A DNA stretch of 62,067 nt, counting the filler, from Hausera hauseri (taxonomy: Eukaryota): assembly GCA_046269625.1 (NCBI GenBank). It is 9 parts of 9 records of this genome, joined end to end, with 100 filler letters (N's around TTAATTAATTAA, not from the genome) between each part and the next. Parts side by side here need not be neighbours in the genome. Positions count along the whole stretch, not along the records: positions 52,730 to 57,007 come from JBJURY010661330.1; 8 more parts are not named here. The stretch is one strand, 5' to 3'. Position 1 is the stretch's first letter, and each line of letters opens with the position of its first letter. Of this stretch, positions 1 through 62,067 are shown one piece after another. The notes beneath the pieces are model-generated. The model was not told the origin of the DNA and ran no database searches. It saw only the letters and a list, made by a program, of their open reading frames with translations. Position numbers and translations under genes: made by a program.

Positions 1-529
1 GAATTTCGAACTTTCGACTCGAGATTCGAGCTCGACATGGCCGATTTCCTATCTGTCCCCGATCAATGTTATATCGAATTTTGCTTCCCTAGAGCATATT
101 AAACATATGCTATTTCGCCCACTTTTGCACTTGGGATCGATATTAATCGATAACTAATCGATAAATTTAAATTCTAACTGCATATTCATATACCACACGG
201 AGTTTCCTTTCGAATGCACCCGGACGCATGTCCTAATCATCTATATTGGATTTATCGGAAATTCGATATTATTAATTTTTGCACACTTGCACATGTGCTG
301 CACACCTGCACAGTGCACCAATCGATGCACCTCGATGTGCACTATCGATTATTACTTTTTCCGATCGATTCGATCAATACAGCACTGTTCAGCGATCGAT
401 ATGTCAAAAGTGCAAAAGTGTACCTAGCAACGATGCCTAGCGGCTCCGTTGCTAGGCACTCTATAGATCGATAGTACTCCCGGTGTACTATCGATTGGCA
501 CGTGTCCAAAATTGATTTTTCGATTAAGT

Positions 530-1100
530 TCCCGGGGTGGGACCTAACCACTATTTTTACACTACTCAAGGAGAACTTCTGGCTCGGTTTCCGCCACACA
601 TAAGCACGGCCACTGTTCTAAACAGGTGGAAGCTTCTTTCATCACTGAAACGCACAAATTTTCAGAATTCCGATCCCTTCTGCAATATATCAGTGGACCC
701 ATTTTTACGACTGAAAATATTTTGAGGAGTAAGCAGAGGCTTCAATCGTACTGTACGGCCATTGGAACGCATTTGCTTCAGGTACCGCCTCATGGTAAAA
801 GCGAATACATGAGCCTTCATAGCCATCTGAGACGCTGTCTGAAGAGGATTCAGCTCCACACTTCTTGCAGCCCTCAAATTTCTTTCACTTAGATTTGGTC
901 TGCCCTGATGTTCCAAGACTGTTTTGTTACCAGAACGCCTGAATTATAATATAACCCTGTTTACGGTTGACACAGGGACATGAAGGCTAACCGCTATTGC
1001 TCTTTGTGATTTGTCACATTCCGGTTGCCCAACAATTCCTCCACGAGTGAATTCAGATAACAGCAATGGACCAATTGTCCTAGGCATGATCTAACAAGTA
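530..1100 (-). mobile_element. Degenerate Tc1/mariner transposase fragment (HTH region and first catalytic D)
   Basis: Minus-strand ORF 662..916 reads GRPNLSERNLR..TASQMA..TMRRYLK..KPLLTPQN. After a frameshift it continues as VRFSDERSF, matching the Tc1 V.FSDES.F motif. Confidence 0.75.
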
Positions 1101-1289
1101 AAACTTGATGCAAAGATAAGCAAGAAAAACAAAAATAGCTACATGCACTTAGGAGTGCTCAGATATTACCCATTAAAACAAATGTATATATGAACAAATA
1201 CATTACTTCAATGGGATTAAACAAAACATAGACAGATAGTAATATCATCAATTTATACTCATTATAGAAGTGCCTATTTCCTTATGACA

Positions 1290-4200
1290 ACCCTCTTTCT
1301 CTCCTTCTCTCTCTGTTTCTCTGTTTTTCTATCCCTCTCTGTGTCTTTCTCTCTCTCTAACTCTCTCCCTCCCTCTCTCTCACTCTGTCGCACTCCCTCT
1401 ATCTTTGTCTTACTCTCTCGCTATCACTCTGTATCCCCCTCTCCCACTCTGTCTCCTTCTCTCTCTAACTGTCTCTCTTCCTCTCTGTCTGTTTCTCTTT
1501 TTGTCTTTCTTCCTCCCGTTCTCTCACTGTCCTTGTCTCTTTCGCCCTCTCGCTCTCTTTCTCTCTCGCTCTCTTTCACTTCCTCCATCTCTATCTCTCC
1601 CTTTCTATCTCTCCTTCCCTCTCCCGATCACTATCCCTCTCTCTACCTCTCCCTCGCTCTCTGTCTCTCCATCCCGCTCTCACTCCACCTCTCCCTCTCA
1701 CTCTCGCCCTCTCACACTCTCCCTCAATCTCCCTCTATCCCTCCCTCTCTCTCTCTCCCTCCTTCACTCTGTCTCTCTCTATCCCTCTGTCACTCTTCCT
1801 CTCTCTCTCTCTCTAAATCTCTCAATCTCTTTCTACCCTTCTCCCTATCACCATCCCTCTCCCACTGTCTCCTTCTCTCTCCTTCTCTCTCGCTCTCTCT
1901 ATCTCCCACTCTCTCTCTGCCTTTTTCTCTCTTTCTTACTCTCTCTCTCTATCACTCTCTCTCCCTCTTTGTCTCTCCCTCCTTCTCACTCTCTCCCTCT
2001 CACTTTCTCCTTCTCTCGCTCCATCCCTCTCTCTCGACCTCCCTCCCTCTCTCTCGCCCTCCCTCCCTCTCTCTCCCTTTCTCTCGAACTTTGTCTCTCT
2101 CTACCTCTCTGTCTCTCTTCCTCTCTCTCCCTCTCACTCTCTCCCTCTCACTCTACCTCTCCCTCTCTCTATCTATCTAGCTATCTCCATCTCTCTCTCC
2201 TTCTTCTCGCTCTCTCTTTCTCACACTCTATCTCTGTCTTTCTCTCCCCCTCTCCGTCTCTCTCCCTCTCTCCGCCTCTCTCCATCTCTTTTCGTCTCTC
2301 TCTTTCTCTCTGTCTCTGTCTCTCTCCCTTTCTCTCTTTGTTTCTCTCCCAATCTCTCTGTCTTTCTCTCTCTATCAATCTCTTTCTCTCTCCCTCTGTT
2401 CGTCTCTTGCCCTCTATCTCTCTTCCTCTATGTGTCTGTCATTCTCCCCTTTTCTGTCTGTTTTTCTCCAAATCTTTCTGTCTTTCTCTCTCTATCAATC
2501 TCTTTCTCTCCCTCTCTCTCACTCCCTCTCACTACCCCTCTCTTGCTCTCTCTTTCTCCTACTTTCTCTTTGTCTTTCCCTCTCTATCGTTTTCTCTCCC
2601 TCTCCGTCACACTCTCACTCCGTCTCTCTATCTGTCTCTTTGTCTCTCGCTCTATCTCTCTCTATCCCTCTCTCTACCTCTCTCTCGCGCTATCTCCCTC
2701 TCTCTCCCCGTCTTTCTTTATCCTTCTGTCACACGTTCCCTCCTACTCTCTCTGTCTTTCCCTCTCTCCCTCTCTCTCGTTCTCCTTCTCACTCAGTCTC
2801 TCGTGCACTATCTCAATCTCTCCCACTCTCTCTATATCTCTTTCTCCCTCTCTATCTCTGTCCCCCTCTCTGTCCTTCTCTCTCTCTATCTCTCTCCCTC
2901 TCCCTCTCCCTATCCCTCTCTCTATCACTCTCCCTATCCTCCTCCCGCTCTACCACTCTCTATCTCCCCTCTCTCCCTCTCTCTCTGTCTCTGTCGCTAT
3001 ACATCTATATCTCTCTCTATCTCTCCCCCTCTCTCTCCCTCTCTCTCCTTGTCTCTCGCTCTCTCTCTCACTCTCTCTGTCTTTCTCTCTCTCAGTCTCT
3101 CTCCCCATCTCTCTCTCTTCCTCTCACTCTCTCCTTCTCACTTTCTCCCTCTCTCTCTGTGCCCCCTCACTCACTCCCTCACTCTCTCCGTCTCTCCCAC
3201 TCTCTCTCACTCTCTCTGACTCGTTCTGTGTCCCTTTATCTCTCTCTATGTCTCTCACTCTCTCTCAATCTCTCTCTACCTCTCTCTCTCGCAATCTCCC
3301 TGTCTTTCTCTCCGTCTCTCTCTCTATCCTTCTATCTCTCTGTCGCTCCCACTCTTTCTCTATGTCTCGCCCTCTTCCTCTATGTCTCTCTCTGCCTCTC
3401 TGTCCTTCTATCTATCTATCTCCCTGCATTTTTCTCCCTCTCCCTCTCTCTATCTCTCTCCCTCACTCTCTCAAACTCACTGTCTTCCTCTCGCTCTCTC
3501 CCTCTCTCCATCTCTCTCTACCTCTCTCCCGTTCTCTCTCCTTGTCTCTCGCTCTCTCTCCCACTCTCTCTCCTTCTCTCTTTCGCTCGCTCTCTCCCTC
3601 TCTCTCCTTCTCTCTTACTTTCTCTCTCTGCCTCTCTCCCTCTCACTCTCTCCCTCTAACTTTCTCCCTCTTACTCTCTCCCTCGCACTCCCTTCATCTT
3701 ACTTTCTCCCTCTCTCTATCGCTACGTTCCACCATCTTTCTGTCTCCCTTACTCTCTGCGTCTCTCTCTCTCTCTCTCCATCTCCATATATATCTCTCTC
3801 TGTCCCTCTGTCGCTCCTACTCTCTCTGTCTCTCTTCCCCTCTCTCTCTGTCACTCTCTCATTCTACCCCCTCCCTCTCGCTCTGTCTTTCTCTCTCTCC
3901 CTTTCACTCTCGTACTCTCTCCCACTCTCTCTGGCTCTCCCTCTCACTCTCACTCGCTGTTACTCTCCCACTCTCCCTCCCTCCCTCTCTCTCGTCCTTT
4001 CTCTATCTCTTCTTCCCCTGACGCTCTCTCTCCCTCTATCTCTCTGGCTTTCTCCCTCTCTCTCTATCTCTCGCTCTCTGTCCTTCGCTCTCTCCGTCTC
4101 TCTCGCTCTCTCTTTCTCCCACTCTCTCTGTCTTTCTCTTTCTCTCTCCCTCTCCATCACTCTATCACTCCCTGTCTGCCTGTCTGTTTCTATCTCTCTA

Positions 4201-6150
4201 TCTTTTTCTTCCACTCTCTCACCCTCTCTCTGACTCTTTCTCACTCTCTCTCCCTCACTCTCTCTCTCCCTATCTGTCTCTCTATCACTCGCACTCTCTC
4301 CCTCTCACTTTTTCCCTCTCTTGCTCCATTCCATTCTCTTTCTGTCTCCCTTATTCTCTCCATCTCTCTCTCCCTCACTCTCTCTGTCTCGCTCTCTCTG
4401 TCCCTCTATCTCTCTATATGTCTCTTTCTCCCTGTCTCTCCCCACTCTCTCTGTCTTTCGCTCTTTCTCTCGCTCTATCCCTATCCGTCACTCTCTCACT
4501 CCCTCTCCCTCTGTCTGTCTGTCTCTATATATCTCCCTCCCTCTCTCCCCCCTCATTCTCTCTGTCTCTCACTCTATCCCTCTATCGCTCTCTATCTCTC
4601 TCCCTCTCTCCGTCTCTCTCCCTCTCTCTGTCTTTCTCTCTGTATCTGTCTCTCTCCCCTTCTCTCTCTGTTTCTCTCCCAATCTCCCTGTCTTTTTCTC
4701 TATCAATCTCTTTCTCTCCCCTCTCTCTCCCTCTAACTTTCTCCTTCTCTCTCGCTCCGTCACACTCTATTTCTGTCTCCCTTACTCTCTCCGTCTCTCT
4801 CCCTCACTCGCTCTGTCCCACTATCTCTCTCTCTATGTCTCTCCCTCTCTCTCTCAATCTCTCTCTACCTCTCGCTCTCTCCCTATCTCCTTGTCTTTCT
4901 GTCCGTCTCTCTCTATCCTTCACTCTCCCTATCTCTCTCTCCTCCTCTCTCCCCTCCCTCTCTACCACGCTCTATCTCCTCTCTCTCCCTCTCTCCGTCT
5001 CCCGCCCTTCTCTCCGTCACCCACTCTCGCTCTCTTTCTCTCTGTGTCTACCTCTTTCTCCTTCTCTCTCTGTTTCCCATCCACTCTCTCTATCTTTCTC
5101 TATCAATCTCTTTTTCTCTCCCTCTCTTTCCCCCTCTCTCCCTCCCTCTCTCTCCCCTCTCTTTCTTTCTCCCACTCTCTCTGTCTTTTTCGCTCTCTAC
5201 CTCTCTCTCTCACTATCTCCCTCTCTCTCCCTGTCTCTCTTTATCCTTCTCTCACACGCTCTCTCCCTTTCTCTCTTTCTCACTCCCTGTCGCTCTGTCT
5301 TTCTGTCTCTCCCTCTCACTCTCGTACTCTCTCCCTCTCTCTCTGTCTCTCTCCCACTCTCACTCGCCGTCATTCTCTCACTCTCCCTCCCTCTCTCTCT
5401 CGCCCTTCCTCTATCTCTTCTTCCCCTGTCGCTCTCTCTCCCTCTATCTCTCTGGCTTTCTCCCTCTCTCCCTATCTCTCGCTCTCTTTCTATCTCTCTC
5501 TAACTCTCTCTGTCTCCCTCACTCTCTCCGTCTCTTTCACTCTCCCTCACTCTCTCTGTGTCGCTCTCTATGTCCCTGTATCTCTCTCTAAGTCTCGCCA
5601 TTTCTCTCTCAATCTCTCTCTACCTCTCTCTCGCAATCTCCCTCTCTCTCTCCGTCTCTCTCTATCCTTCTCTCTCTATCGCTCCCACTCTCTATCTTTG
5701 TCTCTCCCTCTTCCTCTCTGTCACTCTCTCTGCTTCTCTGGCCCTCTCTCTATTTATCTCGCTCTCTTCATCTTTCTCTACTTCTCCTTCTCTCTCGCTC
5801 TCTCTCCCTCACTCTCTCTTTCCCTCTCTGTCTCTCTCTCCCTCTCTACAACTCTCTATCTCCACCTATCTCCCTCCCTCTTTCTATCCCCCTCTCTCGC
5901 TCTGTGTCTCTCTCTCCCTCTTTGTCTTTCTTTCGCTCTCCGTCTCACTCCTCCCTTTCTCTGTGTCTCTATCTCTCCCACTCTCTCTGTCTCTCTACCC
6001 CTCTCTCTGTCACTCTGTCACTTTCTCTCTCTCACTCTCTCCGTCTCCATCTCTCCCCCTTCCTCACTCTCTCAGTCTCGCTCTCTCTCCCTCTCTCTTT
6101 CTGTTCCACTCTCTCTCACTCCCTCTCTCTGTCTTTCCCTCTTTCTCTCA
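1290..6150. repeat. About 4.9-kb degenerate (CT)n polypyrimidine tract with internal duplications
   Basis: Overwhelmingly C/T on the + strand. Longer words recur, e.g. TATCAATCTCTTTCTCTC near 2370, 2490 and 4700, and GCTCTCTCTCCCTCTATCTCTCTGGCTTTCTCCCTCTC near 4023 and 5431. Confidence 0.97.
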
Positions 6151-6419
6151 AAGGAATACGGTACTTAACAGCCAAGCCCATCGAGGAAATCTCGTTTCGA
6201 GACCTTAGAACCTTGGGCTTTTGTCCCGAATATCGGTAAATCGTTGAAGAAGCGGTGAAGTTCTTACATCAGCCACAAGGATGGATGGACGGAACGGATC
6301 AAATGCATCACACATAACTGATTAAAATAAAGAATGATCCCCACCTTAGCTTTGAAGAAATCAAATTTGTTAAAACGTTACTAGATGCAATAGCTCCATA
6401 TTCAAAAGGTAACAACGAA

Positions 6420-7140
6420 ATGTATGAACTAGCGCTGCTGATAGTGGAAATGGAGGAAATTAATGACGAGAAACTAAGGCAATTGTTGCAGCAGATACAG
6501 CAAGTCGAAGAAACTTGCATTAAAACAAAACAGAGAACGATAAGGTTAGATGAATTAACTAAAGAACCCGAAGTCTATAAAAACAAATATACCTTTACAG
6601 AGGCACAAAAGGCGGACAATTCACAATTCGTGCAAAGATGGCTAAGAGATGTCGCTTCGGAACTAAGAAACTGTCAAGAACAAGGACTGATTCCGACCGA
6701 AGAATTATGTTCGTTGTTAACCCTGCTACACCCAACTTCTGCTAATGGACGCTGTTTCCGGACAACGAAGATGGTCCAATTGCAACAAATACTACAAGAA
6801 CTCAGAAAAACCATATGGACCGCAGGTGTGGATAGGCCAACTGATGCACCGTCAAGGGACTATGGACTGTCAGATAATGCGAATGAACCAGAATTGGAGG
6901 CATATTTAGATGGAGTGATTGCCGAAAACCCGAGAACTCCCATACGATTGAGGGAAACAGCGGTGTACCCTTCGGACCAAAAATTCAATGTGGGAATGCT
7001 TCTGGACCCATTTAATTAAGCTAATTAACGTAAACCTCACCGAGACTCGATTAAGACAGTTAGTCCCCACTCTAAATAGATTAGCCAACAAAGGTATAAT
7101 TTATAGTGTGGCATCTAAGCTTTTAATTAAAAATATGCTA
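6420..7140 (+). pseudogene. Gag-like region of gypsy copy 1
   Basis: First ORF of the element (6420..7019, helical and charged), in the same frame as ORF 7146. Assigned mainly by position. Confidence 0.55.
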
Positions 7141-7166
7141 AAATCTTGAAGGAAAAGGCCGAGGAG

Positions 7167-7382
7167 ACGATCATAGTAAAGATAGCATCTGACTGGATGG
7201 AAGAAAGGGAACATGAATTTACTACGCGCTCCCTTGTGAGAGATGTATTATTATGGATAAAGAGCAATGGATACACCCATGAGCTAAACTACAGACTTTA
7301 TTTTAGAGGAAGAATACTAGACAAATTAGAATTATTAGTAGAAGTCGAAATTATTCCGGGTGAAGTAAACAGGATAGTGGTA
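7167..7382 (+). pseudogene. Ubiquitin-like domain within the gypsy polyprotein
   Basis: TIIVKIAS..EHEFTTRSLVRDVLLWI..NYRLYFRGRILDKLELLVEVEIIPGEVNRIVV follows the Ubl pattern RLIF.G+.L....L....I..G. No C-terminal GG. Confidence 0.6.
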
Positions 7383-8116
7383 ACAATTCCTACCGACGAG
7401 ACAAAAGAAGAAGCCATAAGGAAGGCAAAAGTAGAACAGTGGGTAGGACGAATCATAGAAGTTCAAGACCCAGCAATGTATTTTGAATATCTACAAACCA
7501 ACGAAGACAAGAAACAATACAATAAGAATCTAGCGCCGACCAGTAAGGTCGCACCAACTGTAATAAAACAGAAGCGTTCCATCGGTAGACCACAGAAACG
7601 GGAGAAGAAATCAATTATAATGGAGACTTAATTAGAGAATTGAGGCAAATGTCCATGGCAACCTTCAGCACCAATGACGAAGAACTAAAGAAACTCATGG
7701 AAAAATTGATACGGATAGTGAAGCACCCTAGTCTCGGTGGCGGCAAACTGGACGAAAAAGAAAAGGCTATATTTAACGCATCCAAAACTATGAAAAGTTT
7801 TTGCTATAAATTATCCAGTAGTACCTTAAGCGATGAAATGGCAATCGAGGAAATTATTATATAGAACACCGTAGAGGAATAAATGAAAGCGTTGCTATTT
7901 TTGGCCGTTAAAATCAATCCGGCCCGAGATAACGAATTCAATAAGGCCCTTAGCTTGGTGAGAAAGGCTTCCAGGTAACTACCACGAGAAATGAGTTGGC
8001 CTAAATTATTTGAAAGAGAAGAGGAAGGGCAAAATAAGTCTTTCCTTGGCAATAATAGAGTTGAAGACTTGTTACGGAACGTAACCGGAAATAATAGAGA
8101 AAACGAGTCAAACTGA

Positions 8117-9945
8117 ATAATTAACTCCTTAACCATGATGATGCTAATAAGGCAGATAGGTGCCGTTACAGTTTATGACTGTGACAAATTTAGACTCGTC
8201 AGAGATGCTCATTAATGGACTTAGAAGTGTGTGAAGACGCGAGACCACATAAATTAGAAACAAAAGAGAAAAATTACGTGCTATATCAACAACGCGAACT
8301 AGTTACCTCACACGGAGTAAAATATGTGTTGCGACGATCTCGCAGCATTTTCCATTGTGGGCTGGTACATGGACACTCATCAATAATCAAGCCAACAACC
8401 CCACCAATTCCGATGAATTTAGAATGTCAGCATTGTAAGCAAGCTAGAGAGATAGGCAGAATAAAATGGGACGGCATAAAACTGGAAATGCAGCAAGGGA
8501 AAATAATCAGAGTATATAAAGTAGCAGCAGGAAGGCTAGACATTCACACCGGACATTGTTATGGTGCAGAATACAATACTGGGAAAGGATTAGAGTCGAA
8601 CATCGTAGTGGTAGATTTGTACGAAACTGAAATGCACCTACAGAAGGCGATGTTCCATAGCGTTACTAAGCTTTACACAGAAAACCACAAGTGCCACATT
8701 CAGGATGGCACATGCTACTTTCGGAATTCTATAGTAATTTGGGAACCCCCGACTAAGACCGATTGCAACTTTATTAGAATTAAAGAGCTTAAGTTCAATG
8801 AGACGACCGGAAAGCGATACATAAGTAATGCGGAAACCAACTCCAAAACACGAGAAGATGTAGCCGAATAACCCACACCTATTACATTGATTTCGGATAC
8901 TCATGGATTAAAATTCGTGAAGAAAGACGCGCTCACGAGATGCGATATCATAGTGTATGCCACAAATTACGAAGCATTCTTTATAGCTGCGACAGAAATA
9001 AACGCCAGAACATTTAAGCTCGAGACTCAAGACATTCGAATTGAGGATTATCTAAAAAACAGAGACGACTATTTCTACTATAAAGGGCAAACGGGAATAG
9101 CTGAATTGTATCACCAGATGATAACAAATGGCTGCAAATTACACTTGACGGTTATGAGAATTAAACTGCCTTTAATATATGCTAACCCCGAACTAGCATC
9201 ACCAATAATTCCAATGAAAAAAGGCGTTTTCCGACGAGTAACAGGAGAAGTCCTACTGACCTATGAATGTAAAAAAAGGATGTACCCATTAACGTGGAAG
9301 AAAAGAGGTGTATACAAGAGCTCCCAGTGATATACCAAGACGTACCGAGATTAGTAACACCAATTACCAGAGTGTTGTTGGCAAACTCTACCAAACCGAC
9401 AATCCTGAGAGACTACAAGACCAGCTTAGGCGAACCAATGTTCAGACGTAGCGAAACCGATTGAGTAAGTTTACCAAACGGCGGTATAACTACGCCGCCC
9501 ACCAAATTAACCGGAATAAACTTAATGAAAGGGATAACCGATGATAAATTTCAAGATACGGCCGCAAAGGGTATTTACCGACCAAAGGAAGTAGATGCGT
9601 TCCGACAATTTCTCTCTTTCCCTTGTCAGAGCACACATGAATTAAACAGAGAAATGCACACAATACTAGAGGACTCACGTTACCAAACGAAGTGGGAATC
9701 TTTACTTGGCGTCAACTACTACAAAAGGGTAACTACGGAAATATTGTACAAAATTTGGGAAAGATTTCTGGTATTCGGACAAGCCGCATCGGGGTTCCTA
9801 GCAATTTACTTTTTGATTCAGCTGGTAAAAGCGATAATTTAAGCAATCATAAATGGATATGAGATATTCACCTTGACAGGATTTTCGTGACAAATTTTAA
9901 CGGCCATTATTACACCCTTCGGCAAATTTTTAAAGGCCTGTGAAG
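8117..9945 (+). pseudogene. Chuvirus-like (class III-type) envelope glycoprotein, copy 1
   Basis: Hydrophobic signal followed by VYDC, LYQQ, FHCG..GHSSI, AGRL..HCYG, C..QDGTC..W, CKL, GEV..YEC, C..ELPV, TPITRVL, GIY, FP. Then IWERFLVFGQAASGFLAIYFLIQLVKAII and a second hydrophobic stretch. This is the motif order of chuvirus-type G proteins. Confidence 0.85.
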
Positions 9946-10474
9946 AAAGTAGATGGAAAGCAGAGATAGAACGTCATGTGGGCTACCACAATCGGAACCG
10001 TAAGAGAAGGCACATATTCAACTATAAGAAAAAATTTATAAATACAGAAATACGGAGAAATAATTCTGACAATGTCGAGCCTAAGGGAGGAGACGCCATT
10101 CCCCAGTAGAACATACACAAAACTACTCTGTTATGAAACTACCTTTGCCAATAATGCCTCCACCGGCACCTATATATGAAGATTGCGAGAAACAATCCAT
10201 GAGTTTGTGCCAGATAGACACCTATCGAAAACCGTTTAGTCTAGAGGATCCCTGTGAAGGAACTAAACACTACGGGATATTGCGTAAGATTCACGAAACG
10301 GAAAGAACGGCTGCCCCACATCGCCGCTTAGCAGTCGACGATCACGGTATAATCTATGCACCTAGAATACTTAGACCAAACGAAAGGCAGTCAACATTTA
10401 CCGGAAGCCGTGAAACACACCATCTTAGAAAGCAAGGAATCCAGCCGCCAGTTAGAAAATAGGAATTAGAAAAC

Positions 10475-11526
10475 GTGAATAGTGCGAATAACGAACTATA
10501 CCCAATTAGAGAGTTAAGACAATTAACCGATCAGCCAGTTGGAACCACTAAAGTTACCATCAACGGCTACAAGGTGTCCACGATACGACACCCCCGAATA
10601 GCACGAAGTTATTACGGTACGACAATCGAAGGTAGGCCCTTCGCAAGAATTCAATTAGAATATTGGGAAGTTTACGCACTGATAGATACAGGATCCAAAA
10701 TATCGCTGATAAGGTATGATTCAATACCACAATTCCTACGGAAACAATTATATCGACCTCCCACAACAGACCCAAGAAGTGTCGGAGCCTTCGGCCAATT
10801 GCTAAAAGCAAGTTCCGATGGAGACAAGAAAATCGTATAATGGGACAATCTTTTCATCATGAATTTTCAAGAATGGAACAATTAATGGATGATGTAGTAT
10901 TGGGATGCGATCTGTTGAGACAACTACCCAACATAGCGATAGATTTAAATGCAGGGAAATTAATAGAACTTGGTCCAATAAAAGGAGTTAAAACCACTAA
11001 AGACAGAAAATTTGCAGAGGTGTGGATTCCCGTGGATGAAAACGTACCGCCGAGAACCGAAATACTAATATATGCTCAGATACGTCAAGATGACGATCAC
11101 CCAGTATATTTTGAGCCAAATGAATCGCTTAATCCGCACATTGTGCTCAGTAACGTTTTGACAATAGTATCAACGGATCGCGTGCCAACCAGATTAACGA
11201 ATAACGCACCAACCCCGATCAAACTCTATGCCAATACCACTTTGGGACACACGTATAGAGTATCATCAATTACTATCGAAGAGAAACCGTACAAAGGTGC
11301 CGAATTTCCACCCAAAGTTGAGATTAAATTTTTACCGGAATCATATTGTCGATTTTACGATTTACTTTGTCGTTATATTTCGATTATCGCGAAAGATGAA
11401 GAAGATATTGGCCGAGCCAAAACCTTAAGACTCACGATTCCACTTAAGAAAAAGCCTGGGTCCAACGATGAAATAGATTTAGAGGATCAAAAAATGCCGA
11501 AATTGTACCCCCTCCACACTTGCTAA
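10475..11526 (+). pseudogene. Aspartic protease and post-protease region, copy 1
   Basis: VYALIDTGSKISLI followed by VVLGCDLL (retropepsin DTG and ILG.D motifs); one frameshift near 10800-10840. Confidence 0.9.
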
Positions 11527-12735
11527 GAACGGAGATAACCAAGGAGGTTGAACGAATATTAAAGGCCGACATAATTAGACCAAGCTACCGATCTTGGTAC
11601 TCACATATACTCATGGTTAAGAAGAAAGTTATCGCCAAGCACCGATTTTGTATCGACTATCGAGCGTTAAACACACTTATGATGAAAGACTCTTTCCCAT
11701 TACCATCGGTAAGGGAAGCTCTGGATAGGCTTTCTGGAGCTAAATGGTTCACAACACTTTATTTACAATCCGGATATTGGCAAGTAGAGATAGAGGAAGA
11801 AGACCGTTATAAAACTGCATTTAAGACACACGACGGTATATATGAATTTAACGTCATGCCATTTGGAATAACTACTGGACCAGCCATCTTTACCCACATG
11901 ATAAACAAAATGCTAATGGGACTGAAACATGCGTTCGCCTACTTGGACGACGTCATGATTGGTCAAAAACGGAAGAGGATCATTTAAAGGATATTGAGGG
12001 TACACTCATGAGACTGGAGCAGGCTGGATTGAAACTGAATCCCAACAAGTGCAAATGGGCTCAGAATGCCGTGTCGTACCTAGGACATATAGTTGGAGAA
12101 GGAGGGTCGAAGCCGGATAAATCATGATTAAGTAAGATATCGGACTGCATGGAACCCCAGAATCAAAATGAATTAAGACACAGGTTATGGTTATGTGAGT
12201 ATTATACTACATATGTACCCGTTAACTCAAAGATAAACGCATCCTTGTACCGCTTGCTTACAAAAGGGATCAAATGGAAATGGACCGATGTCGAACAAAA
12301 AGCTTTCGATGAAATTAAGATGATTCTAACTAGCGAATCCGTTTTAAGATATCCCGACTTCAACCTACCATTCGTAATCAAAACAGACGCCAGTAAGGAA
12401 GGCATCGAATATGAATTAGCTCAGAAACGAGAAGATGAGGAGCTAGAACATCCGATCGCATATGGAGGGCGCTCTCTAAAGAAAGATGAAAAGAACTATT
12501 CTGTAACGGAGTTGGAAACGTTAGCGGTGAAGGAAGCCCTGCGACATTTTACCGTGTAAGTCTATTGACAGAGAATTGTAATCGTCACTGATCACACAGC
12601 GGTCACGACCTTGAAGGGTAGAGTAAATAATCCAACCTGTAGATTTAACAGATGGATCAAGAAGATCTCACGTTACAATATTGAATTCCAATACAAGCCC
12701 GGAAATAAAGATGTCGATGCCGATGCATTATAGAG
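11520..12735 (+). pseudogene. Reverse transcriptase and RNase H, copy 1
   Basis: RT motifs RFCIDYRALN, LQSGYWQV, KTAF, MPFG, AYLDD. RNase H motifs TDAS, YSVTELETLAV, TDH, DADAL. Confidence 0.95.
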
Positions 12736-12766
12736 ACTTAAAACTAAAACAAGCACGGTTACGGTA

Positions 12767-14090
12767 ATGAGGAAAGCCCATCTCGAAGACTTAGTAGAAA
12801 GACAACGGACTCTCACACTGGGTAAGGCATGGAAGATTGCTGTCGAGCAGAGGAAAGACAAAGTTATACAACAAATTGTCGAGTTCGTTGATACCAACAA
12901 AACACCAAAGGGTCATCAGTTACGGAAACACGTACGACGACATGGTCACAAATACTGCGCCGCAGGAGATTTGGACCACGAAAATGTGTTGTACTACGAA
13001 CGAAAAGGACGAAAATTAGTCGTCATACCAAAAATATTACGTGCGTAAGTACTAATTGCCGAACACGACTCATACCTAGCCGGACATATATCATGAAAGA
13101 AGACATTGGAAATAATATTAAATAAATATTATTGGCCGAGCATTTACGTCGACGTGAGAAATTGGGTGAATGCTTGTGAAGTATGCGCAACCAAACAGAG
13201 AAAAGTGAAAAACTACATCACCGAACTGAAACCCATTAATGTGACGGATAGACAAATGCAGGCAATGTCCATGGATATTGTAAAACCATTGCCTACGACT
13301 CACAAAAACAACAAATACATTTTGACCTGTGTAGATAGATTGACTCATTTCGTCGAGCTTATAGTGTTAATAGGCCAAAAGGCCGAGACTTTGGCAGAAG
13401 TAGTAGTTCGGAAGAATATTTGCAGATACGGACCGCCTGAACGAATTTTGATAGACCGAGGCAAAAACTTTACGAGCAAATTGTTCGAAAAAATTACCGA
13501 AATTTTCGAGACTAAACGACTAACTACCACAGCTTATCATCCACAATGTAATGGAATGGTTGAACGGATGAACGCAACAGTTATACGAGTCTTATCGACA
13601 GTAATCGCAAAAGACCAGAGAGATTGAAATAAGTTCTTAGAAGGTACACAGTTTGCCATTAATACTACTCTACATCCTGCGACACGATTCACTTCGTTTT
13701 TCATGATGTACGGCAGAGAAGCTGTACTACCTACAAATTTAGAACTGATCCCATACACAATAAGAACGGAAGATTTAGAGCAAATTTTGTCGAAGTATTG
13801 CAATTGAGATTACACAAGTGTTGGAAAATAGCCAAGGAATTATCTAGGGAATATTAGGAACAAATCAAGAAGCAATTCGACAAGAAGGCGAAACCACACG
13901 ACCTAGAACCAGGAAACTGGGTTTACGTACACTATCCAGTGGCAAAGAAAGGCACATATCTCAAACTTACTAGGACAGGCAGAGGACCTTATGAGGTTAC
14001 CAAAACTACACCAACCACGGTTTATATAAATAAAAACGGCAAGGAAGAGGTCGTATCGATTCAGGGTGTAGTTAAAACCGAGATATGATA
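12767..14090 (+). pseudogene. Integrase, copy 1
   Basis: H..GH, YYWP, CEVC zinc finger; SMDIV, IDRG, YHPQCNGMVER core; GPY. Confidence 0.93.
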
Positions 14091-14169
14091 AAGTAAACGC
14101 TGCAATCTGCGTTATAGCATAGCAAAATCGGAATATACGAACAGAGAAAAGAAAACATCGTCCATAACG

Positions 14170-14883
14170 GCTAGACCGATATCGTATGTGCAAATCGCTT
14201 CATATGTACCGAAGGTGAGGTCGATAACGCTAACCGAAAAACTACAATATGCGGCAAGACGGAAGGATATCCAAAACTTGCAATCACTTAGAGTGGACGA
14301 TATGGATTAGAACAAACTTTGTGCGTGGTTCGAAGCAAGTGAACCTATTCAGAGCCATGTGAATTTTCAAATAATATTTGTAACTAGATCCACGATGAGA
14401 ACATGCGATTTTCCGTATGGAATTCATAAGAAATGTTGCGATTTGGACTTTGAACGAACCTACTGATACAGGTTTCAAATGTTCTATTATAATCAGCCTG
14501 GAGCCCAAGCCTATATAATTACTGAATTTTTAATAAGAATGCCTCAACGAAATAGCACGAATCAAGCTAAGATGGACGAGGTAGTCCGAAATACTGACCC
14601 GTTTAAAAGGTTCTTAGATTATAATATTACTGGGATTTCCAAGGACTTTAAGCACCAATGTATTCGAATTAAAACCAACGTGGAACTGCCAGAAAACAGA
14701 CAAATTTCTGTCCGATGTATATTACTGAATGCCTAGACTCCTATTCCGGAGTATTGTTATCTGGACCGACGACTACCTACTGTGTGTTGTGAACTGCAAC
14801 TAGGACAAAAGTATTAGTTACAACTCGATTTGTACAATACGTACCCCGGAGAACGAAGCACTTATTTAAGGGGATACCGTCCA
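14170..14883 (+). pseudogene. Post-integrase Cys-containing ectodomain, copy 1 (cut by contig end)
   Basis: Same reading frame as the integrase C-terminus. Homologous to 40125..41160 (MRTCD.PYG, QMFYYN.PGA, TDPFK..LDYNI, ELQLGQKY). Confidence 0.75.
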
Positions 14884-14983
14884 NNNNNNNNNNNNNNNNN
14901 NNNNNNNNNNNNNNNNNNNNNNNNNNNTTAATTAATTAANNNNNNNNNNNNNNNNNNNNNNNNNNNNNNNNNNNNNNNNNNNN
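14884..14983. other. Artificial contig linker (also 19230-19329, 24825-24924, 33789-33888, 41376-41475, 46314-46413, 52630-52729, 57008-57107)
   Basis: Identical 44N-TTAATTAATTAA-44N blocks carrying stops in all six frames. Confidence 0.99.
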
Positions 14984-15392
14984 AAACTTTCTAATGGCGA
15001 TTGTCAGGAAACGAAAAAGGAACTTGCTCAGTAATCAGCAGCAGCAAAATCGATGTTAAAAAGGCAAAATGCTATGATTGGAATACTTAAACGAAAATCA
15101 AAACCATCGTGTCAAACACAGACATTTTACAGACACGAATTTTTCGCATGTATGAAATGCATTTTCTGCAAACGCCCGTACTGATTTCATTGAATGATCC
15201 CGTGTCTCTGTGCGCCCAAGTACAGCTATCGTGTAAAACAACTTTCAGGTGAAAATTTGGACGAACTTTCTGGTGCTCTACATCAATTAAACGTGGATTT
15301 AAAGTTGAACGAAACGACCGTGCAACAGCAATCTATGGTTTTACCAGCTCAGAAAACGAAATTGTTTGATTTTATCGGTCGCGAAATTTCTA

Positions 15393-15863
15393 ATGTACCA
15401 GATGATAATTATCTTAACAGACGAAAATGCCTTTGTACCGAAACGTGTTACAGCAAACAGTGCAGGCTACGATGTGTTTCCCAATGTCAATGCGACAATT
15501 TCGGACAGCACAACCAAATGCATAACGAGTGGGATTCGATTGGCGATTCCACCCGGTTACCACGGCCAACTTTTATCGAAAAGCGGGCTGGCAAAACTCA
15601 GACTGACAGTTGTGGGCGGCGGCGGTGTCATTGATTCAGACTTTCGTGGTGAAATTAAGGTGTTGCTGGAAAACAAATCCGGCGAACCGCATGCTTTTTC
15701 GAAAGGCAGTGCAATCGCACAAATAATTTTTCTTCGCTGTGAAGAGGCGGAATTCAGTGTAATGTCACGGGAACAATGGGGATTGTTTTGCGTCAATGAA
15801 TCGACACGAAATGAACGCAGAGAATTTGGCTTTGGTGACATGAACAAAACCACCTATGTTTAA
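15393..15863 (+). CDS. dut: Trimeric dUTPase (probably Polinton-associated)
   Basis: Five motifs in order: SAGYD, SKSGL, GVIDSDFRGEIKV, AIAQIIF, RREFGFG. Intronless and open. Confidence 0.93.
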   Translation: MYQMIIILTDENAFVPKRVTANSAGYDVFPNVNATISDSTTKCITSGIRLAIPPGYHGQLLSKSGLAKLRLTVVGGGGVIDSDFRGEIKVLLENKSGEPHAFSKGSAIAQIIFLRCEEAEFSVMSREQWGLFCVNESTRNERREFGFGDMNKTTYV

Positions 15864-15940
15864 TGATTGTGATACTAATAATATTAGTTAGTTGTTTTGT
15901 TTGTGTTATAAACAAAAAATGATTTTGTACATGATAAATA

Positions 15941-16400
15941 ATGGCGACAGTATTTATAGATATTAAAGCTTTCAAAAATGATAATGCCCTGTACATAACA
16001 AAGGAATTATGCATTATGGACGTCGGTAATATTTTCGAACCACTTTTGTACATATTCAAGCCCGGTATTGTGTGAAAAGACCTGAAGAAAAAAACGAAAA
16101 TTACAAATGGATTTCTCTTTCGACATCGTCATGGACTTCATTGGCATAAAGGCAATTCAACGTTTTGTGCGCGTATTACGGGAGAGATTTGTGATAGTTT
16201 TGACATTGAAAATGCAATATTTTACATTAAAGCAAATTGACGGACAAAAGTTTACACAACTCCATTCACACTTTCCTGAGTTGCGAATGACGACGTATTC
16301 AACAACATCGAATAACTCGCTGGAGATGGTACCTGACAAAATCCTTTGTCCGTATCGTGATCATGGACCACATTGTGCTTACAAAAAGTAACTACGGCTT
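15941..16400 (+). pseudogene. DEDD/DnaQ exonuclease-like ORF of the type seen in Polintons
   Basis: MATVFIDIKAF..YITKELCI..YIFKP..*KDL..TNGFL..HGLHWHKG, then a frameshift into ..KFTQL..CPYRDHGPHCA. Confidence 0.6.
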
Positions 16401-16717
16401 TGTATTGACTGTTTCATGCAAATAAATAAATATGTATGTATTTCCTTCTTTTTGTAAATAATTCTCATGTCATGTTTAGCAGTATTGATCAGTTGAATAA
16501 TTCAAAAACCATAAATACGGGTAGGTTATAATAATAATCATGAACTATAATGGAAATTGTACACATTTGTTACGAATGACTTCAATAACATAAAGTAATT
16601 TGTATCAGTGTGATATGAGACAATACTTACAAAGTAAATGTCTATTGTTTACAATGAAAACAAACCTTTGATATAAATATGGATGCAATTTCATTTCACG
16701 TTTGTCTTATTTAAAAA

Positions 16718-17170
16718 ATGTCTTTGGGAAACAATTCAGCAGGTGACAGTCTCTCAAAAAAGCCACGGTACAGCGAATATTCGCCCAGAAATTCTCGGTT
16801 GTGTAATGGATACAACTTACATTATCTGCGCAACGCTATTCAATTCCCATTGACTCAAACAGTCAAAATCAATCCGGTGAAATATGGTCTATTGGTGAAA
16901 AAGATCAGCGACGATGATTTGGATACAATGGACGACACCATTAGAAAAGTTGACAGTGATTTGGCGTTGAGTAACGATATCTGAGATACATCGTCAATTT
17001 TTCTCAAAGGAAATATGGCGAAAATTGTCTGTTCACATTGCGGAGAAGCAGCAGCAGTTTTGCTACCTGACACTGAAGCTCACAGGATACAAGGAAAGGA
17101 GCGGCGAAAATCCCCAATATGGAAAATGGGGAAGTTTACTATAATTTAACTGATTTATTTCGTGTAATTT
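16718..17170 (+). pseudogene. Unknown small ORF, probably part of the Polinton
   Basis: ATG after an AT-rich spacer, intronless, with an internal stop at 16984. Lies between Polinton-like genes. Confidence 0.3.
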
Positions 17171-17419
17171 TGTGATTTTAGTTTTACTCCGATCAATAAA
17201 TAAATGTATTCGTGATACATATTTAGTTTTCTCGTGCAAGGTTATTGATTTATTTTTACTTCTGTCTTAATTAATAATAATAGGTTAAGTAACCGAAATG
17301 AAAACACAAAAGACACTGAACAAGATACGTTATTGAAATATAAAAAGCAATATACATCGGATAATTGTCAATGATTGTCACAGTAACTAAACTGAACTGA
17401 ACCAACAAAGCATTGATTG

Positions 17420-19229
17420 TTTGGACGTGCGTTTATTTCAGCCGCCAATGTCCATACGCCCGACTCTTATTTTTCCCCACCCACTTTTGCTTATCATCGT
17501 TACATGACCAAGCGACTTTTGCACTAGTTATTGTATACAGCTGGTTCTCAATTAATCGGATGATAGTTTAAAACACAACAGCCACTGATTGTCCTCCTTC
17601 TGCTGCTGTTTCATACATATGGCGATAATCATCGTGGCTGATTTCCGTCTGCTTCAGCTGGACACCTTTTGCTCGCACTTTCGGTCCACAGTCCGTCAGA
17701 TGACTATAGCACTTTGGGCGTCGGAATATCCATTTCCGATACTGAACCCGACCTTCACTTTCAAAATAAAAGCAGTCGATTTTGTTGATTATCGCGCTGC
17801 TGTACAACGGATAATCCGGCGGGTAGTTGGACGTGTCCAGTAATCCATCTGACTGCATTTGCTGCAGTAGCTGTTTGCCATTGACTTTTCTCAGCCGCAG
17901 GAAAAAACTGTCCGTGTTATCGGCAATTATACAAATGTCACAGCCGTCAAACATTTGCCGGTAACGTGCCAAGTCGCGATGCTGTAGCTCATAAATCCGC
18001 AACTTGCTCAGGTCCAATACTACTTGTCCAATGTAACTTGACCAATCCAGAATGATTTCTTCTCTGTTTAACAGTACCGCAACCAATCCATCGACAATGT
18101 GCATTGACCGCTGAAATTGTGCCTTGCTGGTATACGTAACCAGCCGCTTTTCTCTGTTTCACAGGCGCCCATTGAGCCGCTTTTTCAGATTCCCCACTGT
18201 TTTTCCGTGCAAGGAATTGTTTTCCAGCTTGTAATAGTCCTTTTCGAACTTTGTATAAGCTGCGGCTCGTTTTTCCGAATTTCCATCTATGTACGCATTG
18301 AATATGGGAGCCTGAAAAAATCGGATTGCACAATGCAGCTGTGCAAGGCGAACACCGAGCTGCATGTAGAACTGTAGCAGACGCCAATGGATCACGTAAT
18401 TCAGCTTCGTTTCATGCGTCATGGGCAGTTTCTTCTGAGCCTGATGGACATTGGTTAAATGGTGCAACCGGCAAATCGTGCAAAACGTCATGCAACTCAT
18501 CAGGTATCCGACTGAGCCTGCCATGTCTGCTCGTGGTAGGTTGACCATTATGTCGTCTAGATCTTGTTTGTCGACTATCCATTCGAATGAACCATACGGC
18601 AATGGTTGCAAAAGCGCCCAGCCGTACAGGTTATTAATATCAATATACAGCAGTGATGTGGTACCGGTAGCACTGATCTGACGCTTGTTGACAAATATCA
18701 TGCCACCACGAATACCAACATCAAACAGCCGGTACACTTTCGAGTCTTGCAGCAGCTCCATGTCTCGATCCAGTGACATTAGAGCTGACGCCAAACTCAT
18801 TCCCGGTATGGAATAAAAGTTGACTGGCACCAGCCTATCTTCAGCCAACGCTTTAGCTCAAAATGTCTGAAATATATTGGCTAATAAGTACACGTTCAGT
18901 TTCAGATACTTAGGCATATACTCCAACATGTTTCTGCAGCTGAGTTCTGTCCAACACCTCTGTGCTTTCCGGTATTCATCCTCTGTGATACCTGTCCATC
19001 GCGGCGGTATTTCCTCTGCTGTTTGGAGTCTCTCATATGATGTTGCAAAGTCATAATGAAATATGCCTTTGCTACGCGCAATATGTGTGGGAAATTGCGT
19101 CAATGTTATCGATACATCCAGCAAGGCATTTACAAGCTTTGTTAGAGACTCATTGAGAAATTGCAATGAGTCGAGGAAGCTTACCTAAAACCGGTTTATG
19201 CGTTCTGACAGAGACAGGTATTTCTCCAT
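17420..19229 (-). mobile_element. Polinton/Maverick protein-primed DNA polymerase B, decayed (type 1)
   Basis: FLDSLQFL..SL, KGIF.YD, GIRGG, LLYIDINNLYGWAL..LPYG (motif A), KLENNSLHGKT (motif B), degenerate DNTDS (motif C), RPKCYS, RAKGV. Confidence 0.92.
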
Positions 19230-19329
19230 NNNNNNNNNNNNNNNNNNNNNNNNNNNNNNNNNNNNNNNNNNNNTTAATTAATTAANNNNNNNNNNNNNNN
19301 NNNNNNNNNNNNNNNNNNNNNNNNNNNNN

Positions 19330-19950
19330 CTCAGATTCGTAGGCAGCCTCAACAGAGGAGACAATTAGAGGCGAAACTCAGTTCAGACTACCCAGCAGGT
19401 ACAAGAAATATGCCACAGAATTAGAAGCCTGTATGGTGTGAATGTATATATCCGGTGGATACCAGACCACACAAACATGACTTTCAATGAGATAGCCGAT
19501 AGAATTGCAAAGACGGGAGTACAAATGTCCGAGATAGAACATCCATTATGTTTGGTAACACCAAAACAGATGATCAAAAATAATTGTAGACGATTGGAAT
19601 AAGTGGAAGGAAGCTTTTGAGACACCTTACAACTGCCAATAATGAAGCTGCTATTAACCAGGTTGAACGAAGGTACCAAACACAGATCTTCAGGTTGAGA
19701 ACTGGCCGCTCAACACTAAATGCTCACAGAAAAAGACTAGACCCATAGACTACAGCAAGATGCAGACACTGTAGACACCAAAATGAGACAGTGAAGCATT
19801 GTCTGCTGTCCTCCATGAGCTGAGACGGTTTTTGCCACTTGACAACCCAAACATTGACAGTGTCCTATATGGCAGCCAACAGCAGCTTATCAAAACTTCC
19901 CAGTACCACGCAATGGCATTAAAGACAACAAGAGCTGACGCTCGATGACT
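19330..19950 (+). mobile_element. 3' end of an RNase H-bearing non-LTR retrotransposon (I/Nimb/Ingi-like)
   Basis: IRWIPDHTNMTFNEIADRIAKTG (RNase H C-terminus), then LTRLRTG and CRHC..ETVKH (CCHC-type). Confidence 0.8.
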
Positions 19951-20374
19951 GTGAATCAAAGACAAGACCATCAAGCTTCAGAAAAATGTATAGCTATTTG
20001 GGATTAGTCGAAAGTAATACAATAAAGAACTAAGGAAAACAAGAGGAGAACAAGGGACGTCCACAAGGACAAGCAGTTAAACACAAGTCACCACGACTAT
20101 CTCACAAGGTCATATGTACAGCATAATAAAGTGATGGAGTAAAGAATACCGCAATGGATAGGACATGACATGAGGGAGACACAGGACCCACTGCCAAAGG
20201 TAGCATTACAGGTAAAGAGAGGAAGAAATCACCTAGGAAGGCGTGGACGTTTCAGTCAAAGTAAATGCGGTCATATGGAATTCTGGGTTTGGAGATAGTC
20301 AAAGTTAAAACAAAGTTTTGGAAGTCTCTTCTCAACAGCAGACTTAATTGTCATGGGAACTAGTGGTATTCTAG

Positions 20375-20470
20375 CACATACACATACACAAACATATGCA
20401 CGTACGCACGCACACGTGCACGCGCACACACGCATGCACACACACACAAACACGCACGCGCACGCACACG
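20375..20470. repeat. (CA)/(CG) microsatellite
   Basis: Visible directly in the sequence. Confidence 0.9.
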
Positions 20471-21301
20471 AAGAGAGGCATAGACATATAATGAAAGAAC
20501 GCAATATGGGTCATAAAAACAAACGCAGATTAAGACAATGATGCAAAGCACTAAAAGAGAAGTAGAATTATCATTTCTCTACACAATATCGGTTGCATCG
20601 TGTTGCTGTGAAACATGGAATAAAGAAAGTCATCTCGAAGGAAATCGGGGAGAAAGGGCTGGCAAGGCAACCCTACTTTCACCGAGTCCGTCGCGGGCTC
20701 TTGGTGTTCCCCGTTAGGAATAGACAGGGCTCTGCGATTCATCATATACTCGAGCGGGGCGAGGCGTGTAATGTCAGTTCCTCCTCTTGTCCCTATGCTA
20801 CTGAAAGGCAATGTTCAGACGATGGTTCGGGTAGAAGAGCCTAGCCTGTGTCGGAGAAGCTGCATGGGGCTTTTACATGATCCCATATCCCAGGCAAGAT
20901 AACCGCTGCGCAGTGCAAAGGCAGGAACCTAATGGGAAAGCTCCGTTACCTCTCTGGTACCTCGGAAACACACACATCACGGAGTGGACCTGTCCGAACG
21001 CGAAGACAGGGGAAGGTGAGTAGCAATGCTTTGATGCACAGTGTTACAAAAGAGTTTTGAGCATTTCGTGGACACAGAGAAAACAAAAGCAATAGCAAGG
21101 GTGTTGCCGGTCAAGGCCACCGGAACATAACGCAGTCCCGTGGACTCGACGTTACCCCTGGCAACCGACTGGGATATGCAAATTCCTTAAGCGCTTGCAT
21201 GGGGACATTTGTATATTGCTGATCACCCCTGCTACTGTTTAGAATCTGAGAACCGCTGTTTATGGTTCCTTCATCGCTCTGTGATGTTCAGTTTCTCAGC
21301 G

Positions 21302-21332
<31 letters not shown>

Positions 21333-21333
21333 A
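21302..21333. repeat. (CAA)n microsatellite
   Basis: Visible directly in the sequence. Confidence 0.9.
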
Positions 21334-21399
21334 ACTAAGTACCGAAGAAATTCTATCGGGGACAAAAGGATATCTAGTTTTATGATAACTATATAATCC

Positions 21400-21680
21400 A
21401 GTGGAGCCGCGGTGGCGTTGCGGTTAGTGCGCTTGTCTGTCGATCGTGTGGTCACGGGTTCAATACCAGCTGTGCACATTTAACTTTTATTAAATCAAAA
21501 CGTCTCCAGGGGCCCACCCAGCCTCAAAAATGGGTACCGGAGAAATTCTCTGGGAAAGTAAAAGCGGCCTGGGTTGAACGAAGGTACCAAACATAACATA
21601 ACCCAATTACGTGCCGATGTTTAGGAAAAAATGTGGACATCAACTCCACATACACTGGACTTTACTATTTTTTACTTTAC
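21400..21680 (+). mobile_element. tRNA-derived SINE
   Basis: A-box TGGCGTTGCGG and B-box GGTTCAATACC. Conserved invertebrate SINE body CCACCCAGCC..AATGGGTACC..GGGAAAGTAAAAGCGGC. (CTTTA)-type tail near 21660-21680. Confidence 0.75.
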
Positions 21681-21792
21681 TGTATAACGCAGTAGAATGC
21701 CGTTGTCAACTTTGTCACTAACTCGACATTTCCTTGTATGTTTTTGGCAATGCTTGCGTAATTTTACTGTTAATTGTTACCTAAGAAGATGA

Positions 21793-21942
21793 TTAAAATC
21801 AAGTTACACTGCAACATATTTTATTCTCAAGTCTGATGGCTCCCCAATCTTTGATATAAAACCGAACGGAGACCTTGAGATGGACGAAGAAGTTGATTTC
21901 GATAAAGGAAAAAGGGTGTACAAGCTACGTATAACAGCCAAG
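21793..21942 (+). CDS. Host cadherin-repeat exon
   Basis: YFILKSDGSPIFDIKPNGDLEMDEEVDFDKGKRVYKLRITAK fits F.I...G...LDFE..Y.L.I.A. It ends at a GTAAGT donor at 21943; the 5' boundary is uncertain. Confidence 0.7.
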
Positions 21943-22029
21943 GTAAGTGAATTATTTCTCTTGGTTCGGGAAGTCTTACCCGTAATCATCATCACGCAGT
22001 GTGTTCTTTGTAGAACGTAGCTCTTATCA

Positions 22030-22340
22030 CAGTATACCTAAGAGACTGTCTCTGGCCTGCTTATTTTCAAAGTCTCCTCGATGTCTTGCTTCCATCGTCC
22101 TCTTGTTGCCTCGTATGGCAGAAACTGTGCCTTCCACTACTGCTCTTCCCAGACCGTCATTGTTTTTATAGTGGCCATAGTAATTCAGCTTTCAAGACAT
22201 CATTAGGTTCATAAGTCGGTTGTCATAAGGCGGATCTTCCTAAATACCAGCCTTGGACCCAGTGCTCTCTTGGCACGGTCATTTTTCGTCCCATCCCCAT
22301 CCTTTGGTTTTGTTGTCGAACAGATATAAATTCCATCTCC
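22030..22340 (-). mobile_element. RTE-like LINE 3' fragment
   Basis: KLNYYGH..GLGRAVVEGTV..RG..RWKQDI, across frameshifts. Confidence 0.65.
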
Positions 22341-22599
22341 TTCACCAGCAGCTATGTATACAATCTAAAAGTGTGCATAAAATGGTAAAATCCAGAACAA
22401 GTTAGTAAGAGAAAGGATATAATTCCAACAGCAATCACACTGACATGAGTAGTATATCATGTCCGGAACAGGTATTATTTGCCTGCAGGGTCCTGATATA
22501 AAAACTATTCCCCTGCAGGCTCCTGCAACCTTATATAAACTATAGGGTAAGAGCAGATAACTGTTGTAGGGATCGATATTCAAGGGCAGCTAACTGTAG

Positions 22600-23220
22600 A
22601 TAAGCATTGTGGCGTGATGTCCTTTGGGAGCATGGGAGCTCTGGGGCCGAGCGTTGGATCATTAGTGACCTCCTGAAGCTGTAGGAAAGGGACTAGTGTC
22701 CATCATCACTACTGACCAAGACCTTCTGATGAAGGGAGCATGGGAGCAGAGGAGCTTGGTAGAACCACAAAGAAGACGATGGAGCGTGGTAGCTGTAAGC
22801 CTATAGCGGTGGATCGTTGACCTTCCAAAGCTGTAGGAATCTGAAACGGGTGAACAGCAGGTCTATGAACCATTAGTGACCAAGACTTTTATCATCAGGC
22901 GGTAAGACTTCAGTGAGCATCCATCATCATCATGGGGCGATTCCTTCTGATGTAGGGGGCCTATTGTTTCTTCTAAGCGGTAAACATATAGCCATCAGCA
23001 GTGATCAAGACCCTACAAAGCTGTATGAGCTGTAAGCCTATAGCTAGTGGAGCCCAAGACCTTCCGACGCTGTAGGAGGGAAGCTCTGGCATGGCAGCGC
23101 CTTCTATATTCTCAGCCAGCCAAACCTTGTAATCTATAATTATTGTAGGCGATGTCATCCCTCTGATGTGTGGAGCATGGGAACCGAGCCAACAGTCAAG
23201 TGGTGAAATATTAGCTAGTA
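22600..23220. repeat. Diverged minisatellite-like repeats
   Basis: Recurring words GGAGCATGGGA, GACCAAGAC, GCTGTAAGCCTATAGC and GCTGTAGGA. Confidence 0.6.
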
Positions 23221-23359
23221 CTTCTCCAGTGAAAGTATTGAGAAACCATCACACTTCATCATCATCATTTCGTAGAAGATTATTCAATGATCAAGATTTA
23301 CTTATCAGCATCATAGATGAAAGAAAGAGAAAGAGAGACAAACAGACAGGAGTGTGACT

Positions 23360-24690
23360 GGCAGGATGTGCGAGTGTGACGGCAGGATCTGAAAGAATCG
23401 GAGACTACGATCGTGGGCTTTCTCAGTACGACGCCTTTCTATGGGCGTTCTGCCTTCCAACATCCACCGACTGAAAAACAAATTCTCACTGCTGTATAGA
23501 AAGGTAAATTTTTTGGTTTGGTAGAGTGTGAAATACACGTTCCCGAAAAGTTGGAATCTCGTTTCTCTTAAATGACGCAAATTTTCAAAAACTTTGACGT
23601 CTCTAGGGACAATATTGGGGCTTTTATGCGCAAACACGCTATCAAAAAAGCTCTTGACGTGTCCACGTCGTACACTGGTGGGGAGTTACAAAAGTGAAAA
23701 GATCCTCCTTGCCACGGCATTGTTAAAGTGGTATTTGTTGCAAGGCCTGGAAGTTACGAAAATCTACAAGATTATCGAAAACCGCCCGATGGCTTGCTTC
23801 CAAACTTTTAGTGAAAGCGTCATGGATGCTCGGCGCAAGGGGGATCTGGACGACATGTACTCCATCACCAGTGAGACGATGAAGTTGTTGGGGAATGCAG
23901 CTTATGGCAAAACCTTAACAAACAAAGCCAAACACACAAAGGTGGCTTATTGTTGTGGCAAAGCTTCTTCGCCCTTTGTAAACAATCCTCGGTTTAAAAA
24001 GATGACCGAGATTAACGACGATCTTTTTGAGGTCGAACTGTTTAAGGATAAAGTATTTTGGGATCTCCTCCTCCAAATAGGTTTTTCTTCGTGTACCAGT
24101 ACGCGAAATTGCGAATGTTAGCATTTTATTATGATTTTATAGACGTTTATGTAGATAGGTCCGACTTTCAATTGTGTGAGATGGATACCGATAGTCTTTA
24201 ATTGGCCTTAAGTAAGCATGACTTAGCCAATGCAGTGAAACCACACAAGAGAAAGCAATTCTTTAGTATGTTCGACGCGTGGTTTCTCGCAAAGGCTTGT
24301 CCCGACCATACGTTGGAATTTAGTTGTAGTACGGGTAAGGAGGGGGTAGATTGCCAAGCCTGTAGGGATAGACCGTTAAAAGATAAAAGAACTCTGGGGC
24401 TTTTTAAGTTAGAGTACTCAGGTCGGGGGACGATATCCCTCTGCCCCAAAACTTACTATTGTTATGGCGACTAAGACAAAATCAGTACTAAAGGATTAAT
24501 AAAGGGACACAACACATTAGATAATAAAAAATTTTTGTCAGTTTTAGAAAATGAACAACCACAGGGAGGGACAAATGTCGGGTTTAAAATACACAAAACA
24601 TCAGTTTACACTTACACACAACATAGAAATTCGTTATCATATTTATACATTAAAAGACAGGTCCAGCCATACAATGTTACTAAGATTTAG
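23360..24690 (+). mobile_element. Polinton/Maverick pPolB C-terminal part, decayed (type 2, distinct from contig B)
   Basis: PRRTLVGSY..KILLAT.LLKWYL, MKLLGNAAYGKT (motif B), VYQYAKLRML.FYYDF, CEMDTDSL (motif C), RTLGLFKLE, LCPKTYY, STKG, LSYLYIKR. Confidence 0.93.
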
Positions 24691-24964
24691 ACACTCCACA
24701 TAACACTAGTTCATGTAAACCAGCCCCCCCCCCCCCCTTTTACTGTAGACACTGTATATTTGTAAAGTTTGTAAATGTTTTCCAAAGTAGTACCATTCAG
24801 TATTTTGTAAATATGTTCAAAGACNNNNNNNNNNNNNNNNNNNNNNNNNNNNNNNNNNNNNNNNNNNNTTAATTAATTAANNNNNNNNNNNNNNNNNNNN
24901 NNNNNNNNNNNNNNNNNNNNNNNNCTGTTATTTTTCTAATCTGCTGCTTTCCATCTTCCATTTT

Positions 24965-25189
24965 CTAATATAGAACTTTTGTTTTCGTGTGATGTGTCAG
25001 AAGACTGTAGAAGGTTTTGCTCGTGATCATTTCAGCCGTTTTCTTAAGTCGGCTTCTCTTTCTACCGAGTCTACTACTTCTAGACGATTTCCGGTCTCTT
25101 GAACGTATTTTCCGATGTCTGCATTTCAAACGTTTTTTTCCCCTCGAGGTGCTGCTGGATGTACTTGACGACTGCGATTGTCTCCACAT
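24965..25189 (-). CDS. Small Arg/Lys/Ser-rich protamine-like ORF (uncertain)
   Basis: 74 aa, ATG start, very basic RS/RK composition. No family recognised. Confidence 0.3.
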   Translation of the reverse strand: MWRQSQSSSTSSSTSRGKKRLKCRHRKIRSRDRKSSRSSRLGRKRSRLKKTAEMITSKTFYSLLTHHTKTKVLY

Positions 25190-25241
25190 TATATGAAATC
25201 AACGTCGAATTGGTAATAGGCAACGGACAAATGAGTACGGA

Positions 25242-27222
25242 TGTTATATGCTGGCGTGATTATTCGTATTAAATCTGGGATGTTAATCATTCCTGATGAA
25301 TAAACCGGTGTGTTGATATTGGGATATGAGCCTGATTTCTGATGTGTTCTCAAGGCGAGCATGCGGTGGCTTCACACTAGACCCCGTTAAAAAAATGACC
25401 CTAATGTAACAGAAACAAGAAGGCAAAACAGAACGGTGTACGTCAACTATTGAGTCTTTGTGCGCAAGGCGTTGAATTTTATCGATATTCTGTTCTCTGC
25501 TATACTTGCTATTAGTAACAGTCTAGCTTTGTTTAACGTGCTGTTTGATTGTATGTTGAGGTGATTGGGATAAAGTTAAATTTTGATTTTACAAGTCAGC
25601 AGGTTCAGAACTGGTCGGTATGTCGTTTAGTATAGATTTTTGAGTTGATACAGGGTTTGGAGTAGCAGGTTGTCGTGTAGGTAGAATGGAAGAAGAATTG
25701 AAGGAGTCAAGAAAGGTTTGTATGGACTCAGCTGAGGAATCCGGCGTGTCATTAACAAAGAATGCAGACTTCACGTTAGTTATGTGCACCTTTTGTTCTT
25801 TATTGTTTTTGAGTATCGTAACTGTGTGTGAGGTGATATTGAGAACTTTAAATAGTTTGGTTGAAATCCGGAAGGTTAAGGGTTTTTTAGCCACACGAAC
25901 TTTGCATTAAATAGTGAGTCAGGTAAGTACGTTTTGTCACCATGTATTATTTTGCATGAAGAGTCCTGGCTTAACTGGACAAAATGATTTTGTGCATACC
26001 TAATGGTTTCGTCAGTTAGTGTGTTGTCCAAATCGGTTAGTTCGAAAAGTGCACGAATTGTGGCATCAAAAATTGCTTCAGTAGGCGCGTATCCAGCGGT
26101 AGTAGACGGCGTGTTGTGCTACCAAAGTAATACAAAAGGAAGGATGGTGATCCAGTTTGTATGTGTCTCGGCTAGGATTTTTAGAGATATTTTAAAAGTG
26201 TGGTGAAAACCTTCCAATAAGCCTTTCGACTGGGGATTGTGGTGCCCACATTCATCCAATCGGTAATTTGTATATATGAAGACAGTTGTTTAAATATTGC
26301 AATGTCAAGTTGACTGTCAATTTTAATTTGGTAAGCAAATAGTTTTTGCTTTCAAAAGGACATTTTGTAATATGAATTAATTTGTGATTTTTGTTGGATA
26401 TTTGGTTAATGTCTAATCAATATAATTATTGCAACAGGAATTCCTTACTGCAGCTTCTACATTAAATAAATTAATGGAATATACGACATATTACATGGAT
26501 GATATGGATTTGTGTGTATGTGATTTATGCCCAGTCGATTAACTAAAGACTTTAATAGATTCGATTCAAATTGAGGACCTTGGTCTGTAATTATACAGCT
26601 CGGTGATCCGAACCGGCTAGTCCAAATTATTATGAATGCATCGGCTATGGAATCTATATTAATGGAGCGCAAAGGAACAGCTTCAGTCCAACGAGATGCG
26701 CGGTCCATCATTGTTAAAACAAATTGGTGGCCGTTATCAGAGAGTACTACGCCACCTATATCTAAATGAACTGATTCAAAGCTGGATGTACAGGGGAAAT
26801 GGAATAATGGTGGCTTAAGATGTTTAGCTACCTTGAACATTTGGCAAGCCACGCATTGCCTAACCCAGTCCTGTACGTTAGACCTCATTGATGGCTATGT
26901 TACGTGACGTTTGAGAAGGCGGAATGTAGCCATTGAACCTCGATGGTGCAACGAATGAATATTGTTAAATGCTGTTTGTTAAAGTGAAGGTGCCAAAATT
27001 GGCAAATGTTGCCCAAGTGTCGAAGTGTCCATGGCTACTCCATCGATGATTTGCACGGATTTTGTATTGTTTCAGAATTTCAGTGTAAGGGAAATTTTGG
27101 ATGAATTGTTCCTCGGAGAATGTAGGTGTGACACTAATTGCACCGACTGACCGTGATAAAAAATCGGCTATTAAATTGTCTGTGCCAAAAATGTGGCAAA
27201 TTTTAAAATTGAATATTGACAT
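25242..27222 (-). mobile_element. Older gypsy element: end of RNase H, integrase, tail and possible short 3' LTR (25242-25376)
   Basis: NLIADFLSRS, CVACQ, VHLDI, TDQGPQFES, PYHPQSKG. Interrupted by a solo LTR and abutted by a younger element. Confidence 0.85.
26238..26495 (+). mobile_element. Solo LTR inserted into the integrase
   Basis: TGTGGTGC...ATTACA termini, TATA-like 26271, AATAAA 26465, 5-bp TSD GGGAT/TGGAT (one mismatch). Removing it restores NPYHPQSKG. Confidence 0.85.
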
Positions 27223-30200
27223 TCGAGTATGACATTTATCATATGGACTTATTTTTTGTTTTTAACATCGTTCTGTTCATCGTAAATTTCAGAAGCCGTG
27301 AATACAACAGTTTTGTAGCATCGTATCCATAATTGCCAAACTGAACATTGAGATATCGACCCGTTGTTTGCTTTCTAAAATGAGAGAGTCACGTGTTGGA
27401 GAGATTGCTATTTCGGCTTAAAGTTGAATTTCCACCTCTAAGGAAACGAGCTGTACCCGCGACCGCGGCACCACATCACTCCCCCCCCCGTGTCCAGATT
27501 AAGACTGTAAAGAGAAAAGTAAAGGGAGATTATGGTAGGAAAAAGAAAAATTTGTACCTATTCGGTTTGCGTTTGTGTTAGGCACTGGACTCCATCCATG
27601 AACTTCGCCCTGCTGTAAGTACTAAATGTCACTTGGGGTAACCTGTTAGATATTACTGGAGCTTGTGGAGTCGTTTGAGGTAGAGATTCTGCGGATTTTG
27701 TGGTATTCTGGGAGGATGCCTCATGATGAGGTGAAAGTAGAGAAGAAGCTGAAAAAGGAAAAAGGTCACGTGAAAAAGACGAAGCTGGACATAACAGTGA
27801 ATCGTGCGATAAAGGTAAAATGAATAGTGGATGTGTAGACGATGACGGAGAGGCAGATGGTGAGGGAGCAGTGGAAGAGGACGGAAGTGAAGAGAGCTGA
27901 TTGTGACGCAAGAGTGAATGTTGCGAAGGATTAAAATCATCAAGGAAATGAGATGATGGCTCGAGGGTAGAAAAGTTAGGGTTGGGATTTGAAACAATGC
28001 TGTTATCCTGGTCATTGTCAACGAAGAAGGCTGGCTTAAGATTAGAAATGTATACATTATGGGGTTGGTCCTTGCATAAAATAGTAGCAGTGTGCGAAGA
28101 AAGATTGAGTAATTTGTAAGGTCCAACGTATTGAGGCCGAAAACCAGGAAGTGACGGATCCTTCAGACAAACAAACTTGGCTTAGTATATGTCCTCTGGG
28201 ATATAAGATTTGTCTTTGTTTATAAGACGGCAGAAGGCATTCGAGTTGACATCAGCAAAGTGTGACTGTGCCGCACGAATAACTTCATCTAACGGACTTT
28301 CATCAAGATTGGAGAGCTCAAATAGGGCACGAACTGGTGTCCAAAAAAGAGCCTCAGCTTGAGCACAGCCTGTGCTGGTGGATGGCGTGTTGCGCCAACC
28401 GAGTAGGAAAAGAGGAAGAATTGAGATCTAGTTGTGATTGTTGTTAGCCAGGATTTTTAAGGAAATCTTCATGGTGCGATGAAATCTCTCGAGAAAACCA
28501 ATTGCTTGGGGATGGTACGGCGTCGTATGGAGATGGACTATTCCCAAGTGCTTTACAAGAGATTTGAAAAGATCAGATTCAAATTGCGGACCCTGGTCCG
28601 TTATGATGTAACGTGGTGAGCCAAAACGGCTGACCCATACCTTGATAAATGCACCAGCTACTGAGTCAGTGTTGGTTGATCGAAGTGGAACGGCTTCAGG
28701 TCAGCCAGAAGCGCGATTCATCATGGATAGGATATATTGATAACCACTGTCGGAAGGTAGAGGACCCACAAGATCCAAATGCACGGTTTCAAAACAAGAA
28801 ATGCACGGGAAGTGGTGGAGTGGTGGTTTGAGGTGTTTATGAATCTTGTATTGTTGACATGCTACACATTCCTTGAACCAGATCTGTACATTTGTACGCA
28901 TAGTTGGCCATACGACGTGACGTTGCAGTAGACGAAATATGGCTTTCGAACCCGGATGATGAAGAGAGTGAAAGTGATTGAAAGCTGTCTTTTGTAGCTA
29001 TGGAGCAAGAATGATTTTCTTGTTGGTCGAGTTGGAAGTGTCATAAGCGAAGCCATCGATGATTTCAACAGATTTAAAAGCTTGGAGAATGTCAAATGAT
29101 AGCTGATTGCTTCTCAGGACCTCAGAGGAGAAAGCGGGCTGAACTGTTACTGAGTTAACCGATCTCGAAAGAAAGTCCGCCATTAAATTTTCGGTGCCTG
29201 AAATATATTTCATGGAAAAACTAAACGTCAACAAGTATGATATCTGTCGTTCTTGTCTGGGTGAGGGATGTTTCAAAGTCATTATGTGAAGTAGAGGCTC
29301 ATAGTCGGTTTGGATGGTAAATTGACGTGAAAGAAGCAAGTGCTTGAAATGCTTTACCGCTAGAACTACAGCCAAGATTTCACGATCGAATGTTGAGTAT
29401 CGTCTTTTCTGTTGCGTGATCTTTCGGGAGTAGAATTCTAGTGGTTCATCGACGTTATTGTATATTTGGTGTAATATCGCACCAGTTGCTGTGATTGAGG
29501 CATCGGTAGTTAATATTAGTTCAGCGTTTGGATTTGGAAAAGCCAAGATTTCCACAGTTTTCAGACCTTCGCGAAGGCGATCAAATTGGTTTACTAGATC
29601 GGGAGTCTAATGGATTAATTGTGTTTTCTTTCCAAATGAGAGTTGTGAGAAAGGTGCCGATAGTTCGGAGCAGTGTGGAACGTACTTTTGTACGAAATGC
29701 AATGTGCCTAAAAAACTACTTATATAGGTGGTAGTAGTTGGCAACGTCACATTTTTTAATTGTTGTTAACGATTCGGCTGGGGCGAATGCCCTTCGGGAG
29801 TAATTATATGGCCTAAGAAGTTAACGCGTTTCTGTAAGAAATTTCATTTGGCGAAATTAACTTGCAGGTTGCTTTGATGCAACCTGTGAAAAATGATTCT
29901 AAGGTGCTCATGGTGTTGTTTGATGGAGCTAGAACGACTAATATGTCATCTATGTATGGATGAGCAAAATCAAGACCAGAAAGAACGGTGTCAATGTGGT
30001 GCTGAAAGGTTTGAGATGCACTACGTAGGCCGAAAGGCATGAAGATGTACTCGTAAAGGCCAAATAGGGTGATGACAGCAGTTTTTGGAATGTCATCAGA
30101 TGCAACAGGAATTTGATGGTAGGCCTTGTGCAGATTAATGGTAAAATAGGAATTGGTGTTGTTTAGGCTATGAAGAATATCTTTAATGAGTAGTAGTGGA

Positions 30201-32470
30201 TAAGCATCTGTAATAGTTAGATTGTTTAATTGTCGATAATCGCCACATGGCCTATAGGTTTCATCTTTCTTTACCACTACATGGAGAGGAAAAGCCCACG
30301 GTGAATTCGATCTCCGAATGATTCCAGACCATTCCAGTTCATTAAATTCCTGTTCCACAGCTTTACCTCTGCGTGGCGACAAGGATCTGACCTTTTGCTT
30401 GATCGGCCTCTGATGCTCTGTTTCTATGTGATGATAAGTTGTGGATGGAAGCTTGAAGTTGACGTCCCTTGTAACTATGCGAAAGCAAGACGTTGTGACG
30501 TATAATTTAAGATTGGAGTCTAGGCACAAGAATGAATGAGGCATGTCATTAAATAGAACAGCTCCAGTGATTGATGAAAAGCAACTGGCATCGCTACTGT
30601 CGACGCCTAATTTGGATTTTTGTTTCAGAATAGATTTATGATCGTCGTTCATAATTGAAACATTACCGACTTTATCGGACATTTTTATAGATGACGAAGC
30701 GTTCAATAGGTTCATAGATTAGTGCAGTGAATTGCTCGCTATTGAGTTCCTGATATTGAGCTCCTGCTTACAAGACAGCTGTGTTTGCAATCGACCAATA
30801 GATCATTTGCGGCAAGAAAATCTGAGCCTATTATGAGAGATTTAATGTTGGCCACGTGGAACTTCCAGACAAACTTATCTGGTAAGTTGGCAAAAGTGAA
30901 AGTCAGTTCCGTGGTTCCTACAACATGCAACGGTTGACCACTGGCAGTAAAAAGCGATTTACAGGAAATCATAGTCGATTTAGAAACGAAGGATAAGGGA
31001 AGGAGCGAAAAGGCAGCTCCTGAGTCTACAAGGAAGTCGATATGTGAAGTATCTCTGCATAATAGTACAGATTTCAACAGAAAGACTGCAGAGGCGGTGT
31101 TAAAACGGCCAGAAGATTGAACGATATTGTCTGCGCCAGAATGTGCCGTAAAATCTGGCGGCATTATTAGTTTTTTGAAGGTTTTGGATAAAAGGAAGAA
31201 GAGGACGAAAAGCGAGGAGATTTATCTTTGTAATGTTTACAACCAGGCACGCATGACCTAGCCTGTTAATAAAACTTATTGTGGTAGACACAAATAGGAT
31301 TTTCCACAGCGCACCGTTCACCGTAGAAACGACAACCCAAAAAGCACTTCCTAGCATCCCTTCGCAGTCGCATATGATAGAAACAAGTCATGCGTCTGGC
31401 AGGTGAAATGGGTCGAGCACAGTGTCTGGAAATGCTTCTCTCCCTTCAAGGTCTGGTTTCTCTTCGTCGAGGCCCATTAAGATTATTTAATTGGGTAATA
31501 ATGGCCAAAATCGATTGCTGTAACTCGTTAAACTTTTGCTGCATCATTTGCAATTGTTGTGAAAATAAAGTGTTATCTGTGTGTGGTGTGTGAGCAGTTG
31601 GTGCAGCTACTGGTTGTGAAATATTAGATTGCAAAATGTCAAAACTTTTGTCTGCCAATAAAACAAGCTTTTGAAGGGCCGTTGGGTCGTCCACTACCGT
31701 GAGCAGCGCTCTAATGGAGGTTGGCAAAGATGAAAGAAAATACCGACGAATAAGATCAGCATTGTTTATGGGAGTGACGCCCATGGAGCTCAGTTGCGAG
31801 ATTGCAGTTTTAAGGAAATCCGACGGTTTTTGATTTCCAATTGCGTGTTCATTAAAGTATTTCTGAATTATGCTGTCAATAGAAAGGTCGGTGATATGCA
31901 GAACTGATTCATAAAACATATCATATGGGCTTAAATAAGTAAGCATATCAGCAAGATTGTTGATTTGCTGCTTGATATTAGTTGGAAGTGATATCAGCAA
32001 ACTGTTCGCTCGCAAAAAGGAGTCTGTGATATAATTGGCTTTAAGCCATTGCAAATGGAACTTAACCTATTGCGACTCGAATTGGTTTTATCAAGAAAAA
32101 ATCTGTGCAAGGAAGATTTGGATATGTAGTTGGTGTGGGGTCGGCAGGACGACGACCAAATCTGGTCTTGGTGGGGTTTTCCACATACGAGGGATCGGGA
32201 TCCGATCCACCCCGTAGGCAAAAGTGAAGAATGAGGTGGATAATTTTGGCGGAAAATGCAGAAAACTGGTCATGGACATTAAGTATAGAACCATGATGCG
32301 AGAGATAAAAGTCCGATGAGTTGAGGTGAGAAGATAGATGTGCGTGAAGATGATGAGAGGTATGAGTGTTTAGTACATAGAAGGTATGAAGGTGTGTATT
32401 ATTGAGGAAGATAAATAGGGAAAAGGGACGCAGCGCAGCGGCGGCGGTCACGCTCGACTCCTCACCCAAA
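27223..32470 (-). mobile_element. CsRN1-clade-like gypsy element, near full length and decayed: gag 31330-32100, PR 30739-31164, RT 29813-30715, RH 28998-29555, IN 28050-28990, PPT 27476-27489, 3' LTR starting 27475
   Basis: Gag IGNQKPS..FLSSLP..LADK with CHCC box CFYH-x9-C-x3-C. FLVDSGA, RPCGDYR, YIDD, TDAS, YSTFDRE, VHLDLVGPLP. G-rich PPT followed by TGTGGTGC. Confidence 0.92.
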
Positions 32471-32519
32471 TCATTAATAGCTCTGTCTTAATCCGGACTA
32501 GCATAGCTCTAAGATGACC

Positions 32520-33110
32520 TATGGCACTCATGTGAACTATAAGCGTAGTTAAGCATTATAAATGATGTAATGTCGATACGTAAATGTGTATCATAATTAC
32601 CTTTTGACAAAGGTAAATCGAGCAATCTTATTTGGGGTTTTTGCTTCAACGGAACTGATCGCATTGATCCTTGAACAGTATTGACAATTTGCTTTTTGTG
32701 GTCTATATCTGCCAACATTTCATGGAACTTTCCGTGGCATTGGGGAAAACCGTTTTAGCTTGAGATGTACGTGTAAGGACACTTTTGCTAAATAAATGCT
32801 ATTCAGGATCTCTCCCAGTTATGCATTTTCTACACGTCAATTGATATTCATATATTACTCCACTGAATAATTCAAATACATCGTGAATAATGAACAGGTT
32901 GTTATCCGGACAACATCCGGATTGTGAAAGATGAAACTGAGCCCGACTGTACAATACCGATGGTAAATATTCAAATTGGTATAGTAAATTTAATTCCTTA
33001 ACATCTACTGGCAGCAAACAAGGAACATAATTGAACGATGCTCCTGGTACAAAAAATGTAAGATCGAATATTTCCGAAATGTAGCCGCCGATTTCGACAG
33101 GAAATTCCGT
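32520..33110 (-). pseudogene. Roco-family COR domain fragment, frameshifted
   Basis: YVPCLLP, YQFEYLPSVLYSRAQFHL, PDNNLFIIHDVFE.FSGVIYEYQLTCRKC..RDP, LFSKSVLTR..QCHGKFH resemble the COR C-terminus of invertebrate Roco proteins. Confidence 0.6.
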
Positions 33111-33113
33111 AAA

Positions 33114-33412
33114 ACGCTTGTCAAGTTTACCATCAACCAAGTCTTGAGTTTGATTGGCCGATGTTTTAGCAGAGAAAATAAATTCTGAAATATATTCCAG
33201 TGGCATGTCTCGTTAATTTGTCGGTTAAAGATAGTTTTTTTGGTTCCAGTTGGACCGACACACATTACCGGTTTTTATTAAAAGGCAATTGTTCGGTCAT
33301 TTGAATAAGTTGAACAATATCGATTGTTGGAACAATTATATCGGACAATTTTGTTTCCGGTTTTATTATAAATTCATGCGTTTTTCATCCAATGAACCCA
33401 TTTCATTTTCTT
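33114..33412 (-). pseudogene. Axonemal dynein heavy chain fragment (start of AAA3, DNAH1-like), frameshifted
   Basis: KWVHWM..IIVPTID..PVMCVGPTGTKKT (degenerate Walker A)..EYISEF.FSAKTSANQTQDLVDGKLDKR. Confidence 0.85.
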
Positions 33413-33888
33413 TTCCTCCTGTTCGGATGACTGAAGAATTACTAGCAGTGGCCAAACCAGTACTGACTGGATTTATTCCGATGGCCAAATATTCCAAATT
33501 CATTTTGTCCAATGGTTCGAGAGACGAAAGATTTGGCCGATATTTATACCACTTGCTTAGAACAGTTATGTAAGGTTTCACCTTACAACAAACAAAAATA
33601 AATGTCCTAAACTTAAAATCGTAAAACTTAAAATAAATAACAAATTCAAAATTTACTGACAAAAATCACAAAATTGAAAATAAAACACTAATTTGCTAAT
33701 GATTAAAATTTAAACCTCAAAATCCAAATTTTACGGATTCACCACAATAACAAATGTCAAAACATAAAAGTACATAAATAAAAATTACNNNNNNNNNNNN
33801 NNNNNNNNNNNNNNNNNNNNNNNNNNNNNNNNTTAATTAATTAANNNNNNNNNNNNNNNNNNNNNNNNNNNNNNNNNNNNNNNNNNNN

Positions 33889-36800
33889 AAATTTTGGTAA
33901 AAAATATCATAGAGGAATTGAGAAATGTGTTGCGATATCTGGTCATTAAAACAAATCAAAATCGGGAGAATGAATTAAATAAGGCCACTAGTTTGGCAAG
34001 AAGGGCTGCCAGGAAGTTACCTCGAGAAGTGAACTGGTCTAAACTATACGAAAAAGAAGAAGAACATCAGAGTGTATTCCCCTTTGGTAACAATAGATTT
34101 GGAGACCTGTTACGAAATGTAATCGGAAATCGCAGGGAAAATGAATCGAATTTGTTAATTAACTTTCTGACCCTGATGATACTAACAAGGCAAATGGGCG
34201 CAGTTGCAGTATATGACTGCGACAAGTTTAGACTTTGGCCAGAAATACTCATTAATGGATTTGGAAATGTGCGAAAACGCGAGGCCCCACAGATTAAAAA
34301 CAAAAGAAAAGAATTATGTATTATACCAGCAACGCGGATTAGTTACCTTAGATGGAGTAGAATGTATGTTGCGACGATCTTGCAGCATCTTCCATTATGG
34401 GCTGGGATATGGACACTCTTCAATAATCAAGCCAACAATTCCACCAATTCCGATGAATTTAGAGCGTCAACATTGTAAGCAAGCTAGGGAGAAGGGAAGA
34501 ATAGAGTAGGACGCCATGGAATTAGAAATGCAACAAGAAAAAATAATCATGGTGTAGAAAGTAGATGCAGGAAGGTTAGATATGCACAGTGGGCATTGTC
34601 AAGGTGCCGAATACGATACCGGGAAAGGATTAGAGTCGAACGTCGTAGTAGTAGACTTTTATGAAACCGAAATGCGCGTACAGAAGGTGATGTTCCATAG
34701 CGTTACTAAGCCTTACACATAGAACCATATGTTCCACATTCAGGATGGCACATGTCCGTTTCGAAGTTCTGTAGTAATTTGGGAACCACCAACCAAGACC
34801 GATTGCAATTTTATCAGGATTAAAGAACTTAAATTTAACGAGACGACAGAAAAACGATATATAAGTAACACAGAAACTAATTCGAAAACACGGGAAAATG
34901 TTGCCGAACAGTCCACACCTACTATACTCATCTCTGATACTGACGGACTGAAGTTTGTGAAGAAAGATGTAATCACGAGATGCGACGTTATAATGCATGC
35001 TACTAACTATAAAGCATTTTTCGTCGCCGAAACGGAAATAAACGCCCGAACGTTTAAACGCGAGACTCAAGACATCCTGATCGAGAATTACTTGAAAAAC
35101 AGAAATGACTATTTCTACTACAATGGACAGGCCGGAATAGACGAGATATACCACAAGATGATAACCAATGATTGCAAATTATATTTGGAAATATATATAC
35201 GCCAATCCTGAGTTAGCGTCACCAATATCTCCGATGAAGGAAGGTGTTTCCTGACGAGTAACCGGAGAGGAAGAGAAGAGGTGTATACAAGAACTCCCAT
35301 TGATATATCAAGGCGAATCCAGATTATTAACACCAATTACCACAGTGTTGCGGCAAACGCCACCCAACCAACAATTTTGAGAGACTGTAAAACGAGCTTA
35401 GGAGAGCCGATGTTCAGTCGCAGCGAAACCGACTGGGTAAGCTTACCAAACGGTGGTATTATTGCACCACCTACCAAGCTGACAGGAACAAACCTGATAA
35501 AAGGGAATAACCGATGATAAATTTCAAGATACAGTCGCAAAAGGTATCTACCGATGTAAAGAAGTAGAGGCGTTTAGTAAATTCCTTGCTTTTCCCGTCA
35601 ACGTACGCACGAATTAAACACAGCGATACATACCATACTAGAGAACTCGCGCTATCAGTCAAAATGGCAGTCATTACTTGGCATCGGCTATTATAAGAAG
35701 GTAACCACAGAAATATTGTACAAATCTAGGGAAGATTCCTGATATTCGGGCAAGCCGCATCTGGATTTCTAGCAATATACTTTTTTATTCAATTATTAAA
35801 AGCCATAATTCAATCACTCATAAATGAATACGAGATATTTAGTTTGACAGGATTTTTGTGCAAAATTTCAACGGCTATTATTACACCTTTCGGCAAATTC
35901 TTGAAGGCTTATGATGACAGTAAATGGAAAACAAATGTAGTGCGACATGTTGGATATCATAATCCAAAACGGAAAAGACACACTCGATTACAGGCAAAAA
36001 TTCATAGATAGTAAGACACAAAGAAATAATTCTGATGATGACGAGCCTAAGGGAGGAGATGTCATCTCCAGGCCAACCCGGCATAAAAACTACTCGGTTA
36101 TGAAATTACCACTGACAATATTGCCGCCAACGGCACCTATATATGAAGACTGTAAGAAACAATCGGTGAGCTCGCACCAGACAGACGTTTATTGGAAGCC
36201 ATTTAACCTAGAGGATCCTTACGAAGGAACCAAACGCTACGAGGTATGGCGTAAAATCCATGAAACGGAAAGAAAGACTATTTTACATTGCTGCTCAGCG
36301 GTCGACGATTACGGTATAATCTGTTCACCTCGAGTATCTAAACCAAATGAAATGCAATCGATATTTACTCGAAGCTGTAAGACACGAAATCTCCAAAACC
36401 AAGATGTTCAGCCGTCAACTAGATACCAAAGAGTAGAAAATTCGAACGGTATAAATAACGAACTATACCCAATCGGAGAACTGAGACAGGTGGTCGACCA
36501 GCCAGTCGGAACTACTGAAGTCCCCATAAACGGCTACAAGGTATCCACAGTCCGACAGCCCCGTAAAGCACCGAGCTATTACGGTACGGTAATTGAAGGA
36601 AAATTCAATCGTGAAAATTCAATTAGAAAATTGGAATGTATATGCCTTAATAGACACAGGATCTGAAATATCACTGATAAAATACGATTCGATAGCGTAA
36701 TTTCTACGGAAACAATTGTGTCCACCTCCCTCAACAGACCCAGGCAGCATCGGAGCTTTTGGACAGTCATGGGAAAGTAAATTCCGTTGGATACCGGAAA

Positions 36801-39800
36801 TTCACATAATGGGACAATTTTTTCTTCATGAATTCTCAGTAATGGAGCAATTAATGGACGATAAGGTGTTGGGGTGTGACTTATTGAGACAACAACCTAA
36901 TATAGCAATCGATTTCAATGCAGGCAAGTTGATAGAACTTGGCCCAATAGAAGGAGTCAAAACCACCAAGGATAAAAAGTTCGGAGAAGTGTGGATCCCA
37001 GTAGATGAAAACATACCGCCCCGGACAGAAGTACTCATATATGCCCAAATACGTCAAGATGATGACCAGCCAGTATATTTTGAGCCGAAAGAATCGCTTA
37101 ATTCGAACCTTGATTTCAGTAATATTTTGACAACAGTATCGACAGGTCGCGTGCCGATCAGAATAGCAAATCACGCACCGACTCCTATCAAACTGTACGC
37201 AAATACCACGTTGGCACACACGTACCGAGTATCATCAATCACTATAGAAGGAAAACCCTATAAGGGTGCCGAATTTCCACCCCACGTCGAGACTAAATTT
37301 TCGCCCGAATCCTATTGTCGATTTTACGAATAACTTTGTCGTTATAGTTCAATTATTGCGAAAGATGAAGAAGATATTCGCAGAGCCAAAACTTTAAGGC
37401 TAACAGTTTCACTTAAGAAAAAGCCTGAATCCAACGACGAAATAGATCCTGAGGATCAAAAAATGCCGAAATGGTATTCTACTCCACATTCATTAAGACC
37501 AGAGATAACCAAGGAAGTCAAATGAATTTTAAAGGCCGACATAATTTGACCAAGCTACAGATCTTGGTATTCACCGATACTCATGGTTAAGAAAAAGGGT
37601 ACCGCTAAGCACCGATTTTGCAACGATTATTTGGCGTTAAATACGCTTATGCTGAAAAACTCTTTTCACTTACCATCGGTAAAGGAAGCTTTGGACAGAC
37701 TCACTGGAGCTAAATGGTTCACCACGCTCGATTTACAATCTGTATACTGGCAAGTAGAGATATAAAAAGAAGATCGTTACAAAAGGGCATTTACGACACA
37801 CGACGATATATACGAATTCAATGATATGCCATTTGGAATAACTACCTAACCGGCCATCTTTACCCGCATGATGAACAAGATGCTGATGGGATTAGAACAC
37901 GCGTTCGCCAATTTAAATGACGTTATGATTGCGTCAAAAACAGAAGAAGATCATTTAAAAGACATCGAAGGTACACTCATGAGACTGGAGTAGGTTGGAT
38001 TAAAACTGAATCCCAAGAAATGTAAATGGGCCCAAAACGATGTATCGTATCTTGGCCTTATAGTTGGAGAAGGAGGGTCAAAACTGGATAAATCATTATT
38101 GAGTAAAATATCGGATTGTATGGAACCTCAAAATCAGAAAGAATTAAGACACTGGTTAGGGCTGTGTGGGTATTATGCTACTTACGTACCAGATAATGCA
38201 AAGATAAACGCACCTTTATATCGCTTATTAAAAAAGGGGATCTAATGGAAGTGGACTCACATCGAACAGAAAGCTTTTAACGAAATGAAAAAGATTCTAA
38301 CTAGTGAACCTGTTCTGAAATATCCCGACTTCAACTTGCCGTTCATAATCAAAACATACGACATTAAAGAAGGTATCGGATATGAACTGGTCAAGAAACG
38401 AGAATATGAGGAATTGGAACACCCGATCGCATACGGAGGACGTTCCCTGAAGAAAGCAGAGAAGAACTATTCTGTTACGGAGTTAGAAACATTAGCGGTA
38501 AAGAAGGCAATGCGACATTTTAACGTGTACGTCTATGGACAAAAAATTATAATTGTTATTGACCATAAGGTAGTTACGACCTTAAAGGGTAGAGCGAATA
38601 ATCCAACCTGCAGACTTAACAGATGGATCGAGGAGATCTCACGTTATAATATTGAATTCCAATACAAACCCGGAAGTAAACATGTTGATGCCGACGCATT
38701 ATCGAGACTTAAAACCAAAACAAGTGCAGTCACAGTAATGAGGAAAGCCCACCTTGAGAATTTAGTGGAGAGGCAACGGACTCTTACGCTAGAGAAGGCA
38801 TTGAAAATTTCTGTTGAACAAAGAAAAGACAAGATTATACACCAAATTATCGAATTTATTGATACTAACCAAACACCAAAGGGTCATCAGTTACGAAAAC
38901 ACCTACGTCGTTATTGTCACAAGTATTAGGTTACTGGAAATTCGAATCACGAAAATGTGTTGTACTACGAACGAAAAGGACGAAAACTAGTCGTTATACC
39001 GAAAGGATTACGAGCGGAAGTGCTCATGGCCGAACATGGCTCATACTTAGCCGGACACGTCATGGAAAAAGACATTGGAAAGGATTTTAAATAAATACTA
39101 TTGGCCGAGTATTTACATCGATGTGAGAAATTGGGTAAATGCTTGTGAGGTGTGCGCAACCAAACAAAGAAAAGTGATAAACTATATTGCAAACTTAAAC
39201 CTATTAGTGTGCCGGACAGACCCATGTAGACTATGTCCATGGACACCGTAGGACCATTACCTACAACCCACAAAAACAACAGATACATTTTGACCTGTGT
39301 AGACCGATTGACTCATTTCGTCGAGCTTATAGCTCTATTAGACAAAAAGGCCGAGACCTTGGCAGAAGCGATAGTCCGAAAAATCATTTGCAGATATGGG
39401 CCACCCGAACAGATTTTGACAGACCGAAAAAGAAATTTCACGAGCGAATTGTTCGACAAAATTACCCAAATCTTTGAGATTGAACGACTTACTACTAAAG
39501 TTTATCATCCCCAATGTGATAGGATGGTTGAACGAATGAACGCAACCGTTATAAAAATCTTATCAACAGTAGTCGCAAAAGACCAGAAGGATTGGGATGA
39601 GTTCTTAGAAGGTACGCAGTTTGCCATTAATACTACTCCACATCCTGCGACAGGATTCACTCCATTTTTTATGATGTATGGAAGAGAAGCTGCGCTTCCC
39701 ACAGATTTAGGACTGATCCCATACACAACGCAAACGGAAGATTTAGAAAAAAACTTTGCCGAAGTATTGCAAATGAGGTTACATAAGTGTTGGGAAATAG

Positions 39801-41180
39801 CCAAGGAGTTGTTTAAAGAATATAAGGAACAATTCAAGAAGCAATACGATAAGAAGGTAAAACCACACGATCTGCAACCCGGAAATTGGGTTTACGTACA
39901 CTACCAAGTGGCATAAAAAAGGCACATCTCTTAAACTCATCAGCAGGGCAGATGACTTTATGAAGTTACTAAGGTTACACCAACCACAGTTTGCATAAAT
40001 AAAAGTGGCAAGGAAGAGGTTATATCAATTCAAAGAGTAGTTAAGATAGAATTAACACCGAACAAACGATATAATTTGCGTTGAAGCCAAACAAGTAAAA
40101 AAAGAAGACGTCATCTATAGTAACGAGACCGGTATCATATGTACAAATAGTCCTGGCTTTATCGTTAATCGCTTCGTATGTACCGACAGTAAAGTCAATA
40201 ACTCAAACTGGAAAATTACAATATGCAGCAAGACGGAGAAATATCCATAACTTACAGTCACTTAAAGTGTACCATATGGATTGTAGAAAGCCATGTGCTT
40301 TGTTCGAAGCAAGTGAGATTAATCCGGACCATGTAAAATTTCAAATAATATTTTCTAGTGAAAATACGATGAGAACATGCGATCTTCCGTATGGAGAACG
40401 TAAAAAATGTTACGAACTAGATTTTGAACGAAATTATCGATACAACATTCAAATGTTTTACTATAATCTACCCGGAGCCCACACCTACATAGTTACTGAT
40501 TTTTTAATAAGGATGCCTAAACGAAATGACACTGAGATAATTCAGAATACTGACCCGTTCAAAAGTCTTTTGGATTATAATATTATTGCATTTTATAAAG
40601 ATTTTAAGAACCCATGCATTCGAATCGAAACCAAAATAGAACTACCGACAGGCAGACAGATTTCTGTCCGATTTATACCATTAAATACTTTGACTCCTGT
40701 TCCTGAGTATTGTTACCTAGTTCGAGGATGACCTACTGTGTTCTGTGAACTGCAACTAGGACAGAAGTATCAGTTACAACTCGATCTGTACAATATATAC
40801 CCTGGAGAGAAAAGCATCTATCTGAGAGGATATTGTCCAAAAATCGGAATATGGGAGCTTCCACCTCTAACCACTACGACGAAATCGTCTACTGTTTCGA
40901 GCACAACTTTCGCCACTACGATTGCTACCTTGGATCGACTGGCCGAAGAAAAACCAAGTAGTATACCAGTTAAGATTTTTGCAAAAAGTGACAAGATTCT
41001 ATTCTACGTTGAGGAAACGTTAATTTACGACGTTGAAATTGAATTTCGTACTCTGTATACCAATCAAATCGTAACCTTAAGGAAGAATAGTCCGGAAACA
41101 CAATGCCGATCATTACGACCGTAACATGACTATATAGTCAGAATCACTACACAATGCGTGTGAAGATATAATTGAGAACG
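33889..41180 (+). mobile_element. Gypsy copy 2 (same family as 6150-14883): G 34150-35910, PR ~36600-36950, RT ~37480-38070, RH 38285-38710, IN ~38930-40080
   Basis: Collinear protein homology to copy 1 along the whole contig, with independent disabling mutations. Confidence 0.95.
40125..41160 (+). pseudogene. Post-integrase signal peptide, FN3-like repeats and Thr/Ser-rich linker, copy 2
   Basis: VQIVLALSLIASYVPTVKS signal-like segment. Repeats end ELDFERNYRYNIQM, ELQLGQKYQLQL and SLRP*HDYIVRIT (FN3-like L.P...Y.V.I). TTTTKSSTVSSTT linker. All in one frame. Confidence 0.65.
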
Positions 41181-41475
41181 GAAGTTCTAAATTTAAATAA
41201 GAAACACTTAAATTTAAATTAAGATTTCAATTTGGAATTGACTAAAAAATTTAATTAAATTTATTTAATTAAAATTTTAATGTAATATTGAAAATCTAAT
41301 TTAAATTTGGAAAATTTGTTTCAAAATAAATAATTTGGATTATAATAAAAATTTCTACTGGTGTTTACTTTTCAANNNNNNNNNNNNNNNNNNNNNNNNN
41401 NNNNNNNNNNNNNNNNNNNTTAATTAATTAANNNNNNNNNNNNNNNNNNNNNNNNNNNNNNNNNNNNNNNNNNNN

Positions 41476-42540
41476 TTGTGTTTACTGGGTTTAGTAAACC
41501 TAATAATTTCTTGTTGAATTTCGAACCTTTTTTGTTCATTATCTTTTCTAAACGGGAATTCCATGGTTTGAGCAACTTGATTTTTGCGCTCTACCCATCT
41601 AATTTTTTCTTGTCTAGAGAGTCTCATTTGAATTATTTTATCTGTAGAAATATATTTCTACTATAGATTGATTCTTAAGTTGTAAACCTGTAATTTTTTG
41701 CTGCAGATCACTTATTACGCTTTGTACGTTTTGTCGTTCTAGAAAAGGTATTTTTCCTTTTTGTTTCAAATAATTTTCTAATTCTCCCCAAAGATTTTGC
41801 AATTGCTTAATATTTGCAATCTATTCTATATTTAAATTTTTAGCTTTGTCTAAAATTTGGCTTGTATTAAATTCAATTTCTGGGGAATATTTCGTAAACT
41901 CTATTGTATTAACTAGGTTCTTGTCAATCTGTCCTTCAGCTATATTTTTAGTTCTTTCTAGGATTTCATCAATAAAATTATCTATATTTATTTCTTTTTG
42001 TGCACTTGTTTTAATGCTGTTAATAAATATTTGAAGACTTCTGATTGCTTTAACACTTGGTTCATTTTGGCGTTTGGAGATTACAACTAATTGCATTTTG
42101 GGTAGATTCTTAGCGTAAGAAGGTATTTCTCCAGCTAGGATAATTTTAAAATCTTGTTTGATGTTTTGATTTATATTTTTCTTCTCTATCGGTTTCAGTA
42201 AGTGATGGTTGTTCAACTTTATTTATTTTCTTAGATTTCCTTCGGTGAACCATAGTTAGAAATTCTTCACTATCGGTTTTAGTTACTTCTTGGCGACTTA
42301 TTTTATTTACTATTATTGGTTTATTGGGATCAGTTATGTCAATTTTGTCCATTCGCATAAGTATAGTTTCTACTTTTTCCATTATCTGGATAGATTTGAT
42401 TGATCCTTCATCAATATGCAGTGATTTTTCATACTTTTCATCAGAGGATTTATCTAAATCTATAACCGCTATCTTTTCCGCATTATGTTCTCTTTTTGTT
42501 GACAATTTTCATCAAAATGTTATGGTGGATGTAGTGAATT
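41476..42540 (-). pseudogene. Decayed unknown ORF (K/E/I-rich, possibly retroelement-derived)
   Basis: Consecutive frameshifted ORFs 42146..42505, 41821..42216 and 41476..41627. No motif recognised. Confidence 0.3.
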
Positions 42541-42619
42541 AGTCATATTATTTTCGTATTTATTGGTTTCATTATGGTCAAAACTATCATATTTCGATTC
42601 CTCGCGACATCCAAAATAT

Positions 42620-43920
42620 TTTGGTCTCTCTTAAAGTCTTTTATAGTTAAAGAAGGATCAGAATCAGGCCAGCGGCTAAATTCATTTTATAACAACGGCA
42701 TTGCCAATCTTAGCGCAACAACCCACAAAAACGTCTGATATTACCGGACGACTCCCCTTATTGCTATCAATTTAAAGGGACATTCAGTTTCCAGACGAAT
42801 CAGTTTAATCACTAAGCTGCCAACTCCTTCTACGAACCTTTCAGATTTAACTGATATCTCCGGATAAACATTCGCCGTTTATATATCAGTGGCCAAGGAA
42901 ATCATCCAACTTAAAAGCAAAGCCAATTCAAATGGCTTTGTCGATATAATTAAAATTACTTCATTATCAATTATTCATTTGGAACCCAGATTATACGGAA
43001 ACGCCACTATTACTTTAAGAACCTATGACAGACCTTTCCCATCATTTATATTGAGGTGATGCGGAGAGAAGGTACACCTATCATTCGTTAGATCTTCAAT
43101 AATAACCAAATAAGACATACTAATAATGTCATTTTATTCTGCATATTTAATAACACCATTCAGAAGAAAGGAAATGGCGCTAGTGAATATCAACTTTATG
43201 GACTTAGATGAAGATGTCATCATAGATCAGATCTTCTTTTCCAGAGACAAGAGGGACAATTACAATTGCCATATAACTGGCTTAAACAAAACGGATTTAA
43301 TTGGATAGTTACCGAACCGAACCGTATATCCGGAAGAAATTAATAAAAAAGTAATCATCGGGATGAACGTCTATAATATGATCACAAATATTCTCATGTG
43401 TGATTACAAAAACTCATTGGGCATCCGAAATCTCCTCTACCATAAATTCATAAATCCCAAACACAAATACACTGCAAAGCAAGTCCTCAGCCGTTTTAAC
43501 AATAACGTGTACCGACTGAAATCCAGAGATAAGCCTGTAATCATATTGAAGATTTATAACTAAATACCCGAATATCAGAACGAAATTAAATACCTAAAAA
43601 CTTCAGTACCAATGGACACTGAAGAATCCTCAAACATGCTAGCACCGATCCAGAGGTCTAAGGTATCCGACAATCAAATCGTAAAAGATTGTTTCTTAAC
43701 TTTGGCACATATATCTCAGCCACCGATCAGCAGCTATAACGATTTCTTGCACTTAATCGTTTATCTGACCAAAAAGTCAAAAAATCAATTCCGCAAAACA
43801 AACTATCACCCATAAGAGGAAGATATGAAGAAAGGGATCAATGGTTGACGACTGATTCGATAAATTACAAACGACCAGACGGATTAATCAAAACAATCCC
43901 TCTGAAGCCGAGAAGGGAGG
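42620..43920 (+). pseudogene. Decayed long ORF preceding a PPT/LTR (3' ORF of an LTR element)
   Basis: Same-frame ORF pieces 43126, 43363 and 43612 separated by single stops, running into the PPT AGAAGGGAGG. Confidence 0.5.
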
Positions 43921-44797
43921 TGTTGAGTAAACTTCCCATGAGTTCACACAAGTCAATTCCCAAAAGTCATAAATTAAAAATTCGAGTGGCAACTGGAATT
44001 AAACATTTTAATCTAAGTACGACAATAGAAACTGAATGTGAGAGAATGACGAATGTCGTGAGAGAATGACAAATGTTATCAATAATTGTAAATAATTTTA
44101 CTGGTGTTAGAAAGCACACCGATTATAATTTTTAGAAATTATTGTACATATTGTACTATTTATCAAATCTAAAGGTAAACCCATAATTCCGAAAATTGAT
44201 TTTTATCTGAATTGGACAATGAATAAACATGTGGAATAGAATTAAATTACAAATGAATGTTTTGTCGAGATAAACTCAAGTATATAAACCGATGACAGAG
44301 AACGTAAAACTAGAACAATTTTGCGACTTAGAATCGCACAAGCTATCTTAACAGAAAACCGAAACTTGCAAATTAGAATCGCAGCATACAGAGTGAGCGT
44401 TGAAATCATAGTGATCAGTCAGATAACAGTTACCTAAAGCAAAGACATTACTTGTGATACTTTTGATTCTCAAATTTGTGACGGTGTCAAATAAAGGTTT
44501 AATTTTGTTTATCGTTATAAATTACTATAGTTTTCTCATCGGCTCTTAAAGCTGATTTGGACTACCCTAAGGTAAAATCTAACTTAAAGTTAAATAAGTA
44601 AGACGAGAAATTCTAATCTGAGACATCGCATTTTACGCACGCAGTACCTGCATTAAGTTACAAAGTATTCTAAAATTACTAAGGCACAAGCAGATTACTC
44701 GAGAACGAGTAATCCTAACCTGCTCAAGAAGCGATTTTTAAATTAGAAATAATATTGTTATAGTGGGGGACGAGTAAGGGCCACCCTAACCGTAACA
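43921..44797 (+). mobile_element. Putative 3' LTR (~877 bp)
   Basis: PPT 43911-43920 followed by TGTT...AACA termini, TATATAAA at 44281 and AATAAA near 44490. Confidence 0.6.
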
Positions 44798-44800
44798 GGT

Positions 44801-44940
44801 ATGTTCAATGGTTATTTTAATAGTAGTGAGTATATCGATTTATTATCTGGAAAGCTTCCGCAAACATTTTCCAAATGTCAGAAAATGGATCAAAATGTGA
44901 TATTTAAACAATATCATACATCGGTTAACAAATACGAAAT
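44801..44940 (+). mobile_element. Tc1-like transposase relic
   Basis: NGYFNSSEYIDLL..L..NVIFKQ resembles G.MNS..YI.IL...IFQQD. Confidence 0.45.
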
Positions 44941-45039
44941 TTGTCTAATCCTGAGTTATATTTTTGGTTCCTTGAAACCCGGATTATTCAATTTTGACTA
45001 TAATAAATTATTATATAAAAATCTTGAACTCGGTTCAGA

Positions 45040-45470
45040 ATGTTTAACTTTTGTATGACATATTTCGACTTCAAGAGCCGTCATCAGATAATGTACTGAA
45101 AGTGAAATGAAATTGCAGCTTTAAATATGCGAAGAGGATATTGCGTAATATGCACACAAATGCTAAAGTGGCAATTAAGATCTAAAAATTTGAAGCCAAT
45201 CTTCCGCTTGGACATTCAAACTCGGCTTCAAATCTTGTATCCCCAACGCTTCACATGTCACTCTTTCAAAATAATTATTGAATTTAGAATTTAAAATTTT
45301 GAGTTTACTTGTGTCCCATTTTTATTTCGGTGATGTGCTGTATACCGAGGTGGTTATTAATTTTCAATTATTTACTAATGTTTATTATCTTATCGAGTTA
45401 CTTGTTATTACTTGGGCGGTCGTCAGGTAGTTTTGACTTGGTCGACCAATGATCCGAATTAGCATACGCT
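45040..45470 (-). mobile_element. Penelope-like element 3' fragment
   Basis: KILNSKFNNYFERVTCEALGIQDLKPSLNVQ..LQIF* matches the Penelope GIY-YIG C-terminal EAL.I...P.LN.Q motif. A hammerhead motif follows. Confidence 0.75.
45054..45090 (-). ncRNA. Minimal type I hammerhead ribozyme
   Basis: Minus strand: tat CTGATGA c ggct cttga agtc GAAA tatg TC ata. Core, stem II, minimal stem III and a short stem I are present. Confidence 0.7.
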
Positions 45471-45999
45471 TATTTATTTATTTATTTTACTTGTCCAAAA
45501 AGATACCGAATTCGAAAATAAAGATATAATCTGTGAAATATAAAGAAACAAAGCTTATCATACAATCCAAAATTACAATGACGTATACTTACGTGAAGTC
45601 ATGCTAGACAGGTAATTAACATAAAGATCAATTAACGTAAAGATCACTGTTCAAAACAAAAACTGTGTCACTACTCGGTATGATATCATTATAGTCTTTT
45701 TATCATACGCAGTATACATATAACAATGAAGCGGACGGTAAAAATAATTACAGTACATCGTAATCAAATGTAAATGTCACATAAATAATGGATTTCAATA
45801 TACAAGGAGCCTAAATAAAATGATTGTTGTCACATAAATAATTCATCATTTGATTGTTGTCACATAATCATTTGATTGTTGTCACATAAATAATTCATCA
45901 TTGTTCACATTTATAGCAATCTACGGACCGCCGCCTCCACCAGTGCACCAACGAAACTGCTAACATCCAATTATATTTAAAAACAAGGATATTCAATTT

Positions 46000-46313
46000 A
46001 AAGGAAGACAAATTCATATTTCACCATGGTGCATATCCAGCACACTGTCGAATAAGTGTAAAAGAGTGGCTAGATCAAAATTATCCAAACCGATAGATAG
46101 GAAGAGATGGCCCAATTTTATGGCCTTCGCGAAGTCCCGACTTGACGCCGTTAGATTTTTACTTCTGGAGCAGCATGAAAAATTTGGCATATCAAGACTC
46201 AATTAGTTCAGTAGAACTCTTTAAGGAAAAAATTCTAAGTGCGGCCGAAACTGTGAGAGCAGAATTCAGCTCAAGGGTCACCAAGATAGATGTGAGAAAA
46301 CGGATTCGGCTTT
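46000..46313 (+). mobile_element. Tc1/mariner-superfamily transposase C-terminal fragment
   Basis: FIFHHGAYPAH..VKEWLDQNYPNR*IGRDGPILWPSRSPDLTPLDFYFWS. Confidence 0.9.
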
Positions 46314-46413
46314 NNNNNNNNNNNNNNNNNNNNNNNNNNNNNNNNNNNNNNNNNNNNTTAATTAATTAANNNNNNNNNNNNNNNNNNNNNNNNNNNNNNN
46401 NNNNNNNNNNNNN

Positions 46414-47080
46414 GATTGGTTTTTAACGCATCAATATCCGATTTGTCAATTTGGGCCCAACCTGTGTCGTTTGATATGAAAATGGTAATTGGATTTGAGT
46501 ATGAAGAATAAATCTGTCCAGTTCGAAAATATTGCTGATCGATCTGATTAGTTTTCGTCATCGTTTCAAAAGTTTGCCACATGGTATTTGCCGTGGAATA
46601 TAACGGATTATTTGACAAATATTTTAAAAAGTCGACGGATTGACCGAAAAGAAAAACGTGGTCAACAACATGATAAACCTGATTTGCGACGACTACCGTA
46701 TATAAAACTTGTCCTTGGTTGCAAAAACTCTGAAAGACATGTATCTCAGACAAGAGGAAATTTAACTCACTGGAGTACCCGTCGTCAAAATCATATTTGA
46801 TTTAGCTTGATTCTGCACATAAAACATATTTGAGGGCGTCACAATTGGACTGAAGTTTGTCCAACTATTAACAGTACCAACGTAATTCATCTTCGGTGTC
46901 TTTCCGATAAACATGTGCCGTCTTAACAAATCCTTGATATCCACTGTACCAATTTGACTTATTCCATAGGCATTGTTAAAAAATGTGCATATTGTCAAAT
47001 AAGTATCACTTCCTAGTGCTAGAATTTCAGAAATACTGCTCAAATCCATAGATTGCTGATACATTTCCATCACTTTTCAT
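46414..47080 (-). pseudogene. Fasciclin (FAS1) domain gene fragment, frameshifted
   Basis: LTICTFFNNAY..IKDLLRRHMFIG, VYHVVDHVFL (H2-like) and PITIFISNDTGWAQI (H1-like) suggest two FAS1 repeats. Confidence 0.55.
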
Positions 47081-47351
47081 TGGATCCCATTTTTGACGCC
47101 ATTGTGGGTTTTGGGTTGTATCGAAGAATTCACATAATTCCAACATTAAATGATAACAGTGAAGAAATATAAGGCTAAAGTTTTATTTTATTTTTTTTAA
47201 TCAATCTTCAAATCAATTTCATAACCTATCAACACATCTATTATATAATATATATAATGACATATATACATATCTATATACAGTTCATGTGAGCTTTGAT
47301 GCGCTTTGAATATTCGATGAATATTTTTGTTTGTTGGAAGAACAACAATAT

Positions 47352-48062
47352 TTAATCCATAAATTCGAATCGTCGTAATCTTGATGAGAACAACGGTACG
47401 ACGAGGCAAAACGACAAAGGTGCACCAATTCGTCGGCAAAACAAATAACAATAAATAAAAAAATATTTAAAAGTCCTTGTTGGACACAACACCTTGGTGT
47501 GACACGAAATAGTTTTAGACGTTTTCTGACACCAATTATTAAAGTCAGGAATGGTATCCTGGAAATTATCCATTAATTCCAGATCTGCAAAATCCCCTAT
47601 GTAAAATGCGGCGATTTTCTCACTAGAATAAATGTTGGGACGCATATTCCGCATTGCTATCAGTAATGGAGGCTTGAAATCAGGATTCAGACTATAGGTT
47701 TTCCAAATAAAACACAGAAATAAACTTCGTTTAGAAAAATCTGTTCTTTTCGAAATTTTAATTAAAGCTTCGGAAACCTTCTGTGTTAAAATTGTATTCA
47801 ATGAAAAAAATAACAATAGTTCGGAACTTCGATCAAACAGCTCATCAAATAAATTGATACCAATGTAATCAGAAAAACGGCAATCTACATCTTGGAATCT
47901 CAATGTTAAAAATTGAAAACTTGCGCCGATTTTTAAAACTCCGATATTAGTTAAGCACTGNNNNNNNNNNACTGCACAATATCCATCGATCGAGAGTAAA
48001 AAAAAATATCGCCAAAAAGAATTATAAAATAACACAAGATCAAAATAGGGCGCAGCAGTCAC
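47352..48062 (-). CDS. Unknown ORF containing a 10-N gap
   Basis: 236 codons open in AT-rich DNA. No motif recognised. Confidence 0.3.
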   Translation of the reverse strand: MTAAPYFDLVLFYNSFWRYFFLLSIDGYCAXXXXQCLTNIGVLKIGASFQFLTLRFQDVDCRFSDYIGINLFDELFDRSSELLLFFSLNTILTQKVSEALIKISKRTDFSKRSLFLCFIWKTYSLNPDFKPPLLIAMRNMRPNIYSSEKIAAFYIGDFADLELMDNFQDTIPDFNNWCQKTSKTISCHTKVLCPTRTFKYFFIYCYLFCRRIGAPLSFCLVVPLFSSRLRRFEFMD

Positions 48063-48124
48063 TTAAATTCAAAATTCAATTCATAAGCTAAAGATTTATT
48101 TACATTATTAAAACAAATTGTTTT

Positions 48125-48760
48125 TTAAGAATAAAGCCAATTGAGAACAACCGTCATGAAAAGACAACTCGTAACAAATACATGGGATAAAGAGTTTTGA
48201 CGAACAATTTTCGAAAACAGAATACAAACACAAAAAACAAATAAACAATTTCCGAACAACGCAACCACGGTTTGAACTGCTATATAGATTGGAAAATTGC
48301 TCTTCGTAATTATATCTTGTGTCTTATATTTGTGTTCCGGTGAATTGGACCGAGTAAGCACTGAACAAATATACGTTCCTGCGTGAGACTATTGAATGTT
48401 ACTGAGTTTCGAATTATTAACGTAAGAATTTGAGCTCTTCATTGTCCCTCCATTAGTATCCAAATCCAATGACCCTTGAAGTATTTGGTACCTGTTACCA
48501 GCCAAACTGATTACTTCTTGTGACTCCAACGTGTCATCTGATTCATCCAATTGATGTTTGAGTTCATTCTATTGGCGTAACAGTTCAGATTTTCTTCTCT
48601 TCCAGCTTTTTCATTTTATCAGTAAGCTGATTCATTTCGGTGCATTGAAATTCGGAAAACATTAACAGGATCGTTACTTTTGATGAGGCCATTTGGACCG
48701 GAAAGGTCAAGGTCAGATTGGTCTAAGCCATTATTAACAGTTATGTTTGCTGGTAATTGG
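48125..48760 (-). pseudogene. Ig domain plus TM fragment, FGFRL1/nou-darake-like
   Basis: PANITV..G, ISLAGNRYQIL..SYVNNSKLSNIQ*SHAGTYICSV (Ig D.G.Y.C), then TM IYIAVQTVVALFGNCLFVFCVC. Confidence 0.55.
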
Positions 48761-48812
48761 TCTTTTTGTTGACTTTTTGACAGGCTAGAAGCCGCAGCTA
48801 TTCGTAGATCAT

Positions 48813-51800
48813 TGTGAATATTCGTAAGCTAATGATACGATTCTCAAAGCGGGAGATCGGGACCCGCCTATGGATCGGACGCTACGGCAACGGACACCGG
48901 GCCGTGCCAAAACAAATAGGCCAAAGGGCACCGGCTGCCATGAGCACCACATCACCCCCTACCGTGGCAAAGTGAAAACTATAAAGATTAAAACAGGCGG
49001 AAAAAAGCGCTAAACGAGAAAGTGTATATGTCAGGTGGTCATAGTGTGGACAAGACGTTGGGTACATTCTATTGATTTTTCCCTGCTATATTTGCTGAAT
49101 GTGACTGCGTGTTTTGTTTTTATCCTGTGTTTGCTTGCAGAGTTTGAAGTTGGAGAAAAAAATATCGGCTTTTGTTGTGAGTGTTGTGTCGTGCGAAGAC
49201 GAGTCAAAAAGAAGAGAGGAAGAAGAAAGCGCAGTACGAAGAGAAATTGTGGGAGATTGGTGCTTGAAGGTGTTTAGGAAAGTGTTTGAAGACGAAGGAA
49301 TGATAAAAGGTGTAGTGGAAGATAAAGGAAAAGAGACAGAAGTTGGAATTGAATTGGGTGAAAGAGTGGAAGTGGAAGAAGAAATAGAAGTAGTTGTAGA
49401 GGCAGGAAGAGAGACAGGGATAGAAGCATATGAGGAGGAAGTTGCGGAGCGGAAATGAGAGGGGTAGAAGGCGATGTGTGAGGAGAAAGGGAGAAAGAAA
49501 GCGCCGAAGATGAGGAAGGTGTGGTAGGAGAAGGAGAAAAACAAAGAGAAGATGGCAAAGAGGTAAAAAACGGAAGAAAGCAAGAAGATGGAGAAGGCGA
49601 AAGAAAGTAGTTGGAAGGTGGTGTGCAAGAGGTTGGAATAATGAAAGGGGTGGATGGAGAGATTGGTGAAGTAGAAGTGGTGTTTGATGGAGGAAGTACT
49701 GTAAAAGGAGAAAGCAAGTTCTTATGAGGGGATGAAAGAGGTGTGAAAAGGCTTGACGGTGCAAAATCGGATGGGGAAAAATAGGCTAAATTGTGAGAAA
49801 TTAAAGTAGAAGTTTTTGGAAAGTGGATTAAGAAATTGAGCAGAGATGGAAGGTAAATTATTGGATTGCTGCGCATCGTGTAACAATGTTGGTGGAGAAG
49901 TGGTTTCGATGGGAAACGTGTCGTCAATGAAGAAACCGGTTTAGCGTTGTTCATGTGGACTGTTACTTCTTTGTCGTCTTTGAGTATGATGATGTTGTGG
50001 GAGTGTAAAAGAATTACTTTGTAAGGGCCGACATATTGAGATTGAAATCCACACGGCGTCTGATTCTTTAGCCAAACGAACTTGGCAGTATGTAAATCGT
50101 CGGGTATGCAAGGTTTATTTCCGTGTAATAGTCTACAAAATGAGTCTTTGCTGATCTCAACGAAGTGTTTCTGGGCCGCTTGTATGCTCTCGTCTGTAGA
50201 AGTATTGTCCAGCTCAGCCAGCTCGAATAATGGTCTGATTTAAGTACCAAATAATGCTTATGAAGGTGAACAGCCTGTAGAAGTGGATGGTGTGTTCCGT
50301 CAGCCAAGCAGAACGTACGGAAGGAGTGTAGTCCAACTGTAATTTGACTCAGCAAGGATTTTGAGAGACGTTTTTATAGTCTGGTGAAAGCGTTTGAGAA
50401 GGCCATTCGATTGAGGATGATATGGTACGTGTGAATGTGGTTAATTCCCAATCGATTGACACAAGCTTTAAACAGGTTGAATTTGAACTGTGGGCCTTGG
50501 TCCGAAATGATGTAGCGAGGTGATCCAAACCTGCTGATCCAAGTGCTGATGAAAACGTCTACGATTGTTTCTGTGTTGGTGCTCCAAAGCGAAACAGCCT
50601 CTGGCCATCGCGAGGAACGGTCCATCATTGTGAAGATGAACTGATTTCCATTGTCTAATGATAGTGGGCCTACAAGGTCAATGCGAACAGATTCAAAACG
50701 AGACGTGCAGGAAAAATGATACAGTGGTGGCTTTAAGTGCTTAGTAACTTTGTATTTTTGGCATGCCACATACTGCCTAACCCATGCCTGCACGTCATAG
50801 CGCATCGACGGCCATACTACTTGGCGTTGTAAGAGTCGAAAAGTAGCCTTGGCACCAGGATGGTGCAACGAATGGATGTTGTGGAATGCTTCATTTTGAA
50901 CCGATTCAGAAAGGATGACTTTAGGATTATTAGGTTTGGAAGTGTCAGAGGCCACACCGTCGATGGTTTTGCACGATTTAAAAGATTTAAGAATGTCAGG
51001 AGGTGGCTGGTTTTGCTGAAATTTGAACTGAGGAAAAAATGGTGTAAAATCAGTCGAGCTGACCGATCGGGACAATAAATCAGCTACTAAATTGTCGACT
51101 CCGTTTAGTTGTTTAATTACAAAATTAAATGTTGACAAATACGATATTTGCCTCTCCTGACATGGAGAAGGCGATTTCATGGTGAGAACTTGAAGAAAGA
51201 GCTTGTGGTCCGTTTGTATTGTAAAAGTTCGTGCAGTTAGCAGATGTTTAAAGTGTTTTACGACAAGGACCATTGCAAGCAATTCTCGGTCAAAGGTGGA
51301 AAATCTTTGCTCTTGTGCAGTGAATTTTCGAGAAAAGAATTCTAATGGTTCACGAGATCCATTTTTGGCTTGATGGAGGACAGCACCTGCAGCTGCTGTG
51401 GATGCATCCGTGGTTAAGAAAAGTTCTGCATGGGAGTCGGGATAGGCTAGGATTTGCACGGTTTTGAATTATCTTTGAGGTGATCGAAAGCGTTGACTAG
51501 CTTGGCGGTCCATTGAATAGGCTATTTTTTCTTGCCAGAGCTTAGTGATGCTAATGAAGCGGTTAGAGTGGAGCAGTGTGGAATATACTTATGAATAAAG
51601 TGCAAGATTCCGAGTAAAGAACGTATCTCTGTTGATATACGTGGTAGCTGTATGTTTTTGAGCTGTGTCATGCGCTCTGGATGAGGAAAATATCCGGAGG
51701 AGCTAATGACATATCTTAGGAAGTTGACCTTATGTCGAAAAAAAGAGCATTTGCAGAAATTAATTTGAAAGTTGTTTTGGTGCAAGCGCTGGTAGATTAA

Positions 51801-52629
51801 ACGTAAGTGCTCAGAATGTTGTTTCGAGGAAGATGATGCAATTAGGATATCATCGATATAGGGATAAACAAAGTCTAAATTTGAGAGAACTGTATTAATA
51901 TGCCTTTGGAAAGTCTGTGAAGCGCTACGGAGTCCAAAAAGCATGAAGAGGTATTCGAAAAGGCCGAAAGGTGTAATGACAGACGTTTTCGGAATGTCTG
52001 CTGGGGCCACCGGAATTTGGTGGTATGCTTTGTGAAGATCAATGCAGGAAAAACGTTCGAACCATGGAGCCTGTGAAGGATATCGTTGATTAATGGCAGA
52101 GGGTAGGCATCCATGGTTATTACGATGTTGAGTTTGCGGTACTCACCGCATGGGCGAAAGGTACCATCTTTTTTTGGAAACACATGCAGTAATGAAGACC
52201 ATGGGGATTTGGATCATCTGATGATTCCTGATTTTTCCTGTTTGAGAAAGTCAGCCTCCACTGCCTGTCTGCGGCGAGGCGATAGCGAGGGGACCTTTTG
52301 ACGTATTGGTCTTTGATGTGCTGTTACTTTGTGATGGAAGGTAGATTGAGGTGGTACGAATGATTTGTCTTTTTGCAACAGACATGTTCAGGAAAACGAA
52401 ATATATTTCTGTAAGTCAGAGGGCAACGATGAAAAGTTTTCAGATGGTGTCGATGCATCGTGACTGGATGCAGTTGAAATATGAGTTGTAGATAAGGTGT
52501 TGCGACAAGGTGGTATTAGGTGCAGGATGTTCGTGTTGAAGATGGTGTTGGTAGCTGTACTATCAGTAATAGGTGCCACGCAGTTGGCAATATCGTATTT
52601 GTTGCCGTAATAAAAATTTCTATATAATG
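48813..52629 (-). mobile_element. CsRN1-like gypsy pol (RT 51520-52330, RH-IN 50000-51459), S/P/T tail, PPT 48952-48963, LTR starting 48951
   Basis: RPCGEYR, YIDD, TDAS, FSTFDREL, IDLVGPL, SDQGPQF. PPT followed by TGTGGTGC. Related to the contig D elements; distal LTR end uncertain. Confidence 0.9.
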
Positions 52630-53326
52630 NNNNNNNNNNNNNNNNNNNNNNNNNNNNNNNNNNNNNNNNNNNNTTAATTAATTAANNNNNNNNNNNNNNN
52701 NNNNNNNNNNNNNNNNNNNNNNNNNNNNNTGGTTTGATTTTGAAATGGGTCATTATTGGACCAGTTCGTCGAAACAAGTATCAGGAAGTTTCCCACGAAT
52801 TACCAATGGATAATTCTGATACTGACAAGGAACACGCTACGAAAAAGAGTATGAAAATAATGTAAAAGGAGTGCAAGGAATTTAGTTCGAGAGAGTGATC
52901 TAAATGAAGAAGAAGCTAATAAAAGAATTTAATTTATATCGGCAAAAAAAATGCTCGAATACAGAATAAAAAATGGCAAATTCGCAAAATTGAAGGAATT
53001 TATATTTATGAATTATATGAATATTGATATGATTATATAAATAGATATATAAATTGATATATATAGCTAGAAATGCCAAGGAAAATCCTTTCGATAATTA
53101 TTGACAAATTGAATGAAAATATGAAATACAAATTTGTAATGTCTGATCAAGAAGTCCGTTATGGACAAAATCAGATACGTTAAAATTTGAGCGAAAAATT
53201 AACAGATTTGGAGAAAATGAGGTATCAATCGACACGGACAAATTCGAGGGCTATGCTTTTCGCTCCTCACTAAAAAATTTAGAAAATTCGAGCCAGAAAA
53301 GGACTCAGAAACATAGACGATATAAA

Positions 53327-54808
53327 ATGTCCCAATCGTCTCAATTACATCAACAATTACAACATTATTTTCTACCGGAAGAATTTGTTCAAAAAGACCA
53401 TGGATTATTAATTGTTCCAAACTACTTACAGATTGTTAAACTGGAAGATGAAGATGCACAACTTATTAACGTTATGTCTGGCTATCGTAGTGTTGCTGTA
53501 TTAATGTGGCATAATAATCAGTCTTTATATTGGTCTGAACTTGGTGAAAATGCTCATGAAAAGATTCCAGGATACTTTGAAAAAACATGGTCAACTCCAG
53601 TAATTTTGGGGTTAAAGGACAATGATGTTGAAAAGGTATTTGAGTGTTATGTAAATAGTATCGTTATTGGTTATCGTTGTTTTCTTCGTTTAATGCACCC
53701 TGCCAGGGATTGTGTTGTGTGTTTGTATGAATGTATGCCTGATAAAATCAGTATGTATGTTTGGAGCCACAAAATTAATGGTGGAGAGAATCCCCCGGAG
53801 AGGAGCACTCCGTTAAAAATGGCTAGGTATGATGTAAAAATTAATCTAAATGTTTTTTCATATCTTTATATATTTGATAAGGGGTTTTGGGGATTTATGG
53901 GGACAAATAAATCGAACCTTATGGAATTTCGGCTATATTTAAAGATGTTCAGAACAAAGGAGTCTAGCGGGGCAGTGATGGATATGAAAGAAGGTAAATG
54001 CGGAGATAGGTTTTCTCTCCAAATGATGATTTATGTTCGGCAAAGGAGATCGGTGCTGGGATTAGGGGATTTAAAAGGAAAAATACAAATAATAAAGGGT
54101 AACATGACTCATGGAATAAAGTTTGCTAGTAATGGGCCCGGCAAACCACTGATTGAAAAATGGGTGATTGGAGATTGAATATTATTTATTATTCATACAA
54201 ATTCTCAATTTTATGGTTTAAATATATACTATAAGATTATTATAAAACTTCCATTTTATGGTAGCAGAGCGTGGTTTGTGCTCTGTATCGTGATCCGCAA
54301 ACACAAACCACGTAATGCAATTGTCTTCGAAGGTCTGTATGTCCTTCTTGATTTCGGCCACTTTTTCCTCCATCACAGTATGTTTGAGGCGGGAGTCGGT
54401 ACCAAGCCTGTAAAAGTTGCAATAGAGGATGGAAAGTGCAAATTGTGCAACTTTGAAGGTAAGGTACCGATGACGCCTTTGGAGGAATTTAAAGTCTTGT
54501 TCGGCAATTATGGTAATATTGAAGAGAAGAAAACGTCTAGTTATGACATAGAAAACAACAGGCGTAAAAACGTAAATTTGGGAAAAAATAAAATATTCGA
54601 AAAGAATTTGGAGGAGGAAACAGGAATCAGAAAGTGGGAAGAAAGAAATCAGACAATTTCAAAGGATGTGAAAGGACAATCGCTAGAAGAAAATAAAGGA
54701 AAAGGAAAGCCAAGGAATCCGAAGAAAAATGTCAAATTAGAGCAGTACGAAATAGAAAGGATAAAGGGAGAAAAGACAGACAAAAATCCAGCTGTACATG
54801 TCGAAAAA
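53327..54808 (+). CDS. Unknown leader of the BEL/Pao polyprotein (one in-frame TGA at 54176)
   Basis: ORFs 53327..54178 and 54278..55237 share a frame, and the sequence between them has no other stop. Confidence 0.6.
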
Positions 54809-55030
54809 ATGGAAAAACAGATAATTATACACTACGATGGCCGATACTTCATAGCTGATGCAAGCGACACCCTGTCACATCTCAATCTAATCGAACTTAT
54901 CAAGGAAAAATTGAAGATCAAAAATGAATTCATGATGTTACACTGCGGGAGGCCGTTACGGACCAACGAAGAAGTGGAAAATTTAAAACACGGATCAACA
55001 ATTCAGGTGATGTTTCGACTGAAAGGAGGC
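54809..55030 (+). CDS. Ubiquitin-like domain ending in RLKGG
   Basis: 74 aa: MEKQIIIHYDG..LIKEKLKI..MLHCGRPL..LKHGSTIQVMFRLKGG (compare ubiquitin STLHLVLRLRGG). Confidence 0.85.
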
Positions 55031-57007
55031 AGTGAATTGACTGCAGAGGCACTCGAAGAACGCATTGCAGAACGGCGAAGACCTATAAATGAACTAGCTT
55101 CAATTAGAAGGAAACTAATGGATATAAATTTGAATGAACACGATTACGAAGTATGTTATCAGAGTTACGAAAGAGTCTTCGCAAATGTCCAAGAGGAGTT
55201 GTGTTTGTTGACTACTGCAGCTAGAAAGAGAATATAACATTACTAGAGAACGAAATGGAGAGACTGGATGAACAAAATGAGAAAATCAACATGATCATTT
55301 ATGAACGCAGCCTAAGAGACAACAAATGGGTCGCCAACACTACGAAAAAGGCAGTGGATATTGAAATAAAAGAAAAATCAAATCTGCCGAAGTTACAAAG
55401 GTTGGAGCTGCCACAATTTGGTGGAGTAGTAGTTGAATATGATCGTTGGAGAAGAACATTTGATACGTGTGTGAACAAAACGTCAATGTCTACCACTTGC
55501 AAACAGCTGCAGTTAGAAAGGTGCCTTTATGGAGAACCGAAAAGGCTGATTGAGAACTTCGATTTATCAGAGGAGGGCTATAAAGCTGCCATAGAAAAGC
55601 TTGACTCCTACTACGGAGGTAAACAACGGTGTTACGCCGCATTTATTACTGAGGTGATGCGTTTTAAACCGATTAGAGAAGAAGACATCGTAAGTCTGGA
55701 TCGATTCGTAGCATTATTGGATGGCATAACGGTAAGATTGAGAAATTTAGGAAGGAAAGAAGAATTAGGTGGAGGGCTATTATACCAAAGTCTTGTAGAG
55801 AAACTCCCAGAGTCTATAGTATTGTTATGGGAGAGACATGCCACCGAAAAGAGGTTGGATCGGACGGTTGGAGAATTGAAAACGTGGATAGAATTAGAAG
55901 CGAGCGTTCGGAGGAACACAATCGAAAGTGTTAGGGGTATAAACACTTTTAACCCAGGAAGAGATTACGAGTATGATAGGACGTACGGTAAAAGTGAATC
56001 GACAATTGAAAACGGTTCCCCGTTCATAATAAAAATCATGCATCTTCGAAAAGGCATGAATTTCAAAGGAAACCGCAAGGAAGTTTCTATGTAAACAAGA
56101 ATGTCGACAGGAATGGAACATCAATTCCTAACGAAACGGAAAAGGGGAGTGGTATTAAATCAATGAACAAAGCCGAAAACCAAATTTGCTGGGAGTTTGA
56201 GAAAAGCGGAAATTGCAGATTTGGAAACAAATGCAAATACCTACACGTTAATGCAGGAAACAATAAAGCGCGAGTTTGCACGTATTATATGAAGGGGAAT
56301 TGTAAATATGGGGAGAAATGCCGTTATGCTTATGATTCGCTGTCCAAGAAAGGTACACCTAAAAGACAAGAAAGAACCTTTTACACTGTGCAAGGTGGTG
56401 AAGAATTAAGGAAAGAAAAAGGCGAATGGGAAGATGATGTTACAGTGGCGCAAGTTAGTTCCTACGTAACCCGACGATCAGAAAAGGCGACAACAGGAAA
56501 TAAAATAGCCTTACGAACGGTAGATGTGTGGCTGGAAAATGGAGAACGAAAAGTAAAGGTGTGTATGTTGTTGGATGATGCGAGCACAGAGTGTTTTGTG
56601 AAACGCTCTGTTGCTGAACTATTGAAATTAGTCAGTACTCAGGAGAATGTATCCGTTATGGTGGTAGGTGGGAAAATGACAAAGTCAAAGATGGAACGAG
56701 TAAAAATGAATTTAAGAAGTAGGAACGGAGAGGTTAATATCCCATTTGAAGCATTAGTATTACATGATCCTACAGGAAAAATGATGGCTGTAAACTGGGA
56801 GATCGAGAAGAATAGGTGGCCACATTTGCGGAATATAAAGTTCGCCGCTCAAAATTCACCGAAATCGGTCGATGCGATTATCGGTGCGAACTATATACAA
56901 TTACACAGATCCATAAAGGAAATAACGGGAAAGACAAATGAACCGATATCTAGGCTAACCCAAATTGGGTGGACATGTGTTGGGGTAATCGGAGATGAAA
57001 AGGAAAG
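55031..57007 (+). mobile_element. BEL/Pao gag (DUF1759-type), CCCH fingers and protease (DUF1758-type); cut by contig end
   Basis: LPKLQRLELPQFGG..W..F, LYGEPKRLIE, Y..AIEKL..YG, KLP. Protease LLDDASTECFV, WPHL..I, DAIIGA, TQIGW. Two frameshifts. Confidence 0.9.
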
Positions 57008-57630
57008 NNNNNNNNNNNNNNNNNNNNNNNNNNNNNNNNNNNNNNNNNNNNTTAATTAATTAANNNNNNNNNNNNNNNNNNNNNNNNNNNNNNNNNNNNN
57101 NNNNNNNGCACTGGCAAAGAAAAAAAAAGAGGAAAAACGGCTGGTTTGAAATCATCGACTGCATTTTGAGGCTTAATGCTGCATTTGGGTGTCCACACGC
57201 ACAAACTGTGACAAGACTTGAGACGTTTGAGTATTTATAGGGATGTTAGATTTTATATGCTGTTCGATCGGAGGTGCTGAAACGCAGCCAGCTTCTTTTG
57301 AGCGAGTGGCTCTCCCTCCCCCTCGTTTGCCCACCGACAGCATCACCGTCACAGGCAGAGAGAAGGAGAGGGAGCAGCAACAGTGGAGATGAGACAGCTT
57401 TGTAACATCAGATAATATTAGAAAAACAAATGTGGATACAGGAAGATGTTTTAGATAAGATGCAGTGTTTATCCTGCGTGTAGCCGGAGTTATGCAGCGG
57501 CCATTCCTCTGATTTTGATGAGGCGGGTGGGGAACCGCAGCAAGCTGAAAAGGAGGAAAGATTTCTCCGAACCGTCTGCAAATTCTGCCCGCCTGCGATG
57601 GCTGGGTCGGTACGATGCTGTTACAGAGTA

Positions 57631-57775
57631 ATGGAGAATATATTTAGCTATTTCTGTGTGTTGACGTTCATGTTAAGTGGCCTTATAAATGCACAAATCC
57701 GATACTCAATTCCAGAGGAGCTGGAGAACGGGGCATCAGTCGGTGACATTGTCCAGGATTTGGGTCTGGATCTGA
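57631..57775 (+). pseudogene. Protocadherin 5' end (signal peptide and start of EC1), truncated; vertebrate-type
   Basis: MENIFSYFCVLTFMLSGLINAQIRYSIPEELENGASVGDIVQDLGLD; homology stops at a poly-A run. Confidence 0.85.
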
Positions 57776-58371
57776 ACAAAAAAAAAGTAGATGAAGGGGG
57801 AAGTTTGGCACCACCTTACACATTGTAAACCCACTCCAGCACCCTCCTGCTCATTGCAGGAAGTTAGGAACAATTTGACTGACAATGGGGCTAAAATTGT
57901 AGTAAAAATTCCTAAATCAACTGTATTGACCCCATTGTCTATTAGAAGGTGGATGATTTAATTCCTACCTGAACATACACTTCAAGCCGACCAAAGGTTC
58001 GACCTCATGAGTTTTTAATTATGCAGTTTAATTCTCAAAACAGATATTACTGTGCAAGCTTTCAGAAGACTGTACACATATATGTTTGAAGTTTTGGAGC
58101 AGGCATACTGGCTGTGGCTTCCTTTGTCATTTGTTTTTGTGTTAAAAAAAAAAAAATCTGTCCTGGTAAATCTGAGCAGTACAATGAGTAAACATCAAAT
58201 TGAGGTGAAAATTATGAATACAAATTACAATTACAGGTTTTGGGTAAGGTCAAGCAAATATAGGGAAATTATATTTTACAATTTGCAATATAGGTTTATA
58301 AATGTGTGTTGCAAGCAGAATATAGTATATAAAATAGAGATATAAAGTATAGAAAGGTTAAAATGTGTTGC

Positions 58372-58470
58372 TATAAGAATGTATGGATTAAGTGAGATAA
58401 ATTTAGAAAGTAGGGGAAGAAATGTGATGGTATAAGAATGTATGGATTAAGTGAGACAAATTTAGAAAGT
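58372..58470. repeat. Short direct repeat (~40 bp, two copies)
   Basis: TATAAGAATGTATGGATTAAGTGAGA.AAATTTAGAAAGT occurs twice. Confidence 0.8.
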
Positions 58471-59480
58471 TAGAATAGAAGGAATTTGTAAGTAGGGAAA
58501 GAAACAATGGTAAAAGAGAATGTTGACAATGTGACAGTGAAAGCGTAGGGCCATATCAAATTAAACATTGTGTTAAGTACAATTACAGGTTGCACCTCAT
58601 CTGGACTCTTGCCCCACATGAAAGAAGAAGAAGAAGAACAGGAGTAACGACAGGGACAACAACGGGAACGATAACAACGACAACAACAACAACCACCAGA
58701 ACTTTTAGTGAGGAAAGAAAGCCATGGTGTGACAGCATTCCAACCCGAGGTGCCGTTCCCATTCAGAGATCAAAGAGACTTTTTATCATCACAAGCATCA
58801 CGTTTCTGACCGGCAACCCTGGAAACAGCTGACTCACCAGTGGTGGAAATGTTCTCAATAATTCTCCACGTGCCAGAGAGAAGTTTACTAGTCCAAATAA
58901 TCTGATGGACTATGAACATGGACTAATGAATGGTGGAGACTGGAGAGACTATGTTTGCAGTTAAAAAGGAAAACTGTGAACTATAAGCCCTATCCTGATG
59001 TGAGGTGTGGCTGATCAAACTGGAAGTGTAAGAAGAAGCGTGACCTGATAACAACGGGAATAAACTGGACATCTCTGCCCGAAAGACGAAACAAAGATGA
59101 TTACAACGAGGGCAGGAGTTCAGAGAGGTGCAACCAAAATAGATGAGTAACCATACACCTTACAGACACAAATAATTTAAACTAAAAATAATACACACGC
59201 ACATATATAAAAATATACCTACTTAGATGAGATAATAATTACATAAACAGACATAGCTTGATGCAACACGCCCACTTAAGCTCTTAAAGGGTTAAATATT
59301 AGCATCAGCTCCTGACTTCAGAAATTCTGACTTCATTAACACGTATGGGGTGTGATTTTGTGTTTGCCCTTGGAAATTAGATTGGGAAACAATGCTTGGA
59401 GGTATCACTATTTCTGTAGAAGATGATTACTGATCCCTCCCAGAGCTGTACAAATTTTTGCTAAAAAATGTCAATTGTGT

Positions 59481-59618
59481 TGTTTTGAATGGAAGTCAGT
59501 AGCTGATGCTTGGGACACAAAATTATTGAATTAATTCTTTAATTGGATATGTTTTGAATGGAAGTCAGTAGCTGATGCTTGGGACACAAAATTATTGAAT
59601 TAATTATTTAATTGGATA
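59481..59618. repeat. Tandem duplication (~69 bp, two copies)
   Basis: TGTTTTGAATGGAAGTCAGTAGCTGATGCTTGGGACACAAAATTATTGAATTAATT occurs twice. Confidence 0.85.
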
Positions 59619-62067
59619 AATATTTTTAAAATACATGTTACCAAATTAGTTACATTGTACTGCTTATGTTCATGTAGGATCAGATACATTTTTAATACAT
59701 TCCTGTTTTCATTAGCACAAATTTTTTGTTAGATTTAAAATATTAAAAAAATTAGTTAACTTCTGGTTTATTGGAACTACTCAGTCCTAGGAGGGTGATC
59801 CACTTTTGGGATTAATTAATTAGGATTTAGAGGTCGAATCGGAGGAGGTTTGATGTGAGGTTAAATATATAATGATATAATTTTATTTTTTTACTCTATT
59901 ATGCTTATTTTTATTTTATTATTCATGATTTCATTTTAAAATAACCTATTTCATGTGTGTCACTGATCCCGTCACCCAAGGACAGGAGCCTATTGTTTAC
60001 CTGCTGCATTAATTGTTCTCAGTTTGAATGTGCCCACCCTGACAGATGGTGAAATGGTGATGGAGTGTCCAGCCAATGAGGACCTGACCATCAATAAGGA
60101 TGTGTGGCAGATTAATACAAAATCTATATATTCATTTATCACATGCCTGTATATTGCTATGCATATTATTTGTATTCTTGTTTATTACATATTTTTTACT
60201 CATATTACATATTCTTTATGCATTTTAGATCAGGGTATTTTTTCGGGCTTGTTTTACATAGTCTTAGGTGTACAGTGGTCCGGTCCCCGCATAACGGAGA
60301 GCTGCTCTGCACTTTTTGTAGGTTTAAGTGTTTTATTTTTTCCTCGTCCTAAAGTTCGAGGAAGGGGGAACTGTTAATGATTGTTAAGATTAAAATGCTA
60401 GATTTATACAGATATGCAATAAGATGAATATGTTTTGGGTGAGAGACTTTGGCCCTGGGAGGGGGTTCAAGTGATGTGTGACAGGATAAAGCCAGAACAA
60501 AAGACCGAGTCGTCTCTGGAAGCTGCAGGTGATAGGTGCGAGGTTTCCCAGGATCAACACAATGAAACCAACTATAAAGTGTAGGTGACGACTACATGTG
60601 AAAACTAGTTTCCCAAGAAAACCAGGAAATACCATGAATCCCCATCTGCCCATCTGCCCATCTGCTCTACGAATGACCAGATCAAAAGACTTTGGGGTCC
60701 GCAGGAGGAGGGGTCTCAGACTATAAACGGGATGGTCACCTGGAGAGGGCAGGGCTCTGACGGCGAACGCATGCACGTCATCAGTAGCACTCCTGGGCTC
60801 AGATATTTTTACCAATTTTGTTAATAATCAATAAATCTTCATAATTGGGTAACTTTGCTAATGTGTGAGACTTCTCTATTATCAGAACAACGCAACAGAT
60901 GGTGACCTCGCGACGTGATAATTTGAGAAGTCATTTGGATCGACGAGAGGGTCGAGGACCGTGGACTGGACGATGTCCCACAGTCACAAAGCCGGCTAAA
61001 ATTAAAAGGTATGCAGAAAACCTGTTGTCCTACCAAATTTCTGCATAGTTAGAAAATACGTTATTTAGTTGTGACTGTGAAGATTTCTCAAATCTAATAA
61101 GTGTCTTTCAAATTTAAAAAAGAGCCCATGCTCTTCTCACACACCACCAGACAGCTACTACAATGAGTGGAGGGTTGCTGTGGTTGGTTCAGGGCACCGG
61201 GGCTGATTAGGGAGTACAGCTAGAGAGACATGTACCCGAATCTGAGACACTGGCTTCAGTCTCTCCTGAGGAGACCGTCTCCTCTACTTTGCCGACTGGA
61301 GCTGCGGAGGTGAGAGACGTAGGGGGAGAACAAGGGGAGGAACACAGGTAGTCGAACTCGTGGCACTAACCCTATCCAGCTAATTACCTCCAGACCTCTT
61401 AGTCCGTATGGTGGCTGACCTCTCTACACGAGGCCAGTTGTTACCTCTGACCCTAACAAAGAACACCTCACCTCACCATAAACATGATTATGCCATGAGG
61501 AGGCATGATTGGAATTGCGGGAGATAGTGATGCTGGTTGTGCTGTGAATCGACACACATGACTCACGGGCAGCCATGATGCTATATCTGAACACTGGTAG
61601 ACCCGTGACCTGGCATGTGGTTCGACAGCATGCTGGGACCCTAACAAGAAGTGTCCTCTCCCTTCCTTGTCCAGCTATTTCAACTCTCTCCTTACAGAAT
61701 CCCATTGCACACACACTTATTTATTTATCCCCTTTACTCCTCTGTCAAGCTAAGTCTGCTCTATCTAACTCTATCACTACATTTTTATCACTTGTATGTA
61801 AGTGTGTGTAGCAGAAACTCTAATGGAAATCACAAATAAAATGTTCCACATTCGTCGTTGGAGCAACGAGACAACTACAAATGCCGAATTTCTGAAATAC
61901 TTTGTTCACGTTCGAACATATATTATTGATATGAGCAGTGAACTGGTTCATTCGTTCTTCCTATTGGTAAGATTCAACATAATAAAAATAAAATTGATTA
62001 AAAGAATATTTTTATCTAATAAAAAATGAAAACCATTTTAATGGGGATATTTTAATTATATACAGAC

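Follow-up and report, generated by a model that had tools for sequence, protein, structure and literature searches.

An element-borne gene for a predicted FN3-like surface protein downstream of integrase in a decayed Ty3/gypsy element of Hausera hauseri

Two copies of the element and the extra ORF that follows integrase

The window analysed here is a stretch of 62,067 nucleotides from Hausera hauseri (GCA_046269625.1), made up of several contigs joined by N spacers. Two copies of one retroelement lie on separate contigs, copy 1 on positions 1-14883 and copy 2 on positions 33889-41375 (JBJURY010011900.1), and, the contigs being joined by spacers, the two copies need not be neighbours in the genome. 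The copies are 78% identical over 7,071 aligned bases and share the gene order ORF1, gB-type glycoprotein, PR, RT, RNase H (RH), integrase (IN) and an extra ORF. Their features are given below; P0002 and P0003 are two database relatives of the extra ORF.

Copy 1
6150..8134, + strand: ORF1, in the gag position, with an abrupt start after a CT-rich simple repeat
8135..9960, + strand: gB-type glycoprotein, matched by PF24664 in two pieces (E 8.7e-11 and 1.5e-12)
10679..14085, + strand: PR-RT-RNase H-IN, with LIDTGS at 10679, YLDD at 11940, HHCC at 13064, rve, and GRGPY at 13978
14086..14112, + strand: junction, with two adjacent stops (14086-14091) and then S-K-R-C-N-L-R, in the frame of IN and the extra ORF
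14146..14883, + strand: extra ORF, repeats 1 and 2, with four stops, in frame with the IN tail

Copy 2
34152..35990, + strand: gB-type (Monjiviricetes_fusion) glycoprotein, with an internal signal-like segment and a C-terminal hydrophobic helix near 35766-35810
36647..38929, + strand: PR (LIDTGS at 36647), RT and RNase H, decayed; RT placed by alignment to copy 1
39051..40081, + strand: integrase, with frameshifts; rve core 39230-39916
40067..40084, + strand: IN tail motif RYNLR, then a stop (40082-40084), the extra ORF lying in a different frame
40099..41158, + strand: extra ORF, comprising a signal-like segment, three FN3-like repeats (predicted, the third on weak evidence) and an S/T-rich linker; stops at 40729-40731 and 41122-41124
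40141..40197, + strand: signal-like segment, a hydrophobic core and predicted cleavage region, from hydropathy and by eye
40249..40518, + strand: repeat 1, a predicted seven-stranded FN3-like sandwich; three Cys align to Cys in P0002
40570..40839, + strand: repeat 2, a paralogue of repeat 1 by shuffle test, with one stop inside
40870..40929, + strand: S/T-rich linker between repeats 2 and 3 (14 of 20 residues S/T)
40951..41158, + strand: repeat 3, broken and truncated, FN3-like on weak evidence from P0003
41159..41375, no strand: AT-rich high-copy repeat (16% G+C) that cuts copy 2 and lies outside the element

The Pfam domains RVP, RVT_1, RT_RNaseH/RT_RNaseH_2, Integrase_H2C2 and rve occur in sequence, giving the pol order PR-RT-RH-IN, and the GPY/F motif of the C-terminal part of IN is present as GRGPY in copy 1. 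An IN search among proteins of 400-2000 aa returned three matches at E <= 1e-30 from 840 candidates. These nearest long relatives are 31-36% identical, two of the three are named as gypsy-type pol, and none lists an fn3 domain; as no close relative is among them, the search is weak evidence on fused forms. By its predicted domains and their order, the element is a decayed Ty3/gypsy (Metaviridae) element with gag-env-pol order. Both copies are dead, carrying many frameshifts as well as stops. Over the 1784 codons aligned in ten hand-chosen in-frame segments, rather than the whole alignment, 36 stops were counted: 22 in copy 1 only, 14 in copy 2 only and none in common. No LTR-like repeat was seen in either contig; contig ends or repeats truncate both copies. 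The CT-rich simple repeat, 4.9 kb long (1290-6150), lies directly 5' of copy 1, and the element begins abruptly at its end. In run X1 the contigs over the AT-rich repeat at 41159-41375 add up to a very high depth, and 64 loose ends lie where this repeat starts.

ORF1 occupies the gag position, and its identity as a capsid protein is putative: it gave no significant Pfam match and no CCHC knuckle or motif. Part of it (7131-7631, + strand) has a ubiquitin-like look and a weak match to UBX (E 0.036, below the cut-off). The junction of ORF1 with env is open in copy 2, where the glycoprotein is joined in frame to the ORF1 tail through an internal hydrophobic signal-like segment. PF24664 matches the glycoprotein above the cut-off, in three pieces 5' of PR and in both copies. 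Entry by an attachment protein plus a separate fusogen had been proposed in an earlier, sequence-only reading of this DNA, and the gB-type glycoprotein upstream of pol provides the fusogen candidate. Between the glycoprotein tail and PR lies a conserved linker of about 170 codons (10085-10640 in copy 1 and 35980-36610 in copy 2, + strand; dN/dS 0.33), which has no Pfam match and could hold a structural domain.

The extra ORF is found 3' of IN in both copies, as that reading had placed it, and the Cys-containing repeats it described are borne out. The hydrophobic core VQIVLALSLIA occupies 40141-40173 in copy 2, with a best 9-residue hydropathy of 3.04, and the seven codons said to be deleted from copy 1 correspond to a 21-nt in-frame gap within this core. 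The extra ORF of copy 1 breaks off inside repeat 2 at the contig end, 14883, so that the S/T-rich stretch is visible only in copy 2. The T/S-rich stalk described in that reading corresponds to a short linker between repeats 2 and 3 of this copy. A membrane anchor is absent from both window copies for a similar reason, copy 1 stopping at its contig end and repeat 3 of copy 2 being cut at about 41159.

Other mobile elements lie elsewhere in the window. A second, unrelated gypsy family is present on two contigs that are 64% identical (26500-30700 and 49270-52340, both - strand) and has a long S/P/T-rich low-complexity tail 3' of its IN. A BEL/Pao-type gag at 54179-57059 (+ strand; DUF1759, E 1e-14) continues into two CCCH zinc fingers, not CCHC knuckles, and is preceded in frame by a ubiquitin-like stretch ending LKGG (by eye; no Pfam match). 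One contig carries dUTPase and protein-primed DNA polymerase B pieces at 15309-15863 (+ strand) and 18159-18857 (- strand), a pairing found in Maverick/Polinton elements. The BEL/Pao, gypsy and Maverick-like pieces on these other contigs suggest an animal host.

Fold, intact relatives and membrane topology of the encoded protein

A structural model of repeat 1, made from copy 2 with three aligned rows, has seven strands and moderate confidence (pLDDT 64). When it was compared with 48,161 chains, the best 50 rows had Z of 7.3-8.3 and rmsd of 2.3-3.1 over 75-89 of the 90 residues, where a Z near 8 may reflect a common arrangement only. FN3 domains are named in 10 of the 12 top titles; of the other two, one is the IL-6 receptor and one a Bacteroides DUF3244 sandwich. 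On this model we predict that repeat 1 is an FN3-like seven-stranded beta-sandwich. Foldseek, suggested beforehand as the check for FN3, did not return it, with no match at E <= 0.001 in the PDB or BFVD. Sequence searches of Pfam and the PDB with the extra ORF gave no significant match, and the Pfam fn3 model detected nothing in the window ORF or P0002 and scored P0003 at 13 bits against a cut-off of 25 (E 0.12).

Repeats 1 and 2 are paralogous, their alignment score being reached by 1 of 1000 shuffles in copy 2 and by none of 1000 in P0002, and repeat 2 is predicted to be FN3-like through this paralogy. Repeat 3 is not clearly related to either by sequence: its scores against repeats 1 and 2 were reached by 18 and 616 of 1000 shuffles in P0002, and by 618 and 255 of 1000 in copy 2. 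Weak evidence that it is FN3-like comes through P0003, whose first Atlas match scores 0.91 with 172 shared features and falls in FN3+TM clusters. The best Atlas score of P0002 is 0.88, and scores under 0.9 are leads only. A single-sequence model of the whole P0002 protein was poor (pLDDT 46, with repeats 2 and 3 both under 55), and its best Z of 6.3-6.5, to a Bacteroides DUF3244 sandwich, concerned repeat 1 only. Thus the three FN3-like repeats first described now stand at different strengths, the first by its model, the second by paralogy and the third, more weakly, by way of P0003.

When 1.84 billion protein representatives were searched with the extra ORF, two matches were found, both unnamed. 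P0002 is an unbroken protein of 479 aa (39% identity, E 7e-55), and P0003 has 189 aa (42% identity, E 6e-9); each comes from one contig, of 4,939 and 16,242 bases, respectively. P0002 has a hydrophobic N-terminus, three repeats, the same S/T-rich linker, a helix at residues 429-447 and a tail ending YDRIT, while P0003 has repeat 3, a hydrophobic helix at residues 142-160 and a tail ending YGRIT. The 19-residue hydropathy peaks near their C-termini are 2.26 and 2.95, respectively, and a Y-x-x-I tail is conserved in both. Searching proteins of 263-839 aa with P0002 returned only P0002 itself among 3,340 candidates, and no relative turned up in IMG/VR when P0002, the glycoprotein and IN served as queries. 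A JGI locus (L001), the one locus obtained from 197 pattern matches, was set aside as a chance hit, since tblastn did not match it to P0002 or P0003, nor did tblastx or blastn match it to the window.

A signal-like N-terminus, as originally proposed, is supported by the hydropathy of the core, which is kept in copy 2 and P0002 and partly missing in copy 1. The search for a TM or GPI anchor that had been recommended succeeded in the relatives, where P0002 and P0003 have a single C-terminal TM helix and a cytoplasmic tail, and not in the window, where both copies end before the anchor. Since P0002 contributes a TM helix and a short tail ending in Y-x-x-I, we predict that the extra-ORF family encodes type I membrane proteins, with the anchor seen in the relatives. 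This architecture, an FN3-like seven-stranded sandwich with a single TM segment and a short tail, is also that of FNDC5, FNDC9, class I cytokine receptors, LAR and Tie2. Identity to these proteins in structural alignments is 4-15%, with no significant Pfam or PDB sequence match, and we take the resemblance to FN3+TM type I proteins to lie in modelled architecture.

The Y-x-x-I pattern fits tyrosine-based sorting signals. Its presence in both intact relatives would suit a protein that acts in assembly or sorting, or in receptor interference, either organising the budding membrane or masking the entry receptor in cells that carry the element. Small TM accessory proteins are described for LTR elements in the available parts of PMC11952523 (sORF2) and PMC5408684 (rotifer ORF3 types). 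However, a large three-domain ectodomain under purifying selection exceeds the needs of sorting, and we consider such a factor improbable.

Selection on the extra ORF and its junction with integrase

The proposed dN/dS comparison of the two copies revealed purifying selection: the value for the extra ORF is 0.27 (95% bootstrap CI 0.18-0.42, 232 codons), against 1.08 and 1.01 in its shifted frames. Elsewhere in the element dN/dS is 0.10-0.12 for the glycoprotein, 0.09-0.11 for RT/RH, 0.24 for the IN core and 0.33 for the linker between glycoprotein and PR, all of these between-copy values, like that of the extra ORF, being raised by decay after insertion. Nucleotide identity of the copies is 75-78% in the extra region and 70-86% along the element. 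The extra ORF is A-rich and intron-free, with a base composition like that of pol (A 0.35 vs 0.36).

The extra region had also been expected in other family members, and further divergent copies were found in run X1, the sole run with the region. At least three further X1 contigs, among the 8 listed of about 6,500 pieces, cover 40829-41148 at 82-87% identity. Two X1 contigs are identical to copy 2 over 40015-40684 and 40756-41187; they place the copy 2 junction and 3' break in X1 as well but, as this run may be the source of the window itself, are not independent support. Other X1 contigs differ from copy 2 at its internal stop and at one IN frameshift, which are therefore private to it. One X1 contig spans 40044 to 40159 across the junction, with a side of 28 letters that is too short to count. 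Cover of the extra ORF in X1 is far below that of IN, where depth is no copy number.

We conclude that the extra region is one of the element's own genes and was maintained by purifying selection. An alternative is that it is a host FN3 gene or retrocopy that lay beside an insertion and was duplicated with it, or that it is a neutral passenger. P0002 and P0003, on one contig each, may lie outside any such element, and the low X1 cover could mean that many related pol copies lack the ORF, or that theirs is too divergent. Against this, purifying selection acted on the genes of the element and on the extra ORF alike as the copies diverged, an outcome that would not follow if the host had duplicated an insertion already dead; the ORF also adjoins the IN tail in both copies and shares the A-rich, intron-free composition of pol. 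The dN/dS values largely refute the host-gene alternative, which we hold to be very improbable. With high confidence, then, the ORF is predicted to encode an element-borne FN3-like surface protein under selection.

How this gene is joined to IN is less clear. The frame was said to continue from IN into the extra protein, and this holds for copy 1 only; RYNLR of copy 2 is followed at once by a stop, and the extra ORF there lies in another frame, a 16-nt indel separating the copies at 14127/40096. The stops at the junction do fall at different positions, as noted earlier, those of copy 1 (14086-14091) before the R.NLR motif and that of copy 2 (40082-40084) directly after it. Ancestral continuity had been argued from this difference and is somewhat more likely than not: none of the 36 stops is common to the two copies, but breaks at the junction are in excess. 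Three stops fall within about 25 codons where 0.5 would be expected (P 0.015, in a window chosen post hoc), and the junction pair of copy 1 is the only adjacent pair among its 22 stops.

These junction stops, together with the stop directly after RYNLR and the out-of-frame indel of copy 2, would also be expected if IN ended near R.NLR and the FN3-like protein were made as a separate gene, from a spliced or separately initiated message. The env of insect errantiviruses is expressed from such a message. P0002, recorded as a free 479-aa protein, has in-frame Met6 and Met10 of its own, and P0006, an ordinary pol, ends 13 residues past a similar RYPQR motif. The seven codons after the copy 1 stops give no clear coding signal, with two synonymous and two non-synonymous codons. 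Other observations count against separate expression. An in-frame ATG is absent from the stretch between IN and the hydrophobic core in both window copies, and in copy 1 one frame runs from R.NLR into the signal. In the six codons before the column of P0002 Met10, all four changes are synonymous third-position changes (P 0.012); with a seventh codon added, four of five are synonymous (P 0.045). The indel of copy 2 also has company in the glycoprotein region of that copy, where decay has left out-of-frame deletions of 20, 47 and 5 nt. The in-frame joining of the gB-type gene to ORF1 in copy 2, again by way of a hydrophobic segment, offers a parallel for fusion. We lean towards fusion of the FN3-like ORF to IN in the ancestor of copies 1 and 2, with a separate gene as an only somewhat less probable arrangement; the choice concerns expression, not function.

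Comparison with known systems and a possible role

Nematode elements are said to have a continuous gag-env-pro-pol frame and to carry further ORFs, encoding a small protein or a helicase. The order GAG-ENV-POL with a gB-type env has been reported in Nematoda, Bryozoa and Platyhelminthes, in a study that kept other ORF arrangements outside its search (PMC13524379, as partly available). The element described here resembles those elements in its Ty3/gypsy-type pol, in the glycoprotein upstream of PR-RT-RH-IN and in the placing of that glycoprotein between a signal-like segment and a TM helix. It differs from them, as they appear in the available part of that study, in having a second membrane-protein gene after IN; the word 'fibronectin' has no occurrence in the main text. 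An affiliation with Troyka was dropped, the part of PMC12440569 at hand describing no such arrangement. An FN3 protein in an LTR element was not found in the literature searched, which consisted mostly of titles and the starts of abstracts and largely lacked subscription journals. The gag-env-pol order with a gB-type env is already published, and what appears new against the literature searched is the added FN3-like protein gene after IN.

Surface proteins in comparable positions are known from two other groups. Atlas virus (Belpaoviridae) encodes a Gag-Pol-Env polyprotein of 2,828 aa with surface glycoproteins at its end, after Pol, and has two of them (GN-GC); according to the available part of its description, it differs in its BEL/Pao pol and in its class II phlebovirus-like pair, placed side by side with no FN3 protein (10.64898/2026.03.22.711591). 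Among crocodilian ERVs, CrocERV31 captured nectin3, which has three Ig-like domains, in place of env, and CrocERV29 carries KIT-ligand beside env, so that here too a host-type surface or signalling protein under purifying selection sits in or beside the env slot (PMC4299795, as partly available). These are vertebrate Retroviridae in which the donor gene is known (about 76% identity) and nectin3 replaces env (PMC4299795, same part), whereas the element here belongs to Ty3/gypsy, retains a predicted fusogen 5' of pol and has no donor among the sequences searched.

The captures in crocodilian ERVs, of KIT-ligand and nectin3, both under purifying selection in the part of PMC4299795 at hand, lend some weight to the idea that the FN3-like protein is a captured host receptor. 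Displayed on the producing cell, it would then imitate a cytokine or growth-factor receptor of FN3 type, acting as a decoy or in a dominant-negative way rather than in entry. Tandem Cys-containing FN3-like domains with a TM segment and a short tail would suit such a mimic, and the fold matches of repeat 1 include IL-6R, IL-9Ra, IL-12Rb1 and IL-10R1. The Atlas neighbours IL11RA and OSMR, at 0.86-0.89, point the same way, but at scores that make them leads only. Adhesion and matrix FN3 domains fit the fold equally well, however, and no host donor appeared among the 1.84 billion representatives, which contained just the two unnamed matches. On this evidence we judge a receptor mimic to be rather unlikely.

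We favour instead a likely role in attachment or adhesion, inferred from the modelled domains and their setting, as an FN3 fold by itself shows no function. The FN3-like protein would probably be the last part of one long polyprotein that threads through the membrane, with ORF1 in the cytosol, the gB-type fusogen in the lumen, Pol in the cytosol and the FN3-like ectodomain again in the lumen. Translocation would start again at the hydrophobic segment after IN, which would serve as an internal signal and carry the FN3-like domains into the lumen, from where they would come to lie on the surface of the cell or particle, anchored by the last helix. The Y-x-x-I tail could sort the protein to the membranes where fusogen and capsids gather. 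By means of the FN3-like domains, a particle or producer cell would then be held to a target cell, allowing the fusogen to act. Since bornaviruses, rhabdoviruses and baculoviruses have class III fusogens that act without a partner, a helper is not required. Taken as a whole, the account of an element gene for a type I protein with three FN3-like domains that helps a gB-type fusogen by adhesion or attachment is tentative, with chances a little under even. The stronger form, in which a single polyprotein containing capsid, class III fusogen, Pol and an FN3-like attachment protein crosses the membrane twice and so achieves a two-component retrotransposon entry, is speculative and unlikely. It would split receptor binding from fusion, as in herpesviruses and paramyxoviruses.

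Env-carrying Ty3/gypsy elements described so far have one surface protein. If the FN3-like protein serves as an attachment partner, separate genes would provide for tissue targeting and for fusion, and the way in which invertebrate retroelements find germ cells could be tested on a soluble, non-fusogenic domain. The flipped gag-env-pol order would also gain a use, since it would leave the slot after IN free for a second gene. Even if the protein is a decoy, a retrotransposon that retains a host-type surface receptor under selection would be a rare case.

Follow-up and report, generated by a model that had tools for sequence, protein, structure and literature searches.

A tandem pair of CCCH zinc fingers occupies the nucleocapsid position of Gag in a lineage of BEL/Pao retrotransposons. 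The fingers lie between the capsid and the protease, the triple Cys-His box of Pao nucleocapsids has been lost, the carriers form a clade, and one of them is an intact Gag-Pol protein. The pair probably serves as the RNA-binding module of the nucleocapsid, RNA binding being predicted by analogy with cellular CCCH proteins. The lineage was detected in a window of 62,067 nt (i.e. the whole stretch of DNA that was analyzed), which consists of nine records joined by N spacers that we treat as unrelated.

The CCCH-bearing record (positions 52730-57007; 4278 bases, 37% GC) ends just past the protease. In a search of longer proteins it obtained five matches, the best being P0005 (1016 aa, 54% identical), an unbroken Gag-protease in which both CCCH fingers are complete. 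On the plus strand of the record, the N-terminal helical part of Gag (55031-55416) is followed by a BEL/Pao capsid-like domain (DUF1759, 55417-55845; Pfam PF03564, E = 1.1e-14), which is read in another frame than the fingers. The Pao-type aspartic protease (56505-56984, plus strand; Asp_protease_2, E = 0.012) shares the frame of the fingers, displays LLDDAS at 56568 and IIGAN at 56877, and is 71% identical to that of P0005 (118/166 residues). In total, the gag sequence occupies three frames, being interrupted near 55.2 kb and at 56.0-56.1 kb; the copy is a decayed one. Both flanks of the break near 55.2 kb are 64-67% identical to the continuous P0005.

Contigs of two public sequencing runs (DNA-type), X1 and X2, were aligned to the record. 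Position 56218 in finger 1 was covered by 13 X1 contigs. One X2 contig of 349 nt covered the two fingers without a gap, differing at 47 positions, and one X1 contig had the finger 2 stretch swapped for 169 unlike letters. The aligned contigs show a diverged multicopy family. The best reading is that this family belongs to the BEL/Pao retrotransposons and that the record holds the 5′ half of one of its decayed copies.

Finger 1 (56187-56246, plus strand; C-x8-C-x5-C-x3-H) and finger 2 (56277-56333, plus strand; C-x7-C-x5-C-x3) are ten residues apart. The initial annotation had placed both motifs here, between capsid and protease, and motif and Pfam searches located them at the same positions, downstream of DUF1759. 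In the Pfam scan, zf-CCCH_4 (E = 6e-14) and zf-CCCH (E = 1.1e-11) each matched two stretches above the curated cut-offs. When the ORF was shuffled, two such motifs occurred in none of 100,000 shuffles and one motif in 28. Window and P0005 share 24 of 52 residues over fingers and linker, compared with 15 of 45 in the stretch before and 16 of 57 in the stretch after; the surroundings of the fingers are rich in Lys and Arg. The last ligand of finger 2 is Tyr in the window, and His in P0005 as well as in two further relatives described below, P0038 and P0189. Given this missing His and the 169-letter swap in one X1 contig, finger 2 may not be needed in every copy.

The absence of a CCHC array, also claimed by the initial annotation, extended to the other reading frames. 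The three Cys-His patterns published for Pao (PMC554778, partial text) were all absent from the six frames of 52730-57007. An HMM derived from the Cys-His boxes of 61 relatives, which gave 84 bits for P0054 (a positive control outside the training set), scored below 0 bits on the window ORFs and on three frames of 55800-56600, and no higher than 0.3 bits on the window and the proteins P0005, P0038, and P0189. The triple box is considered the hallmark of the Pao nucleocapsid, though Tas is without it (PMC554778, partial text).

Relatives of the element were sought by an HMMER scan of 1.84 billion representatives, of which the best 150 matches were examined. P0189 is a Gag-Pol of 1926 aa encoded by a single ORF, comprising a ubiquitin-like head, DUF1759, two CCCH fingers, and a protease with LLDDAS. 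Its Pol contains RT (YMDD), RNase H (DAS), integrase (HHCC; core D(63)D(47)E, counted from motif positions), Peptidase_A17, and DUF5641. As all catalytic motifs are intact, a CCCH Gag exists in an element that is catalytically intact by motif. Capsid and protease of P0189 are ~45% identical to those of P0005. Also among the best 150 matches were P0038, whose sequence begins within finger 2, and P0111, a distant protein with two CCCH fingers that belongs to the same cluster as P0189. The CCCH clade is based on three independent database clusters (P0005, P0038/P0187, and P0111/P0189) and the window; the sequences of the relatives are gene calls on contigs only a few kilobases long. In the window, P0005, and P0189, finger 1 begins with C-W-x-F-E. 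Spacing of finger 2 and linker length vary among elements (second finger x7; linkers of 10, 10, and 3 residues).

Among 67 relatives with both capsid and protease, 63 carried CCHC, two the CCCH pair, and two neither; this set was gathered by similarity to the CCCH elements and includes some cluster mates, so that the counts indicate rarity among near relatives and are not a census. Of 154 retrieved proteins, 138 aligned to the Pao-type protease. Six further candidates (P0045, P0074, P0085, P0126, P0130, and P0142) were rejected as CCCH carriers, their loose matches overlapping ordinary Pao boxes. Scans of metagenomes and viral contigs returned no DNA loci of the relatives. We also noted that P0040 is a Pao Gag-protease with a predicted THAP-like finger in front (residues 1-110, by eye), which may be a gene-model fusion.

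Phylogenetic trees were computed on capsid and protease with the finger region excluded. From the 67 proteins, eight (four near-duplicates and four very distant ones) were removed to give a set of 59 rows, and subsets of 28 and 22 rows were hand-picked to span it. P0005 and P0189 were sisters with support of 100/99 under LG+G4 (28 rows) and again 100/99 under a mixture model (22 rows). A quick mixture tree of the 59 rows supported the CCCH group with 99 and the ubiquitin group with 94, accompanied by long-branch warnings. The window joined the CCCH clade with its capsid in the capsid-only tree (98/99) and with its protease, together with P0038, in the protease-only tree (98/94). Since both single-domain trees unite the CCCH elements, a single origin is likely. 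The finger pairs of the window, P0005, and P0189 had one another as best match, ahead of 16 multi-CCCH proteins, in keeping with a swap to CCCH fingers that arose once. P0189 itself forms a long branch outside the main group of Pao relatives compared, and its Pol shares 31-41% identity with the 32 other Pao Pol regions.

A ubiquitin-like (beta-grasp) domain precedes Gag in the window (54809-55030, plus strand). It is in frame with the Gag start and ends in RLKGG (55016-55030). An AF2 model of this head (pLDDT 59) resembled ubiquitin in Foldseek (prob 1.0, E = 6e-4, TM about 0.6), and in the ESM Atlas ubiquitin clusters were retrieved at 0.87-0.89. The head alone had no match in Pfam, and its sequence matches in the PDB were summed weak repeats; the assignment thus relies on fold search and relatives. 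The predicted beta-grasp fold and the C-terminal GG together identify the head of the window as a ubiquitin-like domain. Identity to ubiquitin structures is ~20-27%, which leaves cleavage by host enzymes uncertain.

P0005, P0189, and P0042 have the GG at the same place as the window, and they are the three proteins with a GG-ended head among 62 that contain a capsid and 100 or more residues upstream of it. P0042 combines near-canonical ubiquitin (residues 1-62; Pfam E = 3.8e-11) with an ordinary triple Cys-His box. The branch uniting P0005, P0189, and P0042 was supported with 96/98 (LG+G4) and 93/88 (mixture model), and the grouping of P0042 was kept after dropping either CCCH protein (98/99 and 99/97); its place as sister did not receive a star under the mixture model or in either single-domain tree, and branches are long. 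Because this sister has the head together with CCHC, the head was probably gained first and the fingers swapped second. Upstream of the head, its frame is open for ~200 codons (54179-54808, plus strand) across the primer site; the two Met codons there, at 54380 and 54470, differ in most aligned X1/X2 copies and are thus doubtful as starts of Gag. In P0189, about 125 residues precede the ubiquitin-like head.

Ubiquitin-ribosomal proteins and the ubiquitin inserts of pestivirus polyproteins have a layout that is cut by host deubiquitinases. The elements resemble such fusions in that a ubiquitin fold ending in GG stands right ahead of another protein. They differ from them in that this protein is a retrotransposon Gag and in that the head is strongly diverged in the CCCH elements and near canonical only in P0042.

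A probable 5′ LTR of about 1.1 kb spans 53140-54254 (plus strand). Its presumptive ends are a TG at 53135 or 53140 and a CCA five bases before the primer site. No 3′ LTR occurs within 52730-57007, and we infer the 5′ LTR from contig depth and the primer site. At bin 53159, depth rose from 16-154 to 1482 in X1 and from 0-9 to 59 in X2, values that do not equal copy number. BEL/Pao elements are bounded by two LTRs and a target-site duplication and have a polypurine tract; of these, the record covers the 5′ end. BEL/Pao LTRs measure 0.2-1.2 kb, with tRNA-Arg or tRNA-Gly as primer (ICTV, PMC8742986). In place of these primers, the record has a tRNA-Met-type primer-binding site (54259-54270, plus strand), which occurs once in the window. 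It is identical to the 12-nt tRNA-Met site of GalEa/CoRex Copia elements (PMC3587641, partial text), and its first 11 nt match the tRNA-Met(i) site in PMC1797187 (partial text); the assignment compares it with published sites rather than with host tRNA genes. There were no tRNA genes within the window, and a hairpin over the primer site was not significant (z = -1.5). In the stretch 54243-54285, X1 and X2 contigs go back 43 bases, with 29 other letters between. The resulting tandem unit of ~72 bases includes the LTR end and the primer site and has the highest X1 depth of the record; a short high-copy derivative of this unit may exist.

Upstream of the primer site and within the repeated unit lies an orphan ORF, termed ORF X (53147-54178, plus strand; 343 codons from stop to stop, 283 aa from the ATG at 53327). 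It is intact and has stayed open though gag is broken twice; the longest ORF in 2000 shuffles had 184 codons. ORF X had no homologs in Pfam, PHROG, or proteins of 155-496 aa, and in the ESM Atlas it obtained only scores of 0.84 or less. A match to beta-propeller blades (Z = 5.4) was discarded as uninformative, the single-sequence AF2 model having a pLDDT of 36. If the LTR extends from about 53140 to 54254, ORF X is LTR-encoded. Possibly, then, ORF X is encoded in the LTR; alternatively, it belongs to a tandem upstream element.

The elements share with BEL/Pao (Belpaoviridae) the DUF1759 capsid, found in the window, P0005, and P0189, and the LLDxxS...IG protease. In the window, LLDDAS and IIGAN conform to the Pao protease motifs LLDxG/S and xIG (PMC554778, partial text). 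Further shared features are evident in P0189, i.e. a single Gag-Pol ORF, the order PR-RT-RH-IN, Pao-type RT and RNase H, a widened D-E spacing of the integrase, Peptidase_A17, and DUF5641; the window record ends before this region. In contrast to BEL/Pao, the elements have a tandem CCCH pair instead of the triple Cys-His box, a ubiquitin-like head, a tRNA-Met site, and a long ORF in the probable LTR. Judged by capsid, protease, and, through P0189, Pol, the CCCH lineage is of BEL/Pao descent, but as both the triple box and the tRNA-Arg/Gly primer are missing, we file it as a derived variant and not as a canonical member. The nearest named matches, all of them unclassified elements, came from the molluscs Haliotis, Mercenaria, and Dreissena, the nemertean Lineus, and the sea spider Nymphon. 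BEL/Pao elements have been described from metazoans only (PMC2774666, partial text), and the host is accordingly presumed to be an animal.

In BEL/Pao, the CCCH pair is a real feature at the level of a lineage; LTR elements of other groups also provide examples of unusual Gag fingers. In Saci-2, a Ty3/Gypsy element of Schistosoma mansoni, a Gag CCCH motif is reported to stand in place of CCHC (PMC2582038, partial text). Saci-2 belongs to another superfamily (gypsy-like according to PMC554778, partial text), and the likeness is one of description, not of compared sequences. The CsRn1 clade has a CHCC Gag finger (PMC2582038, partial text), and Troyka a widened knuckle, CX2CX8-10HX4C, where CX2CX4HX4C is the BEL norm according to its author (PMC12440569, partial text). 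As in our case, these are entire LTR-element lineages with a non-standard Gag zinc finger; theirs, however, are variants of single motifs, whereas the pair described here matches cellular CCCH families and has no trace of a Pao box. With CPSF30/Yth1, TIS11d/TTP, and muscleblind, the pair has in common tandem C-x7/8-C-x5-C-x3-H fingers with the aromatic residues of the family, but it is embedded in Gag, its linker has 10 or 3 residues, and finger 1 has the shared C-W-x-F-E start.

A full-text literature search, which covered neither Repbase Reports nor GyDB nor most subscription papers, did not turn up any description of a BEL/Pao Gag with CCCH or ubiquitin. In the parts of the sources available to us, the term "CCCH" was absent from PMC2774666, "zinc" from the BEL/Pao survey PMC3118150 (its supplementary family sequences aside), and "zinc" and "ubiquitin" from the mollusc survey PMC6238403. 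A preprint (bioRxiv 10.1101/2023.10.20.563377, partial text) mentions CCCH, Pao, and gag in unrelated contexts.

The CCHC knuckle is regarded as the common nucleocapsid motif of retroviruses and LTR retrotransposons. An intact Gag-Pol with an unrelated finger fold amounts to a natural experiment on whether RNA capture, chaperoning, or both are essential to a nucleocapsid, for which P0042, with the same head and the old knuckles, offers a matched comparison. The CCCH lineage suggests that a borrowed module can sustain genome packaging. Where annotation relies on the triple box, elements of this kind will go unnoticed or be mistaken for host CCCH genes.

CCCH fingers, e.g. those of TTP/TIS11d and CPSF30, bind single-stranded RNA via zinc-held aromatic pockets. 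In an ancestor of the family, the triple Cys-His box was lost and a tandem CCCH pair came to lie between capsid and protease, most likely once. In the mechanism that we propose by analogy, Gag-Pol would be translated as a single chain. Host deubiquitinases would cut the ubiquitin-like head after its GG, giving Gag a defined start, and the protease of the element would release the domains. The CCCH pair may bind the element's own RNA and mediate its packaging during particle assembly, and the basic stretches beside the fingers may do the chaperone work, annealing tRNA-Met. RT and integrase would work as in other BEL/Pao elements.

According to the initial annotation, the nucleocapsid module had been replaced by a captured host domain of TTP or makorin type. 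The replacement is borne out by the slot in the window, P0005, and P0189 and by the clade that they form. The proposed donor received no support of this kind, the pairs of the elements matching one another above the 16 multi-CCCH proteins and, among solved structures, matching CPSF30 best (E = 3e-12), with TIS11d (E = 4e-7) and muscleblind also among the matches. Makorin was not named among these structures, and the 16 CCCH-only matches contained no RING family, an observation that touches makorin only indirectly. TTP/TIS11 proteins have two C-x8-C-x5-C-x3-H fingers, an 18-residue linker, and conserved lead-in peptides; the elements depart from this layout with their x7 second finger and short linkers.

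The search for a donor among the 16 multi-CCCH proteins pointed to no clear source. Instead of deriving from a host gene, the fingers could have been brought in by recombination of co-packaged RNA from a second mobile element, be it a Saci-2-like Gypsy, a tyrosine-recombinase element, or a LINE ORF1, an origin that we take seriously without favoring it. It concerns provenance only and is compatible with the nucleocapsid role. CCCH-like fingers occur in Ngaro and in some LINE ORF1 proteins; our literature search found no paper on these. A transposon donor is conceivable since a CCCH Gag has been reported for Saci-2 (PMC2582038, partial text). It would also agree with the fact that no host family stands out, the 16 matches being mixed multi-finger proteins and the PDB matches being spread over CPSF30, TIS11d, and muscleblind. 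However, the fingers exceed the cut-offs of cellular CCCH families, and no CCCH Gypsy or LINE protein was recognized among the best 150 HMMER matches.

A further question is whether all members of the clade carry pol. The part of P0005 that aligns with Pao elements ends about 25 residues past the protease, and ~300 intron-free residues of CFAP58 (about 690-993) follow in frame. This tail matched residues 142-441 of solved CFAP58 (E = 3e-39) and Pfam CFAP58_CC (E = 1.7e-18), a fusion for which transduction of a host mRNA is a possible explanation. P0038 and P0187 exit the Pao alignment at nearly the same point into unrelated sequence and show no RT. As P0005 and P0038 are without RT after the protease, the window's subfamily may not be autonomous. 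The window, P0005, and P0038 might accordingly represent a non-autonomous gag-protease element, whose Gag would package its own RNA, whose Pol would be supplied by a relative such as P0189, and in which spliced host mRNA would stand in place of pol; we put this forward tentatively and consider it rather doubtful. The intron-free, in-frame CFAP58 tail in the place of RT and the common exit point speak for such a subfamily, but the same proteins could result from a frameshift, from chimeric assembly, or from transcription of an insertion in the CFAP58 gene, and the window record, which stops at 57007, is silent on pol.

For the CCCH pair itself, a role other than the nucleocapsid one would be that of a regulatory or counter-defence module. 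It would control how stable the element's mRNA is or how it is translated or localised, or it would lure away host CCCH restriction factors as a decoy, and the basic linker would do the packaging. Some LTR elements have zero CCHC arrays (PMC2774666, partial text), and, as Tas has no triple box either (PMC554778, partial text), zinc fingers are not always needed. The Lys/Arg-rich flanks and the variable spacing and linker of finger 2 (10 vs. 3 residues) would also fit. We nevertheless consider this unlikely: the pair sits exactly in the nucleocapsid slot, its gain coincides with full loss of the triple box in all carriers, and an accessory module would more likely be found beside a kept box. 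That the pair is an accident of one dead copy, i.e. an inserted host CCCH exon or an assembly chimera, would suit a 4.3-kb contig that is frame-broken twice and has no His in finger 2, but is hardly credible given diverged copies spanning the fingers in two runs and intact in-frame fingers in P0005 and the full-length P0189 (short of a contig of the latter that happened to be a chimera with its junction at this very site, a very unlikely event).

Beyond the nucleocapsid role that we prefer, the clade may have been rebuilt stepwise from cellular parts, acquiring a deubiquitinase-cleaved head, then the CCCH pair, a tRNA-Met primer, and an LTR-encoded accessory protein, with one offshoot that dropped pol and carries spliced CFAP58 mRNA fused to gag-protease in the manner of transducing retroviruses. 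As a whole, this scenario is speculative and improbable.

Several other records of the window also contain mobile elements. A decayed Gypsy-type element is present twice (8200-14880 and 33889-41375; copies 74-88% alike); in it, RT and integrase are preceded on the same strand by a piece of a Monjiviricetes-type fusion glycoprotein (8872-9327, E = 9e-11). Two more elements of the Gypsy type, also decayed, gave matches for RT, RNase H, and integrase at 24925-33788 and 46414-52629 (minus strand). The region 14984-24824 comprises two records, the first of which encodes a dUTPase (15309-15860) and a DNA polymerase B of the protein-primed type (18162-18857, minus strand) and is presumably Polinton/Adintovirus-like. 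An ORF at 23576-24118 looks related and has no Pfam match. A protocadherin-like gene start (57631-57777, plus strand; Cadherin_2, E = 1.5e-7), which we take to be vertebrate-like, breaks off after 49 codons, where unrelated repeat-like sequence takes over; the records may therefore stem from more than one organism. Finally, ~5 kb of degenerate CT/AG microsatellite (1280-6240) give rise to long spurious ORFs.
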